A DNA stretch of 64,000 nucleotides, from contig NW_024704760.1 in assembly GCF_018977255.1 (NCBI RefSeq), positions 3,224,001 through 3,288,000 of the forward strand, written 5' to 3'. This stretch comes from Callorhinchus milii. Its lineage: Eukaryota. The position numbers and the translations under genes are program-made. Under the pieces are notes generated by a model. The model was not told where the DNA came from. It saw only the letters and a list, made by a program, of their open reading frames with translations, and did not search any database. Below are positions 1-64,000 of this stretch, piece after piece; position 1 is the stretch's first letter, and every line of letters starts with the position of its first letter.

Positions 1-32
1 CCCCCCCCCCCTCACCCCCCAAACCCACTCAC

Positions 33-162
33 CCATCTCTGCCATCTCTCCCGGTGCAGTGAGCGCACCGCCCGCAGAAGGGGTCGCAGCGTAGAGCGAA
101 TTGGAAGAACTTTTTCGCCCAAAAAGTTTGCTGATGGTACCACTGCCTCCGGACCTCCTCAT
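33..162 (-). CDS. C6orf132: First coding exon of a C6orf132-like gene (gene continues left of the window)
   Basis: Minus strand ATG at 162 reads MRRSGGSGTISKLFGRKSSSNSLYAATPSAGGALTAPGEMAEM, then G|gtgagt donor (130 nt, phase 1). GTxSKLFGxK...SLYA resembles the recalled C6orf132 N-terminus. Divergent orientation to GUCA1A matches human 6p21.1. Confidence 0.7.
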
Positions 163-166
163 CGCG

Positions 167-169
<3 letters not shown>

Positions 170-225
<56 letters not shown>

Positions 226-357
226 TAGAGAGAATGAGAGAGAGAGAGAGAGAGAGAGGCGCTGCTCATCACTCCATCACTGCCTCTCAATCACTCTCTC
301 CCTCTGCAGTCGGAGAGCTCTGTGTGTGTTGTGTTGTGTTGTGTGTTGTGTTGTGTG
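170..357. repeat. (CA)n/(GA)n and (TGTGT)n microsatellites upstream of the C6orf132-like ATG
   Basis: acacac then agagag at 170-257; tgtgttgtgtt at 321-356. Confidence 0.9.
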
Positions 358-1180
358 AGTGTCTCCTCCACTGAACAGTCCAACTCCTCCTCCGCCTTAA
401 CCATAGCAACACAGCAGCGCATTGCACCTCATCTGACAGGTCCAACAGGTAAAACCAGCCCTTTTTTTTTTAATAATGCATTTATTTATTATATATACAT
501 ATATACATATGGAGGAAATCTGCAATCAAAGGCAACTCTGATCTGGTCAGACATCCCCCATCCCACACCCCCCAAAAAAAAAAAATCCCACCTGTTTTTC
601 GTTTGCAATTGATTCCCCACTGAAATAAAACATTTACTCATTAAATCTCATCTTATTATACATATATATATATTATATTTTTGTTTCTCCCCACCCCCCC
701 CCACCCAAAAAAAAATGCTTTGCTTTTAAGTGTCTGCCTTTTCTTTTTCTCTCCTCTCCTCTCTCTCTTCTCTTCTCTCCTCTCTCCTTCTCTCTCCCCT
801 CTCGATTGTCGACGTATATTTTCTCTTATGATATCAAAAAAATAAATAGCAACAGATGATAATCCTGGCTTTTTGATGCAGCGCCTTGCCCGGGGGGGGG
901 GCACGAGAGGAGAGAAGCGACCGTAGAAACGTGGTCAAAGGTAACCTGTTTTGGATGCAATTTGGAAATAATAGTGATAACAAACGCTTGTGTTTTAGAT
1001 AACACGGTGTGTGTATCAACGTTGCAAAGCACGTCCCTGGGATCTGCTGTCAAGCATAGTGATTGCGCATTCGTAGGCAAATGAGGCAGCTGTTTTGCAT
1101 CCGGCAACATGGCACCAAGCAAACAGTCCATCCAGTTGGACTATCATTGCGCAGATAATAAGTAGAGACGCTTCTCTTAA

Positions 1181-1495
1181 ATATATAATCCTTGCATTTG
1201 ATATAGCGCTTTTCACGTCGGGAGGACGTCCCAAAGCGCTTCACAGAACACACTGTAAAGTGAATTGACTGTATATTTGTGGGCGAACGCGGCAGCCAAT
1301 TGCGCACAGCAATGTCCCACAAACAGTCGTGGATTGAAAATGACCAATTTATTATTGTTTTTGGTTTTGGAGGGATTATTATTAGGCTCTGTGTGGAGTA
1401 AGGAAACTTGCCCAAGGTTTCGCCCTCTGCCTGGAATTGCACTCAGGTCTCTCGCTTGCAAAGCGAGTGCTCTAACCACTGAGCTACAGGACTCC
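1181..1495 (-). mobile_element. Full-length tRNA-derived SINE (Ala-like TGC head, L2-like 3' tail)
   Basis: Reverse complement begins GGAGTCCTGTAGCTCAGTGGTTAGAGCACTCGCTTTGCAAGCGAGAGACC and ends CAAATGCAAGGATTAT. Near-identical copies at 11631, 18569 and 21236. Confidence 0.9.
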
Positions 1496-3779
1496 ACTTA
1501 TCAATAAGAGGGGGCGTCCACAAAGTCCTCTTATTCCCCCCCCCCCCCCCCCCACCGTTACAAAACAGTGATACGAGACTTCGGTTGGAGCTGAAACAAG
1601 TTGTCAGAGGTGGGTTTTGCCTCTTCACTCGCTCCGTCCACGTTACGGAAAACGTGGCCCCAAACATGACGACGGATTTATCTGCCATTAAAATGGTGCG
1701 GTCACACACGCACACCGACAGATCCTCTGGACGTCTAAATACAGCGAAACGCATTTGTACTGAATACAACGCAGTAGTTCTAAATACAATTATCACCATT
1801 CTTCCGCGTGTTTCAGTCATTGATCAGTGCACTGTGTGTGTGTAAAAAAAAAGAGGGGTGGGGTGAAACAGGACTTTGTGGACACCTTGTAATGTGGTGG
1901 GATCCACTTGAACTCCAACACTTTATTATCATAACGGAGAGTGAGCCTGAACCCACAAACCTTTCTGACCCAAAGGCAAGCATGCTCTCAATTGGCCTTG
2001 AGGCTTCAGCCCTTGTAAACCTATTCTACAACTAAATAGTTTTGGTCTGTTTGCCTCATCGCTCCTTCAGAATCTTAAACACCTGTATCAGATCTCCTCC
2101 ACCCAGTGGAAAAGGTTTCCAAGTCAATCCACTTCCAGTGATTCCATCCATCTTGGGTTAATGTTTCCTGACATGAAGCCAACAAATTCCTCCGCGTTTG
2201 TGCTTTTTTTAATAACACAATAAGTCGAGTTCTTATTGTGTGTTTGTCTCACACGTCCGTCAAAATGTACCTGATCCCACTTAAAAATCTAAATCTTGCA
2301 CAACTACTTGTGTTTGAATGGGACAGATTTTTAGAAGCTATATTCAGAGTTGACGGCATCCTCCAACTATTTTCAGTTGGGAGGCAGGTGAAATGGGAGG
2401 TGGCTTTTCAGGCGTTATCTAGTTTACCCAACAATCTCTCGGAAAAGTACTTCTGGAATGTAGCAAGTCCGGTACATCAGAATCGTCGGTATTTGTGAAG
2501 CCCAATTATCTGAACAATGTGAGACAGTGTTTGTGTTAAGACGTTTCCCTAACTTGAAAATGACCTGCCTTTCAGACCTGCCTTTTTTTTAAACAATCTT
2601 AAGAAATTAGCTGCTCAGTTAGGAAAGAGAAGGGGCCGCAAATTGACCTCTGGGCTTCGTCTGCTAAGGTGGGGGTGGAGGAGATCAGCCAGGAATCCTG
2701 CTCCTGAGTTTCTATCTAATGACCTCTGCTAAAGAGAGGGTATTTTTGTGTTGTGCTTGAGGACTTTCTTCCCCCTTGCACCCCCCCCCCCCCTAACCCC
2801 CCCATATCCTATTAATATTTACTGTCCAGGTTCACATATGGATTTTTAATGCTTCACTATTTCCTTTTTGTGCCAAGTACAATTGTAAATGTGCAAATAT
2901 AATAGTATAATAATAAATAATAATCCTTGCACTTCATACAGAACCTTTCATGTTGTCGCAAAGCGATTCGCAGGATCACAATGTAAAGTGGATTGACTGT
3001 GTATTTTTTTTGTGAGCGAAACCCGGCAGCCAGTGGCGCAAAGCAATGTCCCACAAACAGCCGGAGAGCGAGTGAGCAATTTTATCAGGGGGATTTTTGG
3101 AAAAGACAGTGGGAGACGGAACCTCCCTTGTCTTTTTGAATAGCGCCGTGGGATCTTTAACATCCACCTGGACGTCCGACAATACAACTGCATTGGAGTG
3201 TCAGCTTGCCTTAGATTCCATGTCCCAACATGGGGTATCTTTCTCTCAGCAAGGCAGCAGGAGGGGAACTACAGTACAACTGGCACCGTCAACCCTGGAC
3301 CAAAACTTATTGTCCAGCATTTACTTGCACTTGAGATTGACAAGGATGTGAGCTGCTCCCATCACAGAAATCATTTCATTGACTCAATCAATAGGTGGAA
3401 AGGGTGCGTCCATTCCACCGAATGTATAATCCGGATAGCATGTTTAGAAAAGAATGTGCAAAATGCAAACATTTCCATTGTTTAAGCAACTTTTATAACC
3501 CAAATGCATTGAAGGCAGGATGTTTTTTCAATGGAATTTCTTACCAGTTTTCTTGACACGATAGATAATGCAAAGGGAACCACTAAAAACTAAGACGATT
3601 GCTCTGAACTGTGCAGTGCGACCACAACAAACACTATTATTAGTAGTATTATTATTATGTGATTGATCATTAAGGATCAGAAGGCAGGACTTTTTTTTGT
3701 GGTTTTCATTTTCACTGCAAAATCTTGGAAATTTAGATCTTTGCCAAGAGAACAACTGGTCATAATGCCTTAAATCATC

Positions 3780-4095
3780 ATAATAATAATCCTTGCATTT
3801 GATATAGCGCTTTATCACTTCATTGGGTCGTCTCAAAGTGCTTCACAGGATGTACTGCAAAGTGGAGTGACTGTGTATTTTGTGGGCCAAACGCAGCAGC
3901 CAGTTGCACACGGCAGTGCCCCACAAACAGCGGTAGTGTGAGCGACCAATTTATTTTTATTTGGAGGGGTGGGATTGTTGGCCAGGACACTGGGAAAGAG
4001 AAACTCTCTTCTCTTTTCGAATAGCGCCAAGGGATCGTGAACATCCACCTGAACAGGCAGACGGGACCTCGGTTTAACGTCTCATCTGAAGGACG
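3780..4095 (-). mobile_element. DeuSINE-type (SacSINE1/AmnSINE1-like core) SINE fragment
   Basis: Reverse complement contains GATGAGACGTTAAACCGAGGTCCCGTCTGCCTGTTCAGGTGGATGT...GATCCC core plus the (TTA)n tail. Other copies near 27575, 33265, 39668, 51060 and 57420. Confidence 0.75.
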
Positions 4096-5627
4096 GATGA
4101 GATGTTAAACCAAGGTCCAAAGCAAAGCCTTAGCATAAGATTTCCTAAAGTATCCAAACACGGGCCCGTTGCTTCCAACAAGCTCCTGGCACCATTCCAT
4201 CAAGCACCTAGACTGTCTCTCCCTAAATTGCCAAGGATTCAGCTTTATTAAAAGCGTATTGTTTTGGGGACTTTAGCTCCAGCTGTTGGATTGCAGCTGC
4301 AAATGAATCGGCGAAACCTGATAGGAGATGAAATCGGAATGTAATGAACAATGAGCATTTCTCCCATAAATGACATGAAACACGTAGCACCATTTATTAT
4401 TAATCCGACAAAGACGCTCCGAAACTTAAGCAGTCCATTTAGTCCATTCCAATATGTGCATTTTAAAGTAAGCCCTAAAATGGTAAAAAAAAAAAAAAAA
4501 AAATTTTTAGAGCGCTTTTGAGTCGTTTTTTTCTGGCTGTTCAAGTGGATGTTAAAGATGCCGTGACGCCAAGTCCTAAATACGTGTCTCTTGAGGAGCA
4601 ATCGCAGGCTAGGTCTCGCAATAAAGATGGGAGCAGAGGTTGAGAAGAGTCAAAAAAAAAAGCCAGGAGAGGCCATGAAAATCAAGATTCAAAAATTCCT
4701 CTTTACCCATTCTCATCCCGTCTTATCGGGGGTGACATTTGCTATCTGCAACCACCACCACAACAACAATTTGCGTTTATATATATTCACGTGAGGTACG
4801 GCCCTGGAGCGCTTTGAACTATCCCCTGATGTGTGCATTGCAGTTATATTAAGCTGGAATTTTACCCTAGACGTATATAATAATTGTAATAATCTTTGCA
4901 TTTGATACAGCGCCTTATCGCGTCTTCGAGACGTTTCAAAGCGCTGCACAGGATATACTGTAAAGTGAATGGACTGTATATTTTGTTGGGCGAAACGTGG
5001 CAGCCAATTGGGCACAACAGCGTCCCCACAAACAGTCGTGGATTCTATGTTGTGATTAACGGAGCGAAACCCTCAATGTTACAAGCCAACTGGATATATT
5101 TGCCTACGTCAGGTCCACTTCCCAAACCTGATGTCTCCCTCAAGTGGCCGCCGAAATAAATACACTTATTTAGTAAACGACGCAAAATACTGTATAATAG
5201 TGTCAAATCTACTTATTTCATTTGGAGCTCTCAATATCGCTGACGATACATCTGTATTTTTTTCTCTCTAACCGGCAGCGCGTGGCAAAAACTTCCAGGA
5301 AACTGCCCGCTTGAAACTAACTTGAAACTGACTAGATGAACAGGGGCGAAATTAGAGAGACCAACAACGAGAACTTGCATTTATATAGCGTCCCTCACGC
5401 GGGTGGTGTCCCGGGGCGCTTCCCGAACCTCGTCTGTGGCCGCTCATTGGTAGAAGCCCAGTTGTTATCAGGATGTCTACTGTAGGTGTCGTTTGGTCTC
5501 ATAAGTGTGTGGGTGTGTGTGTGTGTGTGTGGGAGAGAGTGCGAGAGAGAGAGGATAGATAAGATTTCAGGGCAGATGTATAATGGAATATCATAAACCT
5601 GGATTGCTAAGCTTCGCTAAGTTAAAC

Positions 5628-5677
<50 letters not shown>

Positions 5678-8600
5678 TTTTTAAGTGCTTTATAATTCCT
5701 GGTTGTCACTCAACTCGCTTCACAACCTGCTTCAAAGTGCCTTTCAATCCAGATTCGCTAGTACTGGTGGACATGTTCCTAGCAAAAGACTGTTTTTTAC
5801 CACATTTAAATGGATGGTACAGGCTCCCTCGGGAGATAGTGGAAGCAGAAAGTACATAGATTTGTTTTAGGAAATAATATCTTGGGATACAGCGTATAGT
5901 TTGGGACATGACATGTCATGCGACTGCTAGGATGGTGGAAGATGAACTGGATGAACTTTGGTCTAAAGCGCTCTAGAAGATGCAAGGATTATTATTTTTA
6001 TTATCTGGTAATTCACATACTAAATTTCCTTAACCCTCGTTAACCCTACAAGTTTCAGTTTCACCCACAAAACACAGTCAATCCACTTTACAGTGTATCC
6101 TGTGAAGCGCTTTGAGACATCTCAATGACGTGATATGGGGCTATATCAAATGCAAGTAGAATTATTATTATTATTACTACAAGCCAAAGCATTAACAGCT
6201 AGTGTGGTCCTAGCTGGACAAGTGATGGGAAGTTTGCCAGATAGTATTCGGGATCAGATGAGCAGGGTGTCCAGGAGAGCTCATGCACTCGGTTCCAGAC
6301 AAAAGGTTCTCGGTGCCATTTTTACTTTTATTTCTTAATTTCACAGATTTTGCTCATTGCATTCCACACCCTCTGATCATTTACAGGTGGCCAAACATCG
6401 ACTAAAGATCACCAGACCCGACGGGAAAGAGGATAAAGACCAGGGTCGTTTAACGCTCGCCCATTTAACCAGTTGCTTTGGCAAATCTCCTACATTTTGC
6501 CACCAAAAATAAATTCTTTCCTCTCACCCTTCTATTCACTGAACCAAACAAATACGAGCGGACAAAAGGCATCTGGTTCCACGGTTTTACCGGTTCACGA
6601 GTGCGAGAGAATGAGCAACAATTTTGGAGTGCATTACCATTCAGGACAACGGGGAAACAACAACAACAGCTTGCATTTATTTAGTGCCATTCGCGAGGGA
6701 TTAGCAAATGGGCCACATACCTGCAAACCGTGTTCCTTCCCGAGGACTGGACACAAGAAACGTACATGGAACATGCCTTGTGTAGGCATTATGAGTTGGA
6801 GATGATTCACGCTGCTGGAGCGAGGCACATTAAAAGCTCTGGGATGTACAACTAGCAACGCAGCCGTCATTTGTCAGAGAATTGTGCAGTTTGCTTTCGT
6901 GTTGCGAAAACAACAACAACAAAATTACATCGGGAGGACATCCCATTGCCTTCCAGCATGTTATTGCATGTAAAGCTTTGTGCAGATGAAATTAGAACAC
7001 AGGAATAGGCGGAGGCCATTCAGCCCCTCGAGCTTGTTCCGCCACTCTATCAGAACATGCCTGATCTGTACCTCGAGTCCATTCACCCGCCTTTGCCCCA
7101 TATCCCTTGACACCCTGACCTGACCTAACAGACATCTATCCACCTCAGTCTTGAAAATTTGAAAAAAAACAGCGTACCTTTTGTGGGTAAAAAAGGAAGA
7201 TCTCTTATTTCTTAGAGACACCGAGGAGCTTTATACTGCAGGGAAGCACAGGAAATGAAGTGATTTTTGTTTTGCATCCTGCAAGTACAATTTTCTTCTT
7301 TGTTCGGGCAAATGCAATCCCCATGACAACACAGGTACCAGTAAGTTACCAATAAGAAAGCTAACATACTTTAGACAAAGGATGCGGTTTTTTTCTCGTA
7401 CTGTATTATGTATAATATATATAGAACTGCAATCAATTTTGCTGGCACTTGAGCCGTGCTTTACGTTTGTCCTGTTCACTTCCGCCCACTTTACAGTGTA
7501 TTCTGTGAAGCGCTTTGAGACGTCTCAGACACCTGATTAAGGCGCTGTGTCCAATGCAAGGATTAATGTTAATTCACTTCGTAAGAGAGTGTGTTTTGTC
7601 ACAGGTTATACACAGGTTACACCACGCTGTGTGTTGTGCGTGCGAATGGTTTAAAAATAGGTTAAAAAATACGTCTGACATACAGTCCCAACAATTGAAG
7701 GGTAAAAGTGGAAACAAAACATAAAGATTGCACACGGACCACCTCTTGAGGCTTTTGCGAACCTTAATGCCAGATTTAAGTTAAGATTCCTTTTGAGATG
7801 TATCATTTTTCAAAACTCCTCAAATAATTATCTACTTCTCTCTTAGAACTTGTTATCAAATTGGATTTCACCAGAATTTCAGGCAATGAATTCCAGATCC
7901 GAACAACTTGGATATCGTGGATATCAACTTCCATAGCATACTTGAACAGGATTGTACACACTCCCAGACATGGCCTGACAGCAGCAACACTGTACAATTT
8001 TAGCTTGACTTCTGGGCATCTAATAATGATAATAATCCTTGCATTTGATACAGCGTCTTATCACGTCTTCGAGACGTCTCAAAGCACTTCACAGAATATA
8101 CTGTACTCCAGTGAAATGTTCTTAAATTAATTGTAACGTGCCCTGTGTACTAAACATTCCTTAACATGTTCATAATTAACCACGGCGACAGTGAATATTG
8201 ATCCCATCTTTTGTATTGTTTGTAAACTCATTGAATCAAAAGTCTTTCTCTCCTTCCCACTTACTTGTTGGTCTGCCTGGGTCACTGGTTACTGTGTGAC
8301 ACAGTAACAACAACAACAACAATTTGCATTTATACAGCGCCTGGACATATAAGTCGAATGGTGAGTATTTTACATTATTGCTCACCTTGTAAGCATTCTC
8401 CGACATGAAAGGATCATACCAAATGCAAGGATTATTAATTAGTATTATATTTAATTTCCAATACTAAGAAAATGTTGAGTAATGCCCCAACACTGATTTG
8501 CTATTGATTTGATCGATGCACATTCTTTTCAATTCAAAAATCATTGCTGTCTCAAACACAAACTCATCAGCTCACCAACCTAAGGAGATTTTGACTTTAT

Positions 8601-9279
8601 ATAAGAGTTAAGAAGAGCTTTACCTCGATTGGTTTTAGCGTAACCACAACATCACTATTATCTCTGAGATGTGAATCAAGCGGATCCATTGTACAATCTG
8701 AAAAGACACTCTTTAATCTACTGAGTGCATCTGTGTTTCCAAAGTCTACCCTAATGGTCTTTAATGGTGGGTTGTGGTCTGTTCAACCTGAGCATCAAGC
8801 GCCAAGGCTCGAACCACCCCATGCTAGTGCGAGCGTCGCTAGTTTGCTGCTCATATTGCTTGAAAAATACACAGTCGTTACACTTCACGGTGAGTCTTGT
8901 AAAGTGCTTTGAGACATCCTCCTGACGTGAAAGGCGCTGTGTCGAATACGGGGGTCTCTTGCACCAATTCGTGTCGATTTGGTGCGAGTCCATTGCAAGA
9001 ATAAGGAAATTGTGGTGTCTTTATTCAGAAGAAAAAATGCGTTCAGGTTGAATTCAGTCACATGGTCGGTTCCTGTTGACATGATGGACTGACGTTAAGC
9101 CTGCTTGGCCTATTTGAGGTCACGCTTATCTGCTTTGCTGCCTGCACACATAACACAGCTGCCCTCAGAAACCTCCTTCCCTTGGAAGAAGGCAGAGGTT
9201 GCGATCTTGCTAATTCCAGTCCTATCTTTACCAGTTGGCGCTGCTCACGAACACTCCAATTATCTTCTTAACAAATCTC

Positions 9280-9512
9280 CAAGATTAATTTAATAGCTTT
9301 AATCCTGATCTGTACTCTCTTCTCTCTTCTCTCTCTCTCTCTCTCCCTCTCTTTCCGCTGCCCCCATTTTCTATTGCTTTAAAATGCATTTCCACGGATT
9401 AGTTCAGTAGGACATCTCTCGTTGCTATTGGCTACTACTATATTTATGACCCCCTTACATATTGGCATCTAAATCGAGAGAGCTGTTACACGGGTTTATG
9501 GACTGATATAAG
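9280..9512 (+). promoter_or_regulatory. Putative photoreceptor promoter of GUCA1A: CRX/OTX cores, CCAAT boxes, TATA-like element
   Basis: AGATTA 9282-9287, TAATCC 9300-9305, GGATTA 9396-9401, ATTGG near 9427 and 9462, TATAAG 9507-9512, about 70 nt before ATG 9583. Confidence 0.55.
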
Positions 9513-9582
9513 GTTGTACGGGCGCGCACACACACACACACACACAAGGCATTGAAGCTAGAATCCAGGCTTCGCTTGGAAG

Positions 9583-12500
9583 ATGGGGAACACAAGTGGC
9601 AACACCGTAGAAGAATTGACGGCATGCGAGATCTCTCAGTGGTACAAGAAATTTATGTGTGAATGCCCGTCCGGCCAACTGAGACTCTACGAGTTCAAGC
9701 ATTTTTTGGGATTGAAGAATCTGAGCCCGGCCGCCAATAGCTACGTGGAGCAAATGTTCAACACCTTTGACATGAACCAAGTAAGGACCATCCAACGATT
9801 GTCCGAAAAAAAGTGGGTCAGTGATAGAGCTCGGAAGCGAAACGAGTGATCTGTTTGCAAGTCGTGTTGCAATCCTTCATTCCCTTTGTGGGGTAGGGGT
9901 GGGGTGGGGGGATGTGGGGGTGGGTGGGGGGGTGGTGGTTTAGCACAGTATTCAGTGAAACTCTTTCTTGTTGCATTTTAAACTTAATTTGGCGCATTGA
10001 TATGCTTGAAATAATAATAATCCTTGCATTTGGTATATGGCACCTCATCACGTCATCGAGACGTTTCAAAGCGCTTCACGCACTATACTGTAAAGTGGAT
10101 TGACTGTGCAACCTGTGTGCGAAACCTGGCAGTCAATTGCGCACAGCAATTATATACCGGGACTGTGTTTGTTGCAGTGCTTTATTCAAGGGGCTGCTGT
10201 TTGAGCTATGAACATCTGTGGAATAAAACGATGACCTCAACGATTTGACAAGGCGCGATATCAAATGCAGTAAATTGAAATTCCCCGTAGTCTGGGCCAC
10301 TAGACCACGAGTAAGAGAGAAGTGCCCTGTGCTGTTGTGCGCAGAGCCAAAAGAGATGCATTGGGGGCTCCAGTTCATCGAGAGCAGTGCAAAGGAATTT
10401 CCGTGTTGTTGGGAAGCTAAAGAGTAGACAACAAAAAACCAGCTGCTCTGCCTGCTGAGCCCTTTCAAAAGCTAAATCACAAACGTAGCCAGCAAACCAA
10501 TACAACGACGGTACAATTCTGCCTGTTCCAGGACGGATACATTGACTTCATGGAGTACGTGGCTGCTCTGAGCTTGGTGCTAAGAGGGAAAGTGGAACAG
10601 AAGTTGAGGTGGTATTTCAAAATCTACGACTTTAACAGGAATGGCACCATCAACAAGGAGGAGCTTTTACACATCGTCAAGGTATGAAGCCACACTGAAA
10701 GCGGTGGGATTCTTCTCCACTCGGCTCCTGAGAGGGTTAAAGTGAGCCAAATCCCTAATGCCTTTGGCCAGCTTGCCAGACACTGCTCTCGGCTGCAATT
10801 CAGAGTTAACCGATAAGCTCCTTAAAACCATTTTGTTTAAATCTACTTACAAGGTTTTCTTTAAAAAATAAATAAATGTATATATCTTTGAATTGTCACT
10901 CACCTCATTGCTGTCTGTGGCACCTCAATGCCCTAAAATGACTACTATTTTCCTACAGATGTTGTGGATCACAAGATTGGTTTGAATGAAGAAGGCCCTT
11001 TGATCTGCTTGATCTTATCAGTGGGTCAAAATATAGCAGTCAATGCACTTGATGATAATGACTTGCCAAGAGCTTTAAGATGTTTAGCCATATTAAACTG
11101 CTATAAAGATATAAGTACTTTCCTTCTATCTTCACGTTACTAATTTACTTGTAACTTGTTGCCCCTCTCCCACCCCGCCAAAAAAAAGGCAATCAGGTCA
11201 ATCAACGGACGTGAGCACGAAACATCAGCGGAAGAATTCACCAATATGGTGTTTGAGACGATGGATATCAATGGAGATGGTACGTGGCTTAAACTTCTCA
11301 CTGTTACCTTAAGAGCCGCAACTTTTTTTCCTCTCCTGTTGTGTTCACTATTATGTCTTCCAGTTTTGCACCTGAGTAGCCACTATTGATGTGCAAGTGG
11401 ACAGTGGGTGGGCTATTTACTTGAAGGTTTCCCAGGGGGCCAAAATTGCTTCAGGTCTCAGCCTTAAGGCACTTGTTTTACCATGTCAGAATGTTTTGGA
11501 AAATTCTTCTGTCCTTCAGATGAGACGTTAAACTAAGGTCCATTCTACCCTTTTAGCTGCACGTTAAAGATCGCACTGATCGAAAAGAGAAGGTTGTCGA
11601 CCCATTGGCTGGGTTGACAATATCCCAGATTGGAGTCCTGGAGCTCAGTGGTTAGAGCACTCGCTTTGCAAGCGAGAGACCTGAGTTCAATTCCAGGCAG
11701 AGGGCGAAACCTCGGGCAAGTTTCCTTACTCCACACAGAGCCTAATAATAATCCCTCCAAAACCCAAAACAATAATAAATTGGTCATTTTCAATCCACGA
11801 CTGTTTGTGGGGACGGTGCTGTGCGCAATTGGCTGCCGCGTTCGCCCACAAATATACAGTCAATTCACTTTACAGCGTATTCTGTGAAGCGCTTTGGGAC
11901 GTCTAGAAGACGTGAAAAGTGCTATATCAAACCCAAGGATTATTATTATTAAACTGATCATTAACTTCGTAGCTGTGGAACACTGGTGTGCAAATTAGCT
12001 GCCACATACACCTACAAAACACACATTCATTACGCTTTACGATTCACTCTGTGAAGCGCTTTGAGACATTCTCCTGGTGTGAAAGACAACATATCAAATA
12101 TAAGGGTTATTATTACTATTTTTATTCACTCTTAATTTGGGAGACAGGTTTTCGGAATTCGCTAATTCACCCAAATAAGAGTGAAGAATTGCACAATTCT
12201 GCGTAACCTTAACCCTTAAAACTATGCCGATTTCAGGCCACTAAAATACTACAGCAGTTGCTAGATATGGAAACAATTTAATTTTGTGTGACTTGCAACC
12301 TCTATTTTGGGGTGAAAACACATAAAACACAGCTGAAATAGCCTTATAAAAGATTCGTATTTCTGTTATTTTTTATTTTAAAAATTGCCATTTTTGTTTC
12401 TAAGCCTTTTACCACCAATCATGACTTATTTATTGACTTATTTATTGGGATCGATCAACTTCTGTTTCTCTCCCTTTTAGATGAGCTTTCCCTTGAGGAA

Positions 12501-12614
12501 TTCTTGGAAGGAGTCCAGAAAGATAAACTTTTACTTCATTTTCTGACCGAGAACCTGGATCTCTCGCACATCGTTGACGTGATCCAAAACAATGGGAAAT
12601 GTACAGAGAAGTGA
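9583..12614 (+). CDS. GUCA1A: Guanylyl cyclase-activating protein 1 (GCAP1), 4 exons, 190 aa
   Basis: Exons 9583-9780, 10532-10681, 11189-11279, 12481-12614; all GT-AG, 573 nt in frame. MG N-terminus, [14 protein letters not shown]1, [14 protein letters not shown]2, [14 protein letters not shown]3, DINGDDELSLEE EF4. Tail-to-tail with GCAP2. AATAAA cluster near 13259-13380. Confidence 0.9.
11631..11950 (+). mobile_element. Full-length tRNA-derived SINE in GUCA1A intron 3
   Basis: Same head, body and tail as 1181-1495. Confidence 0.9.
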
Positions 12615-14621
12615 GCGTTTGTGCAGGAAAAGAATATCTTACAGAGATATTTCCGTTAAATACTTTTACTTTGTTCCATCAGCCTCCTTGGAAACTGGTC
12701 TCTAATTGAAAGGAATGGAGGGATTAATTGGAAAAGGTTTACAAGATTNNNNNNNNNNNNNNNNNNNNNNNNNNNNNNNNNNNNNNNNNNNNNNNNNNNN
12801 NNNNNNNNNNNNNNNNNNNNNNNNNNNNNNNNNNNNNNNNNNNNNNNNNNNNNNNNNNNNNNNNNNNNNNNNNNNNNNNNNNNNNNNNNNNNNNNNNNNN
12901 NNNNNNNNNNNNNNNNNNNNNNNNNNNNNNNNNNNNNNNNNNNNNNNNNNNNNNNNNNNNNNNNNNNNNNNNNNNNNNNNNNNNNNNNNNNNNNNNNNNN
13001 NNNNNNNNNNNNNNNNNNNNNNNNNNNNNNNNNNNNNNNNNNTTAATGAGCTAGGAGAACAGGCAGGGAAATAGGATTTAAGGTCTGTCATGATCTAATA
13101 AACTGGCAGAATCAACGGTACACAAATCACTTGAGGATGGAGCAGGACGACAAAGAAATACTTGTTATTTTACTGGGACTGGAAAGGGATTGAAACAAGC
13201 TTTGAACTTTCTCATCCTCCAGACAGCTGAAACCGTGCCTTGTTTACCACATTGGAAAAATAAATCCACTTTGAATATGCATTAGCTGTCGAGTCCTGTT
13301 TATTTTCGTGGCGGTCAGGTTTCTTGTGAAAAAAATACAATGTCTTCATGCATGTTTCAATGTAAAATAAAATAAAATAAGAATCCATGTATCTGCTCCA
13401 GCATTAGCTGTGTCCTCTGATATCTGGTGAAGTGTTCCAGGACACTACCACACTTGAAAGGCGCTATATAAATGCAAGTTGTTGTTGTAATATATTCTGC
13501 CATTTGGGCTTTCAGATCAAATCAGTGTTACATTCTGGGATACAATTTGTTTCAAAATACTGTTTACGTTTTTGACAAATTGCAAGTCAGGTTATTCAAC
13601 AAAACGAATAAAACAGGACAACATCGAAACTTTCTAAAACAAACCGTCAACATTAAACAAAAGTAAACCTTCCAGGAAGCAATCATTGTTGTAGAGTTGT
13701 TGTCTTGTCCCTCGTTCTTCCCAACAATTGAAAAGATGTTTGCTGTACACAAATTGACTGCCACATTATGAATATTGAGATGTCCTCCCAATGCGAAAAG
13801 TGTGTATAAATGTAAATTGTATTGTATAAATGGATCATTATTGTGTATGGGTCATTTTCTCTGCTACACTTCTGCTCTTATAATGATGTGTTGTTAGGCT
13901 CTGTGACTGTAGAGGGCATCACAGTCTAACCTAATTTTTCTGAATTTCACTGACTGGGTTTGAATAGTAAATTAAATCTGTCTGATTTTCTCTTCTCATA
14001 GGCAATTATTCCAATTGTAGCATTCCTACTGCTGCCTCAGCTGAGATCAGATAACTCTACACTAGGGACTCGGCACCGAAACCAAACACACTTTGAGTTT
14101 AATAAAAATAATAATTCTTGTGTTTGATGCAGTGCCTTTCACATCCTGAGGATGTCTCAAAGTGCTTCACAGGATTTACTTAAAGCGTAGTGATTGTGTG
14201 TTTTGTAGTCAAACGTGTAGCACTGGGGATTAAAAAAATCCCAATTTGTGCCTTGCGTTAACCCACTAAACCATTGGGATAGCTCTGTATTACCAGAGCT
14301 AATCTGTAGATTACCAAAGACAGATTTCAAGACCCAAATAATAATAGCCATAAGACCCCCCCAAAAAAAATTATGTTGTTCATTCTGAGAATAATGTTAA
14401 GGAAATATCCAGGCTTTAATGGATTTCATAAACTGTCCTCTATAATCTCTGGTGTCGCACACGTATTGGAATATTTTCCATGTACTGAATAACTCACACT
14501 TCATTTTAAAAACTAGAAAAATAAAAAATATTGAAACGTTTGTGGAACCAATAAATGGTTTCAGGATTTTGAGATCTTTTAAACAAATATCCTTTAAAAT
14601 CCTCCTCGTTTCATCTTTTTG

Positions 14622-14995
14622 GAATCCTATAGAGTATTGGTTGGAGCCCTCGCCTCGCAAGCTGGAGGACCTGGGTTCGATTTCGAGGCAGGGAAAAACG
14701 TTAGGCAAGTTTCCTTACTCCACACGCCTCGGTTTACATCGCAGTAAGAATCCGGTTGTCAGTTGATTGGCCAATTACTTTTCCAGGGGTAATAATCCCT
14801 TCCCAAAAAAAATAATAATAATAATTTGGTCACCCAATCCACGACTGTTTGTAGGACATTGTTGCGTGCAAATTGGCTGCCCCATTTCGCCCACAAAATA
14901 TACAGTCAATTCACTTTACAATATATTCTGTGAAGCACTTTGAGTCGTCTCAATGACGTGGTAACGCGCTATATCAAATGCAAGGATTATTATTA
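14622..14995 (+). mobile_element. tRNA-derived SINE, CGC-loop subfamily
   Basis: Head GAATCCTATAGAGTATTGGTTGGAGCCCTCGCCTCGCAAGC...GGTTCGATT, shared body and GCAAGGATTATTA tail. Relatives at 22139, 34575, 49913(-) and 56420. Confidence 0.8.
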
Positions 14996-16409
14996 TCTCA
15001 CTGGGGTGAGTCTTAAAGTAATTCAATGCGAAGGGAAGTCAAAATTTTAACAACGCAAATGATTTGTTCTGATTACGTTGTCAATGAGTTTCGAGGAAGG
15101 AAAATGGGAATCTCTCCTGGAATCGGTTTAAGCTTTACTGATGGAAACAAATCCTTATATAGATCTCGCCAAGTGGCTTTTGACTTTAATTCGATGAGAT
15201 GAAACTCTAAAAGGATTGAAAAACAGGTGCAGAGGTTTTGACTAACATCAGCACTAAGCCATCAATCACAACCTGTTGCAATGGGCGAACATTGAAGCGA
15301 GATACATCAGTCTGGGACTCGCATTAGTAGTTTATAATTATCACACACACTGCTTGGGGAGCTGTAAAATAGAGACACATACATATTTTAACTGACCTGT
15401 TTGTCTAATTTCATTTTACCTTTGCATTGTCCTTTACAGACAAGGAACAATAATAATAATAATAATCTCACAGTTCATTCTTATATGGTGTTGCAGAACC
15501 TGAGCACATTTAATAATAATAATAATAATCCTTGCATTTGATATAGAGTCTTATCACGTTTCTTTGAGACATCTCAAAGCGCTTTACAGAATACACTGTA
15601 AAATGAATTGACTGTGTACTTTGTATGAGAAACTCGGCAGCCAATTGCTCACTGCAGTGTCCCACAAACACTCGCTGATTGAGTGACTAAATGATTCTTG
15701 TTTTTTTTTAGAGAGAGAGACAGACGCGGTTTAATTGACCTATTTGTCTAATCCCTTTTGCCTTTGCATTGCCCTTTACAAGGCAAGGAACAATCCAACT
15801 TGAAAACAAATGGTGACTGTATTACATTGCTTGCGCTAAACATGGAGACATTTTAAAAAAAACAACAATATTGATTTTATTAGTCAGTCATGAAATTGAT
15901 ATCAGGCGTTTACGCATTCCATCATGTGGTTACTTCACGTGGTTACTTGAACAAAACATACACAAGGTCTAACTTAATAGTACATAGAAGAACCAAAAAG
16001 CATCCTTTTGAGAGTCAATTTACAATGGATAGAGAGCACGTTATACCTTCAAAGGGCATACAATTCAGTCTACTGTACATATGTTAATAAAAATAGTAGA
16101 TATGACAAACCATCACCTGTTTGTGCAGTTACTCACAAAATCTTAACGTATCATCCAGTTCAACTGCGCTGGAAAGTTATTTCAACTACTGTATAACTGA
16201 GCAAAGTTGAGTCATGAAACCACAATATACCGAGTGCGTGTTCAGTTTCTGAAAATAGTTCGAGTAACTTTTGTCAGCTTCACTCCCCTCTCGGTCAAAT
16301 AAATCTATATTTTTGTTGTGGATGTAATATCGCTGTCTATTTTCTTTAAAAAAATATCAAAAGTACAAAGGAATGAGTATGTGGGGACAGAGGTGGAGCC
16401 TGTTTTTTT

Positions 16410-16665
16410 GGGTGGCTTGTCGGGTCGCCTTTCACGTCAAGAGGACGGCCCAAGGTGCTGGACAGTCAGGGATTTGGACCCGAGCTGGGGGTTGGGATGA
16501 GGAGGGGTGGGGGCACTGATGAGAGCCAAGCAGGAGAGTCTCGGTCTTGTTGACGTCCAACTGGAGAAAATTAGGGTGAGAAATAGAGTCGGATGTCATC
16601 CCCATTCATGTGGAAGTTGACCCCATGTCTGCGGATGATGCCACCAAGCGGGAGCACGTAGATAC
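16410..16665 (-). mobile_element. L2-type LINE fragment in the GUCA1B 3' UTR
   Basis: Reverse complement atctacgtgctcccgcttggtggcatcatccgcagacatggggtcaacttcc matches the L2 RT segment at 31780-31870 and is followed by an L2-type tail. Confidence 0.7.
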
Positions 16666-16709
16666 TGAAGGGTTTACAATCACAAAGCTTTGGGATTTAG
16701 GATTTTTGT

Positions 16710-19700
16710 TTAAAACAAAGCACTTTTGCGCCTCTGCTCATTAATCCAGCCACCCGGATTCACATCCATCTGAAGCATCTTCATCACCCACTTGTCCCTG
16801 CGAGCTCCATCAATAAATTCATCCAGGGATAGGTGGCCTAGAGAGTAAGAGAGAGAGGGAACGTAAATAGCAATAATAATAATTCCTGCATTTGATACAG
16901 CGCTTTTCACGTCTTCGAGACGTCTCAAAGCGCCTCACAGAATATACTGTAAAGTGAATTGACTGTATATTTGTGGGCAAAACGTGGCGATGAAACTAGG
17001 AAGTAAGGGAAGCAGGCAGTGTAACATCATTAAAGCCATAGACCACGTAGTTATGAAAAGTTCTTATATTAAATTTAGTCTTAATTTGGAAGCCAGTTTT
17101 TCACAGTTTTTTTTTATATCAAAAAAACTGACAATGATTGACTGGTACCCTAATAGCTCACGTGTGACTCCAAATGTTTACATAACTCTCGTTCATATTC
17201 CATCGCCTTATGATAAGCAGAACCAGAGGCTAACATAGCAAGCATCTGGAGCGATTAGAACACAGCTATACACCGCGATAAGAAGCTGTCACTATAGGGC
17301 TGTCTGAGGATCACTCAACAAGGCTCGGTTCTAATCACACTGCAAGGCATCGCTGTGCCGAATTCTCTGCCACCTCCACCTAAACAACACGCAGTTGCTA
17401 CACTTTACAGTAAATCCTGTGAAGGGCTTTGCGATGTCCTCCCGACGTGAATGGCGCGGTATCCAACGCAAGGATGATTACCACGAGTACAATTGGCACA
17501 TTGAACCAGGTTTGCTGCACTTCAAGCTCAGAAGAAGGAAGGCCAACAGATGATTCAGATCAAGTGTAAATCTATGGATTATTATTATTGTTATTATTAT
17601 AACTATTTTGCAGCAGGGATATGTATCAAGCAGACTGCCCAAACAAACAAACGTCACTGGCAAATTGATGAAGGAGCAGGATTGATCTTTGTCAAGCGAA
17701 GCAATTGAAGGGGAAAAAGAGATAAAGTATCAACCGGTATTTGTCAACGTACTGGACAGGCTGAATGTTTCCGGGTCTATACACTCAATGTTTGTGAACG
17801 TTTGCACAAACGAGAAGAATATTTGTGAATGTTTGCCGACATGTTGCAACTCCAGTGAAAATAGCCCATCGAAAGAAAAGATGGGCGTAAACTAGCTGTT
17901 AATAAACTGAAATGTGCATTACGTGTTGCAAAAACTAACACCTCGGCTCCGTTCGCTACTCCACGTGAAGGAGGCAATGCAAATGCAAGTGGCTGTTGTT
18001 GTTGTAGCAATACCTACCATCGCCATTTTCATCAACCAACTGGAATATTCTGTCCACAACCTCTTCTGGGGTCAGCAGTGGAGAATCATCTTCCAGGTTA
18101 GCATGGCAAGCCTTCTTTAACCTGTAGATAGACTAGAAACGAAGAGGGACGTCATTTGGATGCTCTTCGCATGTCGACTAGATTTTTTTTTAGTTAGACA
18201 GGTGTCTAACACACATTCAAGTCCATTATTATGATAGCTAAGGGTATCCAAACCAGACAGAGCTCCACATACGTGTATCACTATACGCGGAAATTTCCCT
18301 GTGTCTGGAATGGAACGTGTCCTCTCTCTGAAACGAAGGACACAGCCTGTTTATCTAATCCCGGAGGGTATTAGGCGCAGGTTGGCAAGCCTTGGGGATC
18401 CCAGAGCGTGCGTTGAGGTAACTGCTGGAGTTTAACCAGCTAAACCTGTTTCACCCACAAAATATACAGTCAATTCACTCCCCCAATGGCCTCAGGTCTG
18501 CCCCTCCATACTCCACTGATGAGCCAGACGGGCTGGTCTGTCAACAGTGTCCTGGAGTACAGTACTGTGGAGTCCTGTAGCTCAGTAGTTAGAGCACTCG
18601 CTTTGCAAGCGAGAGACCTGAGTTCAATCCCCGGCAGAGGGCGAAACCTCGGGCAAGTTTCCTTACTCCACACAGAGCCTAATAATAATCCCTCCAAACC
18701 AAAAACAATAATAAATTGGTCATTTTCAATCTACGACTGTTTGTGGGACATTGCTGTGCGCAATTGGCTGCCGCGTTCGCCCACAAATATACAGTCAATT
18801 CACTTTACAGTGTGTTCTGTGAAGCGCTTTGGGACGTCCTCCGACGTCAAGAGCGCTATATCAAATGCAAGAATTATTATTATTATTACTGTGGGACCAC
18901 CTGACTAACACACTCTACTGTCAAGACCACCACAGAGGGTGGACTCGAATCCGACATTCTGTTGCTAAGCACGTCACCTTGGAACCAGCTCCAAAGAGCT
19001 TATCTACGTCCCCACCTCTCCACCCCATCCCCAAGGAGGGATCAAAGAGCAAGACAGAAAACAGATGGAAGTCACAAACCTCCACAATCTCAAGCAGTTC
19101 GGTTTTATCGATACATCCGTTCCCGTCTTTATCGTAAACTTTGAACGTCCATTTCAATTTGTGCTCCAGTTTGCCTCTTAAAACCAGGTTCAATGCCGCC
19201 ACATATTCCAAGAAGTCAATGGTGTTATCCTGAGAAAAGAAAATCAAGTGCGTGTTACTGTGTCTTTCAAATGCACCAGATTTGGGGGGTTTTGGTACAC
19301 CGGGTGTCTGACACATCCGTAAACAACAACAACAAATTACATTTGTATAGCACCTTTCACGTCGGCAGGATGTCCCGAGGAGCTGGACATTCAGGCATTT
19401 GGACCCGAGAATTCATTGTGAAATGTTGTGAATTTCACCCTTATGTTCAGAGCAAATCTTCCCCTCCACAAACTCCAGAAGGTCCAGACCGCCCACAAAA
19501 TATTGGTTTTATATTGTTCCTCCTACATACCCTGGATATACACATACATGTATATATATATATTTGTACATTAATTTACTTATGTTCATCGATTTAAATC
19601 ATTTAATATTTTTTACTTGAAACACATTGTGATAAAAGCTATGACCAAAGAAGCAGTCCCTCCCTTCCTCCCTCCCTCCCTCCCTCCCTCCCTTACCCCA

Positions 19701-19894
19701 TTCTTGTCAAATGCCCGGAACATGTTTTCGATATAACTGGCCGCTTCTTGGTTCTCGGTAACTCCGAAGAAATGTTTGAATTCGTGCATGAAGAGTGTTC
19801 CGCTGGGACATTCCACCACAAACTTTTTGTACCAATCCTGCAGCTCAGCGACATCGATGTCCATGTTATTTTCATCGCTCAACTTCTGCCCCAT
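16710..19894 (-). CDS. GUCA1B: Guanylyl cyclase-activating protein 2 (GCAP2), 4 exons, 196 aa
   Basis: Exons 19894-19697, 19229-19080, 18132-18018, 16837-16710; 591 nt in frame. MGQ...[56 protein letters not shown], and the GCAP2-type C-terminus EQRRKSALF. Confidence 0.95.
18569..18890 (+). mobile_element. Full-length tRNA-derived SINE in GUCA1B intron 2
   Basis: Near-identical to the copies at 1181-1495 and 11631-11950. Confidence 0.9.
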
Positions 19895-21235
19895 CGTCGG
19901 ACACCACAGAGCCCTCTCCGCCCAACACACGGACTGGGTCAGTCTTGCAGACAGAGTGCCCTGCTCAATCCTCCTTCACCTTGGCAAGGACTGGGCAGGA
20001 CTCTTCCCAAACTGACGCACTCAATCAACACTCACGTCAACCGGGACCAGTCAATATGCCTTCACGATGTGGGCCTTTTCCTCTTCAATCCCCTCCACAG
20101 GTGTCTTTTCTGAGCCTGGGTCCTCTCTCTCTCTCTCCCTCTCTCCACGATCGACCCTTGCCACAATAGGGACTGGTTGATCTTCAGATACAGAGGGATT
20201 TCCTTTCCTTGATCACTCAAACAATGGCTGCTCTCTCTGTTCTATTTTAATCAATTCAATGAGTTGATCTTCGGATAAAGAGGTCTTTCTATCCTCAATC
20301 ACTTAAACATTGTTTGGTGGGTGTGAGACTGGATCGTTCTGTGCTTGATCAGCCCTCACCTCAACATGGACTGGTTGATGTTTACAAACCAGGACTTGTT
20401 AATTTCAGAGTACGAACTCCAGAATCCAGACTTTTTGACCTTGAACCAACATCAGCTAAGCACAGAAGCGTTGTTTCTCCTGAATTTGTGACCCTTTCCC
20501 AAAGCGTACAATTAGCTCTTTAGTAAGAGCTGGTGTCTTAGAGCTGAACCCACCTCAATCCTTCTCTCGTGCTCTATTGTTACTGAAGACAAGGACTTAA
20601 TCGGTCCTTATTAAAACAAGTTTCTAGATCCAACACCACCAAACAGGGCAAAGCCTACTTAGAGGGCTTTAAGTTTATTTTGAGCTTCCCAACAGGCATC
20701 TTGATCACTGTGTGATAACATTCGGTGACCTCTACCTGTCCTAAATACAGACTCGGTGGCAGCCTCACATGTCTGAGTCTTGGTCAGGAAGCTGCTGGTT
20801 GATAAAGAGTAAGACATTTTGAGATCTAATTAAAAATAGAGAGTGGATACACAAATGCACAGCTTCTTCTTTTTTGCTAATCATTTCTCTAAGTGGTTAA
20901 AAACTTGGGAGGATTTGACTTTCAAATGGGATTTCCTGCATTCCTGCTATGTGTGTATTCCTGGATCCTTCCAGGGATGTGTGGAATTCTCAGTTTGGTT
21001 TGGATACTCTTAAGCAGGTGATGGGTTTCCGCTTGTATCAGACACCCAGACACGTTTAGCAAACAGGATTAGGAGGAGTGGAGGCTCATGTGGAGTATAA
21101 ACATTTATTCAGTTACTACACTTTACATCATGTCCTGTAAAGTGTAGTAACTGAGCGTGCTATTTGATAGCCAAATTCCAAAATTAGAGAGTGGTTTTAA
21201 ATAGTTTAAATCCATTGTCGGTGAAACATAATTGT

Positions 21236-21552
21236 GGAGTCCTGTAGCTCGGCGGTTAGAGCACTCGCTTTGCAAGCGAGACACCTGGGTTCAATTCCCA
21301 GGCAGGACGAAACCTTGGGCAAGTTTCCTTACTCCACACAACTAATAATAATCCCTCCAAAATGCAACAATAATAAATTGGTCATTTTCAATCCACGACT
21401 GTTTGTCGGGAAGCTGCTGTGCGCAATTGGCTGCCGCGTTTTGCCCACAAATATACAGTCAATTCACTTTACAGCATATTCTGTGAAGCGCTTTGAGATG
21501 TCCAGAAGATGTGAAAAGCGCTACAACAAATGCAAGGATTATTATTATTATA
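21236..21552 (+). mobile_element. Full-length tRNA-derived SINE
   Basis: GGAGTCCTGTAGCTCGGCGGTTAGAGCACTCGCTTTGCAAGCGAG head and (TTA)n tail. Confidence 0.85.
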
Positions 21553-23261
21553 ATTACATTTTGCGCATCAGCTAAGGAAACTTATTTGCCTCTAATGGAT
21601 TAGACGATACGAGTGTCAACTTTAAATGCACCACTCAACTTAAGAAAGGGAGCGGTACTACAATTTAGTTAGGTGCCTGGGAACTCCGCAAGTGAATTCA
21701 ATTGAATGATATTTAATTAAATGATAGTTAATTACATAAATGGCGCGATGGGCCGAATGGCCTTCTTCTGTGCTGTACAATTCTATGATTCCATGATAAT
21801 TATGGCAATCTTCTAGGTATTCATTTTTTTTTAGCAAACCACTCCACAGATCGGCGAGGACTGGGCAAAATAAAGAAAATGAATGGCTTCTCCAAAAAAA
21901 AACAAAGTTTCCAACAGTCACTTGACCTTTAAAGGTCTTGTTGAGATTTGCGAGGCAATCTACCAAAGTGATTTGGTGCATTAGGTTGCATTAGATTTCA
22001 GCTCAACTACAATTTAAACAAAAGATATGATCTATTGTTATTAAAAATGCTTTAACATCATTGGTCATTCAAAGGGTTTAGGCAACACATGATGCTACTT
22101 GCAGTCACCTTGAGCTCCCAGTTCTGGAAACAAGCGTAGACCCGTAGCGTATTGGTTAGAGCACTCGCCTCGCAAGCGAGAGGACCTGGGTTGGATTCCT
22201 GGGCAGGGTGAAACTTTAGGCAAGCTTGCTTACTCCACATGCTTCTGTTTACCCAGCAGTAAATAAAAACCCGGTTGCTAGTCAGTTGGTGGATGGCTTT
22301 TCCGAGGGTAAAAGTCCCTTAAAAAAAGATAATAATTTGGTCACTCAATCCACGACTCAGTGTGGGCAATTGGCAGCCGTGTTTCACCCACAAAATGCAC
22401 AATTAATCCACTTTACAGCATATTCTGTGAAGCGCTTTGACACATCTCGAAGATGTGATAAGCCACTACATCAAATGCAAGGATTATTATTAAGTAACGA
22501 GCTGTGTCTGGGGCACCTTTAATGAGTACTTCACGTCTTCCCTTAGAAAGGAAATTAGGGTGAGCCCGGTCTCGCAACAAATAATAATAATAATCCTTGC
22601 ATTTGACATAGAGACTCATCATTTCATTGAGACATCTCAAAGCACTTTATAGAATATACTGTAAAGTGAATAGACTGTATATTTTGTGGGCGAAACGATA
22701 AGGCGAAATAAGACAGCAGTTTGTGGCAAAGTTAGCAGTCCAGTCTTAGAGCTCTGCACAAGTTTTTAAAAACATAACACTGCAGAGCTATTCTAGGTCA
22801 CAAGAGAAAACGCTAAATCATTAGCTCTAAGCATCGATTAATTGTGTCACAGGCAGGGATTATGCTTTGTAAGACGCTTTGGTGGTTTAATTGGAGAACA
22901 ATGTGAAAAGAGGGACTTTGAAGGTGAAAATGAAACCTCGCAGGCGAACATTCTGGAAGGTAATACAGTACCTGGAAAACATTCTTTCACTGAGTGTATT
23001 TAGAAACCTGCTGGAATGGTTGGAAGCTATGGCTTCGTAAGCGAAGGGGGAGGAAGGTTTGTGATTGTCAACATTGCAATTCTCCCTAAAATGCTTTAAA
23101 CAGCGACGTGGGTTATTTCTAAGAGGCACCCAACTCACCTAATTCTGGAGAGTGTTAGGCAGGTTGGCAAGAGTTACGACTTGAGCACCCCAGATGTCAA
23201 ATGCAAGGATTATTATTATTATTATATTATTATTATAAATCCACACATGACCTATTTCACA

Positions 23262-23460
23262 GGTCAGGCAGCATCTATGGAGAAAGTAAAGTGAGTCAAC
23301 CTTTCGGGTCCACGACCCTTCATCGGAACCAGTTCTGACGGAGGGTGTTCGACCCGAAACATTGACTCACTTTCCTTTCTCCATAGATGCTGCCTGACCC
23401 GCTGAGTGTTTCCCAGCGACTTCTGTTTTTGATTCAGATTTTCAGCATCAGCAGTATCTT
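23262..23460. mobile_element. Palindromic repeat resembling a Penelope-like element terminal repeat with hammerhead-like cores
   Basis: Inverted repeat 23262-23399 (ggtcaggcagcatctatggagaaag...ctttctccatagatgctgcctgacc). Each arm has a near-match to CTGANGA-stem-GAAA. Confidence 0.6.
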
Positions 23461-25260
23461 GCATTTGGCTTGCCATTTCATTGGAAGCACTGTGTGGCAA
23501 GCTTCCCACTGCTTGTCTTGCTAGGACCACCCTACTCATTAAGACATTGGCTTGCAGGTTTAACAGGAGTCCCTCCGATGAGCAAGGCTGGGTTAGTCTG
23601 ACACAAGCCTCAGCAGTGCCCTGAATTACTGCAGATCTACCTGACTGAATAGCTCCAGGGCCTTCGAGCCTCTATGAATAAGAGCACCAGGGCCAGACAG
23701 AAACACACAACCATTAGGAAGACATTTTAAATTAAACGGGGATAGTTACACGGGAGAAAGAGAGAGCCATTAACAGATTGCAGCGTGTTAGAGAAGGCGT
23801 GAAAGGAAAATACAGATAAGACAATGGTGATTCTGACATCTTTGAGTAACGGTAATCTCGTCACAGTAGAAACGTTGATGTATCATTGTACTTGCTCAGC
23901 ACTATCTAATGGGGTTTTGGGCTAGCAGGGTTGAATGTGATGTATACAGTGAAATCTCATTGCTGAGCCAATTGACAGTCTGGCCGGCTATCAGTTAGGT
24001 AACTGCAAAACTGCCAGTTTGTACGTTTGTCCCCTTAGAGCCAGTTTCAACTCCAGGGCAATAATAAATAAAATTAACTCTTGCATTTAATAGGTCCCAC
24101 TGTTTGTGGGGACACTGCTGTGCGCAATTGGCTGCCACGTTTCGCCCACAAAATACGCAGTCAATTCACTTTACAATATATTCTGTGAAGCGCTTTGAAA
24201 CGCCTCAATAACGTGAAAAGCACTATGTCAAATGCAAGGATTATTATTATTATGTTCTGGAATGATGAGATCAAGTGGGCTGAAGGTAGGGTGCCCATAT
24301 TTTGTAAACCAAACCCAGAGACATGTATATATTTTTAAAAAATTGTAATTCACCACAATTCTTGATGCTGGCAATACTGGTGAAGCTTGTTGGATTAGTG
24401 GCTGTGTTTCTCTGATGAGTGCGTCTGTTTTAGAATTTTATTGTCGTTGCTCAGTTTGTTGCTGAACTCAAGACAGGGCAAGTCTGGCCCCAGGGTCACA
24501 CAATACCTCACCCGGAAATCAGTTCACCTTATTCGAAGGGCCTTCCTCATCCAAACCAATCTGGTGAGGAGACTCATTCATCGAATAAGGGTCCTCTTCC
24601 CTAAATCAAACACAAATTCAGAGCGTATTAGTCTGATCGATCAACAACGTCTGATAAATTCAAACTGGGCTTCCTCTTCGATCGTGCTCACACTCATCTC
24701 CTCCCTCCGAGGCTCCGCCATTGTTTTCTTTTCAACCGTGCCTTCAGCTCCCCTCTCGACTCCCTACCCCCTCCTCGCTCCCTCCCTTCCCTCCCCTCAC
24801 CCTGACCATTTCCCCCATGCTCGGGTCCCGACCCAACTGCCCAGCACCTTGGGACGTCCTCCGGACGTGAAAGGCGCTCTATGAATGCAATCTTGTTGTT
24901 GTTAAGCGCTCCGAGACCCTGCCCGGGGTGAAGGGCGTCGGGTAAATACACGCAAGCCGTCTTTGCTGCCGTCGTAGGGACTGGATCACGGCTGGAGCAA
25001 TTGGATTCATCTTATTCAGGTGACACACACGTACACGCGCACGTACACGCCCAAAAGCGCAATCTAAAAATAGCAGCTAACTCCAAGGCCATTTGAGTGG
25101 TTGGGTGGCAAGGTGTGGCACCCAAACATCCTTCAGCGCATATATGGACAACCGACACAGGAAAGACTTTCAAGTGTCTGAAAGGTGTGTCATAACTTGG
25201 TCTTGAGCCAGTCCCCATGAATCATGGCCAAACAGCCAACCAACCAACCAACCAGTCAAG

Positions 25261-25293
<33 letters not shown>

Positions 25294-25299
25294 TCACTG

Positions 25300-25490
25300 C
25301 AATGAAACCAGGCAGGTGAACACAGCAAGAAGCAGGAAACTCATACACTCATGTGACCTGTTGGGAATGAGTCACTTAATACACACCTAAATTGAACCGA
25401 AACCCAGGCAAAGGAAACATACACAGCACACCTGGGTGCAGGAAAGGGTTTGAGGATGGTGTGAGGTTGCTCCTGGGAGATTCACAGGTG
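25300..25490 (+). promoter_or_regulatory. Putative IRF6 promoter / non-coding first exon
   Basis: AP-1 TGAGTCA 25368-25374, AACCGAAACC 25395-25404, several CAGGTG/CACCTG E-boxes, strong donor CAG|GTGAGT at 25487/25488. IRF6 ATG sits directly after an acceptor, so upstream UTR exons are required. Confidence 0.5.
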
Positions 25491-26666
25491 AGTGTGGAAC
25501 TTTGCTCTCTTTGCTTCAGGTGATTCACTGGAAAGGTAACACTTGAGNNNNNNNNNNNNNNNNNNNNNNNNNNNNNNNNNNNNNNNNNNNNNNNNNNNNN
25601 NNNNNNNNNNNNNNNNNNNNNNNNNNNNNNNNNNNNNNNNNNNNNNNNNNNNNNNNNNNNNNNNNNNNNNNNNNNNNNNNNNNNNNNNNNNNNAATATAT
25701 ACCTTTGCAAGTATTTTTTTTCCCCCTTTTTTTTCTTTATAGGCTTATATGTTGTGTGTCTTATCGTTTGCTGTTGTTCGTCTCACCCTCTGAGTGAAAT
25801 GGACACTTATTTCGTGGAGTTTCCTTCAGGTTATTTCTCTCTCTCTCTCTCTCTCTTGGACAAGTTATGTTGTCTGGTAATATTTCAGCTTAATTCATAA
25901 AGAGAGAGGTTATGTTGACATGGTTTCTTTTTTTTAAAAAAAAGCAATGATTCCTTATGCACTGTCCATCTGAATCTTTCATTTATTCGTGTTATCCATA
26001 GAATCAAAAATATTTATGTTATTTAGGATTATTTTTTTTAAAAAAGATAACAATTCACCCCTCTCGTGGGTTTTCTTACCAAATCGTAGCTTATTTGGTT
26101 CCATCTCCCATTTGTTTTATTCTGTCTGGAAAACATACTTTAGGTTTTTCCTATTTTCTTGGGTGGATTTTTTAAAAAAAATACATCCCCCCCCAAAAAA
26201 AATAAGTCGATGTTTCTATTTAAAACCTTCATTTTAAAATCAATATAGTAGTGGGGGGTTTCGACCCCAACACATTTATTTATCCAAAAGAAAAAAAAAT
26301 AATTTTTTCTAACTTTTTCAAGTAAAACAAAGTGGTGATTGTATTTTTATTTGGGGGGATGGTGTGGTATGAGAGTGGGGGTGTGGAATGTGATATTTTC
26401 TCTTGTTTTTTAACCCAAAAGGTGGGTCTGATTCATGTTTCTTTTTATTGTGTGTGGGGGTGTGGGGAGAGGGTTGTTGCAGTAGATTATTTTTTTGTTC
26501 TTTGTTGTAGTTTGTCCCCCTGTGTGGAGTGCACTCAGTGGTTGGGGAATGTGAATGTTATTGTGAAATGGGGCTGATTGGAATTTCTTTGAGAGGAAGG
26601 GAGGGGGGAAAGTGGCTGCTGTTCAGTTGGTTCAACTTCTCACTCCAACTAAACAGAGAGTTACGT

Positions 26667-26702
<36 letters not shown>

Positions 26703-28183
26703 TGTGTGTGTGAGACCAGGTTAAGAGTCCTGTAGAAAAGAGATCAGAGGGACCAGCAAACGATCTGCCCTCATACAGCCCAACACAACGTACAGCCCAA
26801 CACGTAACACACAGCTCTTCTCTGCAGGAGTGAGTGAGTGTGACAGTGAGTGAGTGAAGGACACACACACACACACAGACACACACACACAGACACACAC
26901 ACACACACTCATCCCTTTGGATGCAGCTATTTCCTGGATACACAAACTGGAGTGCCATCAAAAGGTAAAGAGCGACTGAGAGCCACTTGATCCCCCAAAC
27001 TTGGCTCTCCCACTCTCTCCTTCTCTCCCCCGCGCTCTCTCCTTCTCTCCCCCCCCACCCTCTCCGCCCCTCCATGGGGAAGCTGGTTGTCCCATATCCC
27101 CAGGAAACGTGCGAGTCCTTGTCGTGGGGGAGGGGGAAAAAGGTAACCAGTGAGTTCAGGTGGGCCCACAGGTGTATTCCTGTGTCTGACAGCGTTTACC
27201 TGTGCCGTGAGCCGACAGGAGAGGCGATTTCCTGCTTATTGCAGAGAGTTTGTTTGGTTTTAGTTCACTAAAGTGGATTTATTGCGCTTGTTTGCTTTGC
27301 TGGTGTACGTGCCGGGCCGGGCATTGTTAGTTTAACCAGAGGGATCAGTTAAATTCCACCCCGTAACTTTGCTATAGCTGTAAAACCCGACTCTTAAACC
27401 GTAGTGGATTCCTGGAATAGTAATGATCGTTGCATTTGACACGGCGCCTTATCACGTCTTCGAGACGTCTCAAAGCGCTTCACGAAATGTACTGCGAAAT
27501 GGATTGGCTGTGTGCTTTTGTGAGCGAAACGTCGTCTTTGTGGGCGAAGATGTAATTTCTTCTTAAAGTCTGACTCAGTTGGTAGCCCTTTCACCTCTAA
27601 GTCGGGGGGTTGTGGGTCGAGCCCCACATTGTGACTCTGTTGCTCTCGTCTGACACTCAAATGCCGTGCTGCGTTGTTGGAGGTGCCGTCCTTTGGATGG
27701 GGTCTTAAACCAAGGACCCGTGTACCTGTTCAGGTGGACGTTAAATATTCCACGGGACGAGTCAGAAAGAGAAGGGAGTTTTTGTTTCTGTGTCGAGGCC
27801 AACAATCCTCCAGTTGTTTGTGGGACATTGCTGTATGCAAATTAGCTGCTGCGTTCAGCTACAAAATGCACAGTCACCGCATTTTCTGTAAATCACTCTT
27901 ACTCATCCACCGTTCCTCCCCCTTGCCGCCTCCTTCCCCCATCTTCAGGTCACGCCTGAAGACCTTCCTCTGCGACCGTGCCTACGGTCACCTCCCCCCA
28001 CCCCTGGGCTCTGGGACACTGCCCTGTGTGAGGGGTGCGATATACATACAAGTTGTTGTTTTTCATTATTTCCCCAATAAATCTGTTTTGGGGAGATTTT
28101 CACACTAAGTGGTACACAGCACGGGCAGGTGTTTTTTATTTATTTTTTAGTCGAAATGTTAAAACCACGCGTTCTCGTTTCAG

Positions 28184-31100
28184 ATGTTGCCGGTTCACCC
28201 TCGGAGGGTACGACTCAAACCCTGGTTGGTAGCCCAGGTGGATGCCAGCAGTTTCCCGGGGCTGATTTGGCTCAACCGAGACAACAAGCGCTTCCAAATC
28301 CCTTGGAAACACGCAACCCGTCACAGTCCTCCTCAGGAGGAGGAGAACACTATCTTCAAGGTAAAAACACAAGCTTGAATACGTTAACGTGACGTTAAGG
28401 TAACTGCGGGCTCTAGAATTCCCAAAAGCATCAGTCCGAGTCTGTAATAATTCCTTCAAATAACAATAATGACTTGGTCGCTCAATCCACGACTGTTTGT
28501 GGGACGCTGCTGTGCGCAATTGGCTGCTGCGTTTCGCCCACAAAATACACAGTTCACTTTACAGCATATTCTGTGAAGCGCTTTGAGACATCTCGAAGAC
28601 GTAAAAAACACCATATCAAATGCAAGGATTATTGTTAGTCCCACAGTCCCTTCACCTCCCTCCCTCCCTCGCCTCCTTCAAGACCCTCCTCTTCGACCGT
28701 GCCTTCTGCCACCCTCCTGACTGTCCAACGCCTTGGGACGTCCTCCCGACACGAAAGGCGCTGTGCAAATATAATTTTGTATTGTATTTTACGTCAAGAC
28801 GATTGATTCCGAGTGTCATATCCGCAGGCATGGGCAGTTGAAACGGGAAAGTACCAGGAAGGGATTGATGACCCCGATCCAGCCAAGTGGAAAGCCCAGC
28901 TCCGTTGTGCGCTGAACAAGAGCCGTGAATTCAAGCTCATTTATGATGGAACAAAGGAGGTTCCGATGAATCCTTTGAAGATCTACGACGTGTACGATAT
29001 CCCACAGTCCAGCAGTGGGCACAGCAATCCAGGTTAGGCCTCTGGTCTCAGTTGTATTGGATGCAAAATGTCATGATTATTATAAGATTTTTTTAAAAAA
29101 AATTATATATTTTTATTTTTATATTTGTGTAAAAATATGCATTGTTATATATATATATATATAGTATATATTTATATGATGTTTGCCCACAAAATACAGT
29201 CAATCCACTTTACAGTATGTCCTGTGAAGCGCTTTTGAGACAACATGATAAGGCACTGCATCAAATCCAAGGATTATTAGTATTGTTACTATTATGGCGT
29301 TAGCATCTAGTAATGTTTAGCTAGTTTAGAGTAAACAATCCAACGTGTTTTATATGAGAATGGTAGACTAGAAGCTACCAAAACACAAAACCAACAGTAC
29401 AATACACTGTCGCGATAAGTTTGGAGTTTCAGCTAACGGGACCCAAAAATATCTTGTCGTAAGGATTTCACCTTCACATATCATCACAGCCCAGCAATGG
29501 AGCATCAGTCCAGGCTATGAGCTCAGAATCCAGACATGCGACTTGAACCCATAACCTTTTGACTCGCAGGCAAACTTGCTACCAGCTAAGACACTCGGAA
29601 TAGCTTCAATTAGAAAGAATGTACTTTGCAGTAGAAGTTCCAGTTCAGTTGATTGACGCAGACAAAAGACCCGTGAAGTTTTGATCTCTGAGGGCCCTTC
29701 GTTATTCAGAGTTAAATTCATTTTTAAAATTTATTGATAATTATAATAACAATCTTTGCCTGTAAATCTACAGGATCTGTTCCTTGCGAAGACAATGATA
29801 TAGACATCGACGATGAAGAAGAGGATGACTCGAATTGCTCTCAACCTCAAGTTATGGTGAGTGCAAACTAGATTTCCGCGTTATAATTGAGCATCACCGA
29901 AAGAGAGAAAAATAAACTTAAAATGTTAATTTCACTGCGCCAGTGTTTCAAACCTTGAATCTACGCTGCACCCCCTTTAGGGCAAGTATTTCCTTTCAAG
30001 ATAATTTAGAAGTTAGTTTGCAGGTGCAGCAGCAACTAAGAAGGCGAACGGCATGTTAGCGTTCATTGCAAAAGGTTTAGAGTATAAGAGTAGGGAAGTC
30101 TTGCTGCAACTTTATAGGGCCCTGGTGAGACCGCACCGAGAGTATTGTGTGCAGTTTTGGACTCCTTATTTAAAAAAGGACATACTTGCTCTCGAGGGGG
30201 TGCAGAGTAGATTCACTCGGTTAGTTCCTGGGATGAGGGGACTGACCTATGAGGAGAGGCTGAATAAACTGGGGCTGTATTCTCTATAGAGTACAGAAGA
30301 ATTAGGGGAGATCTTATTGAAACATATAAGATTCTTAAAGGACTGATAAGGTAGACACTGAGGGTCTGTTTCCCCGGTAGGAGAATCTATAACTGGGGGT
30401 CACAGTCTGAAAATTAAGGGTCATAGAGTTGAAGAAACATTTCTTCACTCAGAGGGTAGTGACTTTATGGAATTCACTACCCCAGAAGGCTGTAGATGCT
30501 CAGTCCTTGAACATCTTCAAGGCTGAGACTGATAGATTTTTAAAAAATAGAGGGATTAAGGGATATGGGGATAGGGCAGGTAAATAGAGTTAGGTCTGAA
30601 GATCAGCCATGATCTTATCCAATGGCAGGGCAGGATCGAGGGGCCGAATGGCCGACTCCTGCTCCTAATTCTTATGTTCTTAACCTGACTTACTCTTATT
30701 TCTGAATTCTCTTCCCCTTTCCAACCAGATGCAAGAAAACTTTCCTTTTCTAACCATAAACGGTAAGTGGACATAATGCTCTTGGTGTTATTTAGGTCTG
30801 TGTCCAATTTGGCTTTTATCTATTAAGTAAGTTAAGTGTTAATTATAGTTGTTAATAGTAGGTTGGATTCACCAACAATATACACAGTTTACATTGAATC
30901 CTGTGAAGCACTTATCAAATGCAAGTATCATTAGAAGATCTTTTATTAATTAAATGAGCCGATTTTTTTTTTCTGCCCATGAGGTTAATGCAACTCTGTA
31001 GTCTGATCTTAAGATTTAACCGGGTCGCTCAATCCACGACTGTTTGTGTGGACGATGCTGTGCCCAATTGGATGCTGCGTTTCACCCGCAAAATATACAG

Positions 31101-34100
31101 TCAATTCACTTTACGGTATATTCTGTGAGGCGCTTTGAGACGTCTCGAAAATGTGATAAGGCGCTAATTCAAAGGCAAAGATTATAATAATTAAGATGAA
31201 AATGGGAAAATTGTAGGTGAACGAAACGTCATTTTTTTTACATTATAATTCAAGGTAATGTCTTGTATATTTTATAGTTCCCTAATGGTGATGATTTTCT
31301 CTTGACTATGAAATGTTGATCTCACAGACACCCCAATGCCACCAGTCAATGTGGTCGCGCCCAGTCAGTGGATAAAGCCTGAGCCGGAACAGAATCTCCA
31401 AGTGGAGCAGCATTTTCCAGGAGAGATATTTAGCTCACCAGAAACCTGGATTAGCTCATTACCCAGTAAGTAAAACACATCCACACTCAACTGAACCCCA
31501 CATTGTCCTCCCAACCCAAGGATCTCGCTCACTTTCCCCCCAATAAAGCCAACGCTAGCCCAAAGTCCTGCCATAAAGGTCCATCTTCATTAGAAAGCTA
31601 CCTGACACTATTGTCTAGGCTGGATGGGGGGACAGGGAGGGCAACCTTTTGGCTATTCAGCCTTTTGAGCCTGTTCCGCCATTTAATTAGACCATGGCTG
31701 ATCTGTACCTCAACTAATCCTTTCAATTCCAATTTCGTGTCTGGCATCCCCCAGGGCTCTGTCCTTGTCTCCTCTTTAATATCTACGTGCTCCCCCTTGG
31801 TGACATCATCCGCAGACATGGGGTCAACTTCCATATGTATGCGGATGATACCCAACTCTATCTTTCTGCCTCCACATTCAACTCCATGACCACTGCTGTC
31901 CTGACACTGTCTGTCGGACATCAAGTCCTGGATGTGGGCAAATTTCCTACAGTTGAATGTGAACAAGACTGAGGCCCTCTTGATTGGCTCACGCCAGCAC
32001 CTCAGCACCTCAGGCTCTGGCATCATCAACCTCCATGGTTGCACACTTCAACTCACCAACCCAGTCAGGAACCCGGGTGACTTGTTCAACCCTCAACTGT
32101 CTTCTTCCCCACATCCAAGCCATGACCCTCTCTGCCTTTCCTCACCTCCGTAACATCGCCAAACTCCGCCACTACCTCACCCCTCAGGCCGCTGAAACTC
32201 GTTCATGCCTTCATCACCTCCAGGCTCGACTATGCAAACGCCCTGCTTGTCGGCCTTCCCAACTCCTCCCTCCACAGGCTGCAGATAATTGAGACCATGT
32301 CCTCTCCCGCACCAAACTCTGTGATCCCATCTCCCCCATTCTCGCCCGACTCCATTGGCTCCCTATCCTTCAAAGGATCCAGTTCAAAATCCTGCCCCTC
32401 ACCTACAAAGCCCTCAATGGTCTCTCCCCACCCTATCTCTGTGACCTTCTAACCCCCTATCAACCCACCTACTCCCTCCGCTCAGCCAGCTCCCACCCGC
32501 CCCACAATTGGCGGGAGAGCCTTCAGCCATTCTGCCCCCAACCTCTGGAACTCCATCCCCAAATCACTCCATCTCGCCCCCTCTTTAGCCTCCTTCAAGT
32601 CCCGCCTCCAAACCCTCTTCGGCCATGCCATCAGTCACTCCCCTTCCCCTCCCACACTTGACAGCAAATGCCCGAATGAAGAGCCTAACAAGTTGTTTGG
32701 GCATTACAGGTGCTATGTTCAATGCAAAGATCATTTCATTGTGTTCTTCTACCTCTCGGTTAAATATTAATGGTTAACCTATTGTCAGGGGGATCTTTCA
32801 TGTTCTATTCATGGAGGGATGTGCTCATGAGCTGCAGTTCACGTGTTTGATGTGCAGTTTTAATTGGGAATCTTCTTGGCCTTACCGCAGAGATGCTCTG
32901 GCATGTTTCTCGTTCCAAGTTCCCGAGGCTATAGAACACGGCATATCATTAAAATAACCGTCACATAACCAGAAACCTGTTGGGTTTCAGTCAGTGATAC
33001 AGATACTGTGACGTTAAATCTGTCAGCCAAAGAGATGACAGAAATTTGGCCGAGTTCCATTTTGTGAGTTTTTTTTCCTTCTGATAGACATTTGAGACAC
33101 AAGCCTTTTCCAACCCAAGCACAAACCACAAAGCGCGTCACTTTATTGCACTGGCTGGAGTTAGTGTAGTTCAGTGGAGATGCTAATTGTGCCCTTTTGT
33201 TCATGAGACCCAAAATGAAAATGGACTGGAACTGACAATAAAATGGTAGACTAAGTTAAAAGAGGGTGGCTTGGTTCAGTTGGTAGTGCGCTCGCCTCTG
33301 AGTCAGAAGGTTGTGGGTTCAAGCTCCGTGCGGTGCCTTTGAGCTTTTAGTCTAGTCCTACACTCCAGTATGATGATGGCGATGTACTGCATTGTCGGAG
33401 GTGCCATCATTCGGATGAGACATTAAACCGAGGTCCCTTCTACTTGTTCAGGTGGATGTTAAAGATCCAACAGCACTATTCAAAAAGAGAAGGGAGTTTC
33501 TCCCGGTGTTCTGGCCAACAATCCTCAGATAAAGGTGGTCATTCACTCTAGAGCTGGAGCTGGTTGTCGGTAAAAATCCAGGGATGCTCTTTGAGACGTT
33601 TTGACAACACGATAAGGATCGTCAGATGCAAGGGTTATTATATCACTGAAGAAGTGGAACATTAAATGAAAACACTTACAAAAGAAATAGCTATTCTCAC
33701 TCCACTGGTTATGTAAATGGCTTGAGGGGAATATAATAATAATCCTTGCATTTGATACAGCACCTTATCACGTCTTCAAGACGACTCAAAGCGCTTCACA
33801 GAGTATGCTGTAAAGGGAGTGACTTGTGTATTTTGTGGGCGAAACGCAGCAGCCAATTGCTCACAGCAGCGAGCCACAAATACTAGAAATGATTGAGAAT
33901 GTGGAAAGGAAGGGGCTTTGAATAGTGCAAAGCAGTTGAATTGATGCGGGTAAATAATATTTTCTTTTGTCAGACGTCAGTTAATCTAACAGCGTTTCTT
34001 CTTTCCTGCGCAGTGACGGACCTGGAAATCACGTTCCTCTATCGGGGCAAAGAGGCTGGACAGACGGTGACGGTCAGTAACCCTCAAGGGTGCCGTCTGT

Positions 34101-37100
34101 TTTACGGGGATTTGGGCCCGATGCCAAATCAGGAGGAGCTGTTCGGGCCGGTCAGTCTGGAGCAGGTGAAGTTTCCGGTGACGGAGCACATCTCCAACGA
34201 GAAGCAACGCCTCTTCACAAACCGCCTGCTGGACGTGATGGACCGAGGACTGATCTTGGAGGTCAGCGGGCACGCCATCTATGCCATCCGCCTGTGCCAG
34301 TGTAAGGTGTACTGGTCGGGGCCCTGTGCGGGCGGCACTGCCACCCCGCACCTCATTGAGAGACAGAAGAAAGTCAAGCTGTTCTGTCTGGAAGCATTCT
34401 TAAGTGGTGAGTTCCCCCCACACTTGGCTGAGCCGAAGCGATTTTAAGCCAAAAGAGTTTGTTTACCGGAGTTCTCAGAAAATAATTTGGTTCTTCCAAG
34501 TGTGTCGAGGTCTGAAATTCCATGCAGTCCCAGCAGGCAAGATCATTTGGTCTTGACGTTTCAACGTTGAAGTTCTGTAGTGTATTGGTTAGAGCAGTCG
34601 TCTCGCAAGCGAGAGGACCTGGGTGTGATTCCCGGTCAGGGCGAAACCTTAGGCAAGTTTCCTTACTGCGCAAGCCTCTGTTTACCTAGCAGTGAGTAGG
34701 AATCCGGTCGTTAAGTCTTTTGGCAGAAATAATCCCTTCAAAACTACAAAACTTGGTTGCTGTATCCACGGCTGTTTGCGGGACGCTGCTGTGCGCAATT
34801 GGCTGCTGCGTTTTGTCCACAAAATGTACAGTTAATTCACTTTCCAGTGTATTTTGTGAAGCTCTTTGAGACGTCTCAATGACACGATAAGGCACTATAT
34901 CAAATGCAAGGATGATTATCATTTATTGTTATTATTGTGGAAATTTGTTCAATTCAGTCTTAGGTTGTTCCTGAGTTGGGTTGGTGAAGTTGTTGGATTG
35001 ACAGCTGTCAGTAACCCTTGTTGCAACTGTGTACATGTGGAGGAGGGTCAAGGATAAGAGATAAGATGGTTAAGATAGCCCTTAATGGTTGAATGGTTGG
35101 TCATTCACTTTGTGACTGTCTGGGGGGGGGGGGATGTTGATGTGCACAAATTGGTTCCGCAGTCACCTACGTAATAATAATATTAATAATCCTTGCATTT
35201 GATAATACAGTCATTATATTTCACAGTGAAGAGCTTTGAGACATTCTCCTGATGTGAAAGGCATTGCATCAAATGCAAGGATTATTATTAGTTCGGCGTC
35301 ACTCATGAAGAATGACCCCCAACCTCACCACAAGTGGGCACTGCTGCCACCAAAGGAGTCGTGTTTCAGCCTAAATCGGTTGAGATTTGGATGGAGGAAA
35401 AAAATTGGAAGTAAAACCATAATTGGAAAGAAATTCTTCCTATGTCCCGGTTGTCCTTTAACCCCAATGCCTGATTAGGAGGAGACCGTTTTCATTTGAG
35501 ATGCCTCTGTTGATGTGGCCGTTGTTTCTTCCTCCCTCAACAACAACAACTTGAGTCTATATAACGCCCCTCACGCAGGATAGGGTCCCTGAGCTAGGTA
35601 GGTGAGTTTGGCTCCAAACTAACCTCCCCTCCAAGGGCAAAGGCATTAACTTCTTTCGAGACACTCATATTGACCTGTAGGTAAGTGCCCGTGCTCTCTG
35701 AACATTGCTGACCTCATTAGCCATAATTATCCTTGCAATTTACATAGCACCTTAATATGCCTCCGAGACGTCACAAAGGGCTTCACAGAATATACTGTAA
35801 AGTGAATTGACTGTATATTTTGTGGTATCATTGACGTAGGAAGTCTGGAATCTTCCATTTGTATCTTCGCAATCCGTTAACCTCAAGCTTTAAGGTTTGA
35901 ATAGTAAACCTGTGGAACAGACTCCCGGGAGAGACCGTTGAGGCAGGAAATGTTGATTCTTTCAAAATCAAATTAGTTTTCTTTTAGAAAATAACATTAT
36001 GCGATATAGGACATAGTTTGGACACTATGTGCCTGCGACCGCCAGGAAGGTGGAAGGCGAACTAGATGGACCTTTTGTTTTTTGTCATCTAACATTTCTT
36101 ATGTAATTGCAGAACTGATTGATCATCAAAAAGGACAAGCCATTAAATCACCGCAGTTTGAGATTTCCCTGTGTTTTGGGGAAGAGTGGCCGGACGGTAA
36201 ACCTAAAGAGAGAAAGCTAATCATGGTACAGGTAAGGGTCCTTGAAGTTTGACACGAGTTGATTGAGATTATACTTTTACCGGGAAGTCCTGGGATGATG
36301 AGCTAAAAAAAGGTCCATATATATTGAGTTAATTACTTACCTTTTCCTATTGAGTTCCTAGTTGTTGATAACTGACTTTTACAAATATTGCAGAAAGAAA
36401 TGCTGAGCTAATCCCCGTAATGCTATGTGAGTTAAGTGTGTGAGTGCGTACTTAGAACGAACAGCGTTGTAGCTGCAAGTTACGTCTGCCCTAACTAAGA
36501 GGAATATGTACAAGGTAATTTTTAAAAACTTCCTAAAGTCATGCAAAGGTGTCCACGCTTCAGTATGGCACAAGCTGTAACGTGTAAATAGATCAAAAAC
36601 TTGTCAATCACTTCACGGCTGTTTGTGGGACACTGCTGTGCGCAAAATTGGCTGGCCCGCTCACCTAAGAAGGTCAGTCACTCCACAATAAAATCCTGTG
36701 AAGTCTTTTGAGGTGTATCGATAAGACGCCTTATCATATGCTCTTATCCTACGAATCGTCGATCTCTTACTAAGGAAAACTGGATTTGCTGGACGTGTGG
36801 CTGGAATAGACTACTTGTAACTCTACTTGTGGTTTGAAATGAGGTTCAGCTGGGGTGATGCATAGCGAGCGGCAATCGCTTGAGCTCACTTAGCCAATAA
36901 ATCCAGCATTTTCACTTGGAATGTTTCCCGTTTTCTCTCAGATCGTGCCCATCGTAGCGCGGATGATCTACGAGATGTTTAGCGGCGAATTTTCACGTTC
37001 GTTTGACAGCGGCAGCATCAGGCTACAGATCTCCACTCCGGACGTCAAGGATAATATTGTGACTCACCTGAAGCAACTCTTCCATCTCCTACAAACAAAC

Positions 37101-37169
37101 CAAGGGCACCAACCGTGGCAAATTCCAGCTCAGAATATTCACATGGCACAGGCACTTCAAGCTCAGTAA
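28184..37169 (+). CDS. IRF6: Interferon regulatory factor 6, 8 coding exons, 458 aa
   Basis: Exons 28184-28360, 28828-29032, 29774-29856, 30729-30762, 31328-31465, 34014-34406, 36113-36231, 36942-37169; 1377 nt in frame. Trp-cluster DNA-binding domain ([13 protein letters not shown]...[11 protein letters not shown]...[16 protein letters not shown]), IAD/SMIR domain (TDLEI...[11 protein letters not shown]...RLCQCKVYW), C-terminal [15 protein letters not shown]. Confidence 0.97.
30010..30680 (+). mobile_element. CR1-type LINE 3' fragment in an IRF6 intron
   Basis: ORF 30053-30289 ([36 protein letters not shown]...) is typical CR1 ORF2 C-terminus. It is frameshifted and ends in ggccgaatggccgactcctgctcctaattcttatgttct. 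Confidence 0.9.
31737..32720 (+). mobile_element. L2-type LINE fragment (RT C-terminal part), frameshifted
   Basis: [33 protein letters not shown] (YADD catalytic motif) and [11 protein letters not shown] lie in different frames. Confidence 0.9.
33265..33640 (+). mobile_element. tRNA-headed DeuSINE (SacSINE1-like)
   Basis: A-box/B-box head (TGGTTCAGTTGGTAG...GGGTTCAAGCTCC) followed by GGATGAGACATTAAACCGAGGTCCC...CAGGTGGATGTTAAAGATCC core. Confidence 0.75.
35890..36104 (+). mobile_element. CR1-like LINE 3' end abutting IRF6 exon 8
   Basis: ctgtggaacagactccc...gaactagatggaccttttg...ttcttatgt. Related copies at 5860-5965, 50500-50556(-) and 60845-60903. Confidence 0.7.
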
Positions 37170-40100
37170 CACAACGCAAGTTTGAGTCTACAGTTTTTTT
37201 GTTGTTGTTTCAAATAACTATGAGAGTAAATCTGAAGAATTTACCCGACGAGAAGAGGGTGTATTGTGTGAGGGACGATTGTACGTAGGATGTGAAATCA
37301 AGGATTCTCTGGTCACGTCTACAACTGGAAGGAAGTTAGTTGGTAACCAAGCAAGGATTGCGATGTCGTGTCAGCTTTCAGACGAAACCACACAACTTTC
37401 GAAATGCAGTTGAAGGAATTAAACCCTTTCACAATGGTATTGGTTAAATGTTGATCTAGAAATTAGCTAACTAGTCTACTGTGTGTTACAGGACAGTAAA
37501 GCATTAGATCCGGCATGTTATCATTAACCACATTTCTTATCTCAATTTTGTGGATAAGTCTCTTAAACCCTTGTCTGAGACGACAGACTTGAAGTAAGAC
37601 TTTGTTGCCTTGTCTCAGACAAGAGAATGGGGTTTCTCAATCTTTAATGACTGGCGTGTTCTGATGAAACTCTACAGGTAATTCAGTTTGCCTGAAGCAG
37701 TGTTGTCCAACCGTTTCATTTCATGAAAGTTAGCATTATTTTGCTTCTGCGGACCAAACCGATTCCGGGCAAAAGACTATTAATATTCATCTGCGTGCCC
37801 GAGGCAACAACACGATTATTGGGTTTCAGAAAGAGGCTTCTTTAGTGCAAATAGTTCTTATGAGTGTGAAATTACACCCCACGACTTGTAAGTGAATTGA
37901 ATTAAAATTTAGGCCAGAAAACTGGTTGTAACACACTCATTGGGATAGCATGGTCGAGGGGTTACATTCCTCAAAATAAAATCTTTCTTCAAATGCGTTC
38001 TAAGGAAAAACTAATATTTTCTTCTGTCTTGCTGGATAGAACCAATTTCTGAGGATTTTGAGCTTGCGTGCAGCTTGTACTTTCACACGCTATGTGCCTT
38101 TCTTCATTTACTGCGCCTGTGTGTATATATTTTAGGCTGCAATTCGATCTCTCTCTGTGTGCCCTGTTCAGCAGTAAAGATATTGCCTACAAAAATACAC
38201 ACTCATTACACTTTACAGTAGATCCTGTGAAGCATTCGAGGTGTCTTTCCGATGGGAAAAGTGCCATATTAAATACAAGATTTATTAATATATCTTAAAA
38301 ATGATTTTTCAGCGATTTTATTTGCGTGTTCATGTATTTTGTTTTGCTGTGTTCTCTTGTGCTTTGAACGTGTGTTTTGGCTTGTTTGTACTTCATTATT
38401 ATTAGTGTGCCTAATAATCCCTTTGAAATTGCTTTTACAAAAACAATTAGTTAATGCTTTGATACGTGATATATGCCAAGTATTAAAAACAATTACCAAT
38501 TCATAACTTGGTACAATTTTTTATAAGAATCAATTATTGACTTTTGATTTGTGTTCACGACCAGTAAATTTAGATGGTTACCGGGCAATGTTCTCTAACA
38601 GAATTCCTTAATAAGGATTCCAGTAACTAAAAGCTTGCCTCAATTGCAGGAATTTGGCTCAATTAACAGACGTTAGAAGTAAATCGAAAGTCAAATTGGA
38701 TACTTTTTGAATAAATCTGACTGCTGTTTGCATTGAGTGTGGTTCAAGAAGTATAGGCTATTCTATATTGTGAAATATATTACATTTGTATATATTCTAT
38801 AGTGATTATTTATTTATGAAATAAATAATGACTGTTTGCAGGATACTGCTCTGCGTAATTGGCTGCCGCGTTTCACCCACAAAATACAGTCAATCCACTT
38901 CATGACATACCCTGTGAAGTGCTTTGAGGCGCCTCAAAGATGTTAAAAGGTGCCATATCAAATGCAAGGATTATTATTCATAAATAGATACATAACCTGC
39001 TGCACTGTGACATGTTTACGATATAAGTAATGACTTAGCAGTGTGATACCATTATCCCATGGGTTCAGCATAACCCTTTATCCCACTTCTCAATGTCTGG
39101 CTGTTAAAGATCCCATGACATGATTCAAAAAGAGAAGCAAGTTCCTTGTGGTCTCCTGGGTTTATAGGAACTTGCTCTGCGCAAATTGGCTGTTGCATTC
39201 ACCTACAAAGACACAGTGCCCACATTTCACAGTATATCCTTTGAAGGGCTTTGAGATGTACTCCTCACGTGCAAGTTCTTACATCAAATGCAAGGATTAT
39301 TATTACTGTTATAAAAGCATAGCCTTTGGTACCAGAATAGCCCATAGTTGAAAGCTAAACACCAAGTTCAGCACTTTCATGGACTAACAAACATTTACAC
39401 TGACTCAATACAAACTACAAGGAGGGTATATAGACATAGTGTCTGTTAATAGGTTACATATAAGCTCCAAATGTTTACTGCTGGTAAAATGGTATATTTC
39501 CACATTTCAGCAATTGCAAACTGTCCCACAGTTCAGTTTTGTTTCAATAAATAGAGTTTTTAATGTGTTGGAGCTTTAGAAATAAATGATTTACAAATCA
39601 CTGACCAAGTATGAAGGAACAGGAACATTGAGTAGTCCCAAGGTACAAGGATTGATTGATTGATATCTTAAACCGAGGTCCCATCTGCCTGTCCAGGTGG
39701 ATGTTAAAGATCCCATGTCACTACTTGAAAAGAAGGGAGTTTGTCCTATATCTTTGTCAACAATCTCCCAAATAAATGTGATCATTCACTTCATGGCTGT
39801 TTGTGGGACATTGCTGTGTGCAAGTTGGCTGCCATGTTTGCCTACAAATCCATAGTCACCAACGTTTTCAATGAATCCTGTGAAGCACTATGATATTTTG
39901 ATGACAAGGTGCTACATCAAATGCAAGGATTATTGTTATCTTATTATCACTATTAATATCATTTCTGTATCCCTCAATTCTTCGATGGATCAGGAAATGC
40001 AAGCTCCTCTCATTTCAGAGGCTAGCAACCAGCAGTAAATATGACATCCAACTGATCAAAAGAAGTACGAGAAAAACTTATTAGCTGATGTTTTGGCCTA

Positions 40101-40421
40101 CACCGAAAGATATATTTAGCGCAAACTTCAATCTGCATCCATTGCTTACTCAGTAAAACGGGCAAGTGTTTGTTGATGGGTAATGTCTACAACATTGAAG
40201 AGGGTTTACCAGAATCAGTATTTGATCAATTTTATCTCAAAGTGACATTTAAAGAACTTGTTTATTTATTAACTAAAAACATTCCCAATTACCAAACCAC
40301 ATATATTGTGAGTAACGGGAGGTGGGGTGGTGGTGGGGGGGGAAGCTTGAGAGAAATCATTTATTCGTATTACCTGATACACTCTTCATTGGAGGACATT
40401 TGCAAGTCTTCGGATTCCAAC

Positions 40422-43400
40422 ATGAGTTTTATCTTCAAATATGGAACTACCTTATTCCTCCTCCTTGGGTACTTGCAAGCAAATTCCTGTAAGTAATCAT
40501 CCTTGGCAGAGGTGAAGCTTTTTACTGGTTTCAGGGAAAAGGCGAAGGGAATGGGGTGATGATAGATGATTTTGGCTTGAGAGGTAGCAATATGTATCAA
40601 CAATAACAACTTGCATTTACATAGCCCCTGTTCGCAGGATAGCCTTCCGAAGGGCTGAATGGCCTCCTTCTTGTGCTGTGAATGCTAACGAGACACAACA
40701 ACGAAATTACATTTGTGCAGTGCCTTTCACGTCGGGAGGACATCGCAAGGCGTTGGACAGTCTGTGTTTAGGACCCGAGCTGAGGTTCAGGATCGAGGAA
40801 GGTGGAGGGCAGGAGGGGGAAGGAGGGTGATCACCTCTTTGAGACATCTCGAAGTGATAAGGCACTATATCAAATTCAAGGATTATTATTATTTTATTAT
40901 TATTACTGTGCGCAAATTGGCTGCTGTGTTTGTCTGCAAAAACACCCAGTCACACACTACCCTTGCTTTATTCGGATCTTCAAGGCACTATATCAAATGG
41001 AAGAATTTCAGTGCCTTGGGACGTCCTCCTGACGTGAAAGGCACTATATAAATGCAATTTGTAGTTATTATGAGGTGCTATCTCCAATGCTAGTATTATT
41101 AGTTGTAAAAGTAAGGAACCCGGTTGTTAGTCAATTGGNNNNNNNNNNNNNNNNNNNNNNNNNNNNNNNNNNNNNNNNNNNNNNNNNNNNNNNNNNNNNN
41201 NNNNNNNNNNNNNNNNNNNNNNNNNNNNNNNNNNNNNNNNNNNNNNNNNNNNNNNNNNNNNNNNNNNNNNNNNNNNNNNNNNNNNNNNNNNNNNNNNNNN
41301 NNNGTGTTTGTGGGACACTGCTGTGCGCAATTGGCTGCCGCCTTTCTCCCACAAAATATACAGTCAATTTACTTCACACTATATTCTGTGAAGCACTTTG
41401 ACACATCTAGAAGATATGATAAGGTACTATATCAAATGCAAAGATTATTAATACTATAGATATATTGTATGTAAATTTGAGATAACTTAAGTTATCTTGA
41501 GATAACTCTCTCTCTGTGATGTACATTATTCTTACATCGTTTTTTAGTGTTTTTGCAGAAACCATCTGCCAACATGTTTCTCAATCGGATTCGGCGAGCC
41601 AGTGGTTTTGGGGAAGAGCTGACGAGAAGCGACAACCTGGAAAGAGAGTGCATAGAAGAATTGTGTGACAAAGAGGAAGCCTATGAAATATTTGAAAATG
41701 GGGAAAAAACTGTAAGAATTGTATTTAAAAGCTTTAGCCAATCTTTTGAGCCATGAAAGAACTTATACTATATATATTGATTTTCTAAAAACATTCAGAA
41801 TGCAATTTACCGTGTGGGTTTGTAATAAAAGTAAATTTAGAAAAATCATATTAATGGGAGGTCGTCTCAAAGCACTTCATAGGATATACTGTAAGGTGCA
41901 GTGACTGTTTTATAGATGAATGTGGTTATTGGGAAAACATTTATATCTTTTTATATATTTTTTAATATTTGTTTTCTGGGGTTAATAATCTCTTCAAAAT
42001 AATAATGATAATAATGTTTTCACTCAATCCACGACTGTGTGGGACGCTGCTGTACTTGATTGGCTGCTGCGTTTCGCCCACAAAATATACAGTCAATCCA
42101 CTTTACAGTATATTCTGTGAATCGCTCTGAGGGCGTCTCAAAGACATGATAAGGCGCTGTATCATATTCAAGGATTATTATTATTATTATATACAGCTTT
42201 ATGCTGTGCAGATAAATAGCAAGGATCTTTATTTCAATGATTTCTCCCATGAATGAGCACTAACTCTGGGAAGGCAGGAAGCAGTGACCAATTTCATGAA
42301 GTGTCACATGATTACAAGAATGGTTTGGATGAAAAAGGCCCTTCGGCCCATTCAATCTCACCCTTCCAGAGTACGCACACTACTGCCTTTGCATCACAGC
42401 ATCAAGCTGTTTTTAAACGAGTCCTCAACCACCCTTCCTGGCAACCTGACCTAAGAGTTGGTTACCTTATGGGTTAGGAAATACATCCTGGTGTCTGTCT
42501 TGAAATTGCCCTTTGCAGTTCTAACCCAAAGTCTTCTTACTACTGCCTTGCCTTGGTGTCTCTCAAGTTATTGTTCTGGATTTATTTCTTCAATCACATT
42601 TAACATTTTATACTCCTCAATAAGGATTAAAAACACCAAATACGAATCTTTTTTTTTAAACTTCTCAAGATTAGTAAATGCTAATAAGGGGACTTGATTA
42701 TATTTGACATGTTTGAACCTACATTTCTGGCTAGGATCTCCTGATATTAAAGATCCTTAAACTTTCTTTTGTTTCCTTCCAGAACGAGTTCTGGAAGACC
42801 TATGAAGGTATGTTTATTTTCATGTTCTAGTATGTTACGTAAAATTTGAAATCGGATATTATCGATATAAAAATTAGCCATGTTGCGCCTGCAATAATCC
42901 TATTCCGAAATAATTGTAAAACACGGTATCAGGTAAGAACTGGTTAAGCGAAAGTCCCAAGTAACAGATTTGCAAGGATCGAAAATAGAGATTTTGATGG
43001 GAAACCCAATCATTAACCTTCCAGTGAAAGAACTAAACTTTTTCCTCTGGGGTTTATCCTGTTATGAATAAGCCTGTTCAATTAGACAACAACAACTTGC
43101 ATTTATAGAGCGCCCTTCACCTGGAATCGTGTCTCTGAGCATGGATGTGAAAGATCCCAGAACAGTACTCGACAAATAAAAGGAGTTTCTCCCATTGTCT
43201 TGGCCATCGGCACCTCCCCACACCCATAAAATTGGTCATTTACTTAACAGATATATGTGGGATATTGCTGTATGCAAATTGGCTGCCATATTCCCTACAA
43301 AAATGTAGCTTATGCACTTTACAGTGATACATTTCGAGACCCTCCTGACATGAAAGACACTCTTATTAAATGCAAGGATTATTTTTATTACTAAGCTCAC

Positions 43401-44226
43401 GAACAGGGGTGCAAGTGTTATGGTGAAATTATGTGCGAAGATTACAGGGAACTTACGGCACGGAAACAGGACACTCGGTCGTGCTGGTGTTTATATTCCA
43501 CAGGGATCAAGTGAAGTCTTTTATGGCATGAATAATATTTTGAAGATATGAATTATATCTTCATGTTAAATGATTATCTGCAGCAAAGTCCTTCCTCAGT
43601 ACCTGCATTAATATGAATTAATATGAATGTCTTTATACAGGGAGGCGATTTCACCCACCTGCCCCCTTCAGTCTCCCACCTCCAAGTAAGTTTTCATTAT
43701 GATTTACTAATCAATTGCATTGCATTTCGGATACAACAAATTATTAATTTTTTAAAAAATATATTTATAATTGTGATAATTTAGCTACCAAATTAAGACT
43801 GAAGTAAAAGATTTTCCACAATTCTGCACAATATAACATTTTAAGACAAAGTGGTCTTACCTGCTATAACGAGCTGGAGTTTCCAGCTGCATTAATAGAT
43901 AATAATAATAATAATAACCATCGCGTTTGATATAGTGCCTTATCACGTCTCTAAGACGTCTCAAAGATAGTTCTTTTCTCTTCCTTTTTTTTGCCACAGC
44001 ATTGGCCCCGATCGACAAACGAACACAGGAAAGGTCGATTCAGGATATGATTAGTATGGGAAGGCAAATCATTGAAAAGAAAAAGGAAATGATTCAACTT
44101 AAACAGAGGATAATTGAACTGAAAGAGAGCTCCACTGAGCTGAAAAACAACTTGCTCCATGAAATACGAGAAAATATCTTGCAAAATACTTGCTGCCTCT
44201 CAACTATTTACCAGCTGCTGAATTAA
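40422..44226 (+). CDS. Secreted vitamin K-dependent Gla-domain / coiled-coil protein, 5 exons, 175 aa (no recognised ortholog)
   Basis: Exons 40422-40488, 41548-41711, 42783-42807, 43641-43685, 44000-44226; all GT-AG, phases 1,0,1,1, 528 nt open. [22 protein letters not shown] / [17 protein letters not shown] / [46 protein letters not shown] / [15 protein letters not shown] / [81 protein letters not shown] at 44507-44512. Confidence 0.8.
41548..41711 (+). CDS. Propeptide + Gla domain exon of the novel gene
   Basis: F-16, A-10 and L-6 carboxylase-recognition residues, RIRR furin site, [14 protein letters not shown] motif; acceptor ttttag and donor gtaaga. Confidence 0.92.
42783..42807 (+). 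CDS. 25-nt aromatic-stack exon (NEFWKTYE) of the novel Gla gene
   Basis: Long pyrimidine tract + cag acceptor, gtatgt donor; same size and phases (0 to 1) as the FWxxY exon of factor VII/IX/X-family genes. Confidence 0.88.
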
Positions 44227-45569
44227 AATGGAAATCATTCATGGATGTTCTGATTTTTCAACATGGTAGCAAATGCTCTTTTAAATTTTTTTTCCCCCCA
44301 GATCCAATCAATTTCTCTTCCCAGTAGTCCTTTCGCCTCCTGAGTCAGAAGGTTATGGGTTCGAGGCTCTTAAATTGTGACTTTGAGCTCACAGTCTAAA
44401 CTGTCAAACCAAAGTCCTGTCTACTTGTTCAGGCAGACGTTAAAAGATCCCATGGCATGACTCGAAAACTGGTAGAAAACCTTTTGCGCGAAAGAAAAGT
44501 TGCAAAAATAAATCACACGTTTTCATTCACACATATTTGTAATTCTTTCAAAGTGCTGTGGGAAATGCCACAGAAGTTATCAATATTAACGTATCAAGAT
44601 TCTGTGAAACAAGCTCTCACAAAATCTCTCTTTCTCTGCCAACTCCTTCAACGGGTCACCAAGATTATCCACTGAATACTCAGTATACCGACGGTGTAAT
44701 GAATAGAGTTCCAGTTATGAGCCAGTGGCTCACTTGTTCGAATCCTCGCTTTTTGCTGAGTTTGCTGGGCTCAGTTGGGGCTTCAATAGATCAGATTGGC
44801 TCATTGCATTGCTGTGCGCTACTTGGCTGCCGCGCTTGCCTACAAAATACAGTCACTGCATCGTAAGTATATCCTGTGAAGCACTTTGAGACATTCTCCC
44901 AAGCAGCTATGGATTATTAGTACAATACAGTAATAGTAGTCATCAGTGAAGTGTCCTCCACCAGAGGGTGCTCCCTGTAAGGCAAGTGAGCACGAGTCTA
45001 ATAAGATCAATTCTTGCATTTGGTGTAGCATTTTACATTAATCCTTGGTTTCCATATCGTGCATATCGTGAAGTCAAACACTTGTGTAGTTGTGACTGTG
45101 TTTGCAGGCTAGGTGTGCACACAGCAGAGATCCCAAAGTTAAATAATAATCCTTGCAATTTGATATAGCGCCTTATCATGTCGTCGTGACGTCTCAAAGC
45201 GCTTCACAGAATATACCGTAAAGTGAATTGACTGTATATTTTGTGAGCAACACAGCAGCCAATTGAGCATAGATATGTTGTGTATTATTTCATATATATT
45301 ATAAAAACATATGAAATATATATTCATACTTCAAAGGCCTTGCTTTTGATCTGCCCACCCACCTACCTGCGCAATTCACTGCCGTGTTTCGCTCACAAAG
45401 AACACAATCAATTCACTTTGCAGTATATCCTGTGGAGTGTATTCTAACGCCTCAACGTGATTATGATAAGGCGCTATATCAAATGCTAGGATTATTATTG
45501 TCCGGCTGCCTGTCTGTCTGCCTGGAGAGAGGGAGAGGAAAATAATACTCTTGTGTTTCCCATTGCCCT

Positions 45570-46770
45570 GGGAGAGGGAGGGTGGTGGGGAGAGGAGTGG
45601 GAAGTGGAGATTGGGGAGGGTGGGGGAGTGCGTGGGGAGGGAAGGGTGAGGGTGGGGAGTGGGTGAGAAGGGGAGGGTGGGGGAGTGGGTGTGGAGGGTG
45701 AGGGTGTGGAGGGTGAGGGGGGGAGTGGGTGTGGAGGGTGAGGGGGGGAGTGGGTGTGGAGGGTGAGTGGGTGTGGAGGGTGAGGGGGGGAGTGGGTGTG
45801 GAGGGTGAGTGGGTGTGGAGAGTGAGGGAGTGGGTGTGGAGGGTGAGGGTGGGGGAGTGGGTGTGGAGGGTGAGGAGGGGTGTGGAGGGTGAGGGAGTGG
45901 GTGTGGAGGGTGAGGGGGGGAGTGGGTGTGGAGGGTGAGGGGGGAGTGGGTGTGGAGGGTGAGGGGGGGAGTGGGTGTGGAGGGTGAGGGGGGGAGTGGG
46001 TGTGGAGGGTGAGGAGGGGTGTGGAGGGTGAGGGAGTGGGTGTGGAGGGTGAGGGGGGGGGAGTGGGTGTGGAGGGTGAGGAGGGGTGTGGAGGGAGTGG
46101 GTGTGGAGGGTGAGGGGGGGAGTGGGTGTGGAGGGTGGGGGAGTGGGTGTGGAGGGTGAGGAGGGGTGTGGAGGGTGAGGGAGTGGGTGTGGAGGGTGAG
46201 GGGGGGAGTGGGTGTGGAGGGTGAGGGGGGGAGTGGGTGTGGAGGGTGAGGGGGGGGAGTGGGAGGAAGGGGAGTGGGTGTGGAGGGTGAGGGAGTGGGT
46301 GTGGAGGGTGAGGGGGGGAGTGGGTGGAAGGGGGAGTGGGTGTGGAGGGTGAGGGGGGAGTGGGTGTGGAGGGTGAGGGGGGAGTGGGTGTGGAGGGTGA
46401 GGGGGGGAGTGGGAGGAAGGGGGAGTGGGTGTGGAGGGTGAGGGAGTGGGTGTGGAGGGTGAGGGGGGGAGTGGGTGGAAGGGGGAGTGGGTGTGGAGGG
46501 TGAGGGGGGAGTGGGTGGAAGGGGGAGTGGGTGTGGAGGGTGAGGGGGGGAGTGGGTGTGGAGGGTGAGGGGGGGAGTGGGTGTGGAGGGTGAGGGGGGG
46601 AGTGGGTGTGGAGGGTGAGGGGGGGGAGTGGGTGTGGAGGGTGAGGGGGGGAGTGGGTGTGGAGGGTGAGGGAGTGGGTGTGGAGGGTGAGGGGGGGAGT
46701 GGGTGTGGAGGGTGAGGGGGGAGTGGGTGTGGAGGGTGAGGGTGGGAGGGGGGGAGGGGTGTGGGGAGAC
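45570..46770 (+). repeat. G-rich minisatellite, unit about GAGTGGGTGTGGAGGGTGAGGGGG(G)
   Basis: Tandem units of about 20-27 nt over about 1.2 kb, almost no C on the + strand. It generates the spurious Pro/His/Thr ORFs on the - strand. Confidence 0.95.
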
Positions 46771-46789
46771 ATGTTGCTGTGGGCTCTCT

Positions 46790-47100
46790 CCTTCCCACAA
46801 TGCCGAGCGGCGGAAAGCCAAGATGGCGGCGGCCGCGGTGTCAGTGCTCTGAGCGGATCCCCTGAGGCCGCGGGACAGTCGAGTCGGTCGCTTCTCCCTC
46901 GCGGAGGCCGCGGCCCTGACAAATAAACGGCTCCCCCCCACCCCCCCCAAAGCTCCGGACATTTTGCGCCCCGTTCGGGGAGGGGGGGAGGAGGAGGTCA
47001 GTGAGGAACCGCGGAGGGTCGCGCATGCGCACGTCGCTTCCGGCGGCGGAGGGGCGGGGCTTTGGGCGGTGACGTCACCGGGACCCTCCCCCCCCCCCAT
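46790..47100 (+). promoter_or_regulatory. CpG-island housekeeping promoter, probably of C1orf74
   Basis: YY1-type AAGATGGCGGC 46820-46830, NRF1 GCGCATGCGC 47021-47030, ETS GCTTCCGG 47036-47043, GC box GGGGCGGGGC 47051-47060, CRE TGACGTCA 47070-47077; high CpG density. Confidence 0.75.
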
Positions 47101-47176
47101 CACTCAGTGGCCAAAAGGTACAATAATGGTATTTTTTGGGGTCAATTTGGGAAACCCATCACCATGTTTTAAGGGT

Positions 47177-47314
47177 ATAATGATGGTGATGATGATGGTG
47201 GTGGTGGTGATGATGACAGTGATGACGAGGATGATGACGGTGATGTTGATGATGGCGATGGTGATGATGAACATGATGGTGATCGTCATCGTCATCATCA
47301 TCACCATCACCATC
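47177..47314. repeat. Degenerate (GAT/GGT)n repeat switching to (CAT/CAC)n
   Basis: atgatggtgatgatg...gatcgtcatcgtcatcatcatcaccatcacc. Confidence 0.85.
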
Positions 47315-47393
47315 CTGGCCTTTGATACCGCGCCTCGTCGCCTTTTGCTGTTAACCTATTGTTTCTGTTCCAGTCTGACGAGTTGCGGCCGCA

Positions 47394-48206
47394 ATGGAGG
47401 CCTCGCGGAAGGAGCAATTGATGTCCGCCGCACGGAAAACGCTGAGGATAAAGAACAGGAAGGGTCTGTCCGCACCGTGCTGTCTGAGCCTCGGTGCCGA
47501 GATCCTAGCAGTAGATGCCGGGTTAAAGCCAGCCTTCCTGTTTGATTACAGTCGAGCAGGAGCCGAGCAGCTCCAGGATTATATTCAGGAGATACAAAAG
47601 ACTGGGCTGATCTACCAGCGTTTACACATCCTCAGCCTCGGGGATAATGTTCTGATACTAAACTTGAGCAAAACTATCAGACACTTAGAGAAGTCGCTCC
47701 AGGGAAACTGGGTTCCACTCATTGACGTATCTGCCTGTAGAGGGGTGCCAACACTGGCTGATACAAGTGTCATCGAACAAGTGAAAACTCAGATTGAGTT
47801 TATTTTAGCCCATTTGAAATCTCTGGCAGTCGACAGAGGGACGTGCGATTCAAAGTCCGTCACTACCAGCGAAATGTTCTCATCGGAGTGGAACCTGTGT
47901 ACGGTGTTTGGATTTCTCCTTGGCTTCCCAGCTTCATACTGGTTTGACTTCGCTGAGAGTTTTGAGAACTGTCTGAGTATGATTGAACTGCGAGTGTTCT
48001 CTGTTTCTGCCGTTTGTTCTAGAATCAGCAAAGATCTCAAACACCGAATGTATTCCTTCAGCGTCCCAGAAACTATCTACTTGGATCTGCAGCACTGCGT
48101 GGAGACTTGGAAGAAAGATCTACAGTTCAACTTTAACAAGCAATCGGTTTTCTCAGAGCTCAGTATTTCCACAGAGATAGTCTCTCTACCCGCAGTTGCA
48201 CTATAA
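47394..48206 (+). CDS. C1orf74: UPF0739 protein C1orf74 homolog, single coding exon, 270 aa
   Basis: Intact ORF with ILAVDAGLKPAFLFDY, WNLCTVFGFLLGFPASYW, NCLSM, YSFSVPE and C-terminal VSLPAVAL; acceptor ttccag about 20 nt upstream; syntenic position between IRF6 and TRAF3IP3. Confidence 0.9.
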   Translation: MEASRKEQLMSAARKTLRIKNRKGLSAPCCLSLGAEILAVDAGLKPAFLFDYSRAGAEQLQDYIQEIQKTGLIYQRLHILSLGDNVLILNLSKTIRHLEKSLQGNWVPLIDVSACRGVPTLADTSVIEQVKTQIEFILAHLKSLAVDRGTCDSKSVTTSEMFSSEWNLCTVFGFLLGFPASYWFDFAESFENCLSMIELRVFSVSAVCSRISKDLKHRMYSFSVPETIYLDLQHCVETWKKDLQFNFNKQSVFSELSISTEIVSLPAVAL

Positions 48207-49317
48207 ACACAGTCCAACTCCATTTTAGTGTATAATCCATCAGTGTAACATGCTTCAGTGAGGCTTGAGTGGAGAGGAACTGTGGCCAAATGGTGTAAGC
48301 AGTTCACAGCTTGGCAGGTAACTTTGTCAAATCATTGGTACAGATTACTACAGAAATATTCTGAGCACGATCCAAAGTCCACCTTGTTATTTTCCCTTTG
48401 CCTGTTTTCGCTGAAACAATGTTATTTATCCTGTGTAATAAAGTAACCGAACATGACTTACCACCCAGAAATATTAATTGTTTTATTGATATTTCTAACA
48501 CTTGATTTAAAAAAAAATACAAAAATTCAGTTGCCGCATTCGTTTTCCATAGCTCAATATAACACATCACTTTTATCTTAAAAAAGTCAAAACTCCATTA
48601 AAAAAACTATTACAAAAATATCTCCCCTTATCCCAAAAGTTTTCTCTGATCCAGAATTGAAGCTTCATTTATTGTATGTAGACAAACTTAACCTGAACAA
48701 GGTAAACAAGGTAAACACCTGATAATATATATTTTCATCCAAAGGTTTGATTGCAAAAGACTTTGTACCTCATCATAAAATAGTTGTGTATCTGTAACAT
48801 GTTTAAGAAAACATAATGCCTCCCAACAATGTTCAGCTGCCAAGGTTCAGCCAATTAATTGACCGTAATTCATGCGGAAATCCGCATAGCTTTTTGGAGT
48901 ACCAGGGATCTACTAACCCTCTAACACATCTAAAAGCACCAGAGAACATCAGATAATGTGTGCCAAAGCCTGAAATTCAACCCAGTCTTAGCCCGAAATC
49001 TCTTGCAGCCACTCAGCAGAGCTTTGGGTACCTGCAGAATGTCAACCGGGGCTATTGGATTTGGGAAATACAAAACATGTTTCCCCGCTTCTCCTCATAA
49101 CTGCTGAAAGTGACAGTGTTTCATCTCCTGCAGTATAAAGTGGGTTTTCGTCAGATCAGCATCCTTCCTCTGTTGTTCTGCACCTTGTCTAATCCTATTC
49201 CGGCTGTAGGCCTTAGCAAATGCTACCTGATAGAAAACATGTTTCTGAAGCACATTCGGTGCTAACGGTCTTAAGTATGGGTTTGGCTGGTGACCAAATG
49301 CATTTCATTCCAGTTCC

Positions 49318-52300
49318 TTAGGAAAGGAGAATGTCCAGATCTGCATAAATGACAGCAAAAAATACTGCCACCATAGTCAGCATCAGGAGAGATATCCATC
49401 GGCAGCATCGCCTCTAAAAGGAGAATAAATAATAATAATTTATACAAGCCTTTGAAAATCTACCCAGGTCCACAAATGTGATGCCTCTGCTACTTACTGG
49501 AGATTGAGCTCCAGTTGTCTTCGTAAATGATCGTTAACCACTTAATATTACAATGATTTAGGTCCTTGTCTTAGCCTGTGAGAGCATTTTGCTTTAAAGG
49601 CAGCTCAGAATTGTGGAAAATCACTAAATTCAGTCTTAGTTGCGAAGTAGGTTTTTCACAGTTCTCAAAAGACACACTTTCCTGCAGACTAAGACCAGGC
49701 AGAATTTGGGCCCCTTTGCAGTATAATTATTAATAAACCTGGTCATTGTCTACAGTTTCAAAGAAATCACCTGATTCATTAAAAATAATTAAATTATTTG
49801 ATGACGAAATGGATTATTGGCACAGGTAAATCCACGTAAACAAAGATTATTATTGGCTTGTGTTAGGCTTCAGGCCATGAGTTGAAACCTAGGTAAATTG
49901 TTGCATGGAAAATGATAATAATAATCCTTGCATTTGATATAGTGCCTTATCACGTATTATTCATAGAATATACTGCAAAGTGAATTGACTGTATATTTTG
50001 TGGGTGAAAGTTGCGCAAAGTAGTACCCCACAAACAGTCGTGGATTGAGTGACCAAATTATTATTTTTTGAAGGGATTATTACCTCCCGGAATATGATCT
50101 GCTAATCGACTAACAACGGGGTTCCTGCTAGGTAAACAGAGGCGTGTGGAGTAACAAAACTTGCCTAAGGTTTTGCCCTGCCCGGGAATCGAACCCGAGT
50201 CCTCTCGCTTGCGAGGCGAGCGCGCTAACCAATACGCTACAGGACTCCACATTTACTGGATAACCTTTAGGCAGTGGGATTTGCTTGGCCCAGTTCTCAC
50301 CTTTGGTTGTGGCTGTTCTCAGAACCTCACCTTGGCAGATTTCTTCTGAAGCCTCTTTAACTCTTCTCGCGGCTGACGGGGCATCTTTGCACATCGACGG
50401 TGCTCATCCTGCAAGACCCTCAGTTCTAATTGATGTTCGGTACACTGAAGGGTTAACCAAGATAAGAGGCAATTGAATTGCACGTCGAGCGAGAAAACTC
50501 AGGAATATAAGAATTGCTAGACGATAAAAGACCAAAGTCCATCCAGTTCACCTTTCCCCAATCCTAGTAACCACACTCTACATTAATGGATGTTGATAGC
50601 AATGAATTCTGTATAAATTAATCTTATCATCACAGTGGAAAGTTTTGGGAACCTTAGATCCAGAGTTGCCTAGTTTTTCCAAACATACTACACTTACTTT
50701 ATATGTCACATCACAAATTACTCACGTACTGTATCCCAAAATATTATTTTCTGAAAGAAATCTACCTAATCCTAATTTTCATTTGAATGAATTGACACCA
50801 TCTGCTCCCACCGTCTCCACATTTATCACTCTCTCACTGAAATAGTGTTTCCGCAAATTGTTTGTTACGAGGGTCCTTGACCAAGACTATCCCTTGGATA
50901 TAAACTGTTGCAAAGAATTATGAGCAGCATAATTATCCTTGCACTTTGAGTCTTTAATATTGAATTGACACAGGTCATTTCTGTAAGTGTAGTGGCTGTT
51001 GATTTGTAGGCGGGCAGGCAGGCATTTGCGCAAGACAATGTCCTACAAACAGCCATGGAGTACGATCAATTTTATTGGGGGGACACTGGGAGAAACTCCC
51101 TTCACTTTTCGAATAGCGCCATGGAATCTTTAACGTCCGCTGAGCAGCAGACAGGACCTTGGTTTAACGTCTCATCTGAACGACGGCACCTCTGACAATT
51201 TAGCGACCAGCCTGGAATGGCACCAAATCTATTTTCTGCAGGTTTTTGTTTTTCTTTTCGGTTCGTACTTTTGTATTGACGGACAGAATGCGGTTTGGGA
51301 TAATCGGAAAACACGATCCCCGTCAAACATTGCCACGATCGGAATGGCACACGTTTCGTCCCACCTGCTTCTCCTTGCTACGGAGCAAGTCCGTTTGCCT
51401 TTGCAACTGATCCACCAAGTCTCTGATCGCCTGTTGAAGTTCCTGTTGTTGTTGCTGGTGGAGTGGGGAGCTGACCACATCTGGAACAAATCGAAGCCCT
51501 CTCGTTATTGACGTGTTGAAAAAAAAAAAAACTCGAAACCCGCACAGTGCTATTATCCAGCGTGATGGGAAGAGGTCGCAAACTTACCCTGTAGCTCACA
51601 GATTGTAGACTCCATTGCCAGCCTCTGTTCCTCAGTCCTTTGGAGGTGGACTGAAGGGAAACAAAACAACACGAAAATAATAGAGTTATCTCCTTGAGCA
51701 AGTGGTTCGCAAGATCGTTTGGATGAAGAAGGCCCTTCGGTCCATCTGATCCCATGCTGCCGTCCTCCCACATCAAGTAGTTTTATAAATAAGTCCCAGT
51801 GTCCAGGTCGTTAATTAACGTCTGGTTAAGGAAAAACTTCCTGGTGTCTGTCCTAAAATTTCACCCTTTGCCACTCTTTCTCTCTTCCACCTTCCGACTA
51901 CACTAGTGGTGATTGGCACCTGCAACCCACTGGAGCTCCCCGCCATGTGAAACCCCATTGTAATCACCTCCTCACCATCCTAAGCTGCCAGGGGGAGCGC
52001 TTGGCTCTTGGCGTGATGGACAATTGGCAGGTATTCCAGGCCCACGCCTGCTGTCTTCCAGCCAATAACTGTGCCATTGGGGTGGGACATCTGCCCACAA
52101 CGTTCGGTTGCTTGGGGACCTGCTGGCAACACAGGTAGGGGCACCGGAATCGAGCTTCCCCTGAGGGGAAAATGGTGGCCCTGCCTGGCTGCGCTGTTGA
52201 GGGACTTACCTTCAATAGTCATGAGTTGCTCCTGTTTCATGTCATTCTGTTCCTGTAACACGCTAACCTGCTCTTGGAATTCCAGCTTCTCGTTCTCTGC

Positions 52301-55300
52301 GACTTTCAACTTCTCCTGTAAACTTTCCATCGTCAAGACCCGGCCTTCTGCTCCCTACATGGTGGGGGGGTGGAGGAGGGGGGGGGGGAGGGGGAGAGAG
52401 GGAAATGCAGAGAGCAAGATAAAGACCGAGAAAGGTGGAGAAAATGGAAACGTTTTGCAAGAAAGCGGACGGGTGGGACAAAATGACTGTATTTAGATTT
52501 AGTCCATGTTTTTCTTGCGTTAAAGTGTCTTTGCTTGATGACGTCGCAGCGTTAGGTTACCTGCAGTCTGCTCTGAAGGTTGTGCAGTTGATCCACGGTC
52601 TCTGAATGTCTGGCTGTCAGTTCAACATTGTCTGCCATTGCCATATTGTACGACTGTCTCCAGTGAGCACAATCTTGCTCCGCCGCACTGAGCGATCTCT
52701 GCCAACACAAGCACGCACAGTAATTGGGTTCGTCAGCCAGAACTTCAACAACAACCTTGGAGTTATCCCTGTGGGGGTGGTGGGTGGTATTGTGAGAATG
52801 TACACCCTATGTGAAAGGTGTTATATCAATGCAATTTGTTGCTGTTGGTTTCTTACCCCTTCGGTTTGAAGATCCTCACGCACGCTTTCAATGCCCTGGC
52901 CCCTCCCTACCTCTCCGACCTGCTTACTCCCCAACCCACCACCGCGTTGCCTCCGCTCGACTGGCTCTGGCCTCCTGCATGTCCCTCGTGCCCCCTCCGT
53001 TCCACCGTCGGTGGCCATGCTTTCACCAACTCCAACCCTAATTGCTCTTCCTCTATCCCCCCGCTTTGCCCCTTCCTTCCCCTTCTTCACTCGTTCCTGA
53101 AGACTTTCCTCTTCGACCGTGCCTACAGTCACCTCCCCCCAGCTCGGTGTCGTGTTCCGCCACTGTCAAGCGCTCTGGGGAGGGCAGTTGGGGGAGGGTG
53201 GGGGCAAGGCACTACCTTGGCGTGAGGGGCGCTGTATAAATGCAAGTTGTTGTTGTTATCCTTGAGCACAGGAAAGTTCCCCTCTCTCCCTCCTATTGCT
53301 AGCTGAGGCTGGTGGTGTCCTCACCTGGACGCTGGCCAATGATTGTTCAGCGGCGATTCTTTGCTCAATTGCTTTCCGGAGCGACTCCTTGGCAACCAGC
53401 TGGTACTTGAGCTTTTGCTCTTCCATCTCAACCACGCATCTCTTCGCACCGTCTCGGGAGTAATTCTGTTCAACGCACAACAGGAGTTCCTCAATTGCCC
53501 GAGCTTCGAACACAGCCAAAGCCCTACAGCTGTGCAGACTTACGCAAATAACTCTGGAGACGCATTTTCACGCTCAACATATTGAACAACGCTCGAGCCT
53601 GGAAACGCGACACTTTCCCACTTCTGCGGCGTCAAGCGCTCTGAATTCAGGCGCAGCGCGGCTTGATATACACCGAAGCCACCTCTTCCCCCACCACACA
53701 GCAGTCGTCGAGGACACCAGCAGGATACACAGTCGCCGCACTTCGCAGTAGTAGCCTTTGAACCACTTTACGCAACCCCTCAACGCTGCGTCAAGTGCAA
53801 AGGATTGGCAAAAGGACCAGAGGGGGAGACGAGGAGGATTTTTTTTTCTTTTACGCGGCGAGTTGTTACGATCTGGAATGCGCTGCCTGAAAGGGCGGGT
53901 GGAAGCAGATGCAATAACAACTTGCAAAAGGGAATTGGATATTTACTTGAAAAGAAAAAAAAAGTTTGCAGGGCTGTGGGGAAAGAGCGGGGAGTGGGAC
54001 TTGCGGGTAGCTCTTCCAAAGAGCCAGCACAGGCACGATGGGCTTAATGGTCCTCTTCTGTGCTGTAAGATTCTATGATTATTATTGTGACCGTTACCTG
54101 AGTGCAGGCGTACAGCTGCTGCTCCAGGGCTTGGAGTTTACTCTGTGTCACGTCATCATCAAACTGGATCTAAAGTGATCAGAAATATAAAGGCTTAACT
54201 CGTGCTGCAGACCTGCAAACTACTGACTGCGCCTGTGAGGGGTTGCCTGCAGATCTGGGATACAACACTCCCACAGACACAGCCATTTCCATTTCCGTTC
54301 AGTAATTGCAGACAGAAAAGAATATGGAGAAAAGAGCAAGGCAATCTAATTAAAGTATAAAACATATGTGTACATTACAGGGAGACCAAAAAGTCCTGAT
54401 AGCTACCCTAATATCTAAAAAAANTCATAATTTCTTTTAAGACTTATTAGACATTGTTATGGTATCACAACTTTTTGATTCCCCCTCTATATACATATAT
54501 AATATTTAGATAATGTACACAAAAGTACTTTATATTAAAACTCCATGATTGCACAGTCAACAGTCACACGTTTCTTATTAAGAAAACTGCTAAGGAATAC
54601 CGCAAACTAGAATACCCGTCGTGGTCGCTTCAAACCAAGGTGCACAACGAGGGATGTAAGTGAGCGCACGTATGAAAGGTTTGGAATTTGGTCGACTAAA
54701 AATAAATAGCTGCAGACCTGTCTGTGTCGCGTCACCAGTCTCATACCTTCCACGATTTCTCCGATGCCTGTAAGACCGTGGACAGGAGCTGTTGGAGAAA
54801 TCTGAGTTTCTGTTTCAGCTGCAACTCCCGATGCAAGGCTTCCTGTAACAGAGGGAAATGGTCGAGGCTTTACCCAATTACTCCGTGCAGTGGAACAACA
54901 ACAACAACAAGTTGCATTTACACAGCGCCTTTCATGTTAGGAGGACGTCCCAAGGTGCTGGACAGTCAAGGGTTTGCACCAGAGCTGAGGGTTGGAATAA
55001 AAATATAAAGCCCACAAAATATATATTCGCTTTATGTGATAAGGCACTATATCAAATGTAAGGATTATTATTATTATTATTATTATTAGGATGACCGAAA
55101 GCACGGTCAAAGAGGAAGGTCTTGAGATGGGCCTTGAAGAAGGCAAGGGAGGGGGCGAGGCGAAGAGATTCTGGGATGTAATTACGGAGGGTGTGGCCAC
55201 AAAGGCTGAACGTAAGCTTCCATTGGCGAGCACGTCACCTTGGAACGTCAAAGTAAAGGATTCTTATTCTTACCTTTAGGTATTCAGAGAGCTGTTGAAT

Positions 55301-58300
55301 CTCCTGCAAGAGAGAAAATGACAAGTGATTCGCATTTAGGTGCTGGTAAAAAAAAACAATCTTAATGGAGATGTGTTTAAATGTCTGTCCACGTCACTGA
55401 TAACTCCTTCCCCCCCTCCTTGAAGGTGTTAGTAATAGGAGCCAAGGAAGAATTAATGGGAACGTTGTAGGAACGCACACAATCACAACACATCACGTGG
55501 CAGACAGATGTTTCTATTTACCTTGTCTAGAATGGTTACACCACATCTGTAAGGAAAATAGGCACATTTCAGAGACGTGTAAAGTTAACCGAATAAACAT
55601 AGATAGATAATGCCTACAAAATACACAGTCACTCCTTTACGGTAAATTCTGTGAAGCGCTTTGAGATGCGAGAGGTGCTACATCAAATAATAAGAATAAT
55701 GATCCTTGCATTTGATATAGCGCCTTATCGCGTCTTCGAGGCTTCTCAAGGCTCTTCACAGGTTATAGTGTTAAGTGAATTGACTTGTATATAGTGTAAA
55801 GTGAATTGTATATTTTTGTGGGCGAAATGTGGAGGCTAATTGCGCACAGCAGTGCACCATAAATAATATTATTATTATCAAAGACAAGAATCACAGCTCT
55901 GGAGTTGAGAGATCCATACGTACTCTGTCTGCTGGCTTGCTTCCTTGCTCGTTGGCCGATTAATTTCAACTCCCACATCTGAAGGTACTTCTGTCGCTGC
56001 TCCCAAAACAAAGCTCCAGTTACACACTGATCTCTACCTTTGCCGTGACTCAGTGAGCTCCCCGTATACAGATCCACGCTCCTGCCCCGCGCATCTAACA
56101 GTGAACACGCTTTACTAAACTTATCAACTGTCCCTCCATCTGTTTTCAGATGTTCTCAGTAAAATTCATATAATCCATCTCTAACTGAACGGAACCGCTC
56201 TCACCTTTACCGCTGTCAGATGTCTTCAGGTTGACTGTGTTCTTCTGCGGTGGTGCATCGGAAGGGAAGGCCCATGTCACCTTTTGTCCCCAGTGAAACG
56301 ATGTGTGGCTGAACAGGCTCCCGTTCTGCAACGACGTCTGTCAACAGGGAAATAGAGCCCACGTCAGAAAATCGGAAAACATTAGCAGTCAATTACCTCA
56401 TCAGATAAGACCTGGATTGAGCAACTTTGTTTCCCGGGCAGGGCAAAACCTTAGGCAAGTTTCCTGACTCCACATGCCTCTGTTTACCTAGCGGTCAGTA
56501 GGAACCCGGTCATTAGTCGATTGGCCGATCGCTTTTACGGGGGGTAATAACCCCTTCAAAAATAATAATTTGGTGACTCGATCCACGACTGTTTGTGGGA
56601 CGCTGCTGTACGTTTCGACCACAAAATACACAGTCAATCCACTTTACAGTATATTGTGTGAAGCGCTTTGAGGCGTCTCATTGGCGATGCAATAAGGTGC
56701 TGTGTCAAATGCAAGGATTATTATTATTTAGAAGGAGGCGAGGATTGAACAGTGAAGGTATCAGAATGTTGATGAACGTTCTCCAGTTTGGGCTTGGATA
56801 CCTTTGGGGTTTATGGAGTCATTGTATAAATCTTCTGTCATAAGCAAGAAGAGGAACATTTCGATGGTCTCTGGTTTCTTGCCTTCAACTGTCCTCAACT
56901 GTGAACGTTTCAAATTTCCACAAAAAAATATTTTCAATGATATCAGTAAGGTACTCTCAGGGCAGAACTTGGCTTATCACAGATGCTTTCTCGAACATGT
57001 ACCAACACTACTTGCTAATGGGAAGATTGTTGTTCGATGCAGCTTTGTAGTGAATTAGTCATTTTTTGTTTTGCTCTCAGGAAGTGACTTCTCGGTTCAT
57101 AATGTTGTTTGATAAGAATCTGTAGCCAGGCAATAACTGAACCGTGAATAGTCCAATTAAATTACTCTGCTTCCTGTGTAACTTGCATTTTTTCCCCTGA
57201 TCTTAAGGGGTTACATGTATTGTGATTCTTTCCAATGATCAGAGGGCAGGCTTGCTATATGATGTGTTACAATGTGCTGTGTTATATAATAACTATATTT
57301 CTATTATATTATTATATTATTACATTATATTATCTTTTATTGTGGCGCCTATAAATTCTCAAAGCCAACTGTGGTGGCTGTAATATTTTGTGGGTACAAA
57401 CAGTAGCCAATTTACGCACAGCAATGTCCCGCAAACAGCCATGAAGCCAATTTTACCTGGAGGATTTGTTTGCCAGGACATTGGGAGAAACTCCCTTCTC
57501 TTTTTGAATAGTACCATGGGATTTTTGACGTGCACCTGACCAGGCAGACGGGACCTTGGTTCAGCATCTCATTCAAAGGTCTAACAAAGGTCTACCTCCC
57601 CAGGTGCTTTGATTTAGTGCCAATCTAGTCTTTGAGCTCAAAGACGTCGGACTTGAACCCGCAACCCTGACGCAAGAGTGCTACCGACTGAGCCAGAAGC
57701 CATTACTCTTGAAGCTGTGATACTTCCTGTCTCTCTCTGTCTCTTCTTTCTCTCTCGAACACACTTTCCCTGACAACAATGGCAAACGTAGGCTGAGATG
57801 CATTCTGAGAATCCAGTCCTTATTGGTCTGAAGATCAACAAACTGCTGAAATGTAGAACTCGACTGAAGGCCACAAAGATAGATGTTGTGGTGAACATCA
57901 ACGGCACTTTGCTGCAGCAGGGAGTTTGTGGTTAAGGCAGCAGTACTGGCGAACGACACAGAGAGACGTCCGGTGTAGACGTCTAACCCATACCATGCCT
58001 GACAAAGAGCAATAAAACACACACTTATCTCTACCCCCCCCCCAGCGCTAATACTGATCTCACGATTTGAGATGAACACAAACTTCATACCAAACAAAGG
58101 CAGCAGGTGGAACAGGTTAACTCAATGTTGTAATGGGAAGAAAATAATAATAGATAAAAATAGCCCTAGGATTTGATACGGCGCCTTATCACGTCTTCGA
58201 GACGTCTCAAAGCGCTTCACAGGATATAGTGTAAAGTGGAGTGACTGTGTATTTTGTGGGCGCAACGCGGCAGCCAATTGCGCACAGCGGCGTCCCCAAA

Positions 58301-59154
58301 AACAGTCGTGGTTTGAAGTGACCGATTTATTATTATTTTTTAAATAACTTATTTAAAATAAGGTGGTAATTGTCAACAAATTAACTCAAAAGGATTGAAG
58401 GGCCTTCTTTCACCTCCGCCTCCTCCTCTTCCTTTCTTGTGATGATGCCTTTAACTTTTCGACTGAGGTATTTTGATGCTTTGGAGGCAATAAACCCCCA
58501 ACAACAAAAAAATTGGGTCCCTCAAACTCAGACCACGACTGCTTGTGGGACACTGCTGTGTTTGCCGCGTTTCGCCTGCAGAATACGCAGTCCATCCACT
58601 TCGCGGCATTTTCTGTCGAGCGCTTTGAGACGTCTCAACAACGCGATAAGACGCCATATCCAATGCAAGGATTATTATTAATATTAATATTAATATTATT
58701 ATACTCGTGTTACAATCTGTGCTCTCTGCTCCCGTATCTGTCACCACGTAGATTGTCTTACTTGAACAGCTGCGGTTGGCTTCTGTTTCGCTGGGTCCGG
58801 GCCCACATCCTGCCTCTCTGTCGCTACCTCTCTGTTCCCCACGCAGGGGGGCGTTGGCTCGCTGGGCATCTTTGGCTTCGTTTCCTCTTTGCCCACGGTT
58901 AAGTTTCTTCGTTTCAAGAACTGCTCCTGCCTGTGACTCTGCTCGGTGGTCCGCTGCTGCCGGGGCAGGCTGCGGCAGCTGGTGATGTTGTTTCGCCCGC
59001 CCAGGCCCCGCCGGTTCTGTTGCCTCCGCTCCAGTTTCTCCTCGTAGCTCTCGGCGAAGAGTCTGGGCTTCTTCGGGAAATTCGAGGCCTCGGGGCTTGA
59101 CTCGCGCTTCGGGCTACTCTCCGCCAGCCTGGAGGGAGCTGCACCGTTGATCAT
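49318..59154 (-). CDS. TRAF3IP3: TRAF3-interacting JNK-activating modulator (T3JAM), 14 coding exons, about 544 aa
   Basis: Exons 59154-58762, 56337-56205, 55996-55924, 55546-55522, 55303-55274, 54842-54747, 54169-54098, 53465-53325, 52698-52561, 52354-52210, 51650-51588, 51480-51365, 50444-50331, 49413-49318; 1635 nt in frame. Motifs AESYEEKLERRQ, EASQQTECGVTILDKEIQQLSEYLKEALHRELQLKQK, LEQQLYACTQ, long coiled coil, C-terminal TM WISLLMLTMVAVFFAVIY. Alternative upstream ATG at 59190; exons 2-3 are less certain. Confidence 0.88.
53790..54080 (+). mobile_element. CR1-type LINE 3' fragment in a TRAF3IP3 intron
   Basis: FFSFTRRVVTIWNALP-type ORF2 end plus gggcttaatggtcctcttctgtgctgtaagattctatgatt tail. 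Confidence 0.8.
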
Positions 59155-60265
59155 CTTGCACAGCCCTCGCTGTCCGCTCGAAGGCAACATCTCCAACTCA
59201 CCTGGAGCTCAGTAATGGACGGTGACTCCACCTTATGGTCCTGTGCTCGCAATACTGATTCTGACAACTGTCTCAAAAAGCTGTACCTTGCTTCGTGTCC
59301 AATAGTCGCAGAGTTACAACAGTCCCCGTCAATGTTTCAGGCTGTTCTGAACCAAAACGTAGATTGAGATTTATTATGTGTACTTTATATGCGTTCCCCC
59401 TCCCAAATGATCTCTTTGTAGCCTGTTTTAAGAGCCACCTATAATATATATATATACTTGACGAATTGAGCTTTCATTCCCACCAGCATTTGTGCAAATG
59501 CCCTTCACGTCATGACATTCTTTTTCCACTTGTCTGTGTTTCCGTGTATGTGCCTCATCTGCTGAAGTCCACGCGTCTCCTTTGGCTTTTTCGTTTCATT
59601 AATTCGCTGCCGTTACCCGCTTGTGAAACAGCGTTTCGCCCACAAAATACACTCCAAGTCACTCCACTTGACAGTATATTCTGCGAAGCGCTCCGAGACG
59701 TCTCGAAGACGTGATAAGGCGCGAATTTGAATGCAAGGATTATTCTTATTCTTATTCTTGTCAAATGCAAAGGTTCTTAGAACACACTTTCCCAAGATGG
59801 AACTCCCATCTTCGCACCTTAGAATGTGGAACAGCAGAGGTCTCAACTCAAAGAGATGAGTGCGCACCAGCCTTAGGTAAAACCGTGGGAATGAAGAATT
59901 TATACCGTGGTTTAGTCCAGTGACGCACAGTAAGTCCTCAGGTTTAACAGTTCTCTACAGTTTTGGGTTGCCAGCAGGTGCTTCAGGTTCTCAGCTTTGG
60001 TCTCGATTACTCACGAACCTTCGGTGACGTCCACCCTACCTTCAAACTCCTTTCAATTCAAGTCAGAGAACCAACCGGCCCTTTTTTTTTAAATTCCCAC
60101 CTTGAGCCAGGCTGGTCAAGCTATCGGACAGGTTTCCATCGCGCCAAAAGACAAACTCTTTGGGTTTGCACTGCTCCCTTTCTCCATTCAGACAGGAAAT
60201 CGAAAGAAGAAAAAAGCACCCACCACGCTTCAAACCCTCTTCCTGTCTTGAAATTCGGAACGTGA

Positions 60266-60308
<43 letters not shown>

Positions 60309-63193
60309 TGCTAGGTTGCTCTATTCACAATCATTGAGGAAATGCTCTGGTGTATTTCTGCAAGTCCAGAAAACTCCTTTGTAGCGCTCCACCTGCCTTA
60401 TAACAGCCAGCAATCAAGCAACGCACAGTCTAAGAGCCCAAGTCGACTTCTGCACATTAGTCTCTTTTGGTAGCCCTATCTTTCTTTTTTTTTTCTTTCT
60501 TTTCTTCTTCTGCTCTTTATCTCTCCGACAATTCTGCCCACCGACCGACTGGGTTTCAGCTGCACTGACTGAGATAAACCGATCGCACAGGATGTCGTGT
60601 GTTTGAAGACTCAAAAGTTCTGACAGATGTTTATCGAGTTTTGGGAGGTGGGGTTGGGGAGGATGGAGGGGGGTGGTGGGGGGGGTGGTTGTACGCTAGG
60701 CTAGAGAAGATATCCTAAACACACCCGATAAAGAAAACAACTGAAATTTGTGGTTTTCCCTTGAAAAGCCGGAGCCTGTGGCCATTTGTATTTTGAGTCA
60801 CTGATTCCGTCTCTAGCAATGTGTTAAGTGACTGACAGGAGGGTGGAAGGCCAACTAGGTGGACCTTTGGTCTTCTTTCGCCGAGCAAATTCTTACGCTC
60901 TTAAGCCGTCGGAGCAGCAAACTCTACGTGATGTCTCTCTGGTCGTTTGCTGTTGCATTCGGTTTCCAATCGCGCCCCGCAGAGGGCTTGTCTCTCGAAA
61001 TGGGAAGAACCTCGTAAAACCAGTTCATAAAGAAACAGATTCAAAATAAAAGACGCATCGAACGTGACACTTCCCATTAAAGGAGCGCTCAGCTTTACTT
61101 GTAAAGCTACTACGTCACTGTGCTGTCAAAAGCGTAGGGCTCGACCTAGCGTGGATTGCTGCTTGAATTTAGTTGAAAAGTTTAGCCAGTTCGGAAGCAA
61201 CAACAATTTGCGTTTGCAACAACAACAACTTGCATTTATACAGCGCCCTTCACTTCACGCGGGGCGGCGTCTCGGAGCGCTTGACGGTGACGGAGCCTGA
61301 CGTCGAGCCCGGGAGAGGTAGAGAGGAGGAGGTGACCTGTGTGTATGTGTACACTGTACTCTTGTAGGCAGCAGGTTGCAAAGCGCTTGAGCTGGAGGAC
61401 AGGTGGCGTGGAGACAGAGGTGAGAAGATTTCAGGAGCAGGTTCCAAGTGACCAGTTGGTGTTTGTGTGCGTGTGTGTGTGTGTGTGTGTGTGGGGTGGG
61501 GGGTGTGGGGGGGAGGATGATGCAAACGGTTTTGAGCAAAGTGTTAACATATCACTCTTGACAGATTTTTGGGACCACCGCAGTTGCTTCCTTTCACTGG
61601 GCTGTACAGCGGGTTTCAGAAACCAACTGAACGGGTTCCTGGAAATGAAAAGCATTCAAGGAATGTGAGTGGGTGAAATTCTGTAGATGTATGAGAGGAA
61701 TCTACTGGGGAGGTAGAACTGGTTGGGCCAAATAGACAGTTTCTGTGCTTGATACTCTGTATAAATCTATGTAGAAAGGGGAGCTAGATTAAGCAATGGC
61801 CAAACCCTGATTGTAAATGCTTAAACAATAATAATAATCATGTCCTGTGGTAAGGGAAGGTTTTTAATGCGAGGTGGCACGCTTCCACTTTGAGCGACTT
61901 TTATCTTGATTTGAGCAATCCCGTAAAAATTGCGAAAGTTGCACGTGTGAATCTTTTCACCCGCAAAACACACAGTCAATTCACTTTACAGTATATTCCG
62001 CGAAGCGCTTTGAGACGTCTCAGAGACGTGATAAGGCAAGGATTATTATTATTATTATTAATGCGTTCTAGGGTGGGTATCACACTGTTGAGTTGGCTGT
62101 ATTGTGCCGTTATTTAATAATCCTTCAATTTGATAGGAAATCGTAGAGAAGTCTCAAAGCGCTTCTCAAAGCTTTATTCCTGAGTGACTGTGTGTTTTGT
62201 AGCCGGACTCTTGAGACGAGGTAGAGTAGCTGTTGGGTGCTTTGCTTTGAGAACTGGTTTGGGGCAAATGAAAGGCTGACCTGGGGATGGCTTTAAGGGG
62301 TGACAAACATTTGCACACGTTCCGAGTTGCGAGGATGAGTGTCCAATTTACGGAGCTCAGGTTGGCCCTTCACAAGAGCCCGGGGCAGAGCAAAAACACA
62401 AACACCGCAACACAAATTTCCAAAGAAAAATAACAACTTGCGTTTGCACAGAAGTCGCAGAGGTAGGGGGGGAGGTGAGACTAGGAAAATGGTCGAAGAG
62501 GAAGTTTCTTCAGGCACGACCTGAAGATGGGGAAGAAAGGGGCAAGGCGGAGGGTCGAAATAAGATCAGAACAAGACTGAGATGACATCTCTTTATTATT
62601 TCAAATTAGATTTACAAAAGAGGAGTGCAGATCTTACCCACTATGGTATTTATTGGGCAGCTGAGCATCAGCAGAACCTTGTTTTCCGATAACATGTTTT
62701 CAAGCCAGATCCAACTTTTGTAATTGCAACAAAACAAATCATTGACGGTCACACAACAACAACAACAACAAAATTCCATTTGTATAGCGCCTTTCACGTC
62801 GGGAGGATGTCCCAAGGCGTTGGACAGACAGAGTTACGGATCCGAGCTGGGGGTCGGGGTCGGGGTCGGGGAGGGAGTAGGGCACCGGGGGGATGGGGGG
62901 GAAGCAGGGAGATCGAAAGCACGGTCGAAGAGGAGGGTCTTGAAGATGGCGAGGGAGTGGGCGAGGTGGAATTTCAGGATTCTCATGTGTGCCACCATCC
63001 CCACAACGGAAAGATTGGGAGAAATGGGAAAAAGTTGGGTAAACAACATAATGGTTCAGATTCGACAAATTTGTGTTGGTTCCTGTGCATAATAAAGTTG
63101 AATTTAGCTCCCTCCCTCCTTACGTTGATAACGTGTTTATGCCCGAGTTCAAATATCCTGTTTAAAGAGTTTCAGGAAAAATAACAGAAGCAT

Positions 63194-64000
<807 letters not shown>

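Follow-up and report, generated by a model that had tools for sequence, protein, structure and literature searches.

An apparently undescribed family of Gla coiled-coil proteins in cartilaginous fish

A gene of the chimaera Callorhinchus milii belongs to an apparently undescribed family in sharks, rays and chimaeras, whose predicted products join a clotting-type Gla domain to a coiled coil. Vitamin K-dependent Gla proteins form a small, well-catalogued family in which, to our knowledge, all clotting-type Gla domains described so far continue into a protease, a receptor-binding module or a membrane module. Judged from sequence, the calcium- and membrane-binding head of the clotting factors with a coiled-coil tail and no enzyme apparently constitutes a new vitamin K-dependent protein design. 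A first-pass annotation of this DNA had proposed a new Gla architecture, and the proposal is partly supported: a Gla domain followed by a linker and a coil recurs in 12 genera, and the chimaera locus has no EGF, membrane anchor or protease. The gene structure, the Gla motifs, the family and the heptad helix are evident from sequence, and we read the gene as real, conserved in cartilaginous fish and encoding a small, predicted secreted vitamin K-dependent protein.

The analysed window is a stretch of 64,000 nt. Within it, five exons are predicted to splice in frame into 175 codons, with a stop at 44226, GT-AG borders at all junctions and intron phases of 1, 0, 1 and 1 (Table 1), in agreement with the five-exon model of the first-pass annotation. 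The spliced product is identical, letter for letter, to RefSeq XP_007897752.1 (C. milii), an uncharacterised prediction. The gene had been called undescribed, which is accurate for the literature searched but not for RefSeq. Given this identity, and the homology between the last exon and the C-terminal helix found in sharks and rays, the frame is not due to chance. The acceptor of the last exon contains 15 pyrimidines in 17 positions, compared with 6-8 in four other candidate acceptors examined. A stretch of N is confined to intron 1 and touches no exon. A second chimaera model, UniRef A0A4W3GME2 (P0005, 71 aa), reads on from the Gla exon into intron 2 and ends there.

Table 1 Features of the Gla coiled-coil gene and its neighbours in the window.
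Feature	Position	Strand	Remarks
Upstream neighbour, last coding exons of IRF5/6-type gene	33926..37169	+	IRF-family domain at 33926-34444
Overlapping FOXA-like and HNF1-like sites	40259..40273	+	~150 nt upstream of ATG
Exon 1, coding part	40422..40488	+	67 nt; signal peptide, aa 1-22
Exon 2	41548..41711	+	164 nt; propeptide to 41597, Gla domain from 41598, Cys18-Cys23 loop
Exon 3	42783..42807	+	25 nt, phase 0 to 1; aromatic stack
Exon 4	43641..43685	+	45 nt, phase 1-1; Pro-rich linker
Exon 5	44000..44226	+	227 nt to stop, phase 1; coiled-coil helix
Six-heptad core	about 44047-44172	+	within exon 5
Cys pair	44191-44196	+	within exon 5
Candidate polyadenylation signal	44507..44512	+	sequence
Downstream neighbour C1orf74, single coding exon	47394..48206	+	DUF4504 match 47379-48203

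The IRF-family domain and the DUF4504 match on the two flanks support the position between IRF6 and C1orf74 given at first pass. We take the upstream gene to be IRF6 rather than IRF5, partly in view of a second IRF locus elsewhere in the genome, which is 73% identical. The 400 nt upstream of the gene contain one FOXA-like and one HNF1-like site, against 0.18 and 0.09 expected per 400 nt from the rates across the window, for motifs picked once the sequence had been inspected. These candidate sites give a weak hint of expression in liver or gut.

The N-terminal part follows the coagulation-type layout, with a phase 1/0 propeptide-Gla exon and then a 25-nt aromatic-stack exon. The signal peptide, judged by hydropathy and family conservation, reaches a peak hydropathy of 1.13 over 19 residues, and signal peptide and propeptide together share 20 of 39 residues with the basking shark protein. 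The propeptide contains the F-16, A-10 and L-6 noted earlier and a basic cleavage site (R-4/R-2/R-1); across the family A-10 and L-6 are invariant, while F-16 and the three Arg occur in at least 90% of members. The Gla domain, with 13 Glu in its first 46 mature residues and the Cys18-Cys23 loop, is likewise as first read and scores above the Pfam Gla cut-off (PF00594, 57.8 bits against 27; E 1.2e-15). Glu at mature positions 7, 17, 21, 26, 27 and 30 and both Cys are invariant in 14 of 14 family members, and Glu 6 and Glu 20 are present in at least 90% of the 14. These conserved Glu presumably make up the inner calcium row, on which folding of the membrane-inserting loop depends. Family members retain 9-13 Glu in all, and several sharks have lost the Trp of the aromatic stack.

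Outside the chimaera, the family was traced by its coil. A coil profile identified 16 of 169 fetched proteins at E <1e-7 (three of the 16 lie outside the training set), and the next best protein scored E 0.23. Species names are available for 14 of the 16 members, every one a cartilaginous fish, and the C-terminal helix is present in 12 named genera. Long-coil forms (chimaera and 11 shark or ray proteins) can be distinguished from three short-coil forms. A profile built without the chimaera had the chimaera last exon as its sole match among 6,582 six-frame pieces. All records are predictions with automatic names such as 'uncharacterized', 'factor X-like', 'GAS6-like' or venom-like. A full-length match to a characterised protein was not found in PDB, Pfam, two protein collections or the literature searched, and literature searches for the family or by accession returned no description. 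The best PDB match is factor X, in the Gla region only (E 8.8e-17), and the ESM Atlas places the chimaera protein with Gla clusters at 0.76-0.80, to be taken as leads only.

It might be argued that the model is an annotation artefact, the Gla exons really joining an EGF or protease module and the coil exon providing an ending of its own or one of little use. Two predicted isoforms without a coil, P0002 of basking shark and P0005 of chimaera, fit this explanation. In the shark models P0155 and P0041 the coil runs on into the next Gla gene, so predictions at such loci can err. However, the order Gla-linker-coil recurs in all 12 genera, and neither tblastn searches with 12 relatives nor a motif scan revealed an EGF exon in the window. 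A search of the genome with a ray Gla-EGF protein gave 68 matches, none of them on contig C19 except the chimaera Gla exon itself. No EGF, membrane anchor, protease or kringle was found at the chimaera locus. Such an artefact appears extremely improbable. The protein had been described as non-enzymatic and soluble, which agrees with the lack of any catalytic or membrane module and with a peak hydropathy of 0.43, too low for a transmembrane helix.

The last exon had been read as a coiled coil, and its heptad helix is indeed conserved. The predicted monomer model contains a helix at aa 107-174, with pLDDT 94-98 over aa 111-160. The helix aligns over 42 columns (six heptads) without a gap in 15 proteins and has a period of 3.5; hydrophobic fractions are 0.92, 0.83, 0.47 and 0.31 at four heptad positions and 0.08-0.10 at the other three. 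The terminal Cys pair of the chimaera protein is not a family-wide feature, since only five of the 14 other aligned coils (a read-through model not counted) have a Cys at their own helix end. The exon 4 linker is long and variable in sharks and rays and frequently rich in N-glycosylation sites. Foldseek with the monomer model returned Gla fragments only, at E 0.4 or worse. A wider fold search gave tied, unrelated long helices with a top Z of 6.7, none at 8, and hence no fold assignment; the oligomerisation helices of COMP, thrombospondin and C4b-binding protein are not among the listed fold or Pfam matches.

From this anatomy we tentatively propose, at slightly less than even confidence, a secreted, gamma-carboxylated, coil-oligomerised and multivalent binder of anionic membranes. 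By analogy with the known Gla pathway, the signal peptide would export the protein, the propeptide would dock on gamma-glutamyl carboxylase, furin would cleave after the dibasic site, and Ca2+ would fold the Gla domain. The six-heptad helix would bundle several chains, probably more than two because of its wide hydrophobic face. Clustered on flexible linkers, the Gla heads could bind anionic membranes of activated blood cells, dying cells or vesicles by avidity. As there is no effector domain, the protein would act by surface occupation or bridging, possibly as a shield that damps the assembly of clotting complexes, or as a tag or cross-linker.

Polar residues predominate at the central heptad position (0.31 hydrophobic, 0.29 Lys/Arg), which would suit a partner helix as much as self-assembly. 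The helix might thus slot into the coil of another protein, with the Gla head tethering that partner to membranes, and fibrinogen-type chains are the lead for such a heteromer. Pfam Fib_alpha (PF08702) is the best non-Gla match in two of 14 members, both short-coil (E 0.0098 and 0.029), and the terminal Cys of these two fall on profile position 132-133. With a profile of the three short forms, the fibrinogen beta-type distal-coil exon of the chimaera genome ranks third of 2,613 pieces, a score reached by 3 of 5,000 heptad-preserving shuffles, and two further exons of the fibrinogen cluster rank fourth and seventh; the ranking is not independent, because the loci were chosen on the strength of the Pfam match. 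The beta-type exon measures 228 nt (phase 1-1), close to the chimaera last exon in both size and entry phase. On the other hand, the Fib_alpha scores of 15-16.5 bits lie well below the cut-off of 29.9, and an unrelated long coiled coil ranks above the fibrinogen exon. That exon comes only 16th-17th when the search starts from the chimaera protein or from the profile of 11 long-coil members (844 and 3,011 of 5,000 shuffles as high), and the family HMM reaches E 2 or worse at the fibrinogen loci. Among the PDB matches listed for the short forms are coronin coils but not fibrinogen, and the chimaera protein does not match PF08702. We regard a heteromeric adaptor as unlikely.

Sharks and rays also possess a second Gla gene, known from auto-named records, with two EGF domains where the coil would be, the last of them shortened; in P0155 and P0041 it is the tandem neighbour. 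It was not found in the chimaera assembly. Its EGF domains match best the Gla-EGF proteins P0061 and P0068 of marine eukaryotes. Tunicate Gla proteins reportedly described by Kulman et al. in 2006 may be relatives. The ray form of the paralogue falls into Gla-EGF clusters of the ESM Atlas that are uninformative on origin. In a tree of signal peptide, propeptide and Gla domain only, the chimaera and long-coil shark and ray proteins group together (97/85) and join an EGF and short-coil group (95/85), so that the paralogue and P0061/P0068 form a sister group by these parts while bearing an EGF pair in place of the coil. Support for the family is 95/85 with 14 rows and 42/31 with 15 rows that include the horn shark protein. 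A tree of the Gla domain only, with one skate row absent, leaves the chimaera protein unplaced. A group test set the family against two marine proteins only and is no evidence of a single origin.

Because the family has Gla-EGF-EGF paralogues, the coil looks like a swapped module. Most likely, an older Gla-EGF gene was duplicated in tandem, and a phase-1 exon swap in one copy put the coil where the EGF pair had been. We give little credence to a more specific history, in which a pre-vertebrate Gla-EGF gene was kept by cartilaginous fish and duplicated beside IRF6, and its EGF pair was swapped for a copy of the distal coiled-coil exon of fibrinogen. If true, the product would unite both halves of clotting in one natural protein, with a Gla head for activated membranes and a helix of fibrinogen origin for assembly with its own kind or with fibrin(ogen). 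It would anchor or limit clots by a route that bony vertebrates do not have.

The gene could instead be a degenerate offshoot, at a paralogous locus, of a known Gla gene such as PRRG2/4, protein S/GAS6 or prothrombin, with a captured tail helix that is non-functional or merely stabilising. All four candidate sister groups survive the AU tests (p 0.44-0.68), PRRG2 is among the nearest named non-family matches and has an acidic, non-basic loop in 3/3, and contig C17, which bears an IRF gene, prothrombin and PRRG4, would suit an old duplicated block. But PRRG2/4, protein S/GAS6 and prothrombin are each present separately in the chimaera genome, PRRG2/4 (100/98) and PROS1/GAS6 (99/98) form groups of their own, and a helix without gaps in chimaera, sharks and rays is not expected of a passive tail. 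We consider such an offshoot very improbable. A protein S origin, prompted by one motif, finds no support in the tree and is not rejected by the AU test (p 0.68). As for a possible PRRG2/IRF3 paralogon, an assumption carried over from human, none of six IRF matches lies on the PRRG2-bearing contig.

The omega loop of the Gla domain is remodelled. In the chimaera, Gly directly precedes the first Glu pair, a position that is hydrophobic in 102 of 103 other Gla sequences; Phe4, Leu8 and Arg10 are kept, and Gly5 and Ser2 are present (mature numbering). In each of the 11 long-coil proteins from sharks and rays, a Gly stands two residues ahead of the pair and Lys/Arg is missing behind it, where 82 of the 103 other sequences have one, and two hydrophobic residues follow the pair in 11 of 12 long-coil proteins. 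According to PMC8432591, Gla-domain residues 4-6 insert into the membrane; bioRxiv 10.1101/2025.01.24.634764 reports phosphatidylserine binding by Gla domains, amplified by oligomerisation for GAS6 fragments. Since the loop deviates from the clotting-factor pattern, phosphatidylserine binding, as suggested at first pass, is not assured. The protein probably prefers other lipids than factor X or prothrombin do.

Osteocalcin, MGP and UCMA/GRP bind calcium phosphate through Gla. The protein could similarly be a mineral-binding matrix or plasma protein, whose Gla cluster regulates calcification of tesserae, teeth or denticles. The missing basic loop residues, the aromatic stack lost in several sharks and the 9-13 retained Glu are compatible with this role; an oligomer would bind crystals avidly, and the family has so far been found only in a lineage with its own mineralised skeleton. 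However, the gene structure, including the 25-nt exon, is that of clotting factors, and the invariant inner-row Glu with the hydrophobic pair (11/12) are expected of a folded membrane-inserting loop. UCMA is said to carry a coiled-coil segment, for which no confirmation was found in the literature, and its Pfam profile matches none of 14 family members at E 0.05. The accessible part of a catshark cartilage transcriptome study (PMC13188829) does not mention such a gene, although one with an uncharacterised name would escape notice. Overall, a mineral role seems unlikely. The three mineral-binding proteins are likewise small, secreted and gamma-carboxylated (predicted for the chimaera protein), without an enzyme domain, and differ from its clotting-type Gla domain and gene structure; in the chimaera, the locus of Mgp/Bgp is a different one, flanked by Erp27 and Ddx47 (PMC8006282).

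Among known systems, F7, F9, F10, PROC, PROZ, sirtilin and prothrombin share the order of signal peptide, propeptide, Gla domain, 25-nt exon and subsequent phase-1 junction. They continue into EGF or kringle modules and a trypsin-like protease, in contrast to the coil, and the remodelled omega loop is a further difference. Sirtilins, which are proteases, show by precedent that a vitamin K-dependent family can be overlooked (PMC6850207). The membrane proteins PRRG1-4 are also small and non-enzymatic, PRRG2/4 have a similarly acidic loop, and the PRRG4 Gla exon is 164 nt as well. They differ in their transmembrane helix (peak hydropathy 2.84) and PPxY tail, and the aromatic-stack exon, 25 nt in nine secreted Gla genes of the chimaera genome, measures 49 nt in PRRG1 and PRRG4. 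Protein S and GAS6, secreted non-enzymatic Gla proteins, may be the best functional model by analogy, combining Gla membrane binding with clustering. A short phase 1-1 exon follows the aromatic stack there too (63 nt in a GAS6-type gene, 57 nt in prothrombin); the chimaera linker exon encodes no Cys loop, unlike theirs, and their four EGF and two laminin-G domains have no counterpart. In fibrinogen, COMP/thrombospondin, C4b-binding protein and collectins, a short helix bundles chains so that weak heads bind by avidity. The family coil has no significant sequence or fold match to these, apart from the sub-threshold fibrinogen lead of the short forms.

The Gla coiled-coil architecture would have been kept since the chimaera-shark split more than 400 million years ago, hidden under misleading 'factor X-like', 'GAS6-like' and venom-like names, and counts of clotting genes in cartilaginous fish change with it. 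The mature protein of 136 residues would offer a scaffold, ready-made in nature, for binding membranes multivalently, with an omega loop that evolution has already modified. In its Gla-EGF-EGF sister gene, the ancestral form without a protease, out of which the clotting factors were built, may survive.

The five exons at window positions 40422..44226 on the plus strand carry AG/GT ends throughout and splice in phases 1, 0, 1 and 1 to a protein of 175 aa. This agrees with the first-pass annotation, whose propeptide residues, 13 Glu and Cys18-Cys23 loop were all found to be correct on re-examination. Pfam detects the Gla domain at 57.8 bits (cut-off 27). The proposed non-enzymatic, soluble design is supported by the absence of an enzyme domain or membrane anchor. 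All sequence features tested, the canonical loop excepted, place the protein in the clotting-type Gla family, and it belongs to no named Gla subfamily. The 25-nt exon has the same size in secreted factors (9 genes), compared with 49 nt in PRRG1/PRRG4. One FOXA-like and one HNF1-like site, overlapping each other about 150 nt upstream of the ATG, give a weak hint of liver expression.

In a search of the 992-Mb genome for gene copies, the last exon is single-copy, with one match at E 7e-40 and the remaining three at E >= 3. Fifteen Gla exons were found in all, that of this gene included. The other 14 were assigned to prothrombin, protein S, GAS6, F7/F9/F10/PROC/PROZ-type and PRRG genes (13 assigned by downstream exons, PRRG4 by motif), labels that represent our interpretation of reference proteins without names. 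Elsewhere in the assembly, 10 kb separates two factor IX-like genes (loci L007 and L009, G000:C15), and a protein S-type gene lies in tandem with a GAS6-type gene at a distance of 25 kb (loci L006 and L013, G000:C4).

The assignment of C1orf74 as a flanking gene stands, while the upstream neighbour, initially named IRF6, can be called an IRF gene of the IRF5/6 type. One of the guanylate cyclase activator genes is GCAP2-type (E 2e-22), the second being recognized by sequence only; the human counterparts of both are located on another chromosome. The coiled-coil exons at 51000-59200 resemble TRAF3IP3 and would complete an IRF6-C1orf74-TRAF3IP3 block.

Other features of the window
Feature	Position	Strand	Location
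Two guanylate cyclase activator genes, tail to tail	9562-19975		directly upstream of IRF gene
G-rich tandem array, 1.1 kb, periods 25-151	45615-46766		between Gla-coil gene and C1orf74
ATG trinucleotide run	47180-47283		between Gla-coil gene and C1orf74
Coiled-coil exons	51000-59200	minus	

The chimaera gene is a member of a family and not an orphan. The basking shark protein has an identical order of parts, with 20/39 identities over the signal peptide and propeptide, and its C-terminal helix aligns without gaps at a score of 66, which none of 2,000 shuffles reached. A sequence search over 1.84 billion representatives (best 150 of 773 matches examined) and a profile search (27 matches among 8,000 scored candidates) added relatives from whale shark, catshark, sevengill and horn shark, two skates, stingray, electric ray, sawfish and manta. 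Pipelines had named them 'uncharacterized', 'factor X-like', 'factor IX-like', 'GAS6-like', 'protein Z-like' or venom-like. A coil profile trained on 13 shark and ray sequences matches 16 of 169 fetched proteins, 13 by construction and three held out (next best E 0.23); the chimaera protein is among the latter (E 3e-8). Among 6,582 six-frame pieces of the window and loci, the sole match of the profile is the last exon of the chimaera gene (E 4e-7, next 0.38). Fourteen of the 16 carriers, which were drawn from the top of match lists, have a named source, in all cases a cartilaginous fish. A second chimaera database model, P0005, has 71 aa and terminates after the Gla exon. An annotation artefact as the explanation of the Gla-coil model is highly improbable.

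Three forms can be distinguished. Form A consists of Gla, a long variable linker and the coil, form B of Gla and two or more EGF domains, the final one shortened, and form C (~135 aa) of a B-type Gla fused directly to the coil. A tree restricted to the signal peptide, propeptide and Gla domain places the chimaera protein with form A (branch supports 97/85). A and B/C form a joint group at 95/85 in a short alignment of 84 columns, with the horn shark protein unplaced; in a Gla-only tree the chimaera protein falls in no resolved position. The A coil continues straight into the next Gla gene in two shark models, P0155 (Heptranchias) and P0041 (Scyliorhinus), and stingray A and B are on contigs of equal length, as are manta C and B. 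The simple reading of these observations is that the family genes form a tandem array in sharks and rays. The two models, each joining two tandem family genes, are probably annotation read-throughs, the alternative being a genuine two-Gla protein. The chimaera has one gene of the family. No EGF exon was found in the window, and the best match of a ray B protein in the chimaera genome is the gene's Gla exon, the only one of 68 matches to lie on its contig (C19).

The EGF part of form B scores 221 and 199 against two marine-eukaryote Gla-EGF proteins (P0061 and P0068), 113 or less against the fetched clotting factors and 121 against an invertebrate-type EGF-rich protein. Among the proteins compared, the shortened-EGF motif occurs only in four B proteins and the two marine-eukaryote proteins. 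The best matches and the common motif suggest an old protease-free Gla-EGF gene as the putative ancestor. The marine-eukaryote proteins are, at a guess, of tunicate source; Kulman et al. 2006 reportedly dealt with tunicate Gla proteins, which may bear on form B. On the evidence of the Gla region, all four candidate parents survive AU testing.

Several relatives deserve separate mention. The shark and ray Gla-EGF-EGF proteins P0006, P0010, P0154 and P0155 (C-terminal half) have a shortened last EGF and no protease. Auto-named factor X-like or venom-like, with EGFs closely matching P0061 and P0068, they are possibly an undescribed old chordate family of their own. The Gla-EGF unit is duplicated in P0006, and the linker of P0013 is repeated three-fold. 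P0042 (Heterodontus), a short-coil member, no longer has the first Glu or the dibasic site for propeptide cleavage, and may therefore keep its propeptide or be degenerating.

AlphaFold2 (11 sequences) predicts a single helix at residues 107-174, with pLDDT 94-98 over 111-160; the pTM is 0.35 and the Gla part is poorly modelled. In 15 proteins, the helix comprises six heptads without gaps, with a period of 3.5. Two adjacent heptad positions are 92% and 83% hydrophobic, and two further ones 47% and 31%. The hydrophobic face is broader than that of a two-stranded zipper and its central stripe is polar, which suggests a bundle of at least three helices or pairing with a partner. Many members have Cys at one or both helix ends, at positions that are not fixed. 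The chains would likely self-assemble via the predicted coil; a role as an adaptor joining another protein's coiled coil seems unlikely.

The coil may also be related to fibrinogen. Sub-threshold Pfam fibrinogen matches occur in 2 of 14 family members, and the short forms rank a chimaera-genome fibrinogen exon (228 nt, phase 1-1) third of 2,613, with 3 of 5,000 shuffles as high. The same comparison with the chimaera protein or type A gave no signal, and PDB searches returned no fibrinogen among their matches. We regard the sequence relation as a real lead, if a thin one. The fibrinogen cluster (G000:C1:24842000-24911000, loci L035-L044) contains genes for four fibrinogen chains; two of these genes are alpha-like, and their exons are nearly identical.

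All 14 members compared keep the same six Glu and both Cys in the Gla domain; we take these Glu to be the inner calcium row. A mineral binder is a doubtful explanation of the protein, and a passive offshoot an improbable one. In the omega loop of type A, Gly-Leu precedes the Glu pair in 11/12 sequences, and two hydrophobic residues follow it in 11/12. A basic residue is present in 1/12 (chimaera) versus 82/103 other Gla sequences. Judged from these residues, the omega loop of type A is remodelled.

The gene had been called apparently undescribed. Its spliced product proved identical to an existing predicted record, XP_007897752.1 ('uncharacterized protein LOC103182504' of Callorhinchus milii). 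No literature description was found. Full-text searches including accession and locus numbers, with most subscription papers outside their coverage, returned no paper on the gene or family. Neither is mentioned in the passages located by term search in PMC9669250, PMC9643190, PMC6850207, PMC4221892, PMC10707392, PMC8006282, bioRxiv 10.1101/2025.01.24.634764, PMC8432591 and PMC13631366, nor in those of PMC13188829 or 8 of its supplements. The family is apparently undescribed.

The gene, family, motifs, helix and absence of an enzyme or anchor are established. The gene is real and adds a new architecture to a known superfamily; it is conserved among cartilaginous fish. By analogy with the known Gla pathway, the protein would very probably be secreted, gamma-carboxylated, freed of its propeptide and folded with calcium. 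More tentatively, assembled chains might bind anionic membranes avidly, acting as a shield, tag or cross-linker.
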